From positions 1 to 39,785 of the forward strand of contig JAKMEV010000241.1 in NCBI GenBank assembly GCA_022425785.1: DNA of 39,785 nucleotides, written 5' to 3'. The stretch comes from Akkermansiaceae bacterium (GTDB taxonomy: Bacteria > Verrucomicrobiota > Verrucomicrobiia > Verrucomicrobiales > Akkermansiaceae). This document shows positions 1-39,785 of the stretch, piece by piece. Positions within the stretch are counted from its first letter, which is position 1; each line of letters opens with the position of its first letter. Made by a program: the position numbers and the translations under genes. Under the pieces are notes generated by a model, which was given only the letters and a program-made list of their open reading frames with translations, was not told the DNA's origin and did not search any database.

Positions 1-22
1 TCCAAAAGCCTCCGAGCCTCCC

Positions 23-1534
23 GTGAGAAAAGAGGCCTCCCGCGTCAAACTTCCGCGGGCCAACCAGCTGGAAGAATCCGCTGACCTTTCCGGTGCGCCT
101 GTCAAAAAAGAAACCGCGTGTGTCAAACTTCCCCTCCTCGAACAGGTCAGTGAGATCGGGGCAACAGACTCCCCCAAGACTCCCAGCACGAAACAATCGA
201 AACTCTCGGACGATCCGGTCTCGAGCAAACAACCAGCCGCTCTGGAACCACCCACCTCGCCGAAAAGGAACCCGCAAGCTCCCCAGCCTCCCTCCGCATC
301 CTCGACCTTGAGTAAACCCGTCGGGGGATCCATCGCTCCAGTAGTCCCCAGTCAACCTCGCATAACCTCGGCACCATCCGCTGCCGAAATTCCGAAAGCT
401 CCTGCAGAGGACGCTGCAGATGCTTTCGTGGAAGCACCAGCCAAACCCGCCCGCCTCATTTCCCTCGATGCCCTCCGCGGCTTCGACATGTTCTGGATTA
501 TCGGCGGAGCCGCCCTCCTTCGCGCCATCGCCAATTGGTCTGGCTCCGAGGAATTCATCAAGCACGCCACCGAGCAAACCACGCACACTCCCTGGATCGG
601 ATTCACCGCCTACGATCTCATCTTCCCGCTCTTCATCTTCATGTCCGGGGTCACCATCCCCTACGCCATTACCTCGAAAATCGCCAATGGCACCATTTCG
701 AAACCACGTGCTTATTTCCGCGTCATCCGTCGATTTATTCTTCTCACTGCGCTGGGACTTTCCTTCACCTTCCTCAGCTTCGATCCCGGGCAATTCCGAA
801 TCCCCGGCGTCCTACAACTCATCGCCGGCGGTTACTTAATCGCCGCCATCATTGCGATCCATCGACCGGCCCGCCCCCAATTCATCTGGGCTCTCGGTAT
901 CCTCGTGGGATACTGGCTCGCCTTCACCTTCATTCCCGTTCCGGGAGGCGAAGCAGGACAACTCACCCCGTCTGGAAACCTCGCCGCCTACCTTGATCGC
1001 CTTCTTCCGGGCAAGCTCTACATGGGCGTCTTCGATCCCGAAGGCCCCGTCCGCTTCCTCCCCGCCACCGCCATGGCCCTCTTGGGGTCGGCTACCGGAT
1101 CACTACTGAAATCCCAGGAAAAAGCCAATCACGCCACCGCCTTCAAACTCCTCCTCGCAGGTACCGCCGCCCTTGGGCTCGGCTGGGCCTGGGGAATGAC
1201 CTTCCCCATCATCAAGCCGCTCTGGACCAGCTCCTACGTTCTCTTCTGCACCGGATGCAGCCTCGTTTTACTCTTCTTTTTCTACCTCGTCATCGATGTC
1301 TGGAAGCAACGCTGGCTCGGCTACATTTGGCTTCCGATCGGCATGAACGCTATCACGATTTACGTCCTCTCACGATTCGTGAGCTTCCGCACCATTTCCG
1401 AAAATATCCTCGGAGGCTACGCCGGCACCCTTTCGGATCATCCCGCCGAATTCACTCTCGCACTGGGAACGATCATCATCGAATGGGTCCTCCTCCTCTA
1501 TCTCTTCCGCAAGAAAACCTTCCTCCGCGCCTAA
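23..1534 (+). CDS. Membrane acyltransferase, DUF5009/DUF1624 (heparan-alpha-glucosaminide N-acetyltransferase-like), with a Pro/Ser/Ala-rich N-terminal extension; possibly 5'-partial
   Basis: The C-terminal ~350 aa form a multi-pass membrane domain that opens with RLISLDALRGFDMFWIIGG, the typical start of this family. The first ~150 aa are low complexity (P/S/A/K-rich). The frame has no stop between base 2 and 23, so the ORF may continue beyond the window edge. An alternative in-frame GTG lies at 428. Confidence 0.75.
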   Translation: MRKEASRVKLPRANQLEESADLSGAPVKKETACVKLPLLEQVSEIGATDSPKTPSTKQSKLSDDPVSSKQPAALEPPTSPKRNPQAPQPPSASSTLSKPVGGSIAPVVPSQPRITSAPSAAEIPKAPAEDAADAFVEAPAKPARLISLDALRGFDMFWIIGGAALLRAIANWSGSEEFIKHATEQTTHTPWIGFTAYDLIFPLFIFMSGVTIPYAITSKIANGTISKPRAYFRVIRRFILLTALGLSFTFLSFDPGQFRIPGVLQLIAGGYLIAAIIAIHRPARPQFIWALGILVGYWLAFTFIPVPGGEAGQLTPSGNLAAYLDRLLPGKLYMGVFDPEGPVRFLPATAMALLGSATGSLLKSQEKANHATAFKLLLAGTAALGLGWAWGMTFPIIKPLWTSSYVLFCTGCSLVLLFFFYLVIDVWKQRWLGYIWLPIGMNAITIYVLSRFVSFRTISENILGGYAGTLSDHPAEFTLALGTIIIEWVLLLYLFRKKTFLRA

Positions 1535-1537
1535 GCC

Positions 1538-2104
1538 ATGAAACTATTCAAGCTCTCCGATCTCTTAGATTTCCTCGCTTCCCTTATTGTTGTGGGAACC
1601 ATCATCGGCGGCCTCACCCACTGGGCCCAAACCCACGCGAAGCCGCCCCTAAGCTACGCAAAGGAGTCCACCATCGACCTCCTGCCCATCGACGCAACCA
1701 TTGAGGGAGATATCCAACTCTATCCCACCACCGTTGAGGACCAGAAAAAGGATTTCTCCTACAAGCACGGCAATGAGATTCTCAAAGAGCAACAAAGCCG
1801 CAAGGCCGGGAAATGGATAGGCCTGAAAGACTCTCTCACCTGGACCTTCGCCACTGATTCCCCACAGAAATACCAACTCTCGTTCACCTATTCCTCCGAT
1901 TCAGCGGGTGGTCAAATTCAAGCCACCCTCGACAAAGGCACCTTCCTCGGAACTCTAGAAAATACCGAAGGCCCCAACTCATGGAGAAACCTCGACCTTG
2001 GTGAAGTGGAGCTTCCCGCCGGAACTCACACCCTCACCCTGAAAGGAACAAAACTCATCGGGGAAGAACTCCTCCGACTCGAAAGAGTGACTCTGACTCC
2101 GTAG
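1538..2104 (+). CDS. N-terminally membrane-anchored protein with a CBM6/35-like carbohydrate-binding beta-sandwich
   Basis: The gene starts 4 nt after the upstream stop, suggesting an operon. It has an N-terminal TM helix (LLDFLASLIVVGTIIGGL). The C-terminal LTWTF...YQLSFTYSSD...GGQIQATLD...WRNLDLGEVELPAGTHTLTLKG pattern is CBM-like. Confidence 0.6.
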   Translation: MKLFKLSDLLDFLASLIVVGTIIGGLTHWAQTHAKPPLSYAKESTIDLLPIDATIEGDIQLYPTTVEDQKKDFSYKHGNEILKEQQSRKAGKWIGLKDSLTWTFATDSPQKYQLSFTYSSDSAGGQIQATLDKGTFLGTLENTEGPNSWRNLDLGEVELPAGTHTLTLKGTKLIGEELLRLERVTLTP

Positions 2105-2152
2105 TCAAAGGCTTTGCTTTTGATTGTCTCTGGCAGGCAGCGGGCGACAGGA

Positions 2153-2818
2153 CTACTTGCCTTCCATCTCCATCATCGAGGGCGCGGCGAGCTTTTTCAC
2201 CTTGGCCTGGCTTTCCTCGGAAAGCTGCTCGAGCGGATAAGCCACCTTCTTTCCACTTTTCAATTCGAAGCTCACCTTCCCTTTGGAAAGCCCATGAAAA
2301 CGAGCAACGATTTCGACCCCCTTGGCATTCGTCCACTTTACCCAGGCGGGTTCCACCACAACCGGAGCGGGTCCGAATTGCTCCGTGACAATACGCCCCT
2401 CTTTAAACTTGAGGAGCTTCTTGGGATCCCATTTGTCCGGTCCTTTCTTTCCCGTCTTCCCATCAATTTTCGCCCCTTCGTGAATCCACTGCGCTACCGT
2501 CATAATCTCCTCCTCGGTTAATCGCTCACCCTTGTTCTTCGGAGGCATTGCCCCCTTCTCATGCTGCGGGCGGACAAGGGTAACAAACAAATAACTGGCA
2601 TCCCAATCTCCGGGGACGACCACCTCGTTCTTGCTGAAACGCTTCAAGAAATGCTCCTCGTCATCCAAACGAAGACCACCTTTGATCTTGTCCCCCTCTT
2701 CGCTGTGACAATCGTAGCACTTCGCCTTGAAAATCGGCATCACGTCGCGCTTGTAATCCAAGGCCTGGGCACAAGTTACCAAACACAGTATCGCTAGAAG
2801 CACTCTCATCAGGAACAT
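2153..2818 (-). CDS. Secreted protein with a planctomycete cytochrome c domain (PSCyt1, CxxCH) and a C-terminal SHD1-like domain
   Basis: I place the start at ATG 2818 (MFLMRVLLAILCLVTCAQA signal peptide), not the track start at 2968, which would overlap the upstream gene. The heme motif is PIFKAKCYDCHSEEGDKIKGGLRLD. The C-terminus WTNAKGVEIVARFHGLSKGKVSFELKSGKKVAYPLEQLSEESQ resembles SHD1. Confidence 0.75.
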   Translation of the reverse strand: MFLMRVLLAILCLVTCAQALDYKRDVMPIFKAKCYDCHSEEGDKIKGGLRLDDEEHFLKRFSKNEVVVPGDWDASYLFVTLVRPQHEKGAMPPKNKGERLTEEEIMTVAQWIHEGAKIDGKTGKKGPDKWDPKKLLKFKEGRIVTEQFGPAPVVVEPAWVKWTNAKGVEIVARFHGLSKGKVSFELKSGKKVAYPLEQLSEESQAKVKKLAAPSMMEMEGK

Positions 2819-2856
2819 CCCTAGCGTGTTCCCCGCCCTGGGTAAAGACTCCGCTT

Positions 2857-3750
2857 TTAGGGTTCGGGGTAATCCTGCACACGGTAGGACCGGAATCCTG
2901 CCGAAACCTCCTCTTCCATTAATGTTTCCTCGGAGCCGGAAGCAATGCGCATTCCAATCTCCTCCCAATTGACCAAATCAGAAGAAGCATAAACAAAATA
3001 GCGCGTTCCCGGAACGGCATTCCAGCTAATCGCTGAAGTCAACGCCGCCGGATCATATTCGAGGTTCGTGATGACCAACGGGGGGCCGCTAACGACTGGC
3101 TCGATGGTTTCAACAGTCACGTTATCAAGATCAAATCCCGGGCTGTTTCCCCAGTGGGCACTGAAGCTAAATGCCCCCGCAGTTGTCGCACTCGGATCAC
3201 CTTCCTCAAACAAACCAAGATCCATCACCGAACTGGTGAATTCGTTTCCCCCGGCATCGGACAATTCAAGATCATAACTCGCCCCGCTCGCCCCCCAGCC
3301 ATTGCAAGTGATTCTCAGATGATACCAAACATCAACAGCCAACCCGGGAAGGGACAGCTCCTGCCATCCTCCACTATACGCCCACCAGGTATCCCCCTGA
3401 TGACGAAGATTGATCGTCGCACCCTCGTAGACCACCTCTTCCCCGGTCATTACCATGAAATTAAACTGTCGTTCCCCGGGATGGATCCGCAGAAAACAAT
3501 CGACAAAAAAGTCACTCGCACCTCCTTCAAATATCGCTCCCAGAATGCCGGTAGCGGGCTTGACTCTGGCAAACTTTGGTGAGCCCTGGGCACCCACTCC
3601 CGATTCGAGATCCGTATTCACGACAGGATTATCCCAATCATTACTGAGAACGATATACTCAAAATCGTCCACCACGATCGGGGCCGAGATCAACGACCCG
3701 CAAAGCAATATTGCGAGCGCCAACTGGGGCAGGAGAAGTGGTGATCTCAC
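2857..3750 (-). CDS. Secreted LamG/concanavalin-like jelly-roll protein with the recurrent C-terminal module
   Basis: The ORF is open to 3840, where the track start is TTG. GTG 3750 gives an ideal signal peptide (M)RSPLLLPQLALAILLCGSLISAP; ATG 3816 is another option. The central part is LamG-like (WWAYSGGWQELSL..VDVWYHLRITCNG). The last ~75 aa match the C-terminal module described in the findings. Confidence 0.6.
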   Translation of the reverse strand: MRSPLLLPQLALAILLCGSLISAPIVVDDFEYIVLSNDWDNPVVNTDLESGVGAQGSPKFARVKPATGILGAIFEGGASDFFVDCFLRIHPGERQFNFMVMTGEEVVYEGATINLRHQGDTWWAYSGGWQELSLPGLAVDVWYHLRITCNGWGASGASYDLELSDAGGNEFTSSVMDLGLFEEGDPSATTAGAFSFSAHWGNSPGFDLDNVTVETIEPVVSGPPLVITNLEYDPAALTSAISWNAVPGTRYFVYASSDLVNWEEIGMRIASGSEETLMEEEVSAGFRSYRVQDYPEP

Positions 3751-3871
3751 AGTCAGAGAAGAATAATCGGAACCTCCGAATGGATCAATGCCAAAGCTCA
3801 CAAGCGAAAAAAGCATCTCCGTCTTTTTGTGATCGCCCAATCGAAATCCCTCTCTCTAAAATCCGCCAGTT

Positions 3872-4321
3872 ATGAGAATCAAATCGACACTCCTCGCCGT
3901 TGGCATCGCCCTCTCCTCTCTCACCGCTTGCGGAAAAGAAAAGGTAGATCCGCTCAAAGCACCCACCGACGTCGCCGCAGCTCCTGCTGATGCCAAAGCC
4001 ACCGCTTCCGGCTTGAAATCAAAAGTCATCAAAAAAGGCACCGGCAAAAAGAATCCTGCAGCCACTGACACCGTGACTGTACACTACTCCGGTTGGACCA
4101 CCGACGGAAAATTGTTCGATAGCTCCCACAAGCGGAACAAGAAAGCCAGTTTCCCCCTCAACCGCGTGATCCCAGGCTGGACCGAAGGACTTCAGCTCAT
4201 GGTCGTGGGCGAAAAGCGGCGCTTCTGGATCCCCGCCGAACTCGCCTACGGCAACAACCCCGGCGGTGGACGTCCGGGCGGACTCCTCGTCTTTGACGTG
4301 GAGCTTTTCGAGATCAAGTGA
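3872..4321 (+). CDS. FKBP-type peptidyl-prolyl cis-trans isomerase, lipoprotein
   Basis: Lipobox signal MRIKSTLLAVGIALSSLTAC. FKBP core VTVHYSGWTTDGKLFDSS...FPLNRVIPGWTEGLQLMVVGEKRRFWIPAELAYG. Confidence 0.9.
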   Translation: MRIKSTLLAVGIALSSLTACGKEKVDPLKAPTDVAAAPADAKATASGLKSKVIKKGTGKKNPAATDTVTVHYSGWTTDGKLFDSSHKRNKKASFPLNRVIPGWTEGLQLMVVGEKRRFWIPAELAYGNNPGGGRPGGLLVFDVELFEIK

Positions 4322-4328
4322 GCCCGGC

Positions 4329-5582
4329 TTACTTCTTGCCAAAACAATCGAGGCGCGCGCCGATGCGCACATAGAGACGGTCGTGAGCCACCGCAGGAGT
4401 CACATCGGCCCACTCGATTCCCTCCCCCAGCTCCAGGCTGGTGCGTGAGATCTCTTTGTAGGAGGCACCAATTTCCGCGACGATCAATTCGCCTTCCCGG
4501 GACAGGCAAATGAGGCGCCCGCCCACGATCAGTGGCGAAGCATAAAAATTCGCCATGAGCTTTTCCTCCCACTTCTTCTCACCGCTGGAGGCCTCGAGCG
4601 CGACGAGCACTCCTCCATCTGAAACGGAGTAAAACATCTTCCCGTCGGAAACAGGTGTCGGCACGTAGGGCGTGTTGCCCTTCATCTTCCAGACAATCTT
4701 CGCCTCCCCACCCGCTCTCGCCGGAGGACGCACCGTGAAGTAAACGCCACTTTTACAGCCAACCGCGATCTGCACGTCTTTCGAATTCGACCCGGCAAGA
4801 ACATTGATCGGCGAAACAATCGTTCGCTGCTTCATCGAACCGGAAACCTCCCAGCGAACCTTCCCGTCCTTGAGGTCCAATCCAACAACACCAACGCTCT
4901 GGCTTGCCACGACAACTTCCGTCCCTCCGTCAGGTAATTTTCGAACGAGAGGAGTCACATAACTTGTCTTGCCTCCTGGAAACTCGGTCTTCCAAATCGA
5001 CTTGCCATCTTTTGCACCAACCGCACCCACATATCCGACATTCATGTGCAGGTGACACACCAGGATTTTGTCTCCGTGAATCTCGGGGTGAATATTGAGA
5101 CCATGTTGACTTTTTCCGGGGCCAATTTCATGGATCCACAGACTATTTCCTTTGTGATCATAAGCGGACATCATAGCCGACTCCTTCTTCGCACTATACC
5201 AACACACAACCACCATGTCCTCGTTCACTGCCGGACTGGCCGCCGCCGTGTTGTTGAATCGATGCAGGTGATATTCCCCCACATCCAGACTCTTCGCCCA
5301 ACGCTTCTTTCCACTTATTGCATCTAGGCAGGTGAGGGTGACCTTACCCTTTTTTCGATCTTCCCCGGTGACAAACAAGGAATCTCCCCAAATCACCGGC
5401 GAACTGGATCCCGGCCCCGGCAATGGGACCGACCAACACAGGTTTTGCTTCCCAATCTCCTCAGGTAATTTCGCTTCAGAGACGCCGCGTCCATCGACAC
5501 CCCGAAAACGGGGCCAATTTTCCTGGGCGCAGATCGATCCAGCGACAAATGCAGAAAGTAAAACAGGCAGACACAATTTCAT
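4329..5582 (-). CDS. PQQ-like (BamB-like) beta-propeller repeat protein, secreted
   Basis: Signal peptide followed by the N-terminal motif ENWPRFRGVDGRG, then repeated propeller blades. It is a paralogue of 10247..11458. Confidence 0.85.
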   Translation of the reverse strand: MKLCLPVLLSAFVAGSICAQENWPRFRGVDGRGVSEAKLPEEIGKQNLCWSVPLPGPGSSSPVIWGDSLFVTGEDRKKGKVTLTCLDAISGKKRWAKSLDVGEYHLHRFNNTAAASPAVNEDMVVVCWYSAKKESAMMSAYDHKGNSLWIHEIGPGKSQHGLNIHPEIHGDKILVCHLHMNVGYVGAVGAKDGKSIWKTEFPGGKTSYVTPLVRKLPDGGTEVVVASQSVGVVGLDLKDGKVRWEVSGSMKQRTIVSPINVLAGSNSKDVQIAVGCKSGVYFTVRPPARAGGEAKIVWKMKGNTPYVPTPVSDGKMFYSVSDGGVLVALEASSGEKKWEEKLMANFYASPLIVGGRLICLSREGELIVAEIGASYKEISRTSLELGEGIEWADVTPAVAHDRLYVRIGARLDCFGKK

Positions 5583-5666
5583 AAGGGATTTCCTAGCAGG
5601 ATCTTGAAAAAACGGTGATCAAAAAGTATCATTGCAACCATTTCTTCGCCCATCGCATCCACCCCA

Positions 5667-6047
5667 ATGATCAAACCATTCACCACCCTCGCCCCGTTGG
5701 TCTTTGGCCTGAGCCTCTCTCTCGCTATCGCTAAACCTCCCAAGAAAGACCCTATCGAAAAGGGCTTTGAGGAAGCCATCGAAGAATACAAAAACGAAAA
5801 TTACAGCACCGCCACCGCAAATCTGCGCGAAATGATCAAGCCTCTCGAAGAAAATAATGGACTATGGCTGCAGATCCTTAGTCACCTTCACTCGATAGAA
5901 TCGTTCGTCGCCTCCCCCTCCCCCCTGGTGAGTGAGAGTAGAGGAATTCCCGACTGCCTGATAATTCCGAGCCACCGAAGCCCACGCATCTGTCAGTCCA
6001 AGGTCATCACTGACTTCGAGATGGTAATAGCGGCCGGTGACCGATGA
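5667..6047 (+). CDS. Questionable small secreted protein or 5' gene remnant
   Basis: The first ~65 aa (signal peptide LAPLVFGLSLSLAIA plus a charged helical segment) lie in the 279-nt gap between two minus-strand genes. The last 186 nt run antisense through the well-supported 3' end of the GH13 gene. Confidence 0.25.
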   Translation: MIKPFTTLAPLVFGLSLSLAIAKPPKKDPIEKGFEEAIEEYKNENYSTATANLREMIKPLEENNGLWLQILSHLHSIESFVASPSPLVSESRGIPDCLIIPSHRSPRICQSKVITDFEMVIAAGDR

Positions 6048-8872
6048 GAACATCACCTCACTATCTCCGCCAACAACCATCACCGAGGTCACCTGAAACG
6101 CGGACGCCCTATCCAAAGGATCAGTGCCCGCAATATCTTCATCTCCATTCGAGCGGCCGTCTCCATCTTCATCTCCCCCCAGCGCCAAGAGTATTACACT
6201 CGATGAAGTTTCCGGCGAAGTCGAAGCCACTCCGGCAGCACTGACTGCCGTCACCGTCGCCTCGTAATGAGTCCCGGGAACTCCCGCGAAGGAATATTGA
6301 TTCGCTCCATCCGTTACCTCCCCAGAAGAAACGACCGCTCCATCCCCATCGCTGACCGTGATCTGAAAACTCGCAATGTGATCATCAGGACCACCATTGG
6401 GAACCCAGGTGAAAACAACTTCAGCACCAAACTGGTAGGCCCCGGTCAAGGGAATCGGTGAGGGCGGCGGCGTGACATCATAAAGTTTCAAATACTGTGC
6501 CTCAAAAGGCGCGCTATCCCAGGCCCCAATACTCAGGGGAACTTTTTTCAGAAAAACATCGAAACCCGAAGACAACAAATCTCCGCCGCTGATTCCGCTA
6601 CCCCACAACCAAAGGTCATCGCGACCCACCACCGTTGGAGGGCGATTATAGGCCGCGATATTCTTCACATTGTAAGTCCTCCCGTCCGCAATCCCCAACA
6701 GGCCACTCAATCCCGAAGGGATCTTAAAGCGATCACTTTGGTCATTGTTCCGATCCAAGTTCGCAAAGGCAATCACGACATCCTGATAAGCCGGAGAAGC
6801 TCCTACTTCCTCATACTTCGCTACAGCATGGATCTGATCGTTGTTGCCATTGCCATCGAGAAACCACCTCAGGCTGCTCCCCAAGGCCGGGCTCTCACGA
6901 CGCGCGCTCAACATCCCCGAATAAACCGGATAAAGCTGATCATTCCCAAAGTCGGCATCATTCCAAATCGGCATCATGGAATTCCACCTCTTGAAATGCG
7001 CGATCTCCTTTCCAAAATTCGTTTCGTAATGCTGGTAACCGGTAATACGACTCACTCCCAATTCCTGCCCCGGAAAAACCATCGGCAAGCCATCATTGGT
7101 GCAAGCCACCGAAGTCCTCATCAAGGCTTCCCAGGGATCGGCGTAATTCTCTTCATCGTGTGAGGTCGTATTCATCAAGACCAAAGACTGCCCGTAAGCG
7201 CTACGACGTGACTCAAAAATGTTGCGATAGGAATACTTATTCGTGGCACTCTGAAGGGGAAAAACGATGTTCTCATTCAGGATGTCAAAGTGCCGCGCTG
7301 ACCGATAGGTCACCGCACCTCCATCGAGCGACTCAGCCATCATCACAAAATTCCACTTCGTGCCGCGCGCTACATTGATGATGTATTCCCAGGCTCTCGG
7401 CGGCAGCCCTTGCCCAAAGTCACACCGCAGTCCATCGATTCCCGCATCATCAATAAGATAACGCGCCGCCGCATCTCCGTCTGTCGCCGTTGAATTCCGG
7501 TTAACCGCCCTCGTCTGGTCCAACCAATGCAAGGCATACTCCGCAAAGTAATCCCACACCCGGTGAGTTACATTTCTCCCCTCTCCTCCTTGGGTGAAAT
7601 CGATGGAAGTCCAATCCGAATCACTGGCATCGAACCAATCCCCTTCGCTAGTGTGACTGGTGTTTTCCGGCGCTGAATTAAATTCCACCAAGGCGTCATA
7701 CCGACCAAAAAAGACATCCTTGACGTCATTCCATTTTCCAAAATCGAAACGATCAGGACCCGGCGCAATCGTTCCCGCGCTACTGGCACGATTCCCATAG
7801 TTTCCTTCCCGCGAAAAGAAACGCGCTTCGCGATTTCGAATCTCATCCGTTGACGCCCAGGTCGACCCATCGGGCTGGAAGAGATCAACTCCCTGCTGCG
7901 AAAATTCAACATCAAAGGAAGTATGATTGAACGGCGCATCGAGCATGATTCCCACCTCCTTGGCATCGGCTGCCGATACAAAATTCTGCCAAGCCGTCAT
8001 CGCCAAGGCCCGATTGGCTGCCACGCTGTTTCCCGCACTGTAGTTCTTCGTCATCAACTCGTTGACTTCGAAGAAATTCTTCACGGCATACGGGCTTCCC
8101 GGTTCGTAAAGCGGCCCGCCATTGCCATACCCCGCCACCGGCTCACGACCGTCGATGCCATTGGGGTGAATCGGCTGAAACCACAACCAATTGCATCCCA
8201 AGCCCGTCAAATAATCGAGATCCCAACGATTGTTCGCATTGTGCGGAGCTCCCGGAGCGTTATGCAGATCCTCCAAAGTCGACCGGTCATCCATCCCGTC
8301 GCCATCGGCCTCGATATAAACACATTCACCTCGTAGAGGTTGATTTTCCGCGACGAGCTGGGCGAAACCACCACGCAATGATCCCGCAAGCCATACCAAA
8401 TCCACGATCCTTCCGCCGAAGTCCGATAGCGCGTGGTCACGCGATACGCACCCGTGCGATTTGCGGGAATCGTCAATTCGTAGCGATCCTCACCCGCATC
8501 ATAAGTCATCGTAAATCCCGCATAATAATGCCCCGTCACCGGATCGGCATCAGCCGCGCTCGAGCTAATCGTGTTTCCATTCACCGCCACGATGCCATCG
8601 GGAACCCCGTCGTTGTTCTTGTCCATCCGAGCGAGATCCCGACGATTCAGATTGGTGAAGACCTCCGCCTCATGAACCGCGCCCCCGCCGGGAGGGTCGA
8701 AGTAAAACGTCAGATCGACACTCTCCTCCCGCACTTCATCAAGGTAGACATGAGAAGTGGTGTATTCTCCGCTCCGCACCGGATACCCAGGTGCCTCCAC
8801 CGTCAAATCACCATCAGCCATCACCTGGGACACCAAGGCGATGGCCAGCAAAGAAGCTCGTCGAGTCGTCAT
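5862..8872 (-). pseudogene. Secreted GH13 alpha-amylase-family glycoside hydrolase (~1000 aa) split by an apparent 1-nt frameshift
   Basis: Two overlapping ORFs, 8207..8872 (signal peptide MTTRRASLLAIALVSQVMA plus an N-terminal beta domain) and 5862..8405, sit in different frames. All four GH13 regions are present: MLDAPFNHTS, GIDGLRCDFGQ, FVMMAESLDG and MNTTSHDE. Sensible sequence switches frame at the A3 run at 8318-8320 (..NLYEVNVF | YIEADGDG..). The C-terminus carries an FN3-like domain, a TSP3 repeat (GDEDGDGRSNGDEDIAGTDPLD) and the recurrent C-terminal module. Confidence 0.8.
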
Positions 8873-9254
8873 CTGTGATTCACTCTACTCATTGAGTTGT
8901 TCCACCGTCCAACTCTCAATCCGCGATTTGTGAGCATTGCGTAATGCTCTCACCTCATCTTTGCTCACCGGGTTGGTCACATCATCCTAAACAAGCTTCA
9001 TCAACTTCTCCGGAGATCCGATCCGACCACATTCCCGCCACCCGCTCTCCGTGGGCCCACACGCGATGGTCGCTCGAACCCAGCAGGCGATCCAACCAGG
9101 CATCCTGCGACGCTTCAAGGGATCAGCACAAACATTCGCTGTGACCAAATACAAAACGAAAGGAATTCGCTTCAACACAAAGAGAACCCTATCAGCTCAT
9201 CTCCTCTCTGCCGAAAAGAAAGATCCCAATCTCAAAGGCCGTTCTGTGAGCTTG

Positions 9255-10250
9255 ATGAAATTCTTTCTCACCCTGTTCCTTTTGGCCCAAGCATTCGCCA
9301 AACCTCTCGTGATCACCGGCACCACCGAACCTTTCTCCGTCGTTTTCGACAAAGACGGGGCTCTCCTCGGCGTGGAATACGAAAAAGGCAACCGCGTCTT
9401 CCGCTACCAGAGTGGCAAACTCACCTTCATCGCCGGATCGCAATCACCCGGCGGGCAAAAACTTGGCGACGTCTCCGAGGGCGACGGCGGTCTCGCCTCC
9501 AAAGGTCGCTTCAACGGCATGCACGACCTCGCCCTCCATCCCGACGGTCGACTCTTCCTCGCCGATACCTTCAACCGGCGAATCCGCGTCATCGACACCA
9601 AAACCAGCAAACTTTCCACCCTCAAATTCACCGGCCCCCCGCTCAAAAGCCCCTATACTGTCTCCATCAATCCCAAGGGAACCCACCTCCTCATCGCCGA
9701 TCTGAAAAACTACCAAATCCGCGAAATCGATCTCAAATCCATGCTCATCCGCACCGTGGCAGGAAATGGAAAACGCGGCAAGCCCACCGACGGCGGGAAG
9801 GCCACCAAGTCGCCCCTCTACGGACCTCGTGCCGCCGTCTACGGAGCCGATGGCTCAATCTACATCGCCTCCCGCGAAGGCCATGCCCTCCGCCACGTTG
9901 ACCTCAAGGGTCGCATCCATACTCTCGTCAACACCTCAGGAAAAAAAGGCTACTCCGGCGACAACGGCCCCGGACCGCAAGCCAAACTCAAGGGCCCTAA
10001 GCATCTCGCTCTCGACCCCGAAGGCAACATCGTCATCAGCGACGACAATAACCACTGCCTCCGCCTCTACAAAGTGAAGGAGAAAACGATCCACCTCCTC
10101 GCCGGCTCTCCCGGCAAAGCCGGGAAGACCCTCGGCGACTCACCTCTCACCACAAAAATCAATCGCCCTCACGGCGCCCGCTACGATTCCAAAGGCGGAC
10201 TCTGGATCGCCGATTCCATGAACCACCGTCTTCTTCACTTTCCAAAATGA
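9255..10250 (+). CDS. NHL-repeat six-bladed beta-propeller protein, secreted
   Basis: I place the start at ATG 9255 (MKFFLTLFLLAQAFA signal peptide). The track's upstream extension from 9051 looks non-coding. NHL-like blade ends recur: FNRRIRVID, KNYQIREID, GHALRHVD, NNHCLRLY, MNHRLLHF. Confidence 0.8.
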   Translation: MKFFLTLFLLAQAFAKPLVITGTTEPFSVVFDKDGALLGVEYEKGNRVFRYQSGKLTFIAGSQSPGGQKLGDVSEGDGGLASKGRFNGMHDLALHPDGRLFLADTFNRRIRVIDTKTSKLSTLKFTGPPLKSPYTVSINPKGTHLLIADLKNYQIREIDLKSMLIRTVAGNGKRGKPTDGGKATKSPLYGPRAAVYGADGSIYIASREGHALRHVDLKGRIHTLVNTSGKKGYSGDNGPGPQAKLKGPKHLALDPEGNIVISDDNNHCLRLYKVKEKTIHLLAGSPGKAGKTLGDSPLTTKINRPHGARYDSKGGLWIADSMNHRLLHFPK

Positions 10251-11458
10251 ACCTAAAAATTAGTCTCCTCTTCGCCTGCTTCACGACATCCCTCCTCGCC
10301 GACAATTGGCCCGGTTGGCGTGGCCCAGGCGGCGATGGCATTTGCCTCGATAAGAAAGCCCCCCTCTCCTGGACGCTCGAAAAAGATCTCAAATGGAAGA
10401 CCAATATCCCTGGCATCGGCCACGCCTCGCCCATCATTTGGGACGACGCCATTTTTCTCGTTTCCGCCGATGAAGACTCCGGCGAGCGCCTCCTCCTCAA
10501 GCTCGATCGCAAGACCGGGAAATCACTTTGGCAGCAAACAGTCCTCAAATCACCCATCGAAAAGATCCACCGCAAAAACAGCCGCGCTTCCAGCACTCCC
10601 GCCACCGATGGAAAGCTAGTCTATGTCTCCTTCCTCGATAAAGAGGACATGTTCGTCGCCGCCTACGACTTCGATGGCAAAAAAGTCTGGGAAGTTCGTC
10701 CCGGTATTTTCTCAAGCCGCCACGGCTATTGCTCCAGCCCGATTCTTTGGAAAGACAAGATCATCGTCAATGGCGATCACGACGGCGACGCCTACCTCGT
10801 CGGCCTCGACAAAAAGACCGGCAAGACGATTTGGAAAACACCGCGTCCAAACAAAACCCGCAGCTACTGCACACCCATCATCCGCACTATTGAAGGCCGA
10901 AACCAATTGGTCATTTCCGGGAGCAAATGCGTCGCCTCCTACGATCCCGATACCGGCAAACAGCACTGGATCATCGACGGACCCACCGAGCAATACGTCG
11001 CCTCCCCGGTTTACGACGGGAAATACATCTACATGACCTGCGGCTTTCCGACCCTTCACATGATGGCCATCGACCCAACCGGCAGCGGCAACGTCACCGA
11101 CACCCACGTCGTCTGGCACACTCGCAGAGACCCATCCTACGTCCCCAGCCCCGTCGTCACCAACGGCTACTACCTCGTGGTCTCCGACAAAGGAACCGGC
11201 TCCTGTTACCAGGCCCAAAAAGGCGAACGCCTCTGGAAACAAAAGATCGGCCGCGAACACTCCGCCTCCCTCGTCGTAATGCAAGATCACGTCATCTTTG
11301 GGTCCGAAAAGGGTATCATCACCGTTGTCAAACCCGACGCGGAATACAAACAAACCGCCCAAATGTCTCTCGGTGAAGACCTCTCCGCCTCCCCCGTAAT
11401 CGTCAACGGCCAATGGTTTCTCCGGGGAGAGGAGCATCTATTTTGTATTGGAAACTGA
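10247..11458 (+). CDS. PQQ-like beta-propeller repeat protein, secreted
   Basis: An ATGA start/stop overlap with the NHL gene indicates translational coupling. N-terminal motif DNWPGWRGPGGDG. It is a paralogue of 4329..5582. Confidence 0.85.
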   Translation: MNLKISLLFACFTTSLLADNWPGWRGPGGDGICLDKKAPLSWTLEKDLKWKTNIPGIGHASPIIWDDAIFLVSADEDSGERLLLKLDRKTGKSLWQQTVLKSPIEKIHRKNSRASSTPATDGKLVYVSFLDKEDMFVAAYDFDGKKVWEVRPGIFSSRHGYCSSPILWKDKIIVNGDHDGDAYLVGLDKKTGKTIWKTPRPNKTRSYCTPIIRTIEGRNQLVISGSKCVASYDPDTGKQHWIIDGPTEQYVASPVYDGKYIYMTCGFPTLHMMAIDPTGSGNVTDTHVVWHTRRDPSYVPSPVVTNGYYLVVSDKGTGSCYQAQKGERLWKQKIGREHSASLVVMQDHVIFGSEKGIITVVKPDAEYKQTAQMSLGEDLSASPVIVNGQWFLRGEEHLFCIGN

Positions 11459-11621
11459 TCGGAAAAAGGCGCAACAATCCTTTCCGACCACTGGATAAGC
11501 CAGAATCTCACCAGCTGTCATATATCTCTATATCGTTGCGATCTTCACTAAAAGAAAACCCTAATCACTTGAGTTCCATCTTGTGAGATAGCCACAAAGG
11601 TGTTTTATTATCTTCCCCTTC

Positions 11622-13847
11622 ATGAAAAACACTCGACATAAAATCCTCTCACTCGGGTTCTTAGCAACACTGCCCGCAACAACCCAAGGCTCCCAAATCA
11701 CTTGGGGCACAGCCTTCTCAATCGCCGCTCCGGAAGACATTTCGAATCCCCCGGGAAGCATCATTCACGAGGCACTCGACTTCAACAGTGCCACGGGGGC
11801 AGGTGCGGGAGACGATCTCATGATCAACGGCATCACCTTCACAATCTCAGCAGCGGCAGGGACCGGAAATATTCTCACCAGCATGACCACTGGACCGACT
11901 CACGGGACCGGTTTCTTCACGGGCGCTACGGGCGATACCGATTTAGACACCCTTCTCGACAGCCATGCCTATACCGGAGCGAACCCTGCTGAAATCACCC
12001 TGACCATCAATGGTCTGCAAGCAGGAACAAACTACCAAGTGCAGCTCATCGGAGTCGCCGACGCGCGGGGCTGCTGCGCAGGCCGGACCTACGAACCCGA
12101 TGACGGGTTGGGGAACTTCAACACCGGAATTGAAATGCCGCGAGGCGACTTTGCCAGCGTTTTAGGAACCTTCACTGCCGACGCCATTAACCAAAACATC
12201 CTCTGGAGATCTCTTGGCGGCTTAGCGGGCAATAGTGACGCCGGGTTTTCCGGGATCGTCGTGATCGAAATGCCCGATTCCGAGGACAACGATTTGGACG
12301 GACTCACGAACAGCTGGGAAAATCTTCACGGCCTAAATCCCAACAACAATGACTCCGACGGGGATCTGATCCTCGATGGTGACGAAGACGAAGACAATGA
12401 TGGCCTCGACAACCTTGGGGAACAGGCTGCCGGGACCGATCCAGCAGACGAGGACACCGATGATGACACCCTTCTGGATGGTGACGAAACAAACACCGGA
12501 ATCTGGAATGGCACCTCAGACACCGGCACCCATCCTCTCATTGGAGATTCCGATGGCGACAGCCTCTCCGATGGCGTCGAAAATCCCGACCTTCCCTTCG
12601 TCGATGTAAACCAAACGGGCTCCAACCCTAACGTTACCGATACTGATAGCGATAACCTTCCCGACGACGTGGAAGTTGGCATTGGCTACAATCCAAACGA
12701 CGATGATACAGACGACAACCTGACCCTCGACAGGGATGAGGACTTCGACTCTGATGGTTCTACCAACGGCAGCGAACTCGCCAATGGCACCGACATTGCC
12801 GACGACGACTCCGATGATGATGGCTACCTCGACGGTGTCGAAACCAACACTGGAGCTTGGGTGAGTGCGACCAATACCGGAACAAATCCTCTCGACAATG
12901 ACACCGATAACGACGGACTCCTTGACGGTGTTGAAAATCCTGACCTTCTCTTTGTCGATGCCAACCAAACCGGCACCAACCCTCATCTCTGGGATACCGA
13001 CAACGATCTCCGCAGCGACGGATTTGAAATCACCGAAGGCTCAGACCCGACCAATGCAGATGACTTCACCGCTCTTCCTGCGGTCTCATTACGACCTGGC
13101 CTCATCGGCGGCGACCTCACCGACCCTGAAAACGACGGCATCGATACCGAAGATACCGCTGGCACCAACTTCAACTGGGTCAGCATCACTTCCAGTTCAA
13201 AATCCTTCTTCACCGATGCGACTGCGGGTGGCTCGAACGAAGGAGCCTTCGATGTCTTCGACAACAACGTTGGACCAGGCCACTTCAAATGGTGCTGCGA
13301 CGCTCCGCCTCAGGACCTCACCGTAGAATTCGAAGATCCCATCTCCATCACTCACTTTACCCTGACTTCCAGCAACGACTCCCCGCTTCGCGACCCAGTC
13401 GAATGGGAAATTCAGGGATCTGACGACGGTATAGATTTCACCCCTATTTATCGCAGCACGAACCCGGCAATTTGGACTGCCCGTAATCAAACCGCCCTCT
13501 TTCTCCTCGAGACACCAGCGGTAAGCTACAAGTTTATCCGTTACCAGGTCAACACCACGGGCAACGGCCTGAACCACGCTCTGGGTGAAATCGAGTACTT
13601 CGGCGACGCCGGCACCACTCCGCTGGAAGTCACGGACATCAGTTACAATACAGACACGAATCGAGTGACCCTCGTTTGGACCTCCAAGCCTGGAAGGACC
13701 TACACTGTCTTCACGAACACCGACCTGGGTGTCTTCGATGCTGATGTAAACGATTCCGTTCCTTCTGGCGGAGATCTCACCACCTATGAATTCCCTGATC
13801 CCAACCCCGGGTCTGACCAACAATTCTTCAAGGTCGTCGAAAACTAA
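11622..13847 (+). CDS. Large secreted surface protein: unassigned N-terminal 'RxCC' domain, TSP3-type Ca-binding repeats, F5/8 type C (discoidin) domain and the recurrent C-terminal module
   Basis: Signal peptide. The N-terminal domain (~11690-12280) contains LDSHAYTG and NYQVQLIGVADARGCC. D/N-rich TSP3 repeats (~12290-13060) include an internal duplication. The discoidin-like region (~13160-13620) reads FKWCCDAPPQDLTVEF...VEWEIQGSDDG...YKFIRYQV...LGEIEYFG. The C-terminus ends ..TYTVFTNTDL...QQFFKVVEN. Confidence 0.85.
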   Translation: MKNTRHKILSLGFLATLPATTQGSQITWGTAFSIAAPEDISNPPGSIIHEALDFNSATGAGAGDDLMINGITFTISAAAGTGNILTSMTTGPTHGTGFFTGATGDTDLDTLLDSHAYTGANPAEITLTINGLQAGTNYQVQLIGVADARGCCAGRTYEPDDGLGNFNTGIEMPRGDFASVLGTFTADAINQNILWRSLGGLAGNSDAGFSGIVVIEMPDSEDNDLDGLTNSWENLHGLNPNNNDSDGDLILDGDEDEDNDGLDNLGEQAAGTDPADEDTDDDTLLDGDETNTGIWNGTSDTGTHPLIGDSDGDSLSDGVENPDLPFVDVNQTGSNPNVTDTDSDNLPDDVEVGIGYNPNDDDTDDNLTLDRDEDFDSDGSTNGSELANGTDIADDDSDDDGYLDGVETNTGAWVSATNTGTNPLDNDTDNDGLLDGVENPDLLFVDANQTGTNPHLWDTDNDLRSDGFEITEGSDPTNADDFTALPAVSLRPGLIGGDLTDPENDGIDTEDTAGTNFNWVSITSSSKSFFTDATAGGSNEGAFDVFDNNVGPGHFKWCCDAPPQDLTVEFEDPISITHFTLTSSNDSPLRDPVEWEIQGSDDGIDFTPIYRSTNPAIWTARNQTALFLLETPAVSYKFIRYQVNTTGNGLNHALGEIEYFGDAGTTPLEVTDISYNTDTNRVTLVWTSKPGRTYTVFTNTDLGVFDADVNDSVPSGGDLTTYEFPDPNPGSDQQFFKVVEN

Positions 13848-13882
13848 TTACGGTTTTCACCTCCTTTTTCCAAAATCAACCA

Positions 13883-13919
13883 ATCAGCCCTCTCCTAGAG
13901 AGGGCTGATTTTCTCTTTT
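13883..13919 (+). terminator. Rho-independent terminator
   Basis: Perfect 11-bp stem atcagccctct / agagggctgat with a short loop, followed by tttctctttt. It lies 36 nt after the stop at 13847. Confidence 0.8.
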
Positions 13920-13925
13920 GCCATC

Positions 13926-16900
13926 ATGAAAAAACTCCATCCGCGCCATCTTTCACTGGTTCTCATCGCCTCTTTGAACTGCAGCGCCTTATTACTATCT
14001 GCCGCTGAAATCGCCTGGCAACCCACCTTCAATCTTACCAATGCCAATCAGGTGGATACCAACGGAACTCTCGTCAAAGCAGTCAACGCGACAAGCGACG
14101 GAGACAGCACAACCGTAAACATCGGTGGAGAAAACATCCTCTTTGCAGCCGAGGCAATCGCTCCCAGCAATACCAACACGGGAACTTTTTTCACTGGAGG
14201 AGGAGGCGACTCTGGCAATCCCCAACTCAACACCGTCCTCAACAGCCACTCCTATGCCGGAGGTGGATGGACTTTCCAACTTACCGGACTCACCGGAGGT
14301 GCAGACTATCAAATTCAACTCATTGGGGCAGCCGACACCCGGGGCTGTTGTTCCTCCCGGAATCAACGGGCCGGCGACGACGAATCACCCGAGAATGTCA
14401 GCGACGATTTCTCCCGCAGCGGAGTAGGCTCGGTCATCGGAACCTTCACCGCCGGCGGAACCAACCAAACGATCAACCTCCTCGGCGGGGTCAACAACGG
14501 AGTGGATCCCGGCCTCAGCGCCTACATTCTCCGCGCCACCGCACCACCCACTCCCCAGCCGCCCACCGATATCGCACTCAGCAATACCGACCTCGCACCA
14601 GACTCTGCCGCAGGTACTCTCGTCGGAGCACTAACTACTTCCGACCCCAACGGTGATAACAACCACAGCTATAGCTTCGTCGACACCGGAAATTTCCCTG
14701 ACAACAACCTCTTCACCATCGCCAACGGTGATCAGCTCCGCGCCGATTCCGCTCTCGGTAGCTTCGGTGCGAGCTACTCGATCCGTCTCCGCACGACCGA
14801 CTCCGACACTCTTACTTACGAAGAAACGTTCACCCTCAGTGTCGAAGCGGCCATGGCACCCACTGCACTCTTCTTCCCGTCAAATACCGTTCTCCTCGGC
14901 ACTCCTTCCGGATCAACCATCGCCGACTTCGCCACCGAGGATCCCAATACAGCCGACGCTCACAGCTATCAGCTTGTCTCCGGTGCAGGTGATACCGATA
15001 ATGCCTCCTTCACGATCTCCGGCAACACTCTCCAAACCGCCGCCGCCCTCCCCGGCCTCGGGTCCATGCTCAATTTCCGCGTCCGCAGCACCGACCTCTC
15101 CGGACTTTCCATCGAACAAACCTTCACCCTCACTGTCGTGGGAAACTCACTTCGCATTAACGAATTCCTCGCCAACCCCAACGCCTCCAGCCTTCAGGAC
15201 GAAGATGGCGAAACCTCGGACTGGGTCGAACTTCACAATCCCGATGGAGGATCGATCAGTCTCAATGGATACTACCTCACCGATGACCCGGACCAATTGA
15301 CCAAGTGGCAGTTCCCCAACGTCTCGATTTCCGGAAACGGCTACCTCCTCATCTTCGCCTCTGGCAAAGACCGCCGTCCCACCAATGGCGACGAACTCCA
15401 CAGCAACTTCAGCCTCTCCGCCAATGGAGAATACCTCGCCTTGGTCAGCCCGGATGGCAGCACCGTCCTTTCGGAATTCGGCACCTCCACCACCGACTAC
15501 CCCAGCCAACAAGGCAACGTCTCCTACGGATTCTTCGGCGACCCACTCCAGGTCGGCTTCCTTCTCAATCCGACCCCGGACGAATCCAACGCCACCGGAA
15601 ACGGCGTCTCCGGCTTTGTCGCCGACACCGACTTCGGCGTCTCACGCGGCGTATTCGGTAGCCCCTTTTCTCTAACCATCACCACCGCCACCGCCGGAGC
15701 CTCCATCCGCTACACCACCGACGGAAGCTGGCCCAGCGAGACCAATGGCACCATCTACACTGGCCCCATCTCCGTGAATCGCTCCATGGCAGTCAAAGCC
15801 ATCGGCTACCGCTCCGGCTACGTCTCGACCAACATCGATACCCACACCTACATCATCCCGAGCACCGTGCTCGATCAGACTTCTGCCAATACCCAAAGCC
15901 TCTATGGTCTCCCTTCAAGTTGGGACGGACAATCTCCCTACTACGGCATGAACAACAATTCCAATGCCAACCCCGATACACACCCCACCATGGAGGATGA
16001 CCTCACCACTGTCCCCAGCCTTTCGATCGCGATGGATGTTGACGACATGTTCGGCTCCTCCGGGATCTACTCCAATCCTGGTTCATCCGGCTCCTCGTGG
16101 GAGCGCAAAACATCTCTCGAACTCGTTGATCCCGAGGACCCCACTGGAGACAGCAACTTCCAACAAAACTGCGCCATCAGGATCCAAGGCGGCGCCTTCC
16201 GAAGCTTTGGCCTCACTCGCAAGAAGTCCTTCCGTGTCCTCTTTAAATCGGAATACGGCACCAGCAACCAACCCACCGACGGTCCTGGATCGCTCAAGTT
16301 CCCTCTCTTCGGCACCGAACCCGGAGTCGCCCAGGAATTCCAAACTCTCGTTTTCCGTATGGAATCAAACGACGGCTGGCAATGGTCCGGCGCAGGAAGC
16401 CAACCACAATACGCTCGCGATGAATTTGGCCGCCGCACCCAGCTCGCCCTCGGGCACCCCGCCCCTCACGGTCGCTACCTCCACGTCTATATCAATGGCG
16501 TTTACTGGGGACTCTACAACATCGTCGAACGTCCCGACTCCAGCTTCGCCGAAAGCTACGTCGAAGACGCCGTCCGTGAAGAATGGGAAGGGCAAAACTC
16601 CGGCACCCCCATCAACAGCTCCACCAACCTCAACAACTGGAACAGCCTCCTTTCCGCCGTCAATGACATCTCCGGCACCAACCTTCAACGCGACGCCGCT
16701 TTCTTAAAAGCCTGCGGATTCAACCCCGACGGCACCCGCAATGCCAGCTTCCCCGTCTGGTGCGATCCTTCCAACAATGCCGATTACTTCATCACCAATT
16801 GGTATGGTGGCAACAGCGACTGGCCTAACAAAAACTACTACGGCGGCATTCAGTCCCAGGCTCCGCGTCACGGCTACAAGTACTTCATGTGGGATTCCGA

Positions 16901-19073
16901 ATGGTCCCTCTTCCTTCGTTCCAACACAAACTACAACCGCATTACCAACTACAACGGCATCGCCGCCGCCAACGACCGATTGCAAGACAGCCCGGAATTC
17001 CGCCTTCGCTTCGGTGACCGGGTCCACCGTGCCTTTTTCAATAACGGACCTCTCACTCCCGCCGCGGCCCTGGCCCGCTACCAAGAAGTCACCGCCGATC
17101 ACCGGAGCATCCTCAACCCCGAAGCAGCACGCTGGGGAGATCAACATGGCGGCAACCGCTCCCTCAGCGACTGGGAGGGCGAATACAATCGAATCGTCAG
17201 TGACTGGTTCCCCGACCGGCCGGATCTCTTCTTAAGCAGCCTCCGCTCGGCCAACCTCTACCCTAATCTTGCCGCACCGACCTACAGTCAGCATGGCGGC
17301 TCCATCCCTGCCGGCTCCGGTCCTTCTTTCATCACCCCGACCACCGTAGACAAAGTCTACTACATCTTCGGGGATGGTGACAATGACCTCACCGACTACG
17401 CGCACTCCCTCGACCCACGCCTTGTCGGCGGAGGAATTAATCCCTCTGCTAGTTTGGTTACCTTGGGAGACGGCGGTGGAGTCGGTGGCCCCACCACCAC
17501 CCGCTATATTGAAAGCGGCCACACTTGGAGTTACCTCGACGACGGTTCCGACCAAGGTACCGCCTGGCGGGGAGTAGGATTCAATGATGCCTCATGGGAT
17601 TCCGGAGCTTCTCCCTTGGGATACGGTGATGGCGATGAAACCACCGAGGTCGATTTTATCGATGTTGATCCCGGCACAAATGGAGATCAAAAAAATGCCA
17701 CCACCTACTTCCGCACCACCATCAATATCGGCGACCCTTCCGCCTTTGAAGCCTTCACTCTAAATTATGTCTACGACGATGGCATTGTCGTCTACGTCAA
17801 CGGCAACCGCGTCGATGGTCAGAACCTGGGAAACAATCCCTCATTCGATGAATACGCTGGAACCAACAGTGATGATAACGACACAGGTTCAATCAGCTTG
17901 TCTCCTAACACCTTCGTCAGCGGCTCCAACACGATTGCCGTCGAAATTCACCAAGCCTCTTCTAGCAGTTCGGACATCAGCTTCGATCTCGACCTCACCG
18001 GCTTCCCCCCCGGCGTGGGCGGTGGTGACACCCACTCATCAAACCCTCTCTCCCTCACCGAACCCGGCTGGCTCTTCTCTCGTTCTTACAATAGCGCCAC
18101 CGGAGAATGGAGTGCGCTCAATACCGCATTCTTCACTCCGGATACCGTGCCAGCTGACGCGAGCAACCTGGTCATCTCCGAAATAAACTATCATCCCGGT
18201 GAACCCTCCACTCCAGGGGAACTGGCAACCTCGACCGATCGCGATGACTACGAGTTTATCGAACTCATGAACGTCAGCACGTCGACCATCGATCTAACCA
18301 ATGTCCGCTTTACCCTCGGCATCACCTTCGCCTTCGCCGAAAACACCCTGATTGCTCCCGGAGGACGTCTGGTTCTGGTTAAAAACAAAGCCGCCTTCGA
18401 CGCCCGCTATCCCGGACTCTCAGGCACTATCAATATCGCCAACGATGTTCTCGGCAGTAATGACTACAGCGGACGCCTCGCCAACGAGGGCGAACAACTC
18501 ATCCTCCTCGATGCCAATGATATCGCGATCCACAACTTCACCTACGACGACGATCTCCCCTGGCCTCTCGCCGACGGTAGTTCGTTTACTCTCGTGCTGA
18601 AATCCCCGGCATTACCCATCCCGGATCACGGCCTCGCTGCCAATTGGATCGGCTCCAACAATCCCAATGGAGCTCCCGGATCAGAAACCGAAGCCGGCTT
18701 TGTCGGTGACAGCACCGCAGACAGTGACGGCGATCGCTATTCCGCCCTTTTTGAGTACGGACTCGGAACCAGCGACCTCCTCTTTGGGGATGCGCAGACA
18801 AAAATCGACGCCTCCTCCACCTCACTCACCGTAGGCGAAGAAACCGATGACTATTACGTGATCACCTTCGAGAGAAACCTCTACACGCAAAATGCCGTTA
18901 CGCTGGTTCCACAACTCTCATACGACCTGGTCACCTGGGATACCGAAACCGCGTTGGTCTTCCTCTCCGAGAGCGACAACCTCGATGGCACCGCGACCGT
19001 CTCCTACCGTAGCGCCTCGCCCTTGAGCATTAAGATTCAGGCCTTCGTCAGACTCATGGCAACCCAGCAGTAG
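13926..19073 (+). CDS. Giant secreted CotH-family protein (1715 aa) with two lamin-tail domains, cadherin-like repeats and accessory beta-sandwich modules
   Basis: Modules in order. Signal peptide. N-terminal 'RxCC' domain (ADYQIQLIGAADTRGCC, ~14005-14540). Two cadherin-like repeats (HSYSFVDTG.., HSYQLVSGAGDTDNASFTISGNTL; ~14560-15140). LTD 1 (LRINEFLANP...SDWVELHNP...YYLTDD, ~15147-15480). A CHB_HEX_C-like module (ASIRYTTDGS...AVKAIGYRSG). The CotH core (~16020-17270: CAIRIQGGAFRSF..KKSFRVLFK...RDEFGRR...YLHVYINGVYWGLYNIVERPD). A jelly-roll module (WSYLDDGSDQGTAWRG...DDGIVVYVNGNRV...AVEIHQ). LTD 2 (LVISEINYHP...YEFIELMN, ~18168-18600). A TSP3 motif and the C-terminal module. Confidence 0.9.
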   Translation: MKKLHPRHLSLVLIASLNCSALLLSAAEIAWQPTFNLTNANQVDTNGTLVKAVNATSDGDSTTVNIGGENILFAAEAIAPSNTNTGTFFTGGGGDSGNPQLNTVLNSHSYAGGGWTFQLTGLTGGADYQIQLIGAADTRGCCSSRNQRAGDDESPENVSDDFSRSGVGSVIGTFTAGGTNQTINLLGGVNNGVDPGLSAYILRATAPPTPQPPTDIALSNTDLAPDSAAGTLVGALTTSDPNGDNNHSYSFVDTGNFPDNNLFTIANGDQLRADSALGSFGASYSIRLRTTDSDTLTYEETFTLSVEAAMAPTALFFPSNTVLLGTPSGSTIADFATEDPNTADAHSYQLVSGAGDTDNASFTISGNTLQTAAALPGLGSMLNFRVRSTDLSGLSIEQTFTLTVVGNSLRINEFLANPNASSLQDEDGETSDWVELHNPDGGSISLNGYYLTDDPDQLTKWQFPNVSISGNGYLLIFASGKDRRPTNGDELHSNFSLSANGEYLALVSPDGSTVLSEFGTSTTDYPSQQGNVSYGFFGDPLQVGFLLNPTPDESNATGNGVSGFVADTDFGVSRGVFGSPFSLTITTATAGASIRYTTDGSWPSETNGTIYTGPISVNRSMAVKAIGYRSGYVSTNIDTHTYIIPSTVLDQTSANTQSLYGLPSSWDGQSPYYGMNNNSNANPDTHPTMEDDLTTVPSLSIAMDVDDMFGSSGIYSNPGSSGSSWERKTSLELVDPEDPTGDSNFQQNCAIRIQGGAFRSFGLTRKKSFRVLFKSEYGTSNQPTDGPGSLKFPLFGTEPGVAQEFQTLVFRMESNDGWQWSGAGSQPQYARDEFGRRTQLALGHPAPHGRYLHVYINGVYWGLYNIVERPDSSFAESYVEDAVREEWEGQNSGTPINSSTNLNNWNSLLSAVNDISGTNLQRDAAFLKACGFNPDGTRNASFPVWCDPSNNADYFITNWYGGNSDWPNKNYYGGIQSQAPRHGYKYFMWDSEWSLFLRSNTNYNRITNYNGIAAANDRLQDSPEFRLRFGDRVHRAFFNNGPLTPAAALARYQEVTADHRSILNPEAARWGDQHGGNRSLSDWEGEYNRIVSDWFPDRPDLFLSSLRSANLYPNLAAPTYSQHGGSIPAGSGPSFITPTTVDKVYYIFGDGDNDLTDYAHSLDPRLVGGGINPSASLVTLGDGGGVGGPTTTRYIESGHTWSYLDDGSDQGTAWRGVGFNDASWDSGASPLGYGDGDETTEVDFIDVDPGTNGDQKNATTYFRTTINIGDPSAFEAFTLNYVYDDGIVVYVNGNRVDGQNLGNNPSFDEYAGTNSDDNDTGSISLSPNTFVSGSNTIAVEIHQASSSSSDISFDLDLTGFPPGVGGGDTHSSNPLSLTEPGWLFSRSYNSATGEWSALNTAFFTPDTVPADASNLVISEINYHPGEPSTPGELATSTDRDDYEFIELMNVSTSTIDLTNVRFTLGITFAFAENTLIAPGGRLVLVKNKAAFDARYPGLSGTINIANDVLGSNDYSGRLANEGEQLILLDANDIAIHNFTYDDDLPWPLADGSSFTLVLKSPALPIPDHGLAANWIGSNNPNGAPGSETEAGFVGDSTADSDGDRYSALFEYGLGTSDLLFGDAQTKIDASSTSLTVGEETDDYYVITFERNLYTQNAVTLVPQLSYDLVTWDTETALVFLSESDNLDGTATVSYRSASPLSIKIQAFVRLMATQQ

Positions 19074-19084
19074 AACGACGGCAC

Positions 19085-19120
19085 AAAAAAACCGCGGTGC
19101 CATTCACAGCACCACGGTTT
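19085..19120. terminator. Bidirectional rho-independent terminator between convergent genes
   Basis: An A7 run precedes the stem ccgcggtgc / gcaccacgg (8 of 9 pairs) with loop cattcaca, followed by ttt. It lies between the stops at 19073 (+) and 19137 (-). Confidence 0.65.
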
Positions 19121-19136
19121 GAGAATTTGGGAAAGG

Positions 19137-19808
19137 CTATCGGCGGCGACGAGCGGTCAATCCAAGAAGTCCAACCAGCGAAAGCAGGGCTGAACCGGGC
19201 TCGGGAATAGCAGGACCAAGATCGCGAACGATCAAGCCACTGAGACCCGGATCAGTGGCACCGGCCACGAAGAAGGTCTGGAGCTCAGTGTCTGCAACAA
19301 AATTTCCAACGACCCAATCACCATTCCCCCGGATCAAATCTCCACTGATGTTTCCATTGCCATCGTTAACGTTTTGAGCCCTGCCTAAACAGCAACTACG
19401 ACTGTCACCAACTCCAATGAACTGGACGTCGTAGGCATTTCCTACAGTCACCGGAAAAGCGACTATGCCGACTCCATTAGGATTCGCATTCGCAATGTAA
19501 GTGTGACTGTCCATGAGAATGTCAAGATTACTGTTATCAGTGGCCGGAGCGTAAAACGTACCTGGAGTATTAATTATATCGCCAGCTTGCGCAGTCGCAA
19601 ATCCCCCGCCCGTAAAGACATTGGTCCCGATCGTGAAAGTAGTTGCGGAATCTGCACCTCCATCAATAGCGGCATAAGGGCTTCCAGTCTCGATAAGATC
19701 GGTAGACTGAATCCCTGAACCAACGGCACCCCAGGAGACTACCGCCGCCTGAGTGGTCATCAGAGACCCTGCAAAGGCCCCTAAAATCATCGTTTTTGTG
19801 TTTTTCAT
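19137..19808 (-). CDS. PEP-CTERM-anchored secreted protein consisting only of the 'RxCC' domain
   Basis: I place the start at ATG 19808 (MKNTKTMILGAFAGSLMTTQA); the track start at 19826 is TTG. The domain contains LMDSHTYI and AYDVQFIGVGDSRSCC. The C-terminus IPEPGSALLSLVGLLGLTARRRR is a canonical PEP-CTERM sorting signal. Confidence 0.85.
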   Translation of the reverse strand: MKNTKTMILGAFAGSLMTTQAAVVSWGAVGSGIQSTDLIETGSPYAAIDGGADSATTFTIGTNVFTGGGFATAQAGDIINTPGTFYAPATDNSNLDILMDSHTYIANANPNGVGIVAFPVTVGNAYDVQFIGVGDSRSCCLGRAQNVNDGNGNISGDLIRGNGDWVVGNFVADTELQTFFVAGATDPGLSGLIVRDLGPAIPEPGSALLSLVGLLGLTARRRR

Positions 19809-19988
19809 AATTAAACTGACGTGCAAGTTACCGAAAAAATGCAGGCACTACAAGTAATTTTCACCTTAAATCGATCAACATGCCCCTTCACCAATGATTT
19901 GGCTCATTAACTAACCTAACAATCTCAACGGCGCGCCCTCTAAAGTAGAGATCGCCTGCTGATATAGAGCGGGGCCGCAGCCCGAGAA

Positions 19989-21167
19989 TCATTCATCCAC
20001 CTTCTCCTCCGGCACCCGCTGTTTCGCCTTGGGATCGACGAGCCGTGGCCGATTCTGGAAAAAGGCCTTCCGCGACTCCGTCGAAGGCACTCCCTCCGGT
20101 GTCTTTGGAAGCTCATCGCCCTCTCTCATCTCCAGGAGATTCTTATCGGTAAAGGTGTGCATCAGGGCCACCAGGTCATCAACCTCCTGATCCGTCAGCT
20201 TCAAATCACCCATATCGTCGTGATTCACCGTTTCGGGAAAATCAGTCTTGCCCCAACGCTTCGGCTCGACATCGCGTTTGTTATAAAACTCCATCACCTC
20301 TTTCAGCGTTTTGATTGAACCATTGTGCAGATAAGGCGCTGTCAGCGCGATGTTCCGCAAAGTCGGTGAGCGAAATTGACCCATCTCGTTTTTCCGGCCC
20401 GAAACCCCTCCGAGACCCGGATCTTTTCCTCCGATCGAAGGCGCGCCGAGATTATCATACCCAAAGTCACTCAAAAGCGGCTCCGGCCAGGTTCCCACCC
20501 CGAGGGGATGGCACTGCGCACAGCCCGCCTTGCTTTGAAAAAGCGCAAGCCCCCGCAATTCGGAGTCATTCAGCGCCTTCACATCACCTTTCCAGAAATC
20601 ATCAATCCGCGCATTGAAAGGACGAAACATGGGCTCCCGCAAAAAGGCTACCAGTGAATGATACACCTGATCCACCAACTTTCCGTCATTCCCCCAGACC
20701 TTCCCGCCAACCAACTTCTTGAAATCCGAGGCATATTCCGATTTACGAATCCGGGCCGCTAAATCCGCCGGGCCGGACAGGTTCATTTCATCCTTATTAA
20801 AGAAGGGCATCAGCACTTGCTCGAACTGATCGTGCGCCCGTCCATCAAGGAACAAGCCTCCCTCCAGAACATAAATCAACTCCCCTTCCTCATCATAAAA
20901 ATCCTCCGCCGCTATCGGCGGAATGAGCGCCGCATACATTAAGGTCGGCGCATTCCGTCGGCCTTTCCGCCCATTCACCGCTCCCGGCGACACCCGGCGC
21001 GCATCCGCGAAGGCCGCCTTCGGATCATGACAGGACACACATCCCTGCCCGACCGGCTGGGACAAACTGGTATCCATGAAAATCTTCCGCCCAATCACCA
21101 CCGGAGAGACCTCTTCCGCCCGGGCAAGACACCCGGCGACCATCATAACGAACGCAAACCATTTCAT
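19989..21167 (-). CDS. Di-heme cytochrome c peroxidase (CCP/MauG family)
   Basis: Signal peptide and two CxxCH motifs (GQGCVSCHDP and KAGCAQCHP) in the spacing and context typical of bacterial CCP. Confidence 0.9.
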   Translation of the reverse strand: MKWFAFVMMVAGCLARAEEVSPVVIGRKIFMDTSLSQPVGQGCVSCHDPKAAFADARRVSPGAVNGRKGRRNAPTLMYAALIPPIAAEDFYDEEGELIYVLEGGLFLDGRAHDQFEQVLMPFFNKDEMNLSGPADLAARIRKSEYASDFKKLVGGKVWGNDGKLVDQVYHSLVAFLREPMFRPFNARIDDFWKGDVKALNDSELRGLALFQSKAGCAQCHPLGVGTWPEPLLSDFGYDNLGAPSIGGKDPGLGGVSGRKNEMGQFRSPTLRNIALTAPYLHNGSIKTLKEVMEFYNKRDVEPKRWGKTDFPETVNHDDMGDLKLTDQEVDDLVALMHTFTDKNLLEMREGDELPKTPEGVPSTESRKAFFQNRPRLVDPKAKQRVPEEKVDE

Positions 21168-22207
21168 TTCCTCTTACCAAGACCGATCTTCTTACAATAA
21201 GCGATACTCCGCTCGATGTCACCCAACTGGTATTTCTGGGTTTCCTCTTTCGACTTCCCTTTGAAGGGGGGCTTCTTCCTACCGCCGACGGCCCACTTTT
21301 TAAAGGCATCCAGACTCGCAGGCTTCTTGCCCCACTTCTTCCACATCTCCTCGTCCTTAATCGCGAACTCCTTATTGAATCCCGAGATCGTTTCAATCTG
21401 TACTGGCGCATTGGGACACAACTCGGCGAAGCGCTTGAAGTAAGTTTTCCAATCCACCATCCCTTCGCCCATCGCGGTCCACTGCACGGTCACGCCTTTC
21501 TCGCTTTCCCAAATCCGGGAATCACGAAGGCTCGTCGTCAGGGTATACTTTCCAAGATTCTCGAGATTCTCGAGCGGAGTTTCGAACGTCCACACCGCAT
21601 TTCCGGCATCGAGATTCACACCTACAAAATCCGGCCCGGCCTTTTCGACCAGGCTCTTCACCTCCAGTGAATGCATGTCGCCGGCATGATTCTCCATCGC
21701 CACTTTCACTCCCAGATCCTGGCACAAACTCTTGTTTCTCTTCAGCACTTTGACCGTGTCATCGATGCGCGCTTCAATCCCGCCCTCGGTCTGGCGATCC
21801 CGACTATTTCCGAGCACCACTCTCAAAACCGGCGAGCCCAGGGCCTTCGCCGCACGAAGACCCAACTGCAAATGCTCATCGGCCGTGCCCCGGTTGTCGC
21901 GGAAAGAAACCGAGGTCGGACAGACACTCCAGGTTCCCAGGAAAATCTTAATCCCTTTGTCGTCAGCATACTTCTTGATCCCGCCCAGCGCCTTCAGGTC
22001 CAAAGTCTCAAAGGCGTCAAGATCTGTAATAAACACCGTATCGACCTTCAGCTTCACCGCGTAGTCAATCAACTCCTTCGCCTTCCATCCCATCGCGCGC
22101 ACCGCGAAATTGTCATACCCCAAAAGAAGAGGATTCTTGGCCTCATCCGCCAAGGCAACCCCGGCCGAAGCCGCCAACGAACTCCCAATAAACTGACGCC
22201 GATTCAT
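21164..22207 (-). CDS. Tat-exported xylose-isomerase-like TIM-barrel protein (sugar phosphate isomerase/epimerase family)
   Basis: I place the start at ATG 22207, which gives the twin-arginine signal MNRRQFIGSSLAASAGVALA. The TIM-barrel family pattern is present (VAMENHAGD.., GVNLDAGN). An ATGA overlap links it to the downstream CCP gene. Confidence 0.8.
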   Translation of the reverse strand: MNRRQFIGSSLAASAGVALADEAKNPLLLGYDNFAVRAMGWKAKELIDYAVKLKVDTVFITDLDAFETLDLKALGGIKKYADDKGIKIFLGTWSVCPTSVSFRDNRGTADEHLQLGLRAAKALGSPVLRVVLGNSRDRQTEGGIEARIDDTVKVLKRNKSLCQDLGVKVAMENHAGDMHSLEVKSLVEKAGPDFVGVNLDAGNAVWTFETPLENLENLGKYTLTTSLRDSRIWESEKGVTVQWTAMGEGMVDWKTYFKRFAELCPNAPVQIETISGFNKEFAIKDEEMWKKWGKKPASLDAFKKWAVGGRKKPPFKGKSKEETQKYQLGDIERSIAYCKKIGLGKRK

Positions 22208-22261
22208 CGCCCCCGAGTTTCCCAACTCCCCCTCATCAAGCAAGCTTCGGTTTCAACGAAT

Positions 22262-22290
22262 AAAATAGGAACCAAAAGTCTTCCTTTTGG
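22262..22290 (-). terminator. Probable terminator of the helicase gene
   Basis: Perfect 7-bp inverted repeat ccaaaag / cttttgg (22272-22290) with a 5-nt loop. On the minus strand it is followed by a T-rich tract (tattttatt). Confidence 0.45.
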
Positions 22291-22379
22291 ACCGCAGCCC
22301 TGATTCATCAATTCAAAACCCTGCCCCAATAATTCCTTTTTACTCAAGGGCCTGTTCAACACCACGGTATCCCCAAGCC

Positions 22380-24491
22380 TCATGAATTCTCCATCTCCCG
22401 CAACTTCTCCCATTCATCAATCAAGCTGGAATCAATCTGCCTGATCATCCCGCTCAGAAATTCTTCGGCTTCGGCGACCTCTTCGGTCTTCGCTATCGGG
22501 GGAACGGTTTGCACCAGGACTTTGTAGACCTCCGACAGGTGACGCAGCAGCACAGCTTCGCTTCGTTCGAGTTGATACGACTTCACGTAATCTTCGAAGG
22601 AAGTCCAGTCTTCCACCATTTCCCGCACGATCGATTTCGGCCGTACTCCCGCTTCCTTGGCCCAAGGGTTTGCCAAAACAAACTCATTGTAGGTTGCGTA
22701 GATAAAATCCTTCCCGGGCTTCGGATGCTCGACCTCTTCCAGAGCCTCCAGCCGATCCTCGTAATCCATCCCCTCTTCTTTCAACTGCGCCATCAGGGCC
22801 GTCTTGATTTTATCGGTTTGCTTGCGAAGCACCGCAGTGGGATCCTCGACAATTGCTTCAATCAACGAGAGTATGTTCAGGACGTATTTCGGATCCTCGG
22901 GATCAAGTTTTAAAACAGTCTCGATCAAGTAAAGCCCAAGGGCCTGGTTCATCGTGAAATCGTCCTGCAGTTCGACATTCAACTCCACCTTGGCTGGTCC
23001 AGTGCGTTCCTCTTTTGGAATAATCGTAAGCACTTTTCCTTCGACCAGTCCCTTGAAAAGCGCAAAGGCTTTCTTCTGCAATCCTTTCTTCTTCACCGGC
23101 GTTTCATGACACACCCTGATCAGTCGCCTCAACTCGGCACAACCGTCTTCATGTTCACGTGAAAGCACATTAAGCAAAGTGCCATGCCGGAGATTAAAAC
23201 TCGACGTGAGCTTCTCCGGCGGTGCGGTCTGTAATTTAAGAAAGGTTTTCTCATCCCAATTCACAAACCCCTTCTCCGGCGGACGCTTCTTTTGAGCCTT
23301 GCTCTTCTTCCCCTTCGCCGCCGCCTTTTCCTCGGCTTTGATATTCTCAATGACATATTCCGGAGCCTGCGCCACGACGTATCCTATCTCGTCAAAGCCC
23401 CGCCTCCCGGCTCGCCCGCTGATCTGACGAAAGTCACGCACCGCGAGGATCTTGGTAATCTGCCCACCGTATTTGAAAAGCTGGGTGAACAGAACAGTCG
23501 TGATGGGAACATTCACTCCCACGCCCAAAGTATCCGTTCCGCAGATCACCTTCAACAATCCGCGCTGCGCCAACTTCTCAACCAGCACACGATACTTCGG
23601 CAAGAGTCCGGCATGGTGAATTCCCAGGCCGTGCCGAAGGAGTTTCTTGACCTCCTTACCATAAGGACTTTTGAAATCGGCATCTTCCAACACCTTGGCA
23701 ATTTCCGCTTTTTCGCCCTTGGTACAAAAATTACGACTCATCAAATTCTGCGCCGTCCGCGCACAGGCCAGTTGCGTGAAATGGACGAGGTAAATCGGCG
23801 CCCGCCCGGACTCCACGAGCTCTTCCACTTTGTCCTCCAGCGCCGTCGTGCTGTATTCGAACTCCAAAGGCACTGGCCGGTCCTCCGACTTCACCAAAAC
23901 TGTTTCCGCTCCGGTGAGGTCCGTGATTTCCCTCTGAAAAAACTCAGTCTCTCCCAGAGTCGCCGACATTAACAAAAATCGCGCCTGTGGCATTGTCAGC
24001 AATGGCACCTGCCATGCTACCCCACGTTCATGATCGGAATAGTAATGAAACTCGTCCATGATCACCTCATCGACCTGGGCCCTCGATCCTTCACGGAGCG
24101 CCAGGTTCGAGAGAATCTCCGCAGTACAGCATATCACCGGCGCCCCGGCATTCACGGTGGCATCGCCGGTGATCATGCCAACATTGTCCGCGCCGAAAGT
24201 TTCACAAAGCGAGAGAAACTTCTCATTTGCCAGGGCCTTGATTGGCACGGTGTAAAAAGATCGCCGCTTTTGGCAAATGGCGCGAAAGTGCAAAGCCAGC
24301 GCCACGAGGGATTTTCCCGAACCGGTCGGCGTATTGAGAATAACATTCTTCCCTTCGAACAATTCCAGGATCGCCTCTTCCTGATGATCATAGGGTTCAA
24401 TCCCCGCCTCAATAAGATACTCCAGAAAGGCATCCAAGACCTCGCTACTATCAGAGGGATCGGAGATGACACCGGGATCGAGATCAGCCAT
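22380..24491 (-). CDS. Ski2-like DEAD/DEAH-box helicase with a DUF3516-like C-terminal region
   Basis: Walker [11 protein letters not shown], motif [12 protein letters not shown] (MSATLG) and motif [12 protein letters not shown], followed by a long helical C-terminal extension. Confidence 0.85.
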
Positions 24492-24535
24492 GCCCGGAGA
24501 CCCTGAAGGAGTGCCGTAACATGTAAAGCCCTCGG

Positions 24536-25024
24536 CTATTCTTCTACCGTCTTAAACAAACGAAATCCCCGCTTCTGGTAATTCGCCAAGGCGTGCGGAT
24601 GATCTTCGGTGCAGGTATGAAGCCACACCCGCTTCGTGTCCGCCCGTGACCAGGCCTGCGCTACGGCCAAACTCAACATCGCCGACCCCAGCCCTTTTCC
24701 AAACATCTGTGGCAGCAAACCAAAAAGAGCAATCTCAACTTGACCACCATCCTGCACTTCCAACTCAAAGTATCCCGCCACTTCTCCCTCCCAATAGGCC
24801 AGCCAGGTTTCCAAACCCTCCTGCTCCGCAAAAGCTCTCCACTTTTCCTGACTCCAAACCAAACGATCCGTCCAATCCCAATCACCTCCGACCTCACGAT
24901 ACATTCTCTGGTTCACCAAGCCACCTGGTTCATCCACTTTTCTTCCCTCAAACCCAGCTGGCGCATCCACCGGGGAGAATTCCTCCCGGGATTTCATTTC
25001 AAGATAGGAGACAATCGACGACAT
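24536..25024 (-). CDS. GNAT family N-acetyltransferase
   Basis: The acetyl-CoA binding region [19 protein letters not shown] and its size of 162 aa are typical of GNAT. Confidence 0.75.
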
Positions 25025-25033
25025 GACTATTTT

Positions 25034-25540
25034 CTACGAATTCAACTCAGTAAGAATTTCCATAATTGTCTCACCACTCCGGTGATCAAAAAGACCTTCG
25101 ACCCGAATCCACTGCGTGACTTGCGCCAACTCCGGCGGCTTCAAAGCGAGGCGATTCAAATCATCCAAGTCACCTTTCCCCTCTTCCCGCACCGCCCGAT
25201 AGAAATGAAGATATTTCCTCCCGGCCCGACCCAAAAAGGTCACGGTAAGATTCTCACCAACCGGGCGCTCTTCAACACCCTCCCAAAAATCTTCCGGCAA
25301 CTGGTCTAACTCCAATCGGCCGGCCGTCGTGATATTCAACCAATTGGGCTCCATTGAAAACTTCTGCGCCACTTCAACAGCCGCGCCTTGCACCTCCATC
25401 GGGAGCGGAAAGGCATCGAGCAATTCATTCCCCTGCTTCATCGCGATGACTTCAACGAGCGAAGATTCCTCATCGCAAATCACAAGATGAGCCGCCTCAT
25501 CCAACAATTCCCCAAGACATACCAAGGCCGAAAAATTCAT
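25034..25540 (-). CDS. Hypothetical protein
   Basis: A 168-aa ORF packed between neighbours (gaps of 9 nt and 1 nt) with matching codon usage. I recognise no family. Confidence 0.55.
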   Translation of the reverse strand: MNFSALVCLGELLDEAAHLVICDEESSLVEVIAMKQGNELLDAFPLPMEVQGAAVEVAQKFSMEPNWLNITTAGRLELDQLPEDFWEGVEERPVGENLTVTFLGRAGRKYLHFYRAVREEGKGDLDDLNRLALKPPELAQVTQWIRVEGLFDHRSGETIMEILTELNS

Positions 25541-25541
25541 C

Positions 25542-26519
25542 TTACGAGAAGAGCTCTTTCACCGCCGCACGTTTCAATGCAAGTTCGCGCCATTCGCTCA
25601 TCAGGCGCGATTCCTGAATCACACCGCAACCACTCGGCAATTGAAATTGATCCCCTTTCCAGGCTGTCATGCGAATCGCGACCAGCGCTTCGAAATCTCC
25701 ATCACGATACAATCCAAAGGGTGCCCCAAATTCCGGCGGACAGCCCAATCGTTTCCGCCAATCATTCAATAAGTCCATCGTCTCCTGCGTGCGGGGTAAC
25801 GGCCCCAATGCAGGCGTCGGATGAAGGCGATCAATCAACGTTTGAATTAACTCGTAGCGATATAGCTCCACTTTGATGAGCGTTTGAAAATGGATCAATT
25901 TGCCCAGATCCAAAATCCCCCGCTCCTGACGGGTCACCATTCCCAGATCCGAGAGCTTCGCAATCAAGGTCTGTGCCACAAACTCATGTTCGCGGATTTC
26001 TTTATCATCAATCGCAAACAAGGCGCCCTCATCACCCCCCGCCGTTCCAGCCAGCGCCATGGTGTAGATTCGTCCATCGAAATATCGAAAGAGCACCTCG
26101 GGGGTGGCACCCAAGAACCCCTCATCTTCGCCAATCCAGCCATAAGGTCGCAAATTGGCCGGAAGATTCAGCAATCGTCCAAGAAGAACATCCGGTGATA
26201 CCTCCCCCTGCCCGCTCACCGTAACCACAGGCACCGACTTTTCGATCACTCCCTGCGAAATCGCCGATGAAACCTCCCGAAAGACCTCAGCAAATGGTTC
26301 CGCGTCGGCTTCCTCCCAGCTTATCTCAGCCGGGCGGGATTCCTTCACGGACTCGAGCACCTCAACGCGGTCCGGAATCAGCCAGGGCTTTTCCTGGCTA
26401 AGCGAAAAATTATTCTTATAAAACGCCACTCCCGCTGAAGGAGCTTCGGACTGTGCGGTAAAAGGACCGTAACCAACGAGCACTTCGCCGGTTCTGGTTC
26501 CAAATACCGCACGTTCCAT
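25542..26519 (-). CDS. menF: Short isochorismate synthase-like chorismate-binding enzyme (MenF type)
   Basis: GATPEVLFRY..GRIYTMALAGT, DKEIREHEFV, LHPTPALGPLP and GAPFGL...ALVAIR match chorismate-utilising enzyme motifs. Confidence 0.7.
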   Translation of the reverse strand: MERAVFGTRTGEVLVGYGPFTAQSEAPSAGVAFYKNNFSLSQEKPWLIPDRVEVLESVKESRPAEISWEEADAEPFAEVFREVSSAISQGVIEKSVPVVTVSGQGEVSPDVLLGRLLNLPANLRPYGWIGEDEGFLGATPEVLFRYFDGRIYTMALAGTAGGDEGALFAIDDKEIREHEFVAQTLIAKLSDLGMVTRQERGILDLGKLIHFQTLIKVELYRYELIQTLIDRLHPTPALGPLPRTQETMDLLNDWRKRLGCPPEFGAPFGLYRDGDFEALVAIRMTAWKGDQFQLPSGCGVIQESRLMSEWRELALKRAAVKELFS

Positions 26520-26526
26520 GACCTAC

Positions 26527-27291
26527 CTACTCTCCCACTCCGTTACGGATGATGTCGGCAAAGCTGGACACTTCCAGTCCGGCTCCACCCACGAGTGCTC
26601 CATCGATATCTTTCTGACCGAGGAGCTCCTTGGCGTTATCGGGCTTGACCGATCCACCATACTGAATGCGCACTTTTTCGGAGACGGAAACTCCGTAGAG
26701 GTCAGTGAGAACAGAACGCACAAATTCGTGGGCATCCTGTGCCTGTTGAGGCGAAGCCGTCACTCCGGTCCCGATAGCCCAAACAGGTTCGTAAGCAATC
26801 ACCGTATCAAGCATCTGTTTTTCAGAAACATCCTTGAGACCGTCGGTGATTTGCGTTCGCAAAATATCTTCCAGCTTTCCATCTTCGCGCTCTTGCAAAG
26901 TTTCACCGATACAGAAGATCGGCCTCAATTCCAGATCGTGTGCCTTGAGAACTTTCGCGTTAATGAGGGCATCGCTCTCACCATAAATCGCACGACGTTC
27001 GGAGTGTCCCAGGATGACATAGTTCACGAAAACCTCTTTCAACATAAGCGCACTGATCTCGCCGGTGTAGGCGCCACTATCTTGCTCGCTCATATTCTGG
27101 GCCGAGACACGAACTCGTGAATGCGCCAGTAGCTCAGTCGCTTTCGGAAGAGAAATATAGGGAGGGGCTAATACGATATCGACACCTTTGGGGAGGTCGT
27201 TGAGTTTACTCTCAAAACTTTGGATAAAGTCCTCGGTGTCCGATGGTCCTTTGTTCAGCTTCCAGTTGGCGGCGATAATGGGCTTCCTCAT
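26527..27291 (-). CDS. tpiA: Triosephosphate isomerase
   Basis: MRKPIIAANWKLN, ILGHSERR, AYEPVWAIGTG and QYGGSV are canonical TIM motifs. Confidence 0.97.
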   Translation of the reverse strand: MRKPIIAANWKLNKGPSDTEDFIQSFESKLNDLPKGVDIVLAPPYISLPKATELLAHSRVRVSAQNMSEQDSGAYTGEISALMLKEVFVNYVILGHSERRAIYGESDALINAKVLKAHDLELRPIFCIGETLQEREDGKLEDILRTQITDGLKDVSEKQMLDTVIAYEPVWAIGTGVTASPQQAQDAHEFVRSVLTDLYGVSVSEKVRIQYGGSVKPDNAKELLGQKDIDGALVGGAGLEVSSFADIIRNGVGE

Positions 27292-27378
27292 GTCGGGAGC
27301 GAGGTAAACCAGACTCCCGACAAGGGCAAGGCTACTTTGAGTTGGGAATCAATTGTCCCACTTTAAGTGGCCGACGTT

Positions 27379-28113
27379 TCATTGCCCTCGTTGAATCTTC
27401 AACATTTCCTCCGCGTATCGCTCACCAAGAATCTTCATACTTTTGGCATCGAAATGCCACCGGTCCATCGCCGTCAGGCCCTCCGATTTGACCACTCCGG
27501 TGTGGGAAACTTTCGATGATAGCTTCGCGATTTGATCATTCACCTCCTTGGCATTGTTCACCTGACCCGCGACAAAAGGCAGCTTGGGCAACTCCAAATC
27601 CTTGCGCAAATTTTTCACCAGCTCTCTCAACTTGTCGAGATACTCGGGGTCCTTGTGATCGGTCTCACCCTGATGCCAAAGCACCCCTTTGAGCTCTCCT
27701 TTTTCCATCGCCGCCTTCATCCGCCGAAGAGCCTCTTGATAAAATTTAGCGTCACGCGTCCACTGCTTGATACTCGATCCTCCTTTGGCATTCACCACGA
27801 GACCAATCGTCATCTTGGAATCCTCTTTAAGCATCGCTTTTGAAAATGAATAGCCCGGATTCATCTTCTGCATGTTCAACCCTTTCCGAATTGTAGAGTA
27901 TCGATTGAGGGGATTTTTTGCAGGCTCGAATTCGTCTTCACCATTTAAAAGAAAACACCTCTCGATGACTCCTTCATCCTTTTTCGCAATCGGCGCACGG
28001 CCCGCCATGTTTGACTGGCCGATGAGCAGATAGAGACCCATTTTCTCTTCCGCCACTGAAAGTGAAGCACTACTCATCACGAACCCGATCAGGAGGAAAA
28101 ATTTCTTAGGCAT
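27379..28113 (-). CDS. SASA-family carbohydrate esterase (sialate O-acetylesterase-like, DUF303)
   Basis: I place the start at ATG 28113, preceded by AGGAGG, with a signal peptide. It carries GQSNMAGRA (the catalytic Ser block) and WHQGETD. Confidence 0.85.
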   Translation of the reverse strand: MPKKFFLLIGFVMSSASLSVAEEKMGLYLLIGQSNMAGRAPIAKKDEGVIERCFLLNGEDEFEPAKNPLNRYSTIRKGLNMQKMNPGYSFSKAMLKEDSKMTIGLVVNAKGGSSIKQWTRDAKFYQEALRRMKAAMEKGELKGVLWHQGETDHKDPEYLDKLRELVKNLRKDLELPKLPFVAGQVNNAKEVNDQIAKLSSKVSHTGVVKSEGLTAMDRWHFDAKSMKILGERYAEEMLKIQRGQ

Positions 28114-28192
28114 GATTCCTCCTATCGAATTTAAACCCGTAATCCAATCAGATTGCAGTTGCCCCTTCATTTCTCTCTCCTAAATTCCCCGC

Positions 28193-28549
28193 ATGTCCCA
28201 AGTCACGATCTACCATTTCAATCATTGAGGCTCTTCTGACAATGCCCTGGCGGTCGCCAAGGAACTGGGAGTTGATCACAAAGTCATCGTCTACATTAAA
28301 ACACCACCGGGCGAAGCCGAGCTCACCAAAATCGTGGAGGCGCTTGAGGACCCCGTCGCAGATCTCGTGCGCAAAGATTCGAAATTCAAGAAACTCGAAC
28401 TCAATCCCGACGACTACGTCGACAATCCGAAGGCCGTGGTGGATATTCTCGTCAAACACAAACAGCTCCTCCAGCGCCCGGTTTTAATCAAAGGAAAGAA
28501 AGCCATCATCGGCCGCCCGAAAGCCCGGATTTACGACTTTTTGTCCTGA
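28193..28549 (+). CDS. ArsC/Spx/YffB-fold reductase (118 aa) with in-frame TGA at 28226-28228 at the catalytic Cys position; predicted selenoprotein
   Basis: ATG 28193 is in frame with track ORF 28334..28549, and TGA is the only interruption. The translation is MSQVTIYHFNH-U-GSSDNALAVAKELGVDHKVIVYIKTPPGEAELTKIVEAL..LLQRPVLIKGKKAIIGRPKARIYDFLS. Its N-terminus aligns with the R773 ArsC motif IYHNPACGTSRN, placing U on Cys12. The C-terminus matches the ILINRPIV..RLCRP pattern. Confidence 0.75.
28229..28272 (+). promoter_or_regulatory. Candidate bacterial SECIS element
   Basis: The upper stem pairs cctggc (28246-28251) with gccaagg (28256-28262; 6 bp, one bulged A) and is capped by loop GGUC (28252-28255). 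A possible lower stem pairs cucuu (28231-35) with gggag (28267-71). The loop begins 23 nt after the UGA, within the usual SECIS distance range. Confidence 0.55.
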
Positions 28550-28554
28550 ATCAC

Positions 28555-30099
28555 TTACTTTCCGGTCGTCCCAGCCTCCCGGTAGAAATTATCCGGGAAG
28601 GGCGCCCCCGTGGTCCCCTTGATCTTGCGGTGAAAATACTTGTTCCCCCGATCGGGCATCAAGGGCATTGCCTCGCCGCCTGATTCCTTGAGCAGGGAAA
28701 AAAGCGCCTTGTTCATTTCGGTGACCCGGGCGGCCTGCGTAGAATCATTGAAAAGATTGATCCGCTCTTTGGGATCAGATTTGAGATCGTAGAGCTCATC
28801 GACATCCCACACCCCGTGATAGCGGATGTATTTATAGTCCTCGCCAATCACGGCATGGGTCGTGGGCGTCTGCGGGTAGTTGCGCTCCCAGTAATATTCG
28901 TAGAGCAAATACTTACGCCAATCTGCGATCTTCTCTCCTTTCGCGAGAGGCCAAAAACTAGCTCCGTTCATTTCCCCCGTGGCCTTCAAGCCAGCCGCTT
29001 CCAACAAGGTGGGAGCGACATCGATGTTCGCGACAATTTTCTCCACGGTCGTCCCGCCTTTGATCGCCTTGGGATAGCGAATCAACATCGGGACTTTCAC
29101 CGACTCGTCATAAGCACATCGCTTGTCGATGAGTCCATGCTCGCCAAAAATAAACCCGTTGTCACCGAGATACAAAACTACCGTGTTCTCCAATTCTCCG
29201 CTCTTCTCGAGATTGCCCAAAAGACGTCCCACACTATCGTCGACCGCGAGAAGTGCTTCGCAGTAGCGACGGTAATATTTCTTCATGTCCACTCCGGTGT
29301 AATAGGCAAACTCCACACCGTGACGGCTGTTGGTTTGATTGCGCACCCACATCGGCGGGTCTTTGAACATGTCCGGATTCGCCGTCGGCGTTGGCGGAGT
29401 GGGAATGTCCACTTTGTCGTATTTGAAGGCATGACGATCCGGCGGAAGAAAATCGGCATGCACGCCTTTGTGTGAGACGTAGAGCAGGAAGGGTTTCTCT
29501 TCGTCTTTCGACGCCAACCACTCTTCGGCAAAGTCGGTCAGCTCATCTGTAATGTATCCTTTTTGCGGAACTTTTTTTCCGTTAATATTGTAGCCCGAGT
29601 TGATCGCTTGGGGCACGAAGCGTCCTTTCGCTTTGAGCATCTTGGGATCGGGCACGTAAACTCCCTGTCCTTTAAAGCTGATCCAGTGATCAAAGCCCCG
29701 CTGCTTTTCCTCGCTGTCGCCCATGTGCCATTTCCCAATGAAGGCCGTCTGGTATCCCGCCTTCTGCAGAAGCTCGGGAAAAAAGGTCAGCGACTTGCTT
29801 ACCGGATTGTAATTATCCACAACATGGTGGTTGTGCGCGTAGAGCCCGGTCAGAATTGAGGCCCGGCTCGGCGAGCACAGCGAAGTCGTGACGTAGGCAT
29901 TTTTAAAATGAACTCCCTCAGCCGCCAATCGGTTAAAATTCGGCGTCTTGAGAAAAGGATGCCCCAGAAAGCCCATCGCATCGTATCGATGGTCATCGGT
30001 GAGAATCACCACGATATTCGGCTGCTTTGCCGCCTGGGCGGGCCCCAACACCAAAAAAATCCCAACGACCAATAATCTGACAATCCCTTGATTCATCAT
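28555..30099 (-). CDS. Cys-type sulfatase (formylglycine-dependent, N-acetylglucosamine-6-sulfatase-like)
   Basis: I place the start at ATG 30099 or 30096, with a signal peptide. It carries NIVVILTDDHRYD and the FGly motif SLCSPSRASILTG. Confidence 0.9.
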   Translation of the reverse strand: MMNQGIVRLLVVGIFLVLGPAQAAKQPNIVVILTDDHRYDAMGFLGHPFLKTPNFNRLAAEGVHFKNAYVTTSLCSPSRASILTGLYAHNHHVVDNYNPVSKSLTFFPELLQKAGYQTAFIGKWHMGDSEEKQRGFDHWISFKGQGVYVPDPKMLKAKGRFVPQAINSGYNINGKKVPQKGYITDELTDFAEEWLASKDEEKPFLLYVSHKGVHADFLPPDRHAFKYDKVDIPTPPTPTANPDMFKDPPMWVRNQTNSRHGVEFAYYTGVDMKKYYRRYCEALLAVDDSVGRLLGNLEKSGELENTVVLYLGDNGFIFGEHGLIDKRCAYDESVKVPMLIRYPKAIKGGTTVEKIVANIDVAPTLLEAAGLKATGEMNGASFWPLAKGEKIADWRKYLLYEYYWERNYPQTPTTHAVIGEDYKYIRYHGVWDVDELYDLKSDPKERINLFNDSTQAARVTEMNKALFSLLKESGGEAMPLMPDRGNKYFHRKIKGTTGAPFPDNFYREAGTTGK

Positions 30100-30206
30100 G
30101 CCGTCACCCTGACAGACTACCTGCCGATGACAACCCATCCAAAAAATATGTCGCGGAAACGATTTTTAGGAATATTTTCCGTTCTCGGACATCTTTATCC
30201 CCACTC

Positions 30207-30695
30207 ATGCGATTTCTTCTCCCAATCATCCTCACTTGCCTTTGCGGAAGCCTCCCCGCCAAAGAACGCCTCGTCCTGCTCGCGGGCGGACTAAGCAAAG
30301 AGGGCATCTCCACTCAAGTTCAATCCGTTATCAATATGGTCGACGGTGCCAAGGTCCTACAAATCACTCCAAAGTCCATCGCCATCGAATTCGATCCCGC
30401 CAAGGTGACAGAAGCGTCCCTCAAAAAAAACCTCACCGCTTCCGGCCTCACCATCACCGGCCAAAAAGCTTTCTTCAAAATCAGAGGCCTCGTATGCAGC
30501 AGTTGCTCCAACGTTCTCACCAGCCTTCTCGCCAAGGAAAAAGGTGTCATTTACGTCAACAGCATTTCCCATCTCAACGGACAGGCCGATATTTCTTTCG
30601 ACCCCAAGGAAACCACTCAAACCAAGATCGAAGCAGCGGTGAATACCACTCGTTACAAGGTAGTTAAAACCGTCCCCCCGAAATCCCCATCCTAA
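30207..30695 (+). CDS. Secreted tandem heavy-metal-associated (HMA) domain protein
   Basis: Signal peptide MRFLLPIILTCLCGSLPA. The second domain is a canonical HMA (FFKIRGLVCSSCSNVLTSLL...ADISFDP). The first has the same fold pattern but lacks the CxxC. Confidence 0.7.
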   Translation: MRFLLPIILTCLCGSLPAKERLVLLAGGLSKEGISTQVQSVINMVDGAKVLQITPKSIAIEFDPAKVTEASLKKNLTASGLTITGQKAFFKIRGLVCSSCSNVLTSLLAKEKGVIYVNSISHLNGQADISFDPKETTQTKIEAAVNTTRYKVVKTVPPKSPS

Positions 30696-30721
30696 CCCTC
30701 TTTTCTGGAAGGTTGAAACAA

Positions 30722-30758
30722 ACGGCCAGGTTCCTCAGGGGGCTTGGCCGTTTTTTTT
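30722..30758 (+). terminator. Rho-independent terminator of the HMA gene
   Basis: Stem acggccagg / cttggccgt (one G-U pair) followed by a T8 run, 27 nt after the stop. Confidence 0.8.
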
Positions 30759-30864
30759 CGCCGCGTAAAAATAATTCATCTTTTTTGCAAAAACTTCTGC
30801 GAAACGTATTTCCGAAGGTAGTCTCGGGTAACATTGTGACTTTTTATTACAAAAAGACCCAATG

Positions 30865-30905
30865 GCGGCCAATCTTTCGGGGGGGAGATTGGTCGCACTT
30901 TTTTT
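30865..30905 (+). terminator. Second, orphan terminator-like hairpin
   Basis: An 11-bp stem gcggccaatct / agattggtcgc (one G-U pair) with a G-rich loop, followed by ac and a T7 run. No credible CDS lies between it and the previous terminator. Confidence 0.6.
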
Positions 30906-30960
30906 GTGAACTGATTGTGGTGGAAATGCCAGCGACTCGCATTATCCTCTCCCAACCATT

Positions 30961-31410
30961 GTGTTTGGAAAACTCCTTCTTCTCTTCATCCTCGTCCCCC
31001 TGGCCGAGCTCTATCTCTTCATGACCCTAGGCGCCCAACTTGGGTTTCCGAACACCATCGCAGTTATCATTATCACTGCGATCATCGGCGCCGCCCTGAC
31101 CAAATCCCAAGGCCGCCTCGCCATGGCGAAATTCCAGCAGGCCACCAGCGAGGGACGCATGCCCCACAATGAAGCGCTCGACGGTCTCATGATTCTCCTC
31201 GCCGGAGCGGTCCTCCTGACCCCCGGCTTTCTCACCGACGCCATCGGCTTTCTCCTCCTCATCCCACCGATCCGGGCCATCGTCCGAACTTCCCTTGCCA
31301 AACGGCTTAAGGGAAAAATCAAGGTCGTCACTCCCGGCTTCCCTCCCCAAGCCGAGGAAGAATCCGGTCCTCCCTCGAAACTCGACGACGGCAAGGTCAT
31401 CGACGTCTAA
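30961..31410 (+). CDS. fxsA: FxsA family membrane protein
   Basis: GTG start. (M)FGKLLLLFILVPLAELYLFMTLGAQLGFPNTIAVIIITAIIGAALTKSQG is the characteristic FxsA N-terminus. Confidence 0.85.
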   Translation: MFGKLLLLFILVPLAELYLFMTLGAQLGFPNTIAVIIITAIIGAALTKSQGRLAMAKFQQATSEGRMPHNEALDGLMILLAGAVLLTPGFLTDAIGFLLLIPPIRAIVRTSLAKRLKGKIKVVTPGFPPQAEEESGPPSKLDDGKVIDV

Positions 31411-31473
31411 CTACAAGCAGACAGGATTTCCCCAAACTCTGAACTGTTTCCAAACTAGAGAATCTCACTCAAC

Positions 31474-31944
31474 ATGGCCGCCCCAAAAACAGTCGCCGAA
31501 CCTCACAAGGAACTCCGCTTCACCCGCGCCGGACAGGCTCAGGGTATGTTCGTTGGGGCCACCGTGGCCTTCGCCTTTACCCTTCTTATCACCATCACCT
31601 GGTTTATGGGCCACCCGGATTTCCGTTGGTGGATGCCTCTTCCTTTCCTCGTCTTGGCCTGGCTCCTCGCCAGAGTCGCGCTCCATTGCACCCGCCACGC
31701 CTACATCATCCTCACTCCGATGGGTATCGAGATTTTCCCGCTCCTCAAGCCGGAGAAAAATCTCAGTCTGATCTACTGGACCGAACTCGATCACGCTGAT
31801 TTCAACGAAGACCTCACGCTCGCCAAAATCCACCGCGATGCCGAAGAAAGCTCTGGCGCGGTCCTTTCCCTGAAGCCCATCCTCGCAAAACAACGCCCCC
31901 TCCTCAAGAAAGCCCTCGAAGGCCGCCTCGCGGAAAAAGCCTAA
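31474..31944 (+). CDS. Membrane protein, two TM helices plus a bacterial PH-like (YdbS/YdbT-like) domain
   Basis: A TM hairpin (FVGATVAFAFTLLITITWF / WWMPLPFLVLAWLLARVAL) is followed by a ~80-aa soluble domain. Its stop overlaps the selB stop (CTAA, 31941-31944). Confidence 0.55.
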   Translation: MAAPKTVAEPHKELRFTRAGQAQGMFVGATVAFAFTLLITITWFMGHPDFRWWMPLPFLVLAWLLARVALHCTRHAYIILTPMGIEIFPLLKPEKNLSLIYWTELDHADFNEDLTLAKIHRDAEESSGAVLSLKPILAKQRPLLKKALEGRLAEKA

Positions 31945-33884
31945 CCTCGAGGAACCAAAGTCCGATAGTCACCGTTCCGAATGGTGACCCCATCCCGGTC
32001 CAGACGATCCAGCAGCGGCATGATCACCTTTCGTGAGGTATCCAGCTCCTGCCGTAATTCCGAAACCGTGGCCTGCCCGCTCTTCTCGAGGAACGCAATC
32101 ACCTTGGTCACCGTGGCTTGAAACACCCCGGCACTCACGGTCACCTTGGGTTCCAGCGGGATAATCTGTCTCGTGCGCGACAGGAACTTATAGGCCGCCG
32201 TATGCGACGGTGTCCCCTGCAGCTCACCCGGAAGCGGCGGATTCAATCCGGCATTGTCGAGGGTCTTCAAAATCTCCGCCGCCGGCGCTTCCAGCTCGGG
32301 AGGAAGTTCCAGCGAGTGCGAATTGTGGCAGATCAAGTTATCTCCCACTTTGAAATTCTTCTCGCTCAACTGAACCAACAAGGCATCGAGCAGTCCCGGG
32401 ATTCCCATCGGAGCTCCCATACTCTTCTTAAACAACTCCGTCGTCATGCCAATCTGATCCGGATGCTTCTTGTGATATTCCTGCACCAGCTGAGAGCTCT
32501 CTTTGACCAAGCCTTTCCAGTAGGGAGCGAACGAAAGATACTTCTCGCGCAAAGCCACCACCTCATTGGCTTTCGTCATCTTCTTCAGGGCCGCCTTAAT
32601 CCCGGCTGGCGAGAATGGCAGCGCTTGAACCAAGTCTGCTTCAGTCAGGAAATGATCCCGAATCAAATGCGTTCGCAACAAAAGCTGCAAATCATCAGGC
32701 GCGGTCGCCCGCTCGGTCAGGAAAAGCTGTCGGTCCGCGCCCCTGAAATTCCGCCGCGAAGGATGCGTATCAAGAATGGTCCCTCCCGCAATCGTGGCCT
32801 CCCCCGAAAGCTCGCGAATAACAATCCGCTCTCCTACAAAACTATGCACCGGATGATCAAAGCGTAGCTGCGCGATCGTTGACTCGCCGGGATGCAAGGT
32901 ATTCCCCTCCGGAAACAAAACCCGTGCCTGCGTTCTCCCCGATCCATGGTGCACATAGATGCGATGATTCGATTTCAAGGGTCGCAGTGTTCCCTTCTGC
33001 CCCGGAATGGGACGAACCGAACGAATCAACTCCGCATCCACCTCATAAGATGCCTCAGCCAGCGATCCTCCCACGAGAAGATTCCCCCGCGAGACGCCCT
33101 TCTTGCCTTTTGACGTCAGCGGAAGGTCAGGGAGATTGAGCGCCGTCCGCATTCCCGGCATGGCATGATCCACCGACGAGGAATGGTTTTGAATGGCACG
33201 CACACTCGTCTTCAAGCCCGATGGATAGGTAATCAAGGAATCTCCTGTTTTCAACTCCCCACCGGCCAATGTCCCCGTCACCACCGTGCCCACGCCCTTG
33301 GGCGAAAAGGCCCGGTCCACCGCGAGACGAGGCTGGCCGAAGTCCCGGGGTGCCGGCGTTTCGAGGAGGACCTTGGCAATCGTTTCTTTCAAGGTATCCA
33401 TGCCGAGGCCTGTCGGCGCCGACACCGGAATGATGGGCGCCCCCTCCAAAGCAGTTCCCTGAAGATCATCCGCGAGCATCTCGGTCACGAACTCCAAATC
33501 CTCGCAAAGATCCGCCTTGGTCAGGGCAATGATAAAATTGCCGATCCCGAGATAGCTCAAAATCTGTAAGTGCTCCTCCGACTGCGGCATCCACGAATCA
33601 TCCGCCGCCACCACAAAGATCCCCAGGTCAATCGAACCCACGCCCGCGACCATGTTGTTCACGAAGTCGGCGTGCCCCGGGACATCCACCACTCCGAGTT
33701 CGAAGGTATCATCCGATGTCTTGGGCACCGGTAGAGAAAAATGCGCAAAACCCAATTCAATGGTGACCCCACGTTCCTTCTCTTCCGGGAGTCGATCGGG
33801 ATTGGTTCCAGTGAGAGTTTGGACCAAGGTCGACTTTCCGTGGTCGATGTGGCCGGCCGTGCCGATGATATAATTGCGGGACAT
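31941..33884 (-). CDS. selB: Selenocysteine-specific translation elongation factor SelB
   Basis: The N-terminus IIGTAGHIDHGKSTLVQTLTGTNPDRLPEEKERGVTIELGF closely parallels E. coli SelB ([40 protein letters not shown]). It also has DVPGH, ALTKADL and RLAVDRAFSPKGVGTVVTGT. Its 647-aa length includes C-terminal winged-helix domains (SELRQELDTSRKVIMPLLDRLDRDGVT). Confidence 0.93.
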   Translation of the reverse strand: MSRNYIIGTAGHIDHGKSTLVQTLTGTNPDRLPEEKERGVTIELGFAHFSLPVPKTSDDTFELGVVDVPGHADFVNNMVAGVGSIDLGIFVVAADDSWMPQSEEHLQILSYLGIGNFIIALTKADLCEDLEFVTEMLADDLQGTALEGAPIIPVSAPTGLGMDTLKETIAKVLLETPAPRDFGQPRLAVDRAFSPKGVGTVVTGTLAGGELKTGDSLITYPSGLKTSVRAIQNHSSSVDHAMPGMRTALNLPDLPLTSKGKKGVSRGNLLVGGSLAEASYEVDAELIRSVRPIPGQKGTLRPLKSNHRIYVHHGSGRTQARVLFPEGNTLHPGESTIAQLRFDHPVHSFVGERIVIRELSGEATIAGGTILDTHPSRRNFRGADRQLFLTERATAPDDLQLLLRTHLIRDHFLTEADLVQALPFSPAGIKAALKKMTKANEVVALREKYLSFAPYWKGLVKESSQLVQEYHKKHPDQIGMTTELFKKSMGAPMGIPGLLDALLVQLSEKNFKVGDNLICHNSHSLELPPELEAPAAEILKTLDNAGLNPPLPGELQGTPSHTAAYKFLSRTRQIIPLEPKVTVSAGVFQATVTKVIAFLEKSGQATVSELRQELDTSRKVIMPLLDRLDRDGVTIRNGDYRTLVPRG

Positions 33885-33892
33885 TGGGTGAA

Positions 33893-34111
33893 CTACGGCG
33901 TGACGATATCAGCAATTCGCGCTTTTTCAAAATCGAAGGGCGTCATTTCTAAAGCGACCTTCACCCCCACCACCAACTCGGGCTTGCGCGGATTCATCGC
34001 CTTCGCCGGATGCCCGATCACTTCCTTGCCATTAGGCAGACGCACCGTGAAGGCACGGTCGCTCAATACAGCGAGAATCTCACCAGTCGTCGTAATCGGT
34101 TCCACAGGCAC
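33893..34111 (-). CDS. Divergent IF-1-like S1/OB-fold protein (72 aa), translationally coupled to selB
   Basis: GTG start. It is the same length as E. coli IF-1 and aligns over G..L..L....F.V.L.NG..V..H...K M....G.KV..E.TP.D..K.RI (about 30% identity). The basic KMRKNYIRI segment is replaced by KAMNPRKPELVV. Only 8 nt separate its stop from the selB ATG. Confidence 0.65.
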   Translation of the reverse strand: MPVEPITTTGEILAVLSDRAFTVRLPNGKEVIGHPAKAMNPRKPELVVGVKVALEMTPFDFEKARIADIVTP

Positions 34112-34213
34112 GGCGAAAGAGTGAAGAGAGAAAAGGGAAATGTGAAGTGAACTAACTCTGAATCCGATTTTTCATCAATCAGTCATCGCGAATAGAATGA
34201 TGATGCTAGGGGA

Positions 34214-34312
34214 ATGGCAAGCCAACTCTGGCCCCTCTGGGTCGCGCCGATCATGGGCGGCGTCATCGGAGCCCTCGTCTATAAGTTCATTAGCTCGGAG
34301 GATTCCGTGTAA
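34214..34312 (+). pseudogene. 3'-terminal relic of an aquaporin/MIP channel gene
   Basis: The third forward frame reads MASQLWPLWVAPIMGGVIGALVYKFISSEDSV*. This parallels the last TM helix and C-terminus of AqpZ (..QLWFFWVVPIVGGIIGGLIYRTLL..). A stop codon and non-coding-looking sequence lie directly upstream. Confidence 0.5.
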
Positions 34313-34318
34313 CTCACT

Positions 34319-35992
34319 TTACCAGGGAAGTGGGAAATCCCCGTTGAAGGCAAAAACCTTCTCGCGGATTTTTGCTAGCTGGGTTTCATCCTCACGCGCC
34401 TGGAGCGCTTCGTGAATGAGATCCGCTACCGCGATGACATCGTCTTCCTTCATGCCACGGGTGGTGACGGCTGGAGTTCCGATGCGGATACCGCTGGGCT
34501 TCATGGGGCCGGCTTCGTCGAAAGGAATAGAGTTCTTGTTCACCGTGATGCCCACCTTGTCGAGGGTGTCGGAAACGATGGAACCGTCGAGCCCCACCGG
34601 GCGAAGATCAACCATGAAGACATGGTTGTCGGTGCCGCCGGAAACGATGCGGTAACCATTTTCCGCAAGACGCGCAGACATGGCCTGAGCGTTCTTAACG
34701 ACCTGTGCTTGATACTCCTTGAAGCCGGGCTTGAGAGCCTCACCAAAACAAACCGCCTTGGCTGCGATGACGTGCATAAGCGGGCCACCTTGCACTCCGG
34801 GGAAAACGCGACCGTCGATCTTCTTGGCGTATTTCTCTTTGCAAAGAATGATACCACCACGAGGACCACGAAGTGATTTGTGGGTTGTGGTCGTCACGAA
34901 ATCAGCATGCGGCACCGGGCTGGGATGCACTCCGGCAGCGACAAGTCCGGCGATGTGTGCCATGTCGACGAAGAGATACGCTCCCACCGCTTCGGCAATC
35001 TTTCCCATGCGTTCAAAATCGATCGTCCGGGAATAAGCACTCGCCCCGCAGGTAATCAGCTTTGGCTGCACTTCCTTGGCCTGAATTTCGAGCGCATCGT
35101 AATCAATTGCCTCATCCTCTGCACTCACACCATAGTGCGTAACATCGTAAAGCCGACCCGAGAAGTTGGCCGGATGTCCGTGCGTGAGGTGACCACCATG
35201 CGCAAGGTCCATGGTGAGGATCTTGTCGCCAGGCTGAAGCACTGCGAAATAAACCGCCGTGTTGGCCTGACTTCCGGAGTGAGGCTGCACGTTGGCGTGG
35301 TCCGCTCCATAAATTTCCTTGAGTCGGCTGATCGCAAGTTCTTCGACGACGTCGACATTTTCACATCCGCCATACCAACGACGCCCGGGATAGCCCTCGG
35401 CATACTTGTTGGTAAGAAGCGAACCCTGAGCCTCCATGACTGCCGGGCTGCAAAAGTTTTCCGAAGCAATCAACTCGATGTGACTGCGCTGACGTTTTTC
35501 CTCGCCGCGAATCGCGTCGAAGACTTCCGTATCCGTCATCGCGAGACGACTTCCCGAGGCCTTGCAAAGCCGCGCGTCGTGACGCCCACCTTCATAATCG
35601 CTGGACAGGAAGGCCTCCACCATTTCGAGAGCGGTTTCAGCCGACACCACGGTCTGGCCGAGGCAGAGCACATTGGCATCATTGTGTGAGCGGGGCGGCT
35701 TGGTCTCTTCGACGGTGCGAACGTTGGCTGCCCGGACATCACGAAAACGATTTGCGGCGAGGCAAACTCCCACGCCCGAGGTGCAGACAAGGATTCCCCG
35801 GTCGCTGCGATCTTCATGAACGGCCCGTCCCACCTCATGGGCAAAGTCTGGGTAATCGACCGAATCCATCCCCTGCGTGCCGTAATCAATCACCTCATGG
35901 GCGGTGCTTTTCAGCGCCTCCACGATCGCGTTTTTCAATTCAACTCCGCCGTGATCGGCTCCAACTGCAATGCGGTAAGACTCAGCACTCAT
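34319..35992 (-). CDS. glyA: Fused ribose-5-phosphate isomerase B (RpiB/LacAB) and serine hydroxymethyltransferase (GlyA)
   Basis: Residues ~8-152 are RpiB ([11 protein letters not shown]...[16 protein letters not shown]...NDANVLCLG...GGRH). From internal Met 35539 onward the sequence is canonical SHMT (ELIASENF.., [29 protein letters not shown]). There is one continuous frame with no stop. I prefer the start at ATG 35992 over 36013. Confidence 0.88.
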
Positions 35993-36056
35993 AAGGACGC
36001 CCCTTCCCTGCATCCTCGAAGGACAAATGGCAAGCGCTCACTGAGAAAAGAGAGCC

Positions 36057-36521
36057 TTATTCCGCCCTCTCATCGAGAAAGCCGATAATCCCGCCCATCG
36101 CCTCGTTCATTACGCGCGAGACCGAGTCGTAGGCCTGCCGCCCCATCCCGATGGGATCAGGCACATCCACACCGACCTGCCCGTTGCATTCCACGAAGTC
36201 ACAAGCGAGATGGTATTTCTCCTCAAACTCCGGAAACATCATCTCCAGCATCTCGAGATGGCTCGCCGTCATGCAGAAAACGGCCTCCGCATCCTTCAAA
36301 ATCTCCTTGTCTACCATGCGGCTCCGGAACCCCGGCAGCTCAACCCCCTGGTCCCTCAGCACCTCCAAAGTCTCACGACTGGCCGAACATCCCGGCTGGG
36401 CGGCCACGCCTGCCGAGCTCACCTCATAATTAGCGTCTCCGACGGCCTTGCGAAAAATTCCTTCCGCCATCGGGCTCCGGCAGGTATTCCCAGTGCAAAC
36501 AAACAAGATCTTTCGAGGCAT
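36057..36521 (-). CDS. Low-molecular-weight protein phosphatase (YwlE-like LMW-PTP)
   Basis: I place the start at ATG 36521. The P-loop is KILFVCTGNTCRSPMAEG (CX5R-S), and the conserved DP motif is near the C-terminus (VPDPIG). Confidence 0.88.
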   Translation of the reverse strand: MPRKILFVCTGNTCRSPMAEGIFRKAVGDANYEVSSAGVAAQPGCSASRETLEVLRDQGVELPGFRSRMVDKEILKDAEAVFCMTASHLEMLEMMFPEFEEKYHLACDFVECNGQVGVDVPDPIGMGRQAYDSVSRVMNEAMGGIIGFLDERAE

Positions 36522-36573
36522 GGAAAGGACGCTAGCTCCTCTCCGGTATCTCTCAATAATCAATTCAACTCAG

Positions 36574-36990
36574 ATGAAAATCGCCAATTTCCTCCTCGCT
36601 GCCCTCTTCGCCTTCTTTGCCTGGGTCCAGCGCAACGACATCGACCCCTCGATCTACAGCGACCCCTTCATGGACAATCCAGCCCTGGATTCGGCCCTCT
36701 GGCTCATCTTCTACCTCATCATCGCCGTCGGCTTCGTTGTGGTCTCCTTCCGAAAACTCCCCAAGTGGTATTTTGTGGTCGCGATCGTCGCCTGCCTCTT
36801 CGAGATGGCCATGTCCGGCCCCGGCCTCTGGGAAAACATCTTCGGAGACAAACCCGCCACCATGGCCCAGAACTCGATGTCTGCCGCAGACCCCCGCGTC
36901 GAACTCAGCCGCGAATTCTTCGGAGCGCTCATTGCCCTCGCCGCCGTCTTCTTCCAGCTTTGGCAAAGCCGCCGACTCAAGAACGCCTGA
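36574..36990 (+). CDS. TMEM220-family small membrane protein
   Basis: I place the start at ATG 36574. MKIANFLLAALFAFFAWVQRNDIDP is followed by four hydrophobic helices. The track's longer start at 36448 overlaps the divergent gene. Confidence 0.6.
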   Translation: MKIANFLLAALFAFFAWVQRNDIDPSIYSDPFMDNPALDSALWLIFYLIIAVGFVVVSFRKLPKWYFVVAIVACLFEMAMSGPGLWENIFGDKPATMAQNSMSAADPRVELSREFFGALIALAAVFFQLWQSRRLKNA

Positions 36991-37077
36991 AGATGGAAAA
37001 CATCGGATACCTTACCGAAGCGATCTTCCGGGAAGCGAATATCTCGATCTCGGCGCTATCGTCGAAAAATAAACCGC

Positions 37078-37776
37078 TTATTCTTCCCGGCGGCGGAATT
37101 CTCCCGGAGGGCACCCCACCGCTGCTTTAAACTGACGAGTCAGCGATGACTGCTCGCTGTAACCACATTGCAGAGCAATTTCCGCAATCCCCAGATCAGT
37201 GTCCCGCAAAAGCACCGCGGCACGATCAACGCGAAGCTTTCGAACATACTGACCGACGCTCAATTTAAAAATCCGCTTCATGCGGCGCTCCAGTTGGGAA
37301 CCATTCATTCCGGCGATCTTTGCCAAGTCGGGCACTTTAATTTCCTCATCAAGATGGTCATGCACCCAATCGACCACCTTGCGAAGGCCCGCCATTTTCA
37401 AATCCCCCACGCTGGGACTTTGTAGATCCCTCGAGATCGAGACGAGGCCCGTCACCACCCCCGCTTCATCAGTCAGCGGAAACTTACTCGCGAGATACCA
37501 ACCCAAAGAACCATCGCGATTCGTGATCAACTCCAGACGATCCACCACCTCACCACCTCCCTGAAGCACCGCCTCATCCTGCTTCCGATAGACCTCAGCC
37601 AGTGTCTCAGGAAATAGCTCCTCCGCCCTGCGCCCGATCACCTGGGCCTCCGATTTCAACCCCAAACGCTCTGCGAAGGCCGGGTTGACCGAGCGGTAGA
37701 CCCGCTCCACATCCTTCACGCAATAGACGATATCCGGAATCACACGGAATATTCGGTCTACGGTTTCGGTGGTCAT
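37078..37776 (-). CDS. PAS-sensor AraC-family transcriptional regulator
   Basis: N-terminal PAS fold (IVYCVKDVERVYRSVNPAFAERLG...). The C-terminal AraC HTH is IAGMNGSQLERRMKRIF...IAEIALQCGYSEQSSLTRQFK. Confidence 0.85.
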   Translation of the reverse strand: MTTETVDRIFRVIPDIVYCVKDVERVYRSVNPAFAERLGLKSEAQVIGRRAEELFPETLAEVYRKQDEAVLQGGGEVVDRLELITNRDGSLGWYLASKFPLTDEAGVVTGLVSISRDLQSPSVGDLKMAGLRKVVDWVHDHLDEEIKVPDLAKIAGMNGSQLERRMKRIFKLSVGQYVRKLRVDRAAVLLRDTDLGIAEIALQCGYSEQSSLTRQFKAAVGCPPGEFRRREE

Positions 37777-37861
37777 CTCACCTCCTTTTCACCGATTCCT
37801 ACGCTCGTGGCAAGTCACACGGTCAAGACCTCGCCCGAATTACTTGTTATCTTTAAGTTCA

Positions 37862-39769
37862 ATGTCGTCTCCACAGCTATCGCATTCGGAAATCACCAGC
37901 GATTCAATCACCGCCGGCCTCGTCGACGAAGCCTGCACCCTGGCCGCCGAACTCCTCACCACCGCCCGCGCGGCCCGGACCCCAATCGAGAAAAGCGAGG
38001 CTCACAAGATGACCCGCCTCCTCGCCGACACCGCCGGAAAGGAACTCACCTTCCATCTCGCCGACGAAGTGTTCCGCCCGCCCACCGCCAAGGCCCAAGC
38101 CCGGGTCTTTCGCCAACTCATCGCCCGCCACGGCATCCCGGCCTACCTCAAGCCACATCAAAAAATCATGATGCGCGGAGGTGCCCTGGCCTCCCACCTC
38201 TTCCCAAAGCTCGTGATGCCCGCCGTCACCGCCCAAATCCGCCGCGATTCCCAACGCGTCATTCTCTCCCGCGAAGACGACAAGCTCACCCGTTACTTCG
38301 CCTCTCGGAGTCGCATCAATCTCAACCTCCTCGGTGAAGCGATTCTTGGCGAGGAAGAGGCCGAAAACCGCCTCCAGGAAAACCTCACTCTCCTCAGCAA
38401 GCCCGAGTGCACTTACCTCTCGGTAAAAATCTCCGCCATCTTTTCCCAAATCAATCTCCTCGATGAAGAAGGCACTCTCACCGCGATCCAGGAACGACTC
38501 CGAAAACTCTACCGCACCGGGAAGTTCATCAATCTCGACATGGAAGAATACCGCGACCTTGACCTCACGTGCGAAGCCTTCCGCCGCACTCTCGACGAAG
38601 AGGAGTTTCAATCCCTCGAAGCTGGTATCGTCCTGCAAGCTTATCTCCCCGACTCGTATCAGGTTCTCAAGGAACTCACCGAGTGGGCCAAGACCCGCAA
38701 GACTTCCATTAAGGTCCGCATTGTCAAAGGAGCCAATCTCGCCATGGAAAAAGTCGAAGCCTCCCTGCACGACTGGCCACAAGCACCCTATTCCGACAAG
38801 GCCGACGTCGATGCCAATTTCAAACGGATGCTCCACTACGCCTGCCGTCCTGAGAACACCGTAGCCGTTCGCATCGGCGTCGCTTCCCACAATCTCTTCG
38901 ACATCGCCTACGCCCTCTTGCTCCGCTCCCGACACGGAGTTGAAGACCGCGTCGAATTGGAAATGCTCGAAGGCATGTCCAACGATCAGGCCCGTGTTCT
39001 TGAAAAACGCAACTCCCCCGTCCTCCTCTACTCGCCCATCGTGCGCGGGAAGGATTTCCACTCCGCCATCGCCTACCTCGTGCGACGCCTCGACGAAAAC
39101 ACCTCTCCCGAAAACTTCCTCCCTCATGTCTTCTCGATGACCCCGGGCGACCCCGAATGGCAGGAACAAGAAAAACGATTTCGCGAGGCCTGCCAGCGAA
39201 TCGACTCCGCTGCCTCCAAGCCCAATCGCCAACAAAACCGCGCCCTCCCACCTCAGCCTGCCGGGTCGGATTTCCGCAACTCCCCCGACACCGACTGGGT
39301 CCTCCCTGCCAACCGCCAATGGCTCGCCGGAGAACTTCAAGACTTCCAGCCCGACTCTCCGCCTTCCTGCCCGGAACTGGAGGAGGTCCTGCAAATCGCC
39401 AAGTCCTCGGAGTGGTCTCAAACCGCTCCCGCCAAACGTGCCGATCTCCTCTACCGCGTCGCCGACCAACTGGAAGCCGCCCGCGGTCGCCTCATCGCGG
39501 TAATGCGCCATGAAGCCGAGAAGCGTCCTTTCGAAGCCGACGTCGAAATTTCCGAAGCAGCCGATTTTGCCAACTACTACGGGAAGCACATTTCGGCCGA
39601 GGGCTTTCTCGACGGCTCCACTCCGACCCCGCTCGGCACGATTGTCATCACCCCGCCCTGGAACTTCCCTTGCGCCATCCCTTGCGGTGGAATTCTCGCC
39701 GCCCTCGCAGCCGGAAATTCCGTCATCATCAAACCGGCACCCGAAACCGTTCTCACTGCCTGGGAATAG
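37862..39769 (+). CDS. putA: Bifunctional proline dehydrogenase / glutamate-semialdehyde dehydrogenase PutA; the reading frame ends prematurely at 39767-39769
   Basis: I place the start at ATG 37862. PRODH barrel motifs are present (INLDMEEY, VRIVKGAN, GVASHN, LEMLEGM). The ALDH domain begins (ITPPWNFPCAI...AAGNSVIIKPAPET) but is cut by TAG. The -1 frame continues open as IVKCLW to the window end. Confidence 0.85.
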   Translation: MSSPQLSHSEITSDSITAGLVDEACTLAAELLTTARAARTPIEKSEAHKMTRLLADTAGKELTFHLADEVFRPPTAKAQARVFRQLIARHGIPAYLKPHQKIMMRGGALASHLFPKLVMPAVTAQIRRDSQRVILSREDDKLTRYFASRSRINLNLLGEAILGEEEAENRLQENLTLLSKPECTYLSVKISAIFSQINLLDEEGTLTAIQERLRKLYRTGKFINLDMEEYRDLDLTCEAFRRTLDEEEFQSLEAGIVLQAYLPDSYQVLKELTEWAKTRKTSIKVRIVKGANLAMEKVEASLHDWPQAPYSDKADVDANFKRMLHYACRPENTVAVRIGVASHNLFDIAYALLLRSRHGVEDRVELEMLEGMSNDQARVLEKRNSPVLLYSPIVRGKDFHSAIAYLVRRLDENTSPENFLPHVFSMTPGDPEWQEQEKRFREACQRIDSAASKPNRQQNRALPPQPAGSDFRNSPDTDWVLPANRQWLAGELQDFQPDSPPSCPELEEVLQIAKSSEWSQTAPAKRADLLYRVADQLEAARGRLIAVMRHEAEKRPFEADVEISEAADFANYYGKHISAEGFLDGSTPTPLGTIVITPPWNFPCAIPCGGILAALAAGNSVIIKPAPETVLTAWE

Positions 39770-39785
39770 TGAAATGCCTCTGGCA

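Follow-up and report, generated by a model that had tools for sequence, protein, structure and literature searches.

In this work, we describe a domain of about 180-190 amino acids, here called the head, which is common to three neighbouring genes (A, B and C) of a marine Verrucomicrobia-type bacterium and directly follows the signal peptide of each product. The head is probably an uncurated secreted malectin-like (CBM57-type) module of about 175-195 amino acids, which would bind a ligand, most likely a glycan, and in which a pair of adjacent cysteines may stiffen a loop of the binding site. The window, meaning the whole stretch of DNA analysed, comprises 39,785 nucleotides, and residues of protein A are given in its own numbering.

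Many large surface proteins of PVC bacteria, including those of marine polysaccharide-degrading Verrucomicrobia and of Planctomycetes, have no annotation beyond 'PEP-CTERM domain-containing' or 'hypothetical', and a definition of the head offers a handle on more than 1,000 protein clusters. The head is a candidate for a new Pfam/CAZy-type family with a predicted malectin-like fold, which would extend this fold to a distinct family of bacterial surface proteins without a detectable sequence link to malectin. The cysteine pair, conserved across the family yet repeatedly lost, provides a rare natural experiment on the function of vicinal disulfides, and replacement of heads bears on the surface variability of the host bacteria, which are little studied.

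Three paralogous heads in one window

Genes A (11622..13847, plus strand, 741 aa) and B (13926..19073, plus strand, 1715 aa) are followed by the convergent gene C (19137..19808, minus strand, 223 aa). All three products carry a signal peptide and hence are predicted to be secreted. A hairpin terminator-like site (13882..13910; 13-bp stem, T-run) separates A from B, and a bidirectional one (19089..19120; 14-bp stem, A-run and T-run) occupies the convergent B/C gap. For protein C an alternative TTG start at 19826 is possible; its orthologues, however, are 223 aa long. A di-haem peroxidase gene adjoins the locus, and a scan of ten proteins of the window showed no exosortase.

BLASTP comparison of the N-terminal ~230 residues gave E-values of 8e-21 for A/B (the aligned stretch being residues 103-214 only), 3e-23 for A/C and 4e-16 for B/C, with head identities of 27-39% across the pairs. 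The three-way alignment contains 36 invariant columns, among them W28, S114-H115, Y138, Q141, D147, R149, C151, C152, G182, F184 and A186 (A numbering). The N-terminal domain of ~190 aa which the preliminary description had ascribed to these genes is thus borne out, its similarity survives statistical alignment, and all five motif blocks listed there are visible in the aligned sequences. A profile built from the three sequences, run against every ORF in the six reading frames of the window, detected no fourth copy. The positions given for heads and CC codons were confirmed by translation.

Protein A starts with a signal peptide read from the sequence (residues 1-23, MKNTRHKILSLGFLATLPATTQG; 11622..11690, plus strand), with a basic n-region, a hydrophobic core and, ahead of the cleavage site, small residues. 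Its head (residues 24-217; 11691..12272, plus strand) begins at the residue right after this site, is paralogous to those of B and C and matches the family profile; Cys151-Cys152, within D-A-R-G-C-C (12072..12077, plus strand, read from the translation), are kept in all A orthologues examined. The head is followed by an Asp-rich stalk of calcium-binding-type repeats (TSP3/CglD-like; 12273..13184, plus strand, limits approximate), in which residues 270-468 were matched, with an E-value of 8.4e-14 for the NF033765 CglD region, far below the family cut-off, and a weak one of 0.031 for TSP3_bac. Next comes an F5/8 type C (discoidin) domain (residues 522-649; 13185..13568, plus strand; PF00754, 2.1e-10, 41.3 bits at a cut-off of 28.2).

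In protein B, a signal peptide read from the sequence (residues 1-26; 13926..14003, plus strand) precedes a head delimited by alignment, BLASTP and profile (residues 27-205; 14004..14540, plus strand), with Cys141-Cys142 at 14346-14351. The body (14541..19073, plus strand) contains, according to Pfam, two stretches of LTD at about residues 412-530 (approximate) and 1410-1540 (6.8e-26), CHB_HEX_C_1/Fn3_assoc at residues 575-642 (CHB_HEX_C_1, 7.9e-14), CotH at residues 751-1091 (9.7e-18) and cadherin/Ig-like repeats with weak He_PIG and Cadherin matches. The C-terminal tails of A and B neither align with each other nor match any Pfam family.

Protein C consists of a signal peptide read from the sequence (residues 1-22; 19743..19808, minus strand), the head used for modelling (residues 23-199; 19212..19742, minus strand; Cys139-Cys140 at 19389-19394) and a PEP-CTERM anchor (residues 200-223, AIPEPGSALLSLVGLLGLTARRRR; 19137..19211 including the stop codon, minus strand; TIGR02595, PF07589). 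The tail IPEPGSALLSLVGLLGLTARRRR scored 17.5 bits with TIGR02595 (cut-off 16) and 18.9 with PF07589, just under the cut-off of 20.7. Among the three proteins, only C has an anchor recognised by Pfam or NCBIfam. Family HMM scores agree with the partner domains claimed earlier, namely F5_F8_type_C and TSP3/CglD-like in A, CotH/LTD in B and the PEP-CTERM tail in C. Like other PEP-CTERM/exosortase-sorted proteins (TIGR02595), C has the P-E-P, the hydrophobic helix and the basic cluster; the TIGR02595 name covers only this 24-residue tail and leaves the 180-aa passenger head unannotated, and the NCBI label for such proteins is just 'PEP-CTERM sorting domain-containing protein'.

Head family and its predicted fold

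A profile search of a representative library (clusters at 50% identity) recovered 1,197 cluster representatives at E<=1e-3, a number that falls to 322 at the stricter limit of E<=1e-10. A word-indexed homologue search with a 41-sequence profile returned almost only close orthologues of C. The taxa recovered were Akkermansiaceae/Verrucomicrobiales, Planctomycetales/Lacipirellulaceae/Botrimarina and Victivallales. The heads of A, B and C and of 41 diverse members had no match in Pfam-A or NCBIfam, and a PDB sequence search yielded no significant full-domain match. The literature searched held nothing relevant on PEP-CTERM together with malectin, nor on CotH/LTD in Verrucomicrobia.

The commonest architecture was the stand-alone PEP-CTERM head (51 of 150 representatives), and a PEP-CTERM-type end (P-E-P, hydrophobic helix, basic cluster) was present in 71 of the 150. 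A modular domain occurring in the three architectures described before is therefore borne out; its proposed location at the distal tip applies to A, B and C and does not extend to the 27 representatives with an internal first copy or to the 33 with tandem arrays of 2-4 copies. Such arrays are usual for binding modules and so count toward a ligand-binding head. In 57 multidomain members, partners included Laminin_G_3, F5_F8_type_C, TSP3_bac, PEP-CTERM, Ig, CBM9_1, fn3, Dockerin and CHB_HEX_C_1; no glycoside-hydrolase or lyase domain was recognised among the 25 partner families listed for these members. As judged from domain matches, the partners of the head are adhesin and lectin modules; the taxa recovered belong to the PVC group of bacteria.

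Near-invariant positions of the family are mostly of core type (W5, F44, L102, G105, Y108, G150, F152, A154). Q111, D116 and R118, conserved in 97-99% of copies, lie in one loop segment; conservation across the family is poor for His86 in the SH(x)Y block.

An AlphaFold2 model of the C head, built on a 41-sequence alignment, reached pLDDT 90.9 and pTM 0.89 (a single-sequence run gave pLDDT 36) and consists nearly entirely of beta strands with one short helix. Foldseek comparison with the PDB gave 10 matches at E<=1.3e-3 with TMq 0.52-0.63. Eight of them are malectin-like domains of ANX1, ANX2 and FER (6fig, 5y96, 6a5c, 6a5e), which rank first (E 7.5e-5 to 1.3e-3, TMq 0.59-0.63); the others are human malectin (9ikp; E 4.2e-4, TMq 0.61, TMt 0.59, 180 columns) and Bacteroides uniformis beta-glucuronidase 2 (6d8g; TMq 0.56). 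Other CBM families, CBM35 and CBM51 included, scored far lower (TMq 0.33-0.41), and a viral structure library offered only generic tail-fibre jelly rolls (TMq <=0.47). Structure prediction and neighbour search, suggested earlier, thus led to a confident model with malectin-like matches at a TM-score of about 0.6. By this model the head has a malectin-like (CBM57-type) beta-sandwich, a known fold in a new sequence family. That the domain could not be assigned to a named family, as formerly stated, holds for sequence (Pfam, NCBIfam, PDB) and gives way for fold, the only level at which an already characterised family was reached.

Malectin (PF11721, CBM57; human 9ikp, Xenopus 2k46) has the same beta-sandwich of ~180 aa and, like the head, is extracytoplasmic. 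The two share collinear motifs, A-x-N-x-G-G...G-I-x-F, G-x-Y-x-V-x-L and the D-(N)-P loop with the last strand, in a likeness which is not statistically significant. Neither Malectin (PF11721) nor Malectin_like (PF12819) matched A, B or C, nor, even at E<=1, any of the 41 members, and hhalign of the head family with human malectin and with a shallow, animal-only profile of 10 malectins gave a probability below 1%, the sole aligned part being a local hairpin of 25 residues. In a homologue search seeded with human malectin, the best 120 matches listed were all animal malectins. According to PMC7783096, citing Schallus 2008/2010, sugar is contacted in Xenopus malectin by Y67, Y89, Y116, F117 and D186. 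These residues do not appear to be kept in the head, where the loop that would correspond is D-x-R-x-C-C; in the greedy, non-significant alignment on which this correspondence is based, Y116/F117 stand opposite R117/S118 of the C head, with CC adjoining, and D186 is one residue off the D of the DPG motif. The head also differs from malectin in occurring in PVC bacteria and in its architectures, with PEP-CTERM tails and tandem arrays.

The closest structural matches, the plant CrRLK1L malectin-like domains of ANX1, ANX2 and FERONIA (PF12819), resemble malectin in three dimensions and hardly in sequence, as stated in PMC7783096, and the same applies to the head. In the CrRLK1L receptors two such domains stand in tandem, joined to a kinase, and have RALF peptides and LLG proteins as partners; the head differs in having no PF12819 match. 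Since ANX/FER bind peptides and proteins, not proven glycans, a sugar ligand for the head does not follow from the fold. Local likeness to fn3, over 25-35 residues, concerns the E-F hairpin with its tyrosine-corner motif T-L-x-G-L-x-P-G-x-x-Y-x-V-Q. No full-length fn3 match was obtained (best whole-protein Pfam E 0.059; PDB fibronectin matches spanning 24-36 residues), and fn3 homology was rejected, as the match is limited to this hairpin, the head is twice as long as fn3 and its modelled fold is malectin-like.

The vicinal cysteine pair

In its mature form, each of the three heads has two cysteines and no more, and these are adjacent. Among 207 scorable copies of the family, CC was present in 144, neither cysteine in 60 and a single cysteine in none; three apparent 'xC' copies are register shifts and still read CC. 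Counted per domain, two cysteines occur in 138 copies and none in 60. A rough NJ tree implies at least 24 switches from CC to none, and the Q, D and R around the pair are near-invariant in copies with and without CC alike. Conservation of the vicinal pair, as first described, is thus true of A, B, C and their orthologues and falls to about two thirds of copies family-wide, and the DxR before it, called invariant, is near-invariant across the family.

The both-or-none pattern is consistent with a vicinal disulfide which the domain can do without. Of the alternatives put forward earlier, the vicinal disulfide is supported by this strict pattern; a catalytic, metal or redox role of CC is unlikely, as one third of the family lacks both cysteines and keeps Q/D/R and no enzyme fold was matched. 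Documented roles of vicinal disulfides include contact with a ligand ring, stabilisation and conformational switching (Richardson et al. 2017, as quoted in PMC12102755), and section 2.5.5 of the same source describes their contact with the undecorated face of sugar rings, e.g. in 1wd4. This arabinofuranosidase, like the head, has an adjacent cysteine pair in a loop of a secreted carbohydrate-related protein; in contrast to it, the bond in the head is deduced from covariation and the pair is dispensable in one third of the family.

Head exchange and the role of the head

Two related loci, L002 and L003, are 93-97% identical to that of the window, except for a segment comprising the C head, its signal peptide and the upstream intergenic region (19209..19988), which is replaced in both. 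In blastn, the match breaks off at 19208 and is taken up again at 19989 or 20001. Identity in these loci is 42% for the C head, as against 92-98% for those of A and B. Sequence comparison indicates that heads are swapped, cassette-like, by recombination between genes and strains. That heads can stand in for one another in A and C, and across lineages, indicates one generic role, and the sharp edges of the replacement hint at selection for surface variability.

In the ligand-binding reading that we favour, the head would start at the signal-peptidase cleavage site; in C it would be displayed alone on the cell surface by the PEP-CTERM anchor, and the same kind of head would be joined to a calcium-repeat/discoidin protein in A and to a CotH/LTD giant in B. 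The putative functional site comprises the Q-x4-D-x-R-x-C-C-x2-R segment and the terminal D-P-G-L-S loop, placed opposite the malectin Y116/F117 and D186 sugar-contact loops by the collinear, non-significant alignment. The vicinal disulfide, where present, would stiffen the loop and may offer a flat non-polar surface to a sugar ring.

A rather unlikely alternative is that the head is a protein-protein assembly module, by which C, with its PEP-CTERM anchor, would hold A and B, which lack one, at the cell surface in a cohesin-dockerin-like manner, the heads associating non-covalently or by intermolecular disulfides of their CC pairs. The presence of a recognised anchor on C only would agree with it, as would the A/B/convergent-C arrangement kept in related loci retrieved with the three-paralogue head alignment (L001-L005, L010, L011, L013-L015) and the occurrence in distant ones of a small PEP-CTERM head protein together with larger proteins that carry a head (L012, L018, L021; the L018 set includes a CotH-like protein of ~34% identity). 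Plant malectin-like ectodomains, the top structural matches, bind peptide or protein partners as well (6a5e, FER-RALF23-LLG2). However, a 42%-identical C head beside 92-98% identical A and B heads is hard to square with co-evolved contacts. Moreover, stand-alone PEP-CTERM heads are the commonest form, and one distant example (P0175, L022) has no other neighbour called as PEP-CTERM or adhesin-type by Pfam labels; tandem arrays in one protein better suit avidity binding, A, B and C each have their own terminator, and the both-or-none cysteines suit a bond within the domain at least as well as links between molecules. A further, unlikely proposal is that the head is a polymorphic recognition cassette of the PVC surface, shuffled by recombination, which either sets a variable ligand or self/non-self specificity or docks A and B onto the anchored C. 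Whole heads would then be exchanged among the paralogues of a locus and among lineages, with anchor and bodies fixed; if true, such a mode of surface display, with a vicinal disulfide at the recognition loop, would not have been described before.

Slightly less credible still is a head with a solely structural role, a beta-sandwich that would act behind the signal peptide as spacer or folding nucleus, its conserved residues and disulfide serving stability and no specific ligand being bound. Predominance of core-type residues among the near-invariant positions and dispensability of CC in one third of copies speak for it, and D/R/R/D could make a salt-bridge network or a calcium site; but the stand-alone anchored head has no cargo to space or stabilise, cassette-like replacement and head divergence suggest selection on an outward-facing function, and Q111, D116 and R118 (>97%) cluster in one loop segment. 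Some jelly-roll domains are enzymes, e.g. PL7 lyases. For the head, an invariant D and R beside a cysteine pair look like the signature of an active site, and a di-haem peroxidase gene is adjacent, so that a jelly-roll lyase-like enzyme or a thiol-based redox site was considered. Nevertheless, DxRxCC is very improbable as a catalytic, redox or metal centre: 60 of the 207 scorable copies have neither cysteine and retain Q/D/R, His86 is poorly conserved, no enzyme is included at a comparable TM-score in the top structural matches, no catalytic family was matched by sequence, and the location is extracytoplasmic and oxidising. A PL7-type lyase, considered for its Q/R/H/Y-like motifs, was rejected for lack of a structural or sequence match and of a conserved H86. 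Of the two functions first suggested for the head, ligand binding thus is the best reading and catalysis is unlikely, no enzyme fold having been matched.

A second vicinal pair, Cys558-Cys559 (13293-13298), is located in the discoidin domain of protein A, and its KWCC motif is kept in the orthologues.

Three genes with a common N-terminal head

Genes A (11622..13847, + strand, 741 aa), B (13926..19073, +, 1715 aa) and C (19137..19808, −, 223 aa) were found as open reading frames where the preliminary description had placed them; the C frame can be extended to a TTG at 19826, while its orthologues are 223 aa long. A typical signal peptide opens each product and is followed, from the very next residue, by the head, a domain of about 180–190 aa. 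When the N-terminal ~230 residues were compared in pairs by BLASTP, the E values were 8e-21 (A/B), 3e-23 (A/C) and 4e-16 (B/C) at 27–39% identity, and every motif block listed earlier is seen in the three-way alignment. Judged by these alignments, the paralogy claimed for the three N-termini is real and far beyond chance. A three-sequence profile detected no fourth copy in the six-frame ORFs of the window. Numerous long but spurious ORFs that overlap A and B arise from the composition of the window; GC skew of the + strand is markedly negative, about −0.1 to −0.28, across nearly every 2-kb bin of positions 1–38000, regardless of the strand on which the genes lie.

Pfam-A and NCBIfam matched only the partner modules: F5_F8_type_C and an Asp-rich TSP3/CglD-like stalk in A, CHB_HEX_C_1/Fn3_assoc, CotH and two LTD stretches in B, and the PEP-CTERM tail in C. 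The three heads had no match in either library, and 41 diverse family members scanned singly gave no credible family. The PDB sequence library had no match to the three-paralogue profile, and with a deeper profile only 24–36 residues of an fn3 E–F hairpin were matched.

Predicted fold and comparison with malectin

Single-sequence prediction of the C head was unusable (pLDDT 36), while AlphaFold2 with a 41-sequence alignment gave a model with pLDDT 90.9 and pTM 0.89, consisting of beta strands nearly throughout and one short helix. Foldseek against PDB placed it closest to the malectin-like ectodomains of ANX1, ANX2 and FERONIA (E 7.5e-5 to 1.3e-3, TMq 0.59–0.63), human malectin 9ikp (E 4.2e-4, TMq 0.61, TMt 0.59) and Bacteroides beta-glucuronidase 2 (6d8g; E 8.8e-4, TMq 0.56), followed by other CBM jelly rolls, CBM35 and CBM51 among them (E about 5e-3 to 2e-2, TMq 0.33–0.41). 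A viral structure library returned nothing beyond generic tail-fibre jelly rolls. Despite the structural match to malectin, profile–profile comparison with a malectin profile built of animal sequences only was not significant. We conclude from the model that the head probably adopts a malectin-like fold, yet constitutes a separate sequence family. The earlier statement that the domain has no named family thus holds at the level of curated sequence families and fails at the level of fold.

Greedy hhalign extension against human malectin (malectin sequence 100% identical to 6s7t/9ikp) was collinear end to end and statistically meaningless. In this alignment A-x-N-x-G-G...G-I-x-F of the head stands opposite malectin AVNAGGEAHVDVHGIHF, G-x-x-Y-x-V-Q opposite G-D-Y-V-L-V, the DPG loop opposite YYDNP, and C-head residues D115, R117 and S118 opposite E130, Y132 and F133. 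Human Y132, F133 and D202 correspond to Xenopus Y116, F117 and D186, proposed di-glucose contacts according to a passage of PMC7783096 citing Schallus et al. We infer that the binding loops of head and malectin may be equivalent.

The cysteine pair and the polar loop

Among 220 domain copies the adjacent cysteine positions read C-C in 144, are both non-Cys in 60 and are gapped in 13; the three apparent single cysteines are one-residue register shifts still reading CC, so that no lone Cys occurs at this site. Two cysteines per head are found in 138 domains and none in 60. With these columns left out, a rough neighbour-joining tree requires at least 24 switches from the pair to none, and six proteins mix both kinds of copy. 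Since the cysteines are both present or both absent, the proteins are exported and no other cysteine could serve as partner, the pattern is characteristic of a bond within the domain, in this case a putative vicinal disulfide. The 60 copies without it and the repeated switches show that such a disulfide would be dispensable. The vicinal disulfide considered earlier thus fits well; the pair is conserved in A, B, C and their orthologues, and family-wide it is present in about two thirds of domain copies. Alignment positions Q111, D116 and R118 are 97–100% conserved in both classes, followed by R124 (85%) and D130 (79%), and the polar segment Q-x4-D-x-R-(x-C-C)-x2-R lies in a confidently modelled inter-strand loop. 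Section 2.5.5 of PMC12102755 describes vicinal disulfides as contacting the undecorated face of sugar rings, stabilising structure or acting as switches. Protein A has a second pair (KWCC, residues 558–559, window 13293–13298) in its discoidin domain, kept in almost all A orthologues examined; as these are its only cysteines beyond the head pair, all four Cys of A belong to vicinal pairs, one in each of two lectin-type domains.

Family, head exchange and candidate role

An HMM run exhaustively against 1.84 billion cluster representatives recovered 1,197 members at E<=1e-3, of which 322 passed E<=1e-10 and 43 passed E<=1e-30. Among the best 150 of the 1,197, 71 bear a PEP-CTERM-type tail, 51 are short stand-alone heads with such a tail, like C, 33 hold two to four tandem copies and 27 have an internal first copy. 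Partners in 57 multidomain members include Laminin_G_3, F5_F8_type_C, TSP3_bac, Ig, CBM9_1, fn3, Dockerin, CHB_HEX_C_1, FG-GAP, LTD and CotH; no glycoside-hydrolase or lyase domain was recognised among the 25 partner families listed. Source names are only 'PEP-CTERM sorting domain-containing', 'hypothetical' and, once, 'sugar-binding protein, partial'. The taxa recovered, Akkermansiaceae/Verrucomicrobiales, Planctomycetales (Botrimarina, Lacipirellulaceae) and Victivallales, belong to the PVC group, a range that is a lower bound because the pattern-based scan was seeded from window proteins.

The order A, B, convergent C is kept in Akkermansiaceae/Verrucomicrobiales MAGs down to 56–70% identity, usually beside genes for a di-haem peroxidase and a xylose-isomerase-like protein. 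In the distant loci L012, L018 and L021 a small PEP-CTERM head protein again accompanies larger head-bearing proteins, and in L022 a likewise distant stand-alone member sits alone. DNA of two related loci, L002 and L003, is 93–97% identical to the window up to 19208, the head/anchor (PEP-CTERM) junction of gene C, where the match is lost, resuming at 19989 or 20001. The replaced block (19209–19988) comprises the C head, signal peptide and upstream intergenic region, its far breakpoint being the end of the peroxidase gene; these C heads are 42% identical to that of the window, the A and B heads 92–98%. C heads form two types (64–93% identity within, 39–49% between). A orthologues in L011 (1491–3683) and L009 (7725–9920) carry C-type heads, 62–63% identical to the window C head and 38–42% to the window A head; that of L011 is 89% identical to the C head of its own genome (8940–9680), against about 40% for normal A heads. 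This indicates intra-locus conversion between paralogues and, together with the block replacement, argues that heads are functionally interchangeable cassettes.

With moderate confidence we regard the head as a secreted malectin-like module binding a ligand, probably a glycan, which C would present by itself and A and B would fuse to adhesin-like and CotH bodies; the ligand-binding head suggested earlier is likewise the favoured reading. Its likely binding site is the Q/D/R loop, which the disulfide presumably stiffens in two thirds of the copies. Head–head docking, with C tethering A and B, would agree with the synteny of the three genes, but it is unlikely given that the C head was replaced while A and B stayed unchanged and that solitary members exist. 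A purely structural role seems more doubtful still. A catalytic, redox or metal site (the preliminary description had considered a catalytic head, and a metal or redox site at the cysteines) is very improbable in view of members lacking the pair and of no enzyme-like match.

The fold is already known, as is the general logic of surface proteins that bear a CBM-like head. Nothing in the libraries and literature searched describes this family of sequences, its distribution over the PVC group, the putative vicinal disulfide, conserved yet dispensable, or the exchange of cassettes.

Strong hairpins with T-runs follow gene A (13882–13910, perfect 13-bp stem) and separate convergent B and C (19089–19120, perfect 14-bp stem), which suggests three separate transcription units. 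The CCP_MauG di-haem cytochrome c peroxidase and xylose-isomerase-like TIM-barrel genes (19989–22243, −) adjoin the locus even at 62–76% identity (L010, L016). The C-terminal regions of A (13587–13847) and B (about 18700–19073) have no Pfam match and no detectable mutual similarity; in A, B and relatives (L001–L020) they end in a [FY][FILVM][KRQ][VLI] strand (QFFKVVEN, AFVRLMATQQ, FIRLKATQ, FYRIKAS) and might represent a PVC-specific module. Two paralogous genes for PQQ_2/BamB-like beta-propeller proteins (4329–5582, −; 10247–11458, +), with products sharing about 30% identity, lie upstream of A together with a gene for an NHL-repeat protein (9051–10250, +), a neighbourhood conserved in L001–L003. 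Elsewhere the window encodes a SelB selenocysteine elongation factor (31941–33884, −) and a sulfatase (28555–30138, −).

Follow-up and report, generated by a model that had tools for sequence, protein, structure and literature searches.

A predicted selenocysteine-containing ArsC-like protein encoded across an in-frame UGA codon in an Akkermansiaceae bacterium

Results and Discussion

An ArsC-like gene with a single internal TGA

The DNA analysed here is a stretch of 39,785 nucleotides from an Akkermansiaceae bacterium, the whole of which is referred to below as the window. On its forward strand, flanked by a SASA esterase and a sulfatase, lies a small gene related to arsC, and the features of this gene that are needed first are the following.

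28193..28549, + strand: predicted ArsC-like selenoprotein coding sequence of 118 residues, with ATG at 28193, a Sec-UGA as codon 12 and a UGA stop at 28547-28549
28214..28216, + strand: codon for His8, upstream of the UGA; His in 81 of 81 sequences, with both CAC and CAT in use
28226..28228, + strand: Sec-UGA (predicted Sec12); TGA in 81 of 81 sequences, at the site of the catalytic Cys12 of glutaredoxin-coupled ArsC

Translation of 28193-28549(+) gives a single frame of 118 codons (MSQVTIYHFNH*GSSDN...DFLS*) in which the TGA at 28226-28228 is the sole internal stop, and this bears out the initial annotation of the window, according to which the frame is open from the ATG at 28193 apart from that one codon. 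Its observation that the list of open reading frames shows just a C-terminal piece of 71 residues is equally correct, the listed ORF running from a GTG start over 28334..28549. The tblastn matches to 80 orthologous loci, by comparison, span residues 1-118 and cross the TGA. The databases represent the gene poorly, as all 23 homologues that were inspected by sequence are miscalled in one of two ways. They are either cut to 100-101 residues, in which case they begin at codon 19 and the active site is lost, or they are full length with W at the catalytic position, which reflects gene calls that used a code with TGA as Trp. In length and query coverage, the best 120 database matches fit these same two patterns. 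When the intergenic gaps of the window were scanned for other genes split by a TGA, the ArsC-like gene was the only credible case.

Conservation of the TGA and of the codons that precede it

The 80 orthologous loci come from different GTDB species belonging to the Verrucomicrobiales, the Acidimicrobiales and one Pirellulaceae, and so to three phyla, and are at least 63% identical. Codon 12 is TGA in every one of them, and with the window this amounts to 81 of 81 sequences. The TGA-bearing relatives include assemblies at 94-96% nucleotide identity, one relative being at 95.7%. None of the clade members at or above 63% identity has Cys at codon 12, and identity is down to 53% at the nearest form with Cys, which shows that Sec is the fixed form throughout the clade. 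Of the distant full-length homologues in the alignment, at least 90% have Cys in the same column, and the expectation that this column should hold either Cys or Sec is thereby borne out.

A single substitution separates TGA from TGC and TGT, and the initial annotation had pointed to further probable base-call problems in this window, both of which would speak for a sequencing error in a true Cys codon or for a recent pseudogene. Such an origin is effectively ruled out, and we consider it vanishingly improbable, because the TGA is kept in 80 of 80 independent assemblies from three phyla, some of them 94-96% identical. The remaining frame is intact and under purifying selection, and the distance to the nearest Cys form is a further argument against it. 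Two odd-looking ORFs elsewhere in the window, an RpiB-SHMT fusion and a helicase, are likewise uninterrupted in independent assemblies.

A second possibility is that the UGA is a true stop that ends an upstream peptide of 11 codons, with translation restarting near codon 19 or at the GTG at 28334 to give a protein of 100 or 71 residues. Most database entries do have 100-101 residues counted from codon 19, and the ORF list does hold the 71-residue ORF, but codon 19 is TTG in 55 of the 81 sequences, CTG in 18 (17 besides the window) and TTA in 8, and because of this no conserved internal start exists. Moreover, the 11 upstream codons are in frame and keep their amino acids while their codons vary. 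They encode the first ArsC strand and His8, as had been proposed for the first beta strand, and Ile6, Tyr7 and His8 are invariant in 81 of 81 sequences with two to three synonymous codons used for each. The codons upstream of the TGA are under protein-level purifying selection, and the lack of conservation in this region that had been named as an argument against a selenoprotein is not what is found. The product of re-initiation at codon 19 would also be without the catalytic loop that contains His8, residue 12 and Ser15. We consider a true stop very unlikely, and the sequence just downstream of the UGA bears on it as well.

A conserved hairpin downstream of the UGA

The segment that follows the UGA contains a candidate SECIS element, which lies entirely within the coding sequence.

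28245..28262, + strand: predicted bacterial SECIS core hairpin, identified by covariation, RNAalifold and frozen synonymous sites
28245-28251, 28252-28255 and 28256-28262, + strand: 5' arm, GGUC loop and 3' arm of this hairpin
28229..28273, + strand: possible extended SECIS lower stem (28229-28235 paired with 28267-28273), weakly supported

The initial annotation had described a hairpin with a GGUC loop 17 nt past the UGA, and this hairpin exists, its stem starting at the 17th nucleotide after the UGA. It was compared with the published model of bacterial SECIS elements, in which the apical loop has 3-9 nt, the upper stem has 4-16 bp, a G stands at loop position one or two and is commonly followed by G or U, and the minimum free energy (MFE) is -7.5 kcal/mol or lower (PMC13188914). 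The hairpin of the ArsC-like gene agrees with all four published criteria, which concern the sizes of loop and stem, the G of the loop, the MFE and the UGA-to-loop spacing. It has a loop of 4 nt, a consensus stem of 7 bp, in the window an MFE of -8.1 kcal/mol over the core of 20 nt, and a spacing of 23 nt (28229-28251). In most orthologues the 7-bp stem is perfect, and the window carries a slightly weakened copy of it consisting of 4 bp, a C.A mismatch (28247/28260) and 2 bp. Over stretches of 47 nt the MFE is -12.3 kcal/mol in the window and between -11.7 and -18.4 kcal/mol in the orthologues.

The loop sequence GGUC is invariant in 81 of 81 sequences (alignment columns 36-39). Over the seven stem pairs, 97.2% of the cells in the 81-sequence alignment are base-paired, compared with 27-67% in slid controls, and the covariation score of the stem was reached by none of 500 shuffles. 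Compensatory double changes occur at three of the seven pairs, namely U-A to C-G in eight sequences, G-C to A-U in seven (with G-U intermediates in eight) and C-G to G-C in one. The homologues in the Sec form therefore share the hairpin, as the initial annotation had asked, and RNAalifold independently predicts the identical helix. The synonymous sites of codons 18-24 are frozen, with Ala18 as GCC in 78 of 81 sequences, Ala20 as GCG in 77 of 77, Val21 as GTC in 81 of 81 and Glu23 as GAG in 56 of 56, compared with an entropy of about 1.7-1.9 bits for four-fold codons outside the hairpin. If the UGA were a true stop, both the frozen synonymous sites and the covarying stem behind it would be left unexplained.

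Folded from the window alone, the hairpin shows no more stability than shuffled controls (z = 0.15 for a 65-nt stretch and z = -1.1 for the 20-nt hairpin), and since thermodynamics alone is insufficient, its significance derives from the comparison of orthologues, that is, from the TGA in 80 of 80 loci and the covariation of the stem. A search with Rfam over the whole window, SECIS models included, gave no family at the gathering thresholds, and a permissive scan of 28150-28400 gave snoRNA noise only. The lower stem (28229-28235/28267-28273) is present in the MFE folds of several orthologues and 81.8% of its cells pair, but 19-33 of the 81 sequences are unpaired at third-codon positions, and it may be incidental.

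The resemblance of the loop to that of the fdhF SECIS of E. coli, the bacterial SECIS that has been defined by experiment, had been pointed out in the initial annotation and is real, as the sequence used for the comparison corresponds to fdhF with 100% identity in 5,419 E. coli genomes. In fdhF, too, the hairpin is part of the coding sequence and follows the UGA directly, with a GGUC loop that contains the G-U recognized by SelB and a stem of 6-8 bp. There are differences in the details, since the G-U of the loop is at +28/+29 from the U of the UGA in the ArsC-like gene and at +23/+24 in fdhF, and the loop is a closed GGUC tetraloop in the former and A-GGUC-U in the latter. In addition, the consensus stem of the ArsC-like hairpin is perfect and has no counterpart of the bulged U17 of E. 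coli fdhF, which is a SelB-binding site whose mutation abolishes UGA read-through.

selB and the meaning of UGA in this organism

The window also encodes the elongation factor that is specific for selenocysteine.

31941..33884, - strand: selB, Sec-specific elongation factor; TIGR00475 at 291.6 bits (cutoff 242.25)

A complete selB at a distance of 3.4 kb had been reported from the letters alone, and the gene is indeed intact, scores above the TIGR00475 equivalog cutoff and contains the winged-helix domains of SelB, its Pfam domains being GTP_EFTU, Beta-barrel_SelB, SelB-wing_2 and SelB-wing_3. Its presence indicates a probable capacity for Sec decoding in this organism. In the two closest relatives selB is likewise intact and 94-95% identical, and it is absent from the remaining 78 of the 80 loci. 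A conserved synteny of selB and the ArsC-like gene was considered and rejected, as the two are linked in those two relatives only. Pfam annotation of most of the long ORFs revealed neither selA nor selD in the 39.8-kb window, ARAGORN found no tRNA there and hence no tRNA-Sec, and in 46 related loci there was no selA, selD or tRNA-Sec within 10 kb of the gene, the only tRNA being a single tRNA-Leu. Because these three genes are in neither the window nor the related loci, we infer the full Sec machinery from selB alone.

This organism uses TGA as an ordinary stop, which terminates 8 of the 25 long ORFs in the window, including the ArsC-like gene itself. This is of direct relevance to the proposal that the UGA is read as a sense codon, either by reassignment of UGA to Trp or by a near-cognate tRNA in the absence of SelB and SECIS. 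The W at position 12 in the full-length database versions would be in line with this, and UGA-to-Trp reassignment has been reported in Verrucomicrobiota and Actinomycetota (PMC13462651). However, no other long ORF of the window needs read-through of a TGA, and Trp at the site of Cys12 would inactivate the enzyme, yet its other catalytic residues are invariant. An intact selB has been kept and the conserved hairpin fits the SECIS model, and we regard a sense codon as extremely unlikely.

Family assignment and active site residues

The read-through product was proposed to be a complete ArsC-fold protein of 118 residues, and it matches the ArsC family from end to end (PF03960, TIGR00014, PDB 1i9d). 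Pfam ArsC (PF03960) covers residues 7-115 (E = 1.9e-11; 44.6 bits, cutoff 24), and the best solved relatives, PDB 1i9d/1jzw (R773 arsenate reductase), align with residues 1-117 (E = 4e-14). With U replaced by C for scoring, the top NCBIfam match by a wide margin is the arsC equivalog TIGR00014, which is full length and, at 83.6 bits, below its cutoff of 106.05, and NF007456 reaches 63.2 bits against a cutoff of 242. The proposed placement of U at Cys12 is upheld by the alignment of IYHFNH-C-GSSDN with IYHNPA-C-GTSRN, in which position 12 falls on Cys12 of PDB 1i9d. Sec12 and the GSS that follows form a U-x-x-S motif (U12-G13-S14-S15). Three further codons specify residues of the active site.

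28370..28372, + strand: codon for Arg60, the first of the ArsC arginine triad; 81 of 81, invariant relative to Cys-form homologues and E. coli ArsC
28475..28477, + strand: codon for Arg95, equivalent to Arg94 of ArsC; Arg95 and Pro96 in 81 of 81, invariant when aligned with E. coli ArsC
28514..28516, + strand: codon for Arg108, equivalent to Arg107 of ArsC; Arg108 and Pro109 in 81 of 81, invariant when aligned with E. coli ArsC

Ser15 is likewise kept in all 81 sequences, as is each of the other residues named in these lines and His8. In R773 ArsC the catalytic residue has its pKa lowered by His8 (PMC5593903), and the triad R60/R94/R107 is described as essential for enzymatic function and serves to separate ArsC from YffB (PMC3169414, PMC5593903). 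Compared with ArsC of R773/E. coli, to which it is about 29% identical, the protein has His8, the nucleophile at residue 12, Ser15, Arg60, Arg94 and Arg107-Pro108 in register and likewise has a single catalytic chalcogen residue. It differs in having Sec in place of Cys12 and, in the window, Phe in place of Asn9, Asp in place of Arg16 and Gly in place of Cys106, and with 118 rather than 141 residues it is missing about 24 residues at the C-terminus. Asn9 is kept in just 20 of the 81 sequences, and position 16, the Arg of the HX3CX3R motif, varies among K, T, D, R, E, V, Q and N. None of the 81 proteins contains a Cys.

YffB and Spx proteins (PF03960) have the thioredoxin-like ArsC fold in common with this protein and are of similar length (about 116-131 residues), and both were rejected as its subfamily. 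YffB is without the arginine triad and carries K93/N60, whereas the ArsC-like protein has the full triad, with Q94 and R60 in 81 of 81 sequences, and the Lys93/Asn60 signature is absent. Regulators of the Spx/MgsR type were dismissed on the grounds of the UGSS motif, the lack of a second Cys or Sec (Spx uses a CxxC disulfide switch) and the score for TIGR01617 (Spx) of 40.3 bits against a cutoff of 75.05, the Spx models in general being far below their cutoffs.

Proposed mechanism and substrate

We propose, with a probability of about 0.9, that 28193-28549(+) encodes a thioredoxin-fold reductase of 118 residues from the glutaredoxin-coupled ArsC family in which the single catalytic Cys has been replaced by Sec. 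Sec would be inserted at the UGA of codon 12, with SelB binding to the hairpin at 28245-28262. On this model the ribosome would reach the UGA at codon 12 with the hairpin lying ahead in the coding sequence and the GGUC loop starting 23 nt further on, and SelB carrying GTP and Sec-tRNASec would bind the hairpin so that Sec is delivered and termination does not occur. At the second UGA, codon 119, which is without such a hairpin, translation would terminate. By homology, the selenolate of Sec12 would be activated by His8 and, situated in the anion pocket of Arg60, Arg95 and Arg108, would attack an oxyanion, most probably arsenate, and the adduct would then be resolved by glutathione and glutaredoxin. 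A mechanism with a single nucleophile requires no other Cys, and the ArsC-like protein has none. Arsenate as the substrate and glutathione/glutaredoxin as the reductant are predictions by homology.

The assignment of arsenate is unproven because neither ars genes nor a conserved partner adjoin the gene. No ars gene (arsR, arsB/acr3) is present at the flanks in the window. When the ORFs within 6 kb were clustered across the 81 neighbourhoods, no cluster of a potential partner exceeded 14 loci. The one cluster that did so is an antisense artefact ORF that overlaps the ArsC-like gene. The gene lies outside any ars operon, and in this respect, as in its TIGR00014 score below the cutoff, it is unlike the arsC of R773/E. 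coli.

These same properties lend some weight to an alternative in which the protein is a genuine selenoprotein with another substrate, that is, a glutathione-dependent reductase with the ArsC fold, as proposed for paralogues of the YffB/YfgD type. The low equivalog score, the lack of an ars operon or conserved neighbour in the 80 loci, the poor conservation of Asn9 and Arg16 and the missing C-terminal extension of E. coli ArsC are all consistent with it, and the ArsC fold is known to host functions other than arsenate reduction (PMC3169414, PMC5593903). Against it are the arginine triad, His8 and Ser15, which are invariant in 81 of 81 sequences, the absence of the YffB signature K93/N60 and the fact that bona fide ArsC proteins are its best matches among solved structures and the top NCBIfam match, by far, is TIGR00014. 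We therefore consider another substrate to be possible but rather unlikely, and arsenate remains the substrate that we favour for the Sec-containing reductase.

Relation to the published UxxS family

A selenoprotein of this kind is not new, and the Sec-ArsC family has been in print and in catalogues for some 20 years. An ArsC-like selenoprotein with a UxxS motif was predicted from the Sargasso Sea (Zhang, Fomenko & Gladyshev 2005; PMC1088965) and an ArsC selenoprotein family was predicted in the GOS marine survey of 2008 (PMC2398784), so that the mention of such predictions in the initial annotation was accurate. A 2026 review lists the predicted selenoprotein 'Arsenate reductase, UxxS' under TIGR00014 and states that almost all selenoproteins of this sort have been recognized by bioinformatics alone (PMC13188914). 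The gene in the window belongs to the published 'Arsenate reductase (ArsC) 1' UxxS selenoprotein family and nothing essential differs. When set against the published description of this family, to which the 2005 sequences (AACY01238341) belong, it has the same PF03960/COG1393 assignment, the U-x-x-S motif with Sec at the catalytic Cys position and a SECIS-like hairpin after the UGA with G in the apical loop, and a marine source. Hence the range of selenoprotein kinds known to exist is unchanged by this gene.

What the present analysis adds is, first, the identity of the hosts, which are Verrucomicrobiales/Akkermansiaceae, Acidimicrobiales and one Pirellulaceae, and this places a predicted Sec-dependent enzyme of the ArsC type in abundant marine Verrucomicrobiales and Acidimicrobiales. 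It further adds the occurrence of TGA in 80 of 80 loci together with covariation support for the SECIS and the lack of Cys in 81 proteins, and the recognition that databases systematically cut or mistranslate the gene. As ORF callers break it, the ArsC-like gene is a clean and well-supported selenoprotein case, and a covariance or HMM rule for the repair of annotations could be built from the alignment of 81 sequences with their UGA and SECIS. The predicted SECIS is very simple (7-bp stem, GGUC tetraloop, no bulged U) and common to several phyla, and this simplicity could be of use in engineering and in work on the specificity of SelB.

Distribution among phyla

A tentative and, in our estimation, rather doubtful extension of these findings is that the members of the clade are obligately Sec-dependent, stand-alone housekeeping reductases of marine heterotrophs that have moved between phyla with the SECIS as a self-contained unit. 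Such enzymes would not be classical arsenic-resistance enzymes, and their substrate might be arsenate taken up accidentally under phosphate scarcity, another oxyanion or a thiol adduct. If such transfer took place, the SelB proteins of distant phyla would read the same GGUC hairpin. The phyla concerned are the Verrucomicrobiota, Actinomycetota and Planctomycetota, and the SECIS is almost invariant among them. An explanation of the spread across phyla by mis-binning was considered separately and rejected, as the Actinomycetota sequences cluster together and the GC content of their loci is different. One of the Actinomycetota loci sits on a contig of 4.9 Mb.

A UGA-containing gene of the ArsC family

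We propose, with a probability of about 0.9, that the window encodes a SECIS-dependent selenoprotein of the ArsC family. This is the interpretation of the initial annotation, which is supported overall by conservation of the TGA, coding conservation upstream of it, hairpin covariation and the presence of selB; the frame, the internal TGA, the fragmentary ORF call and the hairpin were all found at the positions it had reported. The features concerned are:

28193-28549, forward: Sec-ArsC gene, 118 codons
28226-28228, forward: in-frame TGA, codon 12
28245-28251 with 28256-28262, forward: stem of the predicted SECIS hairpin, loop GGUC at 28252-28255, from alignment covariation
28229-35 with 28267-73, forward: possible lower stem, 81.8% paired, weakly supported
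31941-33884, reverse: selB, intact, with SelB winged-helix domains (TIGR00475 291.6 against an equivalog cutoff of 242.25)

The translation reads MSQVTIYHFNH-stop-GSSDNALAVAKELG...RIYDFLS-stop, with one internal stop and a terminal TGA at 28547-28549, and the mechanical ORF list has just a 71-aa piece with a GTG start (28334..28549) in this region. In profile and structure searches of the 118-aa product, run with Cys in place of the stop, Pfam ArsC (PF03960) matches residues 7-115 (44.6 bits, above the cutoff of 24; E=1.9e-11), while NCBIfam TIGR00014, 'arsenate reductase (glutaredoxin)', is covered over the full model (1-114 of 114) at 83.6 bits, below its equivalog cutoff of 106.05, and the NCBIfam Spx models score much lower. 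The top solved-structure matches are R773/E. coli ArsC (1i9d, 1jzw; E=4e-14; residues 1-117 aligned), and position 12, the UGA, falls on Cys12.

An ortholog search with one genome per GTDB species gave 80 loci with tblastn matches spanning the TGA, which is present at codon 12 in every one of them. A sequencing error is thereby ruled out, and a sense-codon reading is ruled out as well since TGA ends 8 of the 25 long ORFs in the window, including the Sec-ArsC gene, and is thus a normal terminator in the source organism. The Sec form is fixed across the clade; more distant full-length relatives (≤53% identity) have Cys in this column. Residues I6, Y7 and H8 are invariant in all 81 sequences (window included) with two to three synonymous codons used for each, so the codons 5' of the TGA behave as coding. 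Codon 19, the internal 'start' of annotators, varies between TTG (55 sequences), CTG (18, among them the window) and TTA (8), and is therefore not a conserved start.

The predicted SECIS element

The stability of the hairpin as a single sequence is unremarkable (z=0.15 and z=-1.1 in two folding tests), and in the window one stem pair, 28247/28260, is a C.A mismatch. Over all 81 aligned sequences the seven stem pairs are paired in 97.2% of cells, and compensatory double changes occur at three of them (U-A to C-G, n=8; G-C to A-U, n=7, with 8 G-U intermediates; C-G to G-C, n=1). The covariation score was reached by 0/500 shuffles, RNAalifold independently yields the same helix, and pairing falls to 27-67% in controls with the 3' arm shifted by 1-3 nt. 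Synonymous sites of codons 18-24 are almost frozen (Ala18 GCC 78/81, Ala20 GCG 77/77, Val21 GTC 81/81, Glu23 GAG 56/56), and four-fold codons outside the hairpin have entropies of 1.7-1.9 bits. The comparative evidence thus argues strongly for 28245-28262 as the predicted SECIS, which also lies within all four limits of a bacterial SECIS model. No Rfam model matches it.

Measured against the four constraints of the bacterial SECIS model (PMC13188914), the apical loop has 4 nt where the model asks for 3-9 nt, the upper stem has 7 bp (range 4-16 bp), the loop is 23 nt from the UGA (range 16-37 nt) and the MFE is -8.1 kcal/mol (at most -7.5 kcal/mol).

As the initial annotation noted, the fdhF SECIS has a GGUC loop as well; that SECIS sequence is 100% identical to fdhF in 5,419 E. 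coli genomes. The two elements differ in that the G-U of the window hairpin is 5 nt farther from the UGA, and its consensus stem has no counterpart to the fdhF bulged U17, a SelB-binding site in E. coli.

Sec machinery and genomic setting

An intact selB is also found in the two closest relatives (L001 and L002) and is absent from the remaining 78 loci, so its closeness to the Sec-ArsC gene is not conserved synteny. The 39,785-nt window contains no tRNA-Sec, selA or selD, and a scan of 46 related loci showed no tRNA-Sec up to 10 kb from the gene; we therefore infer the rest of the machinery. Between the sulfatase gene and selB are the gene of a secreted-looking protein of 162 aa (30207-30695, forward), which carries a heavy-metal-associated domain and the C-S-S-C motif GLVCSSCSN, and a 156-aa ORF (31474-31944, forward) with no Pfam match and 64-97% conservation in 16 loci, neither having an in-frame TGA.

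The Sec-ArsC gene is a stand-alone cistron, and its upstream region shows neither an obvious Shine-Dalgarno motif nor a sigma-70-like promoter match. For the divergent SASA-family esterase (27379-28170, reverse) the longest ORF begins at 28170, and AGGAGG, at 28114-28125, precedes the internal Met of residue 20, from which a signal-peptide-like stretch (MPKKFFLLIGF...) follows. The true start is probably 28113, which makes the spacer to the selenoprotein gene ~79 nt rather than 22 nt. An antisense ORF of 103 aa (28148-28459, reverse) overlaps the gene, with similar ORFs in 18 loci, and is most likely a by-product of strong sense-strand conservation.

Active site and likely function

True glutaredoxin-coupled ArsC enzymes are set apart from their YffB and Spx paralogues by His8, Asn9, Cys12, Ser15, an Arg60/Arg94/Arg107 triad and Pro108, and YffB is distinguished by Lys93/Asn60 (PMC5593903, PMC3169414). 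All 81 Sec-form sequences keep H8, S15, R60, R95, P96, R108 and P109, lack the YffB signature and contain no cysteine. This single nucleophile excludes a Spx-type CxxC switch and fits the ArsC mechanism, in which glutathione and glutaredoxin resolve a covalent intermediate. A firm 'arsenate reductase' label is weakened by Asn9 being present in just 20/81 sequences (Phe in the window), by the variable position 16 of the HX3CX3R motif (Asp in the window), by the lack of the C-terminal ~24 residues of E. coli ArsC, by the sub-cutoff TIGR00014 score and by the stand-alone locus, which in the window lies between the sialate-O-acetylesterase-like and sulfatase genes with no ars gene beside it and has no partner shared by more than 14 of the 81 neighbourhoods. 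Arsenate as the physiological substrate is moderately probable.

A known family and its distribution

The gene belongs to an already published predicted selenoprotein family and is of little novelty in that respect. A 2005 study of the Sargasso Sea described 'arsenate reductase' with UxxS as a new selenoprotein family of 14 sequences (COG1393) and gave a figure of its predicted SECIS (PMC1088965), and GOS 'ArsC 1' (pfam03960, UxxS) comprised 77 Sec sequences in 23 samples versus 784 Cys homologues (PMC2398784). A 2026 review lists the family under TIGR00014/UxxS and considers nearly all such selenoproteins to be known from bioinformatics only (PMC13188914). The window's U12-G-S-S15 fits UxxS exactly. 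What is added here are the hosts, marine Verrucomicrobiales and Acidimicrobiales, the fixation of Sec in the clade, statistics in support of the SECIS, and the database miscalls.

The 80 loci come from Verrucomicrobiales/Akkermansiaceae (59), Acidimicrobiales and other Actinomycetota (20; L031, L045, L046, L049, L050, L053, L059, L061, L064, L065, L068-L071, L073, L076-L080) and Pirellulaceae (1; L051), and NHEN01000138.1 (marine Verrucomicrobiaceae MAG TMED86) is 95.7% identical to the window over 16.3 kb. The gene and a near-identical GGUC hairpin are thus shared by three phyla. Between Verrucomicrobiota and Actinomycetota the median amino-acid identity is 75%, not far below the medians of 78-80% within phyla; the sequences nonetheless cluster by phylum. 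This suggests that gene and SECIS may have undergone an old inter-phylum transfer, or are under extreme constraint. The joint reading, of an obligately Sec-dependent clade outside ars operons, with its substrate unproven, that moved between phyla with a near-invariant minimal SECIS, is doubtful as a whole.

Database annotation

Truncation or mistranslation is routine in the database records of this gene, as is evident from the 23 homologues whose sequences were inspected, none correctly called. One form is 100-101 aa long and takes codon 19 as its first (TTG or CTG, translated as Met or Leu); the other has the full length and 'W' (Trp) at position 12, the result of gene calls with a TGA=Trp code. 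Lengths and the 85% query coverage of the best 120 database matches fit the same two forms, and among the NCBI names of the truncated forms are 'arsenate reductase' and 'ArsC/Spx/MgsR family protein'. In an alignment with distant Cys-form homologues and E. coli ArsC, the more distant ArsC-family representatives P0159 and P0177 (34-35% identical to the query) also have 'W' in the Cys12 column (IYHNPRWGKSR), which hints at possible further, independent Sec-form lineages within the ArsC family.

Other genes of the window

In a 564-aa ORF (34319-36013, reverse) a ribose-5-phosphate isomerase B domain (residues 15-150) is followed by a full serine hydroxymethyltransferase (residues 158-533). The independent assemblies L001 and L002 have this fusion unbroken at 97% identity, so it does not stem from a base-call error in the window. 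A DEAD-box helicase with DUF3516 (22380-24491, reverse) matches just profile positions 1-324 of 464, ends in TGA and looks C-terminally short; the same 703-aa form in L001 and L002 argues against a local sequencing error.

Follow-up and report, generated by a model that had tools for sequence, protein, structure and literature searches.

The window analyzed here is a 39,785-nucleotide stretch of contig JAKMEV010000241.1 from an Akkermansiaceae bacterium (assembly GCA_022425785.1). As originally predicted, an open reading frame encoding a 72-amino acid protein of the IF-1 fold, here called IF1L, lies directly upstream of selB, and the coordinates confirm that the two genes are separated by an 8-nt spacer (Table 1), which reads TTCACCCA on the coding strand. 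The one hairpin found beyond selB compares with 2.6 sites expected from shuffled sequences and is therefore not significant on its own. A role in a defense system was rejected, because PADLOC matched neither IF1L nor SelB nor the convergent 156-aa ORF.

Table 1. Features of the IF1L-selB locus in the window
Feature	Positions	Strand	Description
IF1L	33893-34111	minus	72-aa divergent IF-1 paralogue with S1-like OB fold; GTG start, TAG stop
Junction, IF1L TAG to selB ATG	33885-33892	minus	8 nt; no Shine-Dalgarno-like motif
selB	31941-33884	minus	Full-length, 647 aa; selenocysteine-specific elongation factor
Upstream intergenic region	34112-34318	minus	207 nt; presumably holds the promoter and leader for the IF1L-selB bicistron
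Aquaporin gene relic	34208-34303	plus	C-terminal remnant, antisense within the upstream intergenic region of IF1L
Terminator-like hairpin	31895-31913	minus	Weak and uncertain; shortly past the selB stop, within the convergent ORF 31474-31944

The assignment of SelB was supported by its score of 291.6 bits on the NCBIfam equivalog model TIGR00475, above the cutoff of 242.25. Its Pfam domains (GTP_EFTU, Beta-barrel_SelB, SelB-wing_2 and SelB-wing_3) correspond to an EF-Tu-like GTPase, domain 2, the SelB beta-barrel and C-terminal winged helices, and residues 6-523 and 600-640 aligned to E. coli SelB (5lzb_z) with conservation of the motifs GHIDHGKS, DVPGH, TKAD and AVDRAF. The protein thus qualifies as a SelB by score, by its GTPase motifs and by a C-terminal winged-helix extension that is predicted to bind SECIS elements. 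In the E. coli-type selAB operon, selA is directly upstream and selB is the distal cistron. Here selB likewise comes last in a short operon, tightly joined to the preceding gene, but IF1L stands in the place of selA, and no selA, selD or tRNA-Sec lies within the 40 kb. On this last point the prediction was borne out: Pfam domains of SelA and SelD/AIRS were absent from every large ORF of the window, ARAGORN found no tRNA in it and Rfam gave no match. Nor did ARAGORN detect tRNA-Sec beside the pair in any of 162 loci.

IF1L of the window passed the Pfam model PF01176 (eIF-1a/IF-1) by a narrow margin, with 31.6 bits against a gathering threshold of 30.2, and failed the NCBIfam infA model TIGR00008, with 38.2 bits against a cutoff of 61.15. 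Six other members of the family scored 27-56 bits on the latter model, and canonical IF-1 proteins of the same lineage scored 88-97 bits. Gapless alignments to IF-1 gave 36% identity over 61 aa for E. coli and 30% for B. subtilis; in this alignment, GKMRKNYIRILT stands opposite AKAMNPRKPELV. An AF2 model (pLDDT 90.5) matched bacterial IF-1 structures best in a Foldseek search (TM 0.82-0.88, rmsd 1.5-1.9 Å), and the protein therefore has an S1-like OB fold of about 70 residues. Intact orthologues were present in 74 species genomes and at all 80 loci retained from a metagenome scan. The ORF is a real gene: its predicted start and the N-terminus MPxEPI are conserved throughout the family, and comparison with relatives gives a dN/dS of 0.06-0.13. 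In some public records, IF1L proteins are labeled 'translation initiation factor IF-1'. A literature search yielded no relevant report of an IF-1 paralogue or of a link between IF-1 and selB.

IF-1 is among the most conserved translation factors and is usually encoded by a single gene. Searches for a canonical infA in the window and the fetched loci with tblastn gave matches to IF1L alone. For the window's own sub-clade, three abundant canonical IF-1 proteins (P0254, P0229 and P0236) were traced, and none came from an assembly that supplied an IF1L locus. The proof of paralogy therefore rests on three other genomes, all of relatives: the metagenome-assembled genome JB023 (GCA_030673895.1), Rubritalea tangerina KCTC 12907, and Haloferula rosea, in which canonical infA and IF1L are about 6 kb apart on a single contig. 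As a canonical infA that passes TIGR00008 coexists there with IF1L, which fails it, IF1L is a paralogue of IF-1 and not the housekeeping infA, as had been proposed; this was established in relatives of the window's organism, not in its own genome. Consistent with this, canonical IF-1 and IF1L formed separate clades in a neighbor-joining tree, and canonical infA adjoins rplM-rpsI in several lineages, unlike IF1L.

The closest known counterpart of IF1L is bacterial IF-1 (InfA; TIGR00008, PF01176; structures 1AH9 and 1HR0 chain W). Both proteins have about 70 residues and a five-stranded S1-like OB fold whose third and fourth strands flank a short helix, and they share N28-G29, H35, G50, E56, P59, Y/F60, D61, R66 and I67. 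Unlike IF-1, IF1L has an invariant K for H30 and an invariant F for L/T62, and it is neutral to acidic rather than basic (median pI 6.8 or 5.7, compared with 9.5 for canonical IF-1). In IF-1, residues K39, R41 and R46 contact the 530 loop, h44 and the flipped A1492/A1493 (PMC10913371). All of 117 canonical Verrucomicrobial IF-1s carry these three residues and R70, whereas in 154 IF1Ls the same positions are variable or acidic; M/K42 and the C-terminal F/Y69-R70 are lost from the family as well. At the positions equivalent to K39, R41 and R46 the IF1L of the window has A, N and E, and its C-terminal tail is missing. Variation within the family is greatest in the loop and helix that enter between h44 and the 530 loop. 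These losses suggest that IF1L does not bind the A site in the canonical manner and, as the basic residues that grip the 30S A site are gone, that it has most likely given up the function of IF-1. The face that is turned to ribosomal protein S12 in IF-1 is conserved (H35, Y/F60 and R66, joined by K64 in the selB-linked group, in which E63-K64 is invariant within the motif DFEKARI). Some contact between IF1L and the ribosome may therefore persist through this S12-side face.

Among the genomes of 74 related species, 64, from marine Verrucomicrobia, keep IF1L followed by selB on the same strand despite differing flanks, in agreement with the original prediction. The junctions were very short or overlapping: 48 of 65 measured 15 nt or less, and 16 were real overlaps of 4-11 nt. 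The pair persisted down to 44-48% SelB identity, by which point all other neighbors had changed. Such persistent pairing often marks proteins that work together. The persistence of the pair, and the fact that both genes concern translation, speak against a reading in which they mainly share expression. A Shine-Dalgarno-like motif preceded only 1 of 61 selB starts; this is not special to selB, since these genomes show no enrichment of the motif (10% of ORF starts, compared with 13% of random sequence). In the upstream intergenic region, no sigma-70-like site on the minus strand reached significance. Two weak matches lie within the 3' end of IF1L and across the junction, and an internal selB promoter was judged unconvincing, as 3 sites were found where 1.1 ± 1.1 were expected.

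IF1L is a broad family across the Verrucomicrobiales (Akkermansiaceae sensu lato), and it extends well beyond the link to selB. In the metagenome scan, which used a divergent query, 68 loci could be assessed for a neighboring selB and only one had it. Among the 74 close relatives, 10 carry IF1L without an adjacent selB, Persicirhabdus sediminis KCTC 22039 being one, with adjacency scored at the locus only, and 6 of these 10 have luxE-luxC-IF1L at the same locus. More generally, 39 of 154 loci, from both subfamilies, have luxE-luxC directly upstream of IF1L and in the same orientation, with gaps from luxC to IF1L of mostly -8 to +53 nt, as tight as those between IF1L and selB. In the other 115 loci luxC is absent beside IF1L, and neither luxC nor luxE occurs anywhere in the window.

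With moderate confidence, about evenly balanced, we favor an explanation in which IF1L is a neofunctionalized, lineage-specific paralogue of IF-1, to which selB became attached downstream in one marine lineage, so that the link between the two is mainly one of shared expression. IF1L has kept the OB fold of IF-1 but not the basic residues for gripping the 30S A site, and is probably a small OB-fold factor that binds nucleic acid or protein. In the marine lineage, made up of the window's clade together with Roseibacillus and Rubritalea, selB lies directly downstream and would come second on a shared IF1L-selB transcript. Because the junction has no space for a promoter, has no Shine-Dalgarno motif and often overlaps, transcription of selB most likely starts at the IF1L promoter, and its translation most likely relies on ribosomes that finish IF1L at its stop codon and then reinitiate. 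Co-transcription and translational coupling of the pair are thus suggested by the sequence.

Two other kinds of OB-fold protein offer analogies for such a factor. Like cold-shock proteins of the CspA family, IF1L is small (about 70 aa), acidic and OB-folded, a likeness of functional analogy only; unlike them it has no match to the Pfam cold-shock domain and matches PF01176 alone. IF-1 and Csp proteins are structurally alike and are reportedly in part interchangeable in B. subtilis. The second is eIF1AD, the eukaryotic paralogue of eIF1A (PMC6122471). It resembles IF1L as a duplicated OB-fold factor of the universal IF-1/eIF1A type that diverged from the initiation factor, and differs in being eukaryotic and independently evolved; it serves as an analogy only.

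The original prediction had cast IF1L as a dedicated, A-site-binding accessory to selenocysteine decoding. In its broader form, the proposal is that IF1L of the marine lineage is a true decoding accessory that binds SelB, Sec-tRNA/SECIS or the ribosome near S12; it might prime the A site or hold RF2 off UGA, with the operon fixing the proportion of the two proteins. Several observations fit: the adjacency in most related species despite deep SelB divergence and changing flanks, the frequent overlap of stop and start, the invariant E63-K64 and conserved S12-side face of the selB-linked subgroup, and the derivation of both IF1L and SelB from translation factors. However, the family is far wider than its link to selB, it is linked just as tightly to luxE-luxC, and IF1L persists at the same locus in relatives that lack selB there, with the DFEK motif unchanged. 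The binding site of canonical IF-1 overlaps the position of the A-site tRNA, so that co-occupancy with Sec-tRNA would be impossible, and this too counts against the proposal. Throughout the family, whose proteins are neutral to acidic, the residues for contacting the 530 loop, h44 and A1492/A1493 have disappeared (residue roles from PMC10913371). No such candidate appears in the comparative-genomics papers on selenium utilization that were consulted. We therefore regard a true accessory as unlikely. More doubtful still is its specific version, in which IF1L was recruited in marine Akkermansiaceae as a protein cofactor of SelB-dependent UGA recoding, acting through the S12-side face or by binding SelB directly. 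The refuting checks set by the original prediction came out in its favor, as IF1L is not the sole infA in its relatives and its adjacency to selB is conserved, but the wider evidence still stands against the proposed function. The wide occurrence of IF1L without an adjacent selB makes a dedicated role in selenocysteine use improbable; a Sec-related role in the marine lineage may exist.

The luxE-luxC neighborhood raises the alternative that IF1L is a functional partner of the LuxE/LuxC-like acyl-protein synthetase and acyl-CoA reductase, with luxE-luxC-IF1L as the ancestral order and selB appended to it. The tight, same-strand linkage in both subfamilies and the six selB-less loci that retain luxE-luxC-IF1L would be explained in this way. 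We consider it quite improbable, as most IF1L loci have no luxC beside IF1L, the entire window has neither gene, and an IF-1 fold has no obvious biochemical role in fatty-acyl reduction. No LuxC-IF1L fusion exists; apparent fusions with gaps of -213 to -219 nt were tblastn alignments that continued past an in-frame stop, the actual gap being about 24 nt.

That IF1L is an alternative, condition-specific IF-1 still working on the 30S subunit would agree with its fold (TM ~0.86), with the retention of H35, G50, Y/F60, D61, R66 and I67, and with its name in public records. This is very improbable given that members score 27-56 bits where the infA model demands 61.15, that K39, R41, R46 and the C-terminal F/Y-R are lost though the lineage's canonical IF-1 always has them, and that the segment inserting between h44 and the 530 loop varies most. 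Finally, although the ORF is short, starts with GTG and barely passes its Pfam threshold, the chance that the adjacency is a coincidence or annotation artefact and the ORF not a gene is negligible, this reading being already refuted by the intact orthologues in species and metagenomes, the low dN/dS, the confident structure prediction and an N-terminus conserved from the predicted start.

These results expose an annotation problem, as some records apply the name 'translation initiation factor IF-1' to proteins that fail the curated infA model. The IF1L-selB bicistron offers a simple, testable system for selB expression detached from selA, and it could also reveal any extra protein in bacterial selenocysteine insertion. 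If IF1L did prove to be a cofactor of SelB, it would be the first trans-acting protein of bacterial selenocysteine insertion besides SelA, SelB and SelD. Independently of selB, a widespread second copy of IF-1 that is under strong purifying selection and has lost its A-site contacts points to an undescribed function of this fold in a whole bacterial order.

The gene for the IF-1-like protein IF1L lies directly upstream of selB in the window, with 8 nt between its stop codon and the selB ATG on the minus strand. Against NCBIfam TIGR00475, the selB equivalog (cutoff 242.25), the selB product reached 291.6 bits, and Pfam assigned it the EF-Tu GTPase, the SelB beta-barrel and a pair of SelB winged-helix domains. 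An alignment with the ribosome-bound SelB of E. coli (5lzb chain z) covered residues 6-523 and 600-640, with the GHxDHGK, DVPGH, TKAD and AxDRAF motifs kept; by sequence the protein is a full-length bacterial SelB. The original prediction had described the pair accurately in all checkable details (72-aa ORF, spacer, selB). Its statement that the window holds no selA, selD or tRNA-Sec was also borne out, as no SelA or SelD domain was found in any sizeable ORF of the window and searches of the window for tRNA genes and Rfam matches were empty.

Features of the window, with coordinates and strand
Feature	Coordinates	Strand	Description	Basis
IF1L	33893-34111	-	72-aa ORF, GTG start, stop TAG	ORF reading
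selB	31941-33884	-	647-aa ORF, ATG start	ORF reading
Convergent ORF	31474-31944	+	156 aa; hydrophobic-looking by eye	
Aquaporin/MIP C-terminus remnant	34208-34303	+	33 aa, RGMASQLWPLWVAPIMGGVIGALVYKFISSED	
Apparent rpiB-glyA fusion	34319-36013	-	564-aa single ORF: RpiB/LacAB ribose-5-phosphate isomerase domain (residues 15-150) and complete serine hydroxymethyltransferase (158-533)	
Giant protein	13926-19073	+	1715 aa: CotH kinase, lamin-tail, Fn3-associated and chitobiase C-terminal domains	

Marine Akkermansiaceae/Verrucomicrobiaceae MAGs align collinearly with the window (93-96% nucleotide identity). The convergent ORF, for which no Pfam or PADLOC match was found, overlaps selB by 4 nt at the stop codons (31941-31944). 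The aquaporin remnant sits in the intergenic stretch preceding IF1L, behind an in-frame stop, and shares 48% identity with the intact MIP gene of the related locus L003; this relic suggests an earlier deletion or rearrangement there. In related loci (L001/L002, 803-5896) a gene for a 1697-aa homologue of the giant protein directly precedes IF1L, while in the window the giant gene is 15 kb away from it.

We scanned one genome for each GTDB species and obtained 74 loci with close IF1L relatives; selB directly followed IF1L on the same strand in 64 of them. Seventy-two of the 74 were from Verrucomicrobiota, for the most part Akkermansiaceae (among them Roseibacillus, Rubritalea and Persicirhabdus). 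The other two came from MAGs with the labels Crocinitomicaceae and Thermodesulfobacteriota; these loci resemble the Rubritalea arrangement and may be mis-binned. Across the loci with adjacent selB, SelB identity to the window protein ranged from 97% down to 44%, flanks varied, and one identical IF1L protein occurred in different upstream contexts. The pairing noted in the original prediction is thus conserved among close relatives with differing flanks. Junctions were 15 nt or shorter in 48 of 65 measured; 16 of the 65 were genuine overlaps of 4-11 nt, most commonly 8 nt, and a 17th, of 73 nt in locus L016, looks like an ORF-calling artefact. From the conserved order and the spacing we infer a co-transcribed, translationally coupled bicistron. 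A Shine-Dalgarno (SD)-like motif preceded the selB start in 1 of 61 cases, and across all fetched Verrucomicrobial loci such motifs preceded 10% of ORF starts versus 13% for random sequence. Ribosomes in these genomes evidently start translation for the most part without an SD motif, and the scarcity at selB is nothing special in itself, since no SD enrichment is seen anywhere in them.

Ten of the 74 close relatives had no selB within the fetched DNA. Many further divergent IF1L clusters came out of an exhaustive phmmer search with IF1L; they carry the motifs LPNGK and [LM]TP[FY]DF and lack SGKMRK. When their alignment was used as the query of a metagenome scan, 80 loci were kept, and selB was adjacent in only 1 of the 68 with sufficient downstream DNA. 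Judged from named matches only (Haloferula, Luteolibacter, Roseibacillus and unnamed Akkermansiaceae/Verrucomicrobiales), IF1L appears to be restricted to Verrucomicrobiales. The family is far broader than its selB association.

According to NMR and modelling based on 1HR0, IF-1 touches the 530 loop through K39 and M42 and the flipped bases A1492 and A1493 through R41 and R46; H35, Y60, R64 and R66 are on the S12 side, and in E. coli a C-terminal Arg is important (PMC10913371). Our comparison covered 117 canonical IF-1 cores from Verrucomicrobia and 154 IF1L sequences. K39, R41, R/K46 and F/Y69-R70 were essentially invariant in canonical IF-1 but variable or acidic in IF1L, where the tail is missing; H35, Y/F60, D61, R66, I67, E56, P59 and N28-G29 were conserved in both. 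Family-specific invariants were H30 in canonical IF-1 and K30, F62 and an acidic residue at 63 in IF1L. Median pI was 9.5 for canonical IF-1, 6.8 for selB-linked IF1L and 5.7 for other IF1L. No part of the IF1L family varies more than the loop and helix equivalent to the IF-1 insertion between h44 and the 530 loop and, as the contact residues are also lost, canonical A-site binding is unlikely. The canonical IF-1 site overlaps the A-site tRNA position, so simultaneous occupancy with Sec-tRNA would be precluded. The speculation that IF1L is an A-site accessory to Sec decoding is not supported, given the lost contacts and a family that extends well beyond its link to selB. A true Sec-decoding partnership with SelB in the marine lineage is doubtful, the sole points counted in its favour being the persistence of the pair and the conserved S12-side face.

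A second conserved association of IF1L is with the luxE-luxC pair, which shares its strand and is joined to it by short or overlapping junctions. At 39 of 154 loci luxC was directly upstream on the same strand, with gaps mostly of -8 to +53 nt (39 loci with luxE-luxC upstream: L041-L047, L057, L058, L063, L072-L078, L087-L161). Upstream of IF1L, six of the ten close relatives without selB encode an acyl-protein synthetase resembling LuxE and an acyl-CoA reductase resembling LuxC, and Rubritalea and some Roseibacillus have the same luxE-luxC-IF1L order ahead of selB; as this order is common to both kinds of locus, IF1L remains in place where selB is absent. Other recurrent neighbours were a divergent small protein, prephenate dehydrogenase and convergent mnmE, and in Haloferula rosea pyruvate carboxylase comes after IF1L. 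We consider a functional tie to LuxC/LuxE quite improbable. Apparent LuxC-IF1L fusions were checked and were not real.

IF1L is a paralogue and not the housekeeping infA, as originally predicted, and both genes coexist in three related genomes: MAG JB023 (GCA_030673895.1; IF1L on JAUTCR010000058, followed after a gap of ~126 nt by selB; canonical IF-1 on JAUTCR010000035), Rubritalea tangerina KCTC 12907 (IF1L beside selB on JBHUJB010000036; canonical IF-1 on JBHUJB010000049) and Haloferula rosea (GCA_016595525.1; IF1L on JAENII010000002, canonical IF-1 ~6 kb off on the same contig). A second infA in the window's own organism is inferred from these relatives. The nearest canonical IF-1s in the exhaustive phmmer search shared the core VLAGTMFKVxLxxGHEVLAHISGKMRKRFIR and carried long basic extensions at the N-terminus, and one of them, from Akkermansia muciniphila, as query retrieved canonical IF-1 from many Verrucomicrobia. 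These extensions span roughly 30-130 residues (total 103-203 aa; loci L081, L082, L175-L195). In several lineages canonical infA is divergent beside rplM-rpsI and not in the spc/alpha ribosomal cluster. Canonical proteins scored 88-97 bits on the infA equivalog TIGR00008 versus 27-56 for the IF1L family. A poorly resolved neighbour-joining tree (72 alignment columns) placed the two in separate clades, with selB-linked IF1Ls in three clusters interleaved with unlinked ones.

The window protein scored 31.6 bits on the Pfam IF-1/eIF-1A S1-like domain, barely over the 30.2 threshold, and 38.2 on TIGR00008, under the cutoff of 61.15. In a gapless alignment to reference sequences, it was 36% identical to E. 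coli IF-1 and 30% to B. subtilis IF-1, with GKMRKNYIRILT opposite AKAMNPRKPELV. An AlphaFold2 model built from a 21-sequence family alignment (mean pLDDT 90.5) has five strands, the third and fourth separated by a short helix. Bacterial IF-1 structures ranked first in Foldseek against PDB (TM 0.82-0.88, rmsd 1.5-1.9 Å; including 4ql5, 2n8n, IF-1 on the E. coli 30S and 1hr0 chain W), followed by eIF1A/aIF1A. IF1L thus shares the IF-1 fold and broad Pfam domain, but it scores under the curated infA cutoff, has lost the contact residues that define IF-1 and is a copy distinct from the housekeeping gene. It is therefore not filed as IF-1; that it acts as an alternative IF-1 is very unlikely. The gene has a dN/dS of 0.06-0.13 against relatives and a conserved MPxEPI N-terminus, counted from the predicted start; the small ORF encodes a genuine, folded protein, and the chance that it is an artefact is negligible.

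As the most likely explanation, we propose that IF1L is a neofunctionalised IF-1 paralogue with its own role in Verrucomicrobiales, that selB became a translationally coupled cistron downstream of it in one marine lineage, and that the window's clade later lost luxE-luxC from the upstream side, where the aquaporin relic is now found. There is, in our judgement, an even chance that the IF1L-selB link is mainly one of expression. No NCBIfam model claims IF1L, PADLOC gave no match, and we found no mention of it in the literature searched or in two comparative-genomic studies of selenium utilisation; public labels are 'translation initiation factor IF-1', 'S1-like domain-containing protein' or hypothetical. 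IF1L is best described as an undescribed IF-1 paralogue family, and IF1L-selB as a non-classical selB operon.
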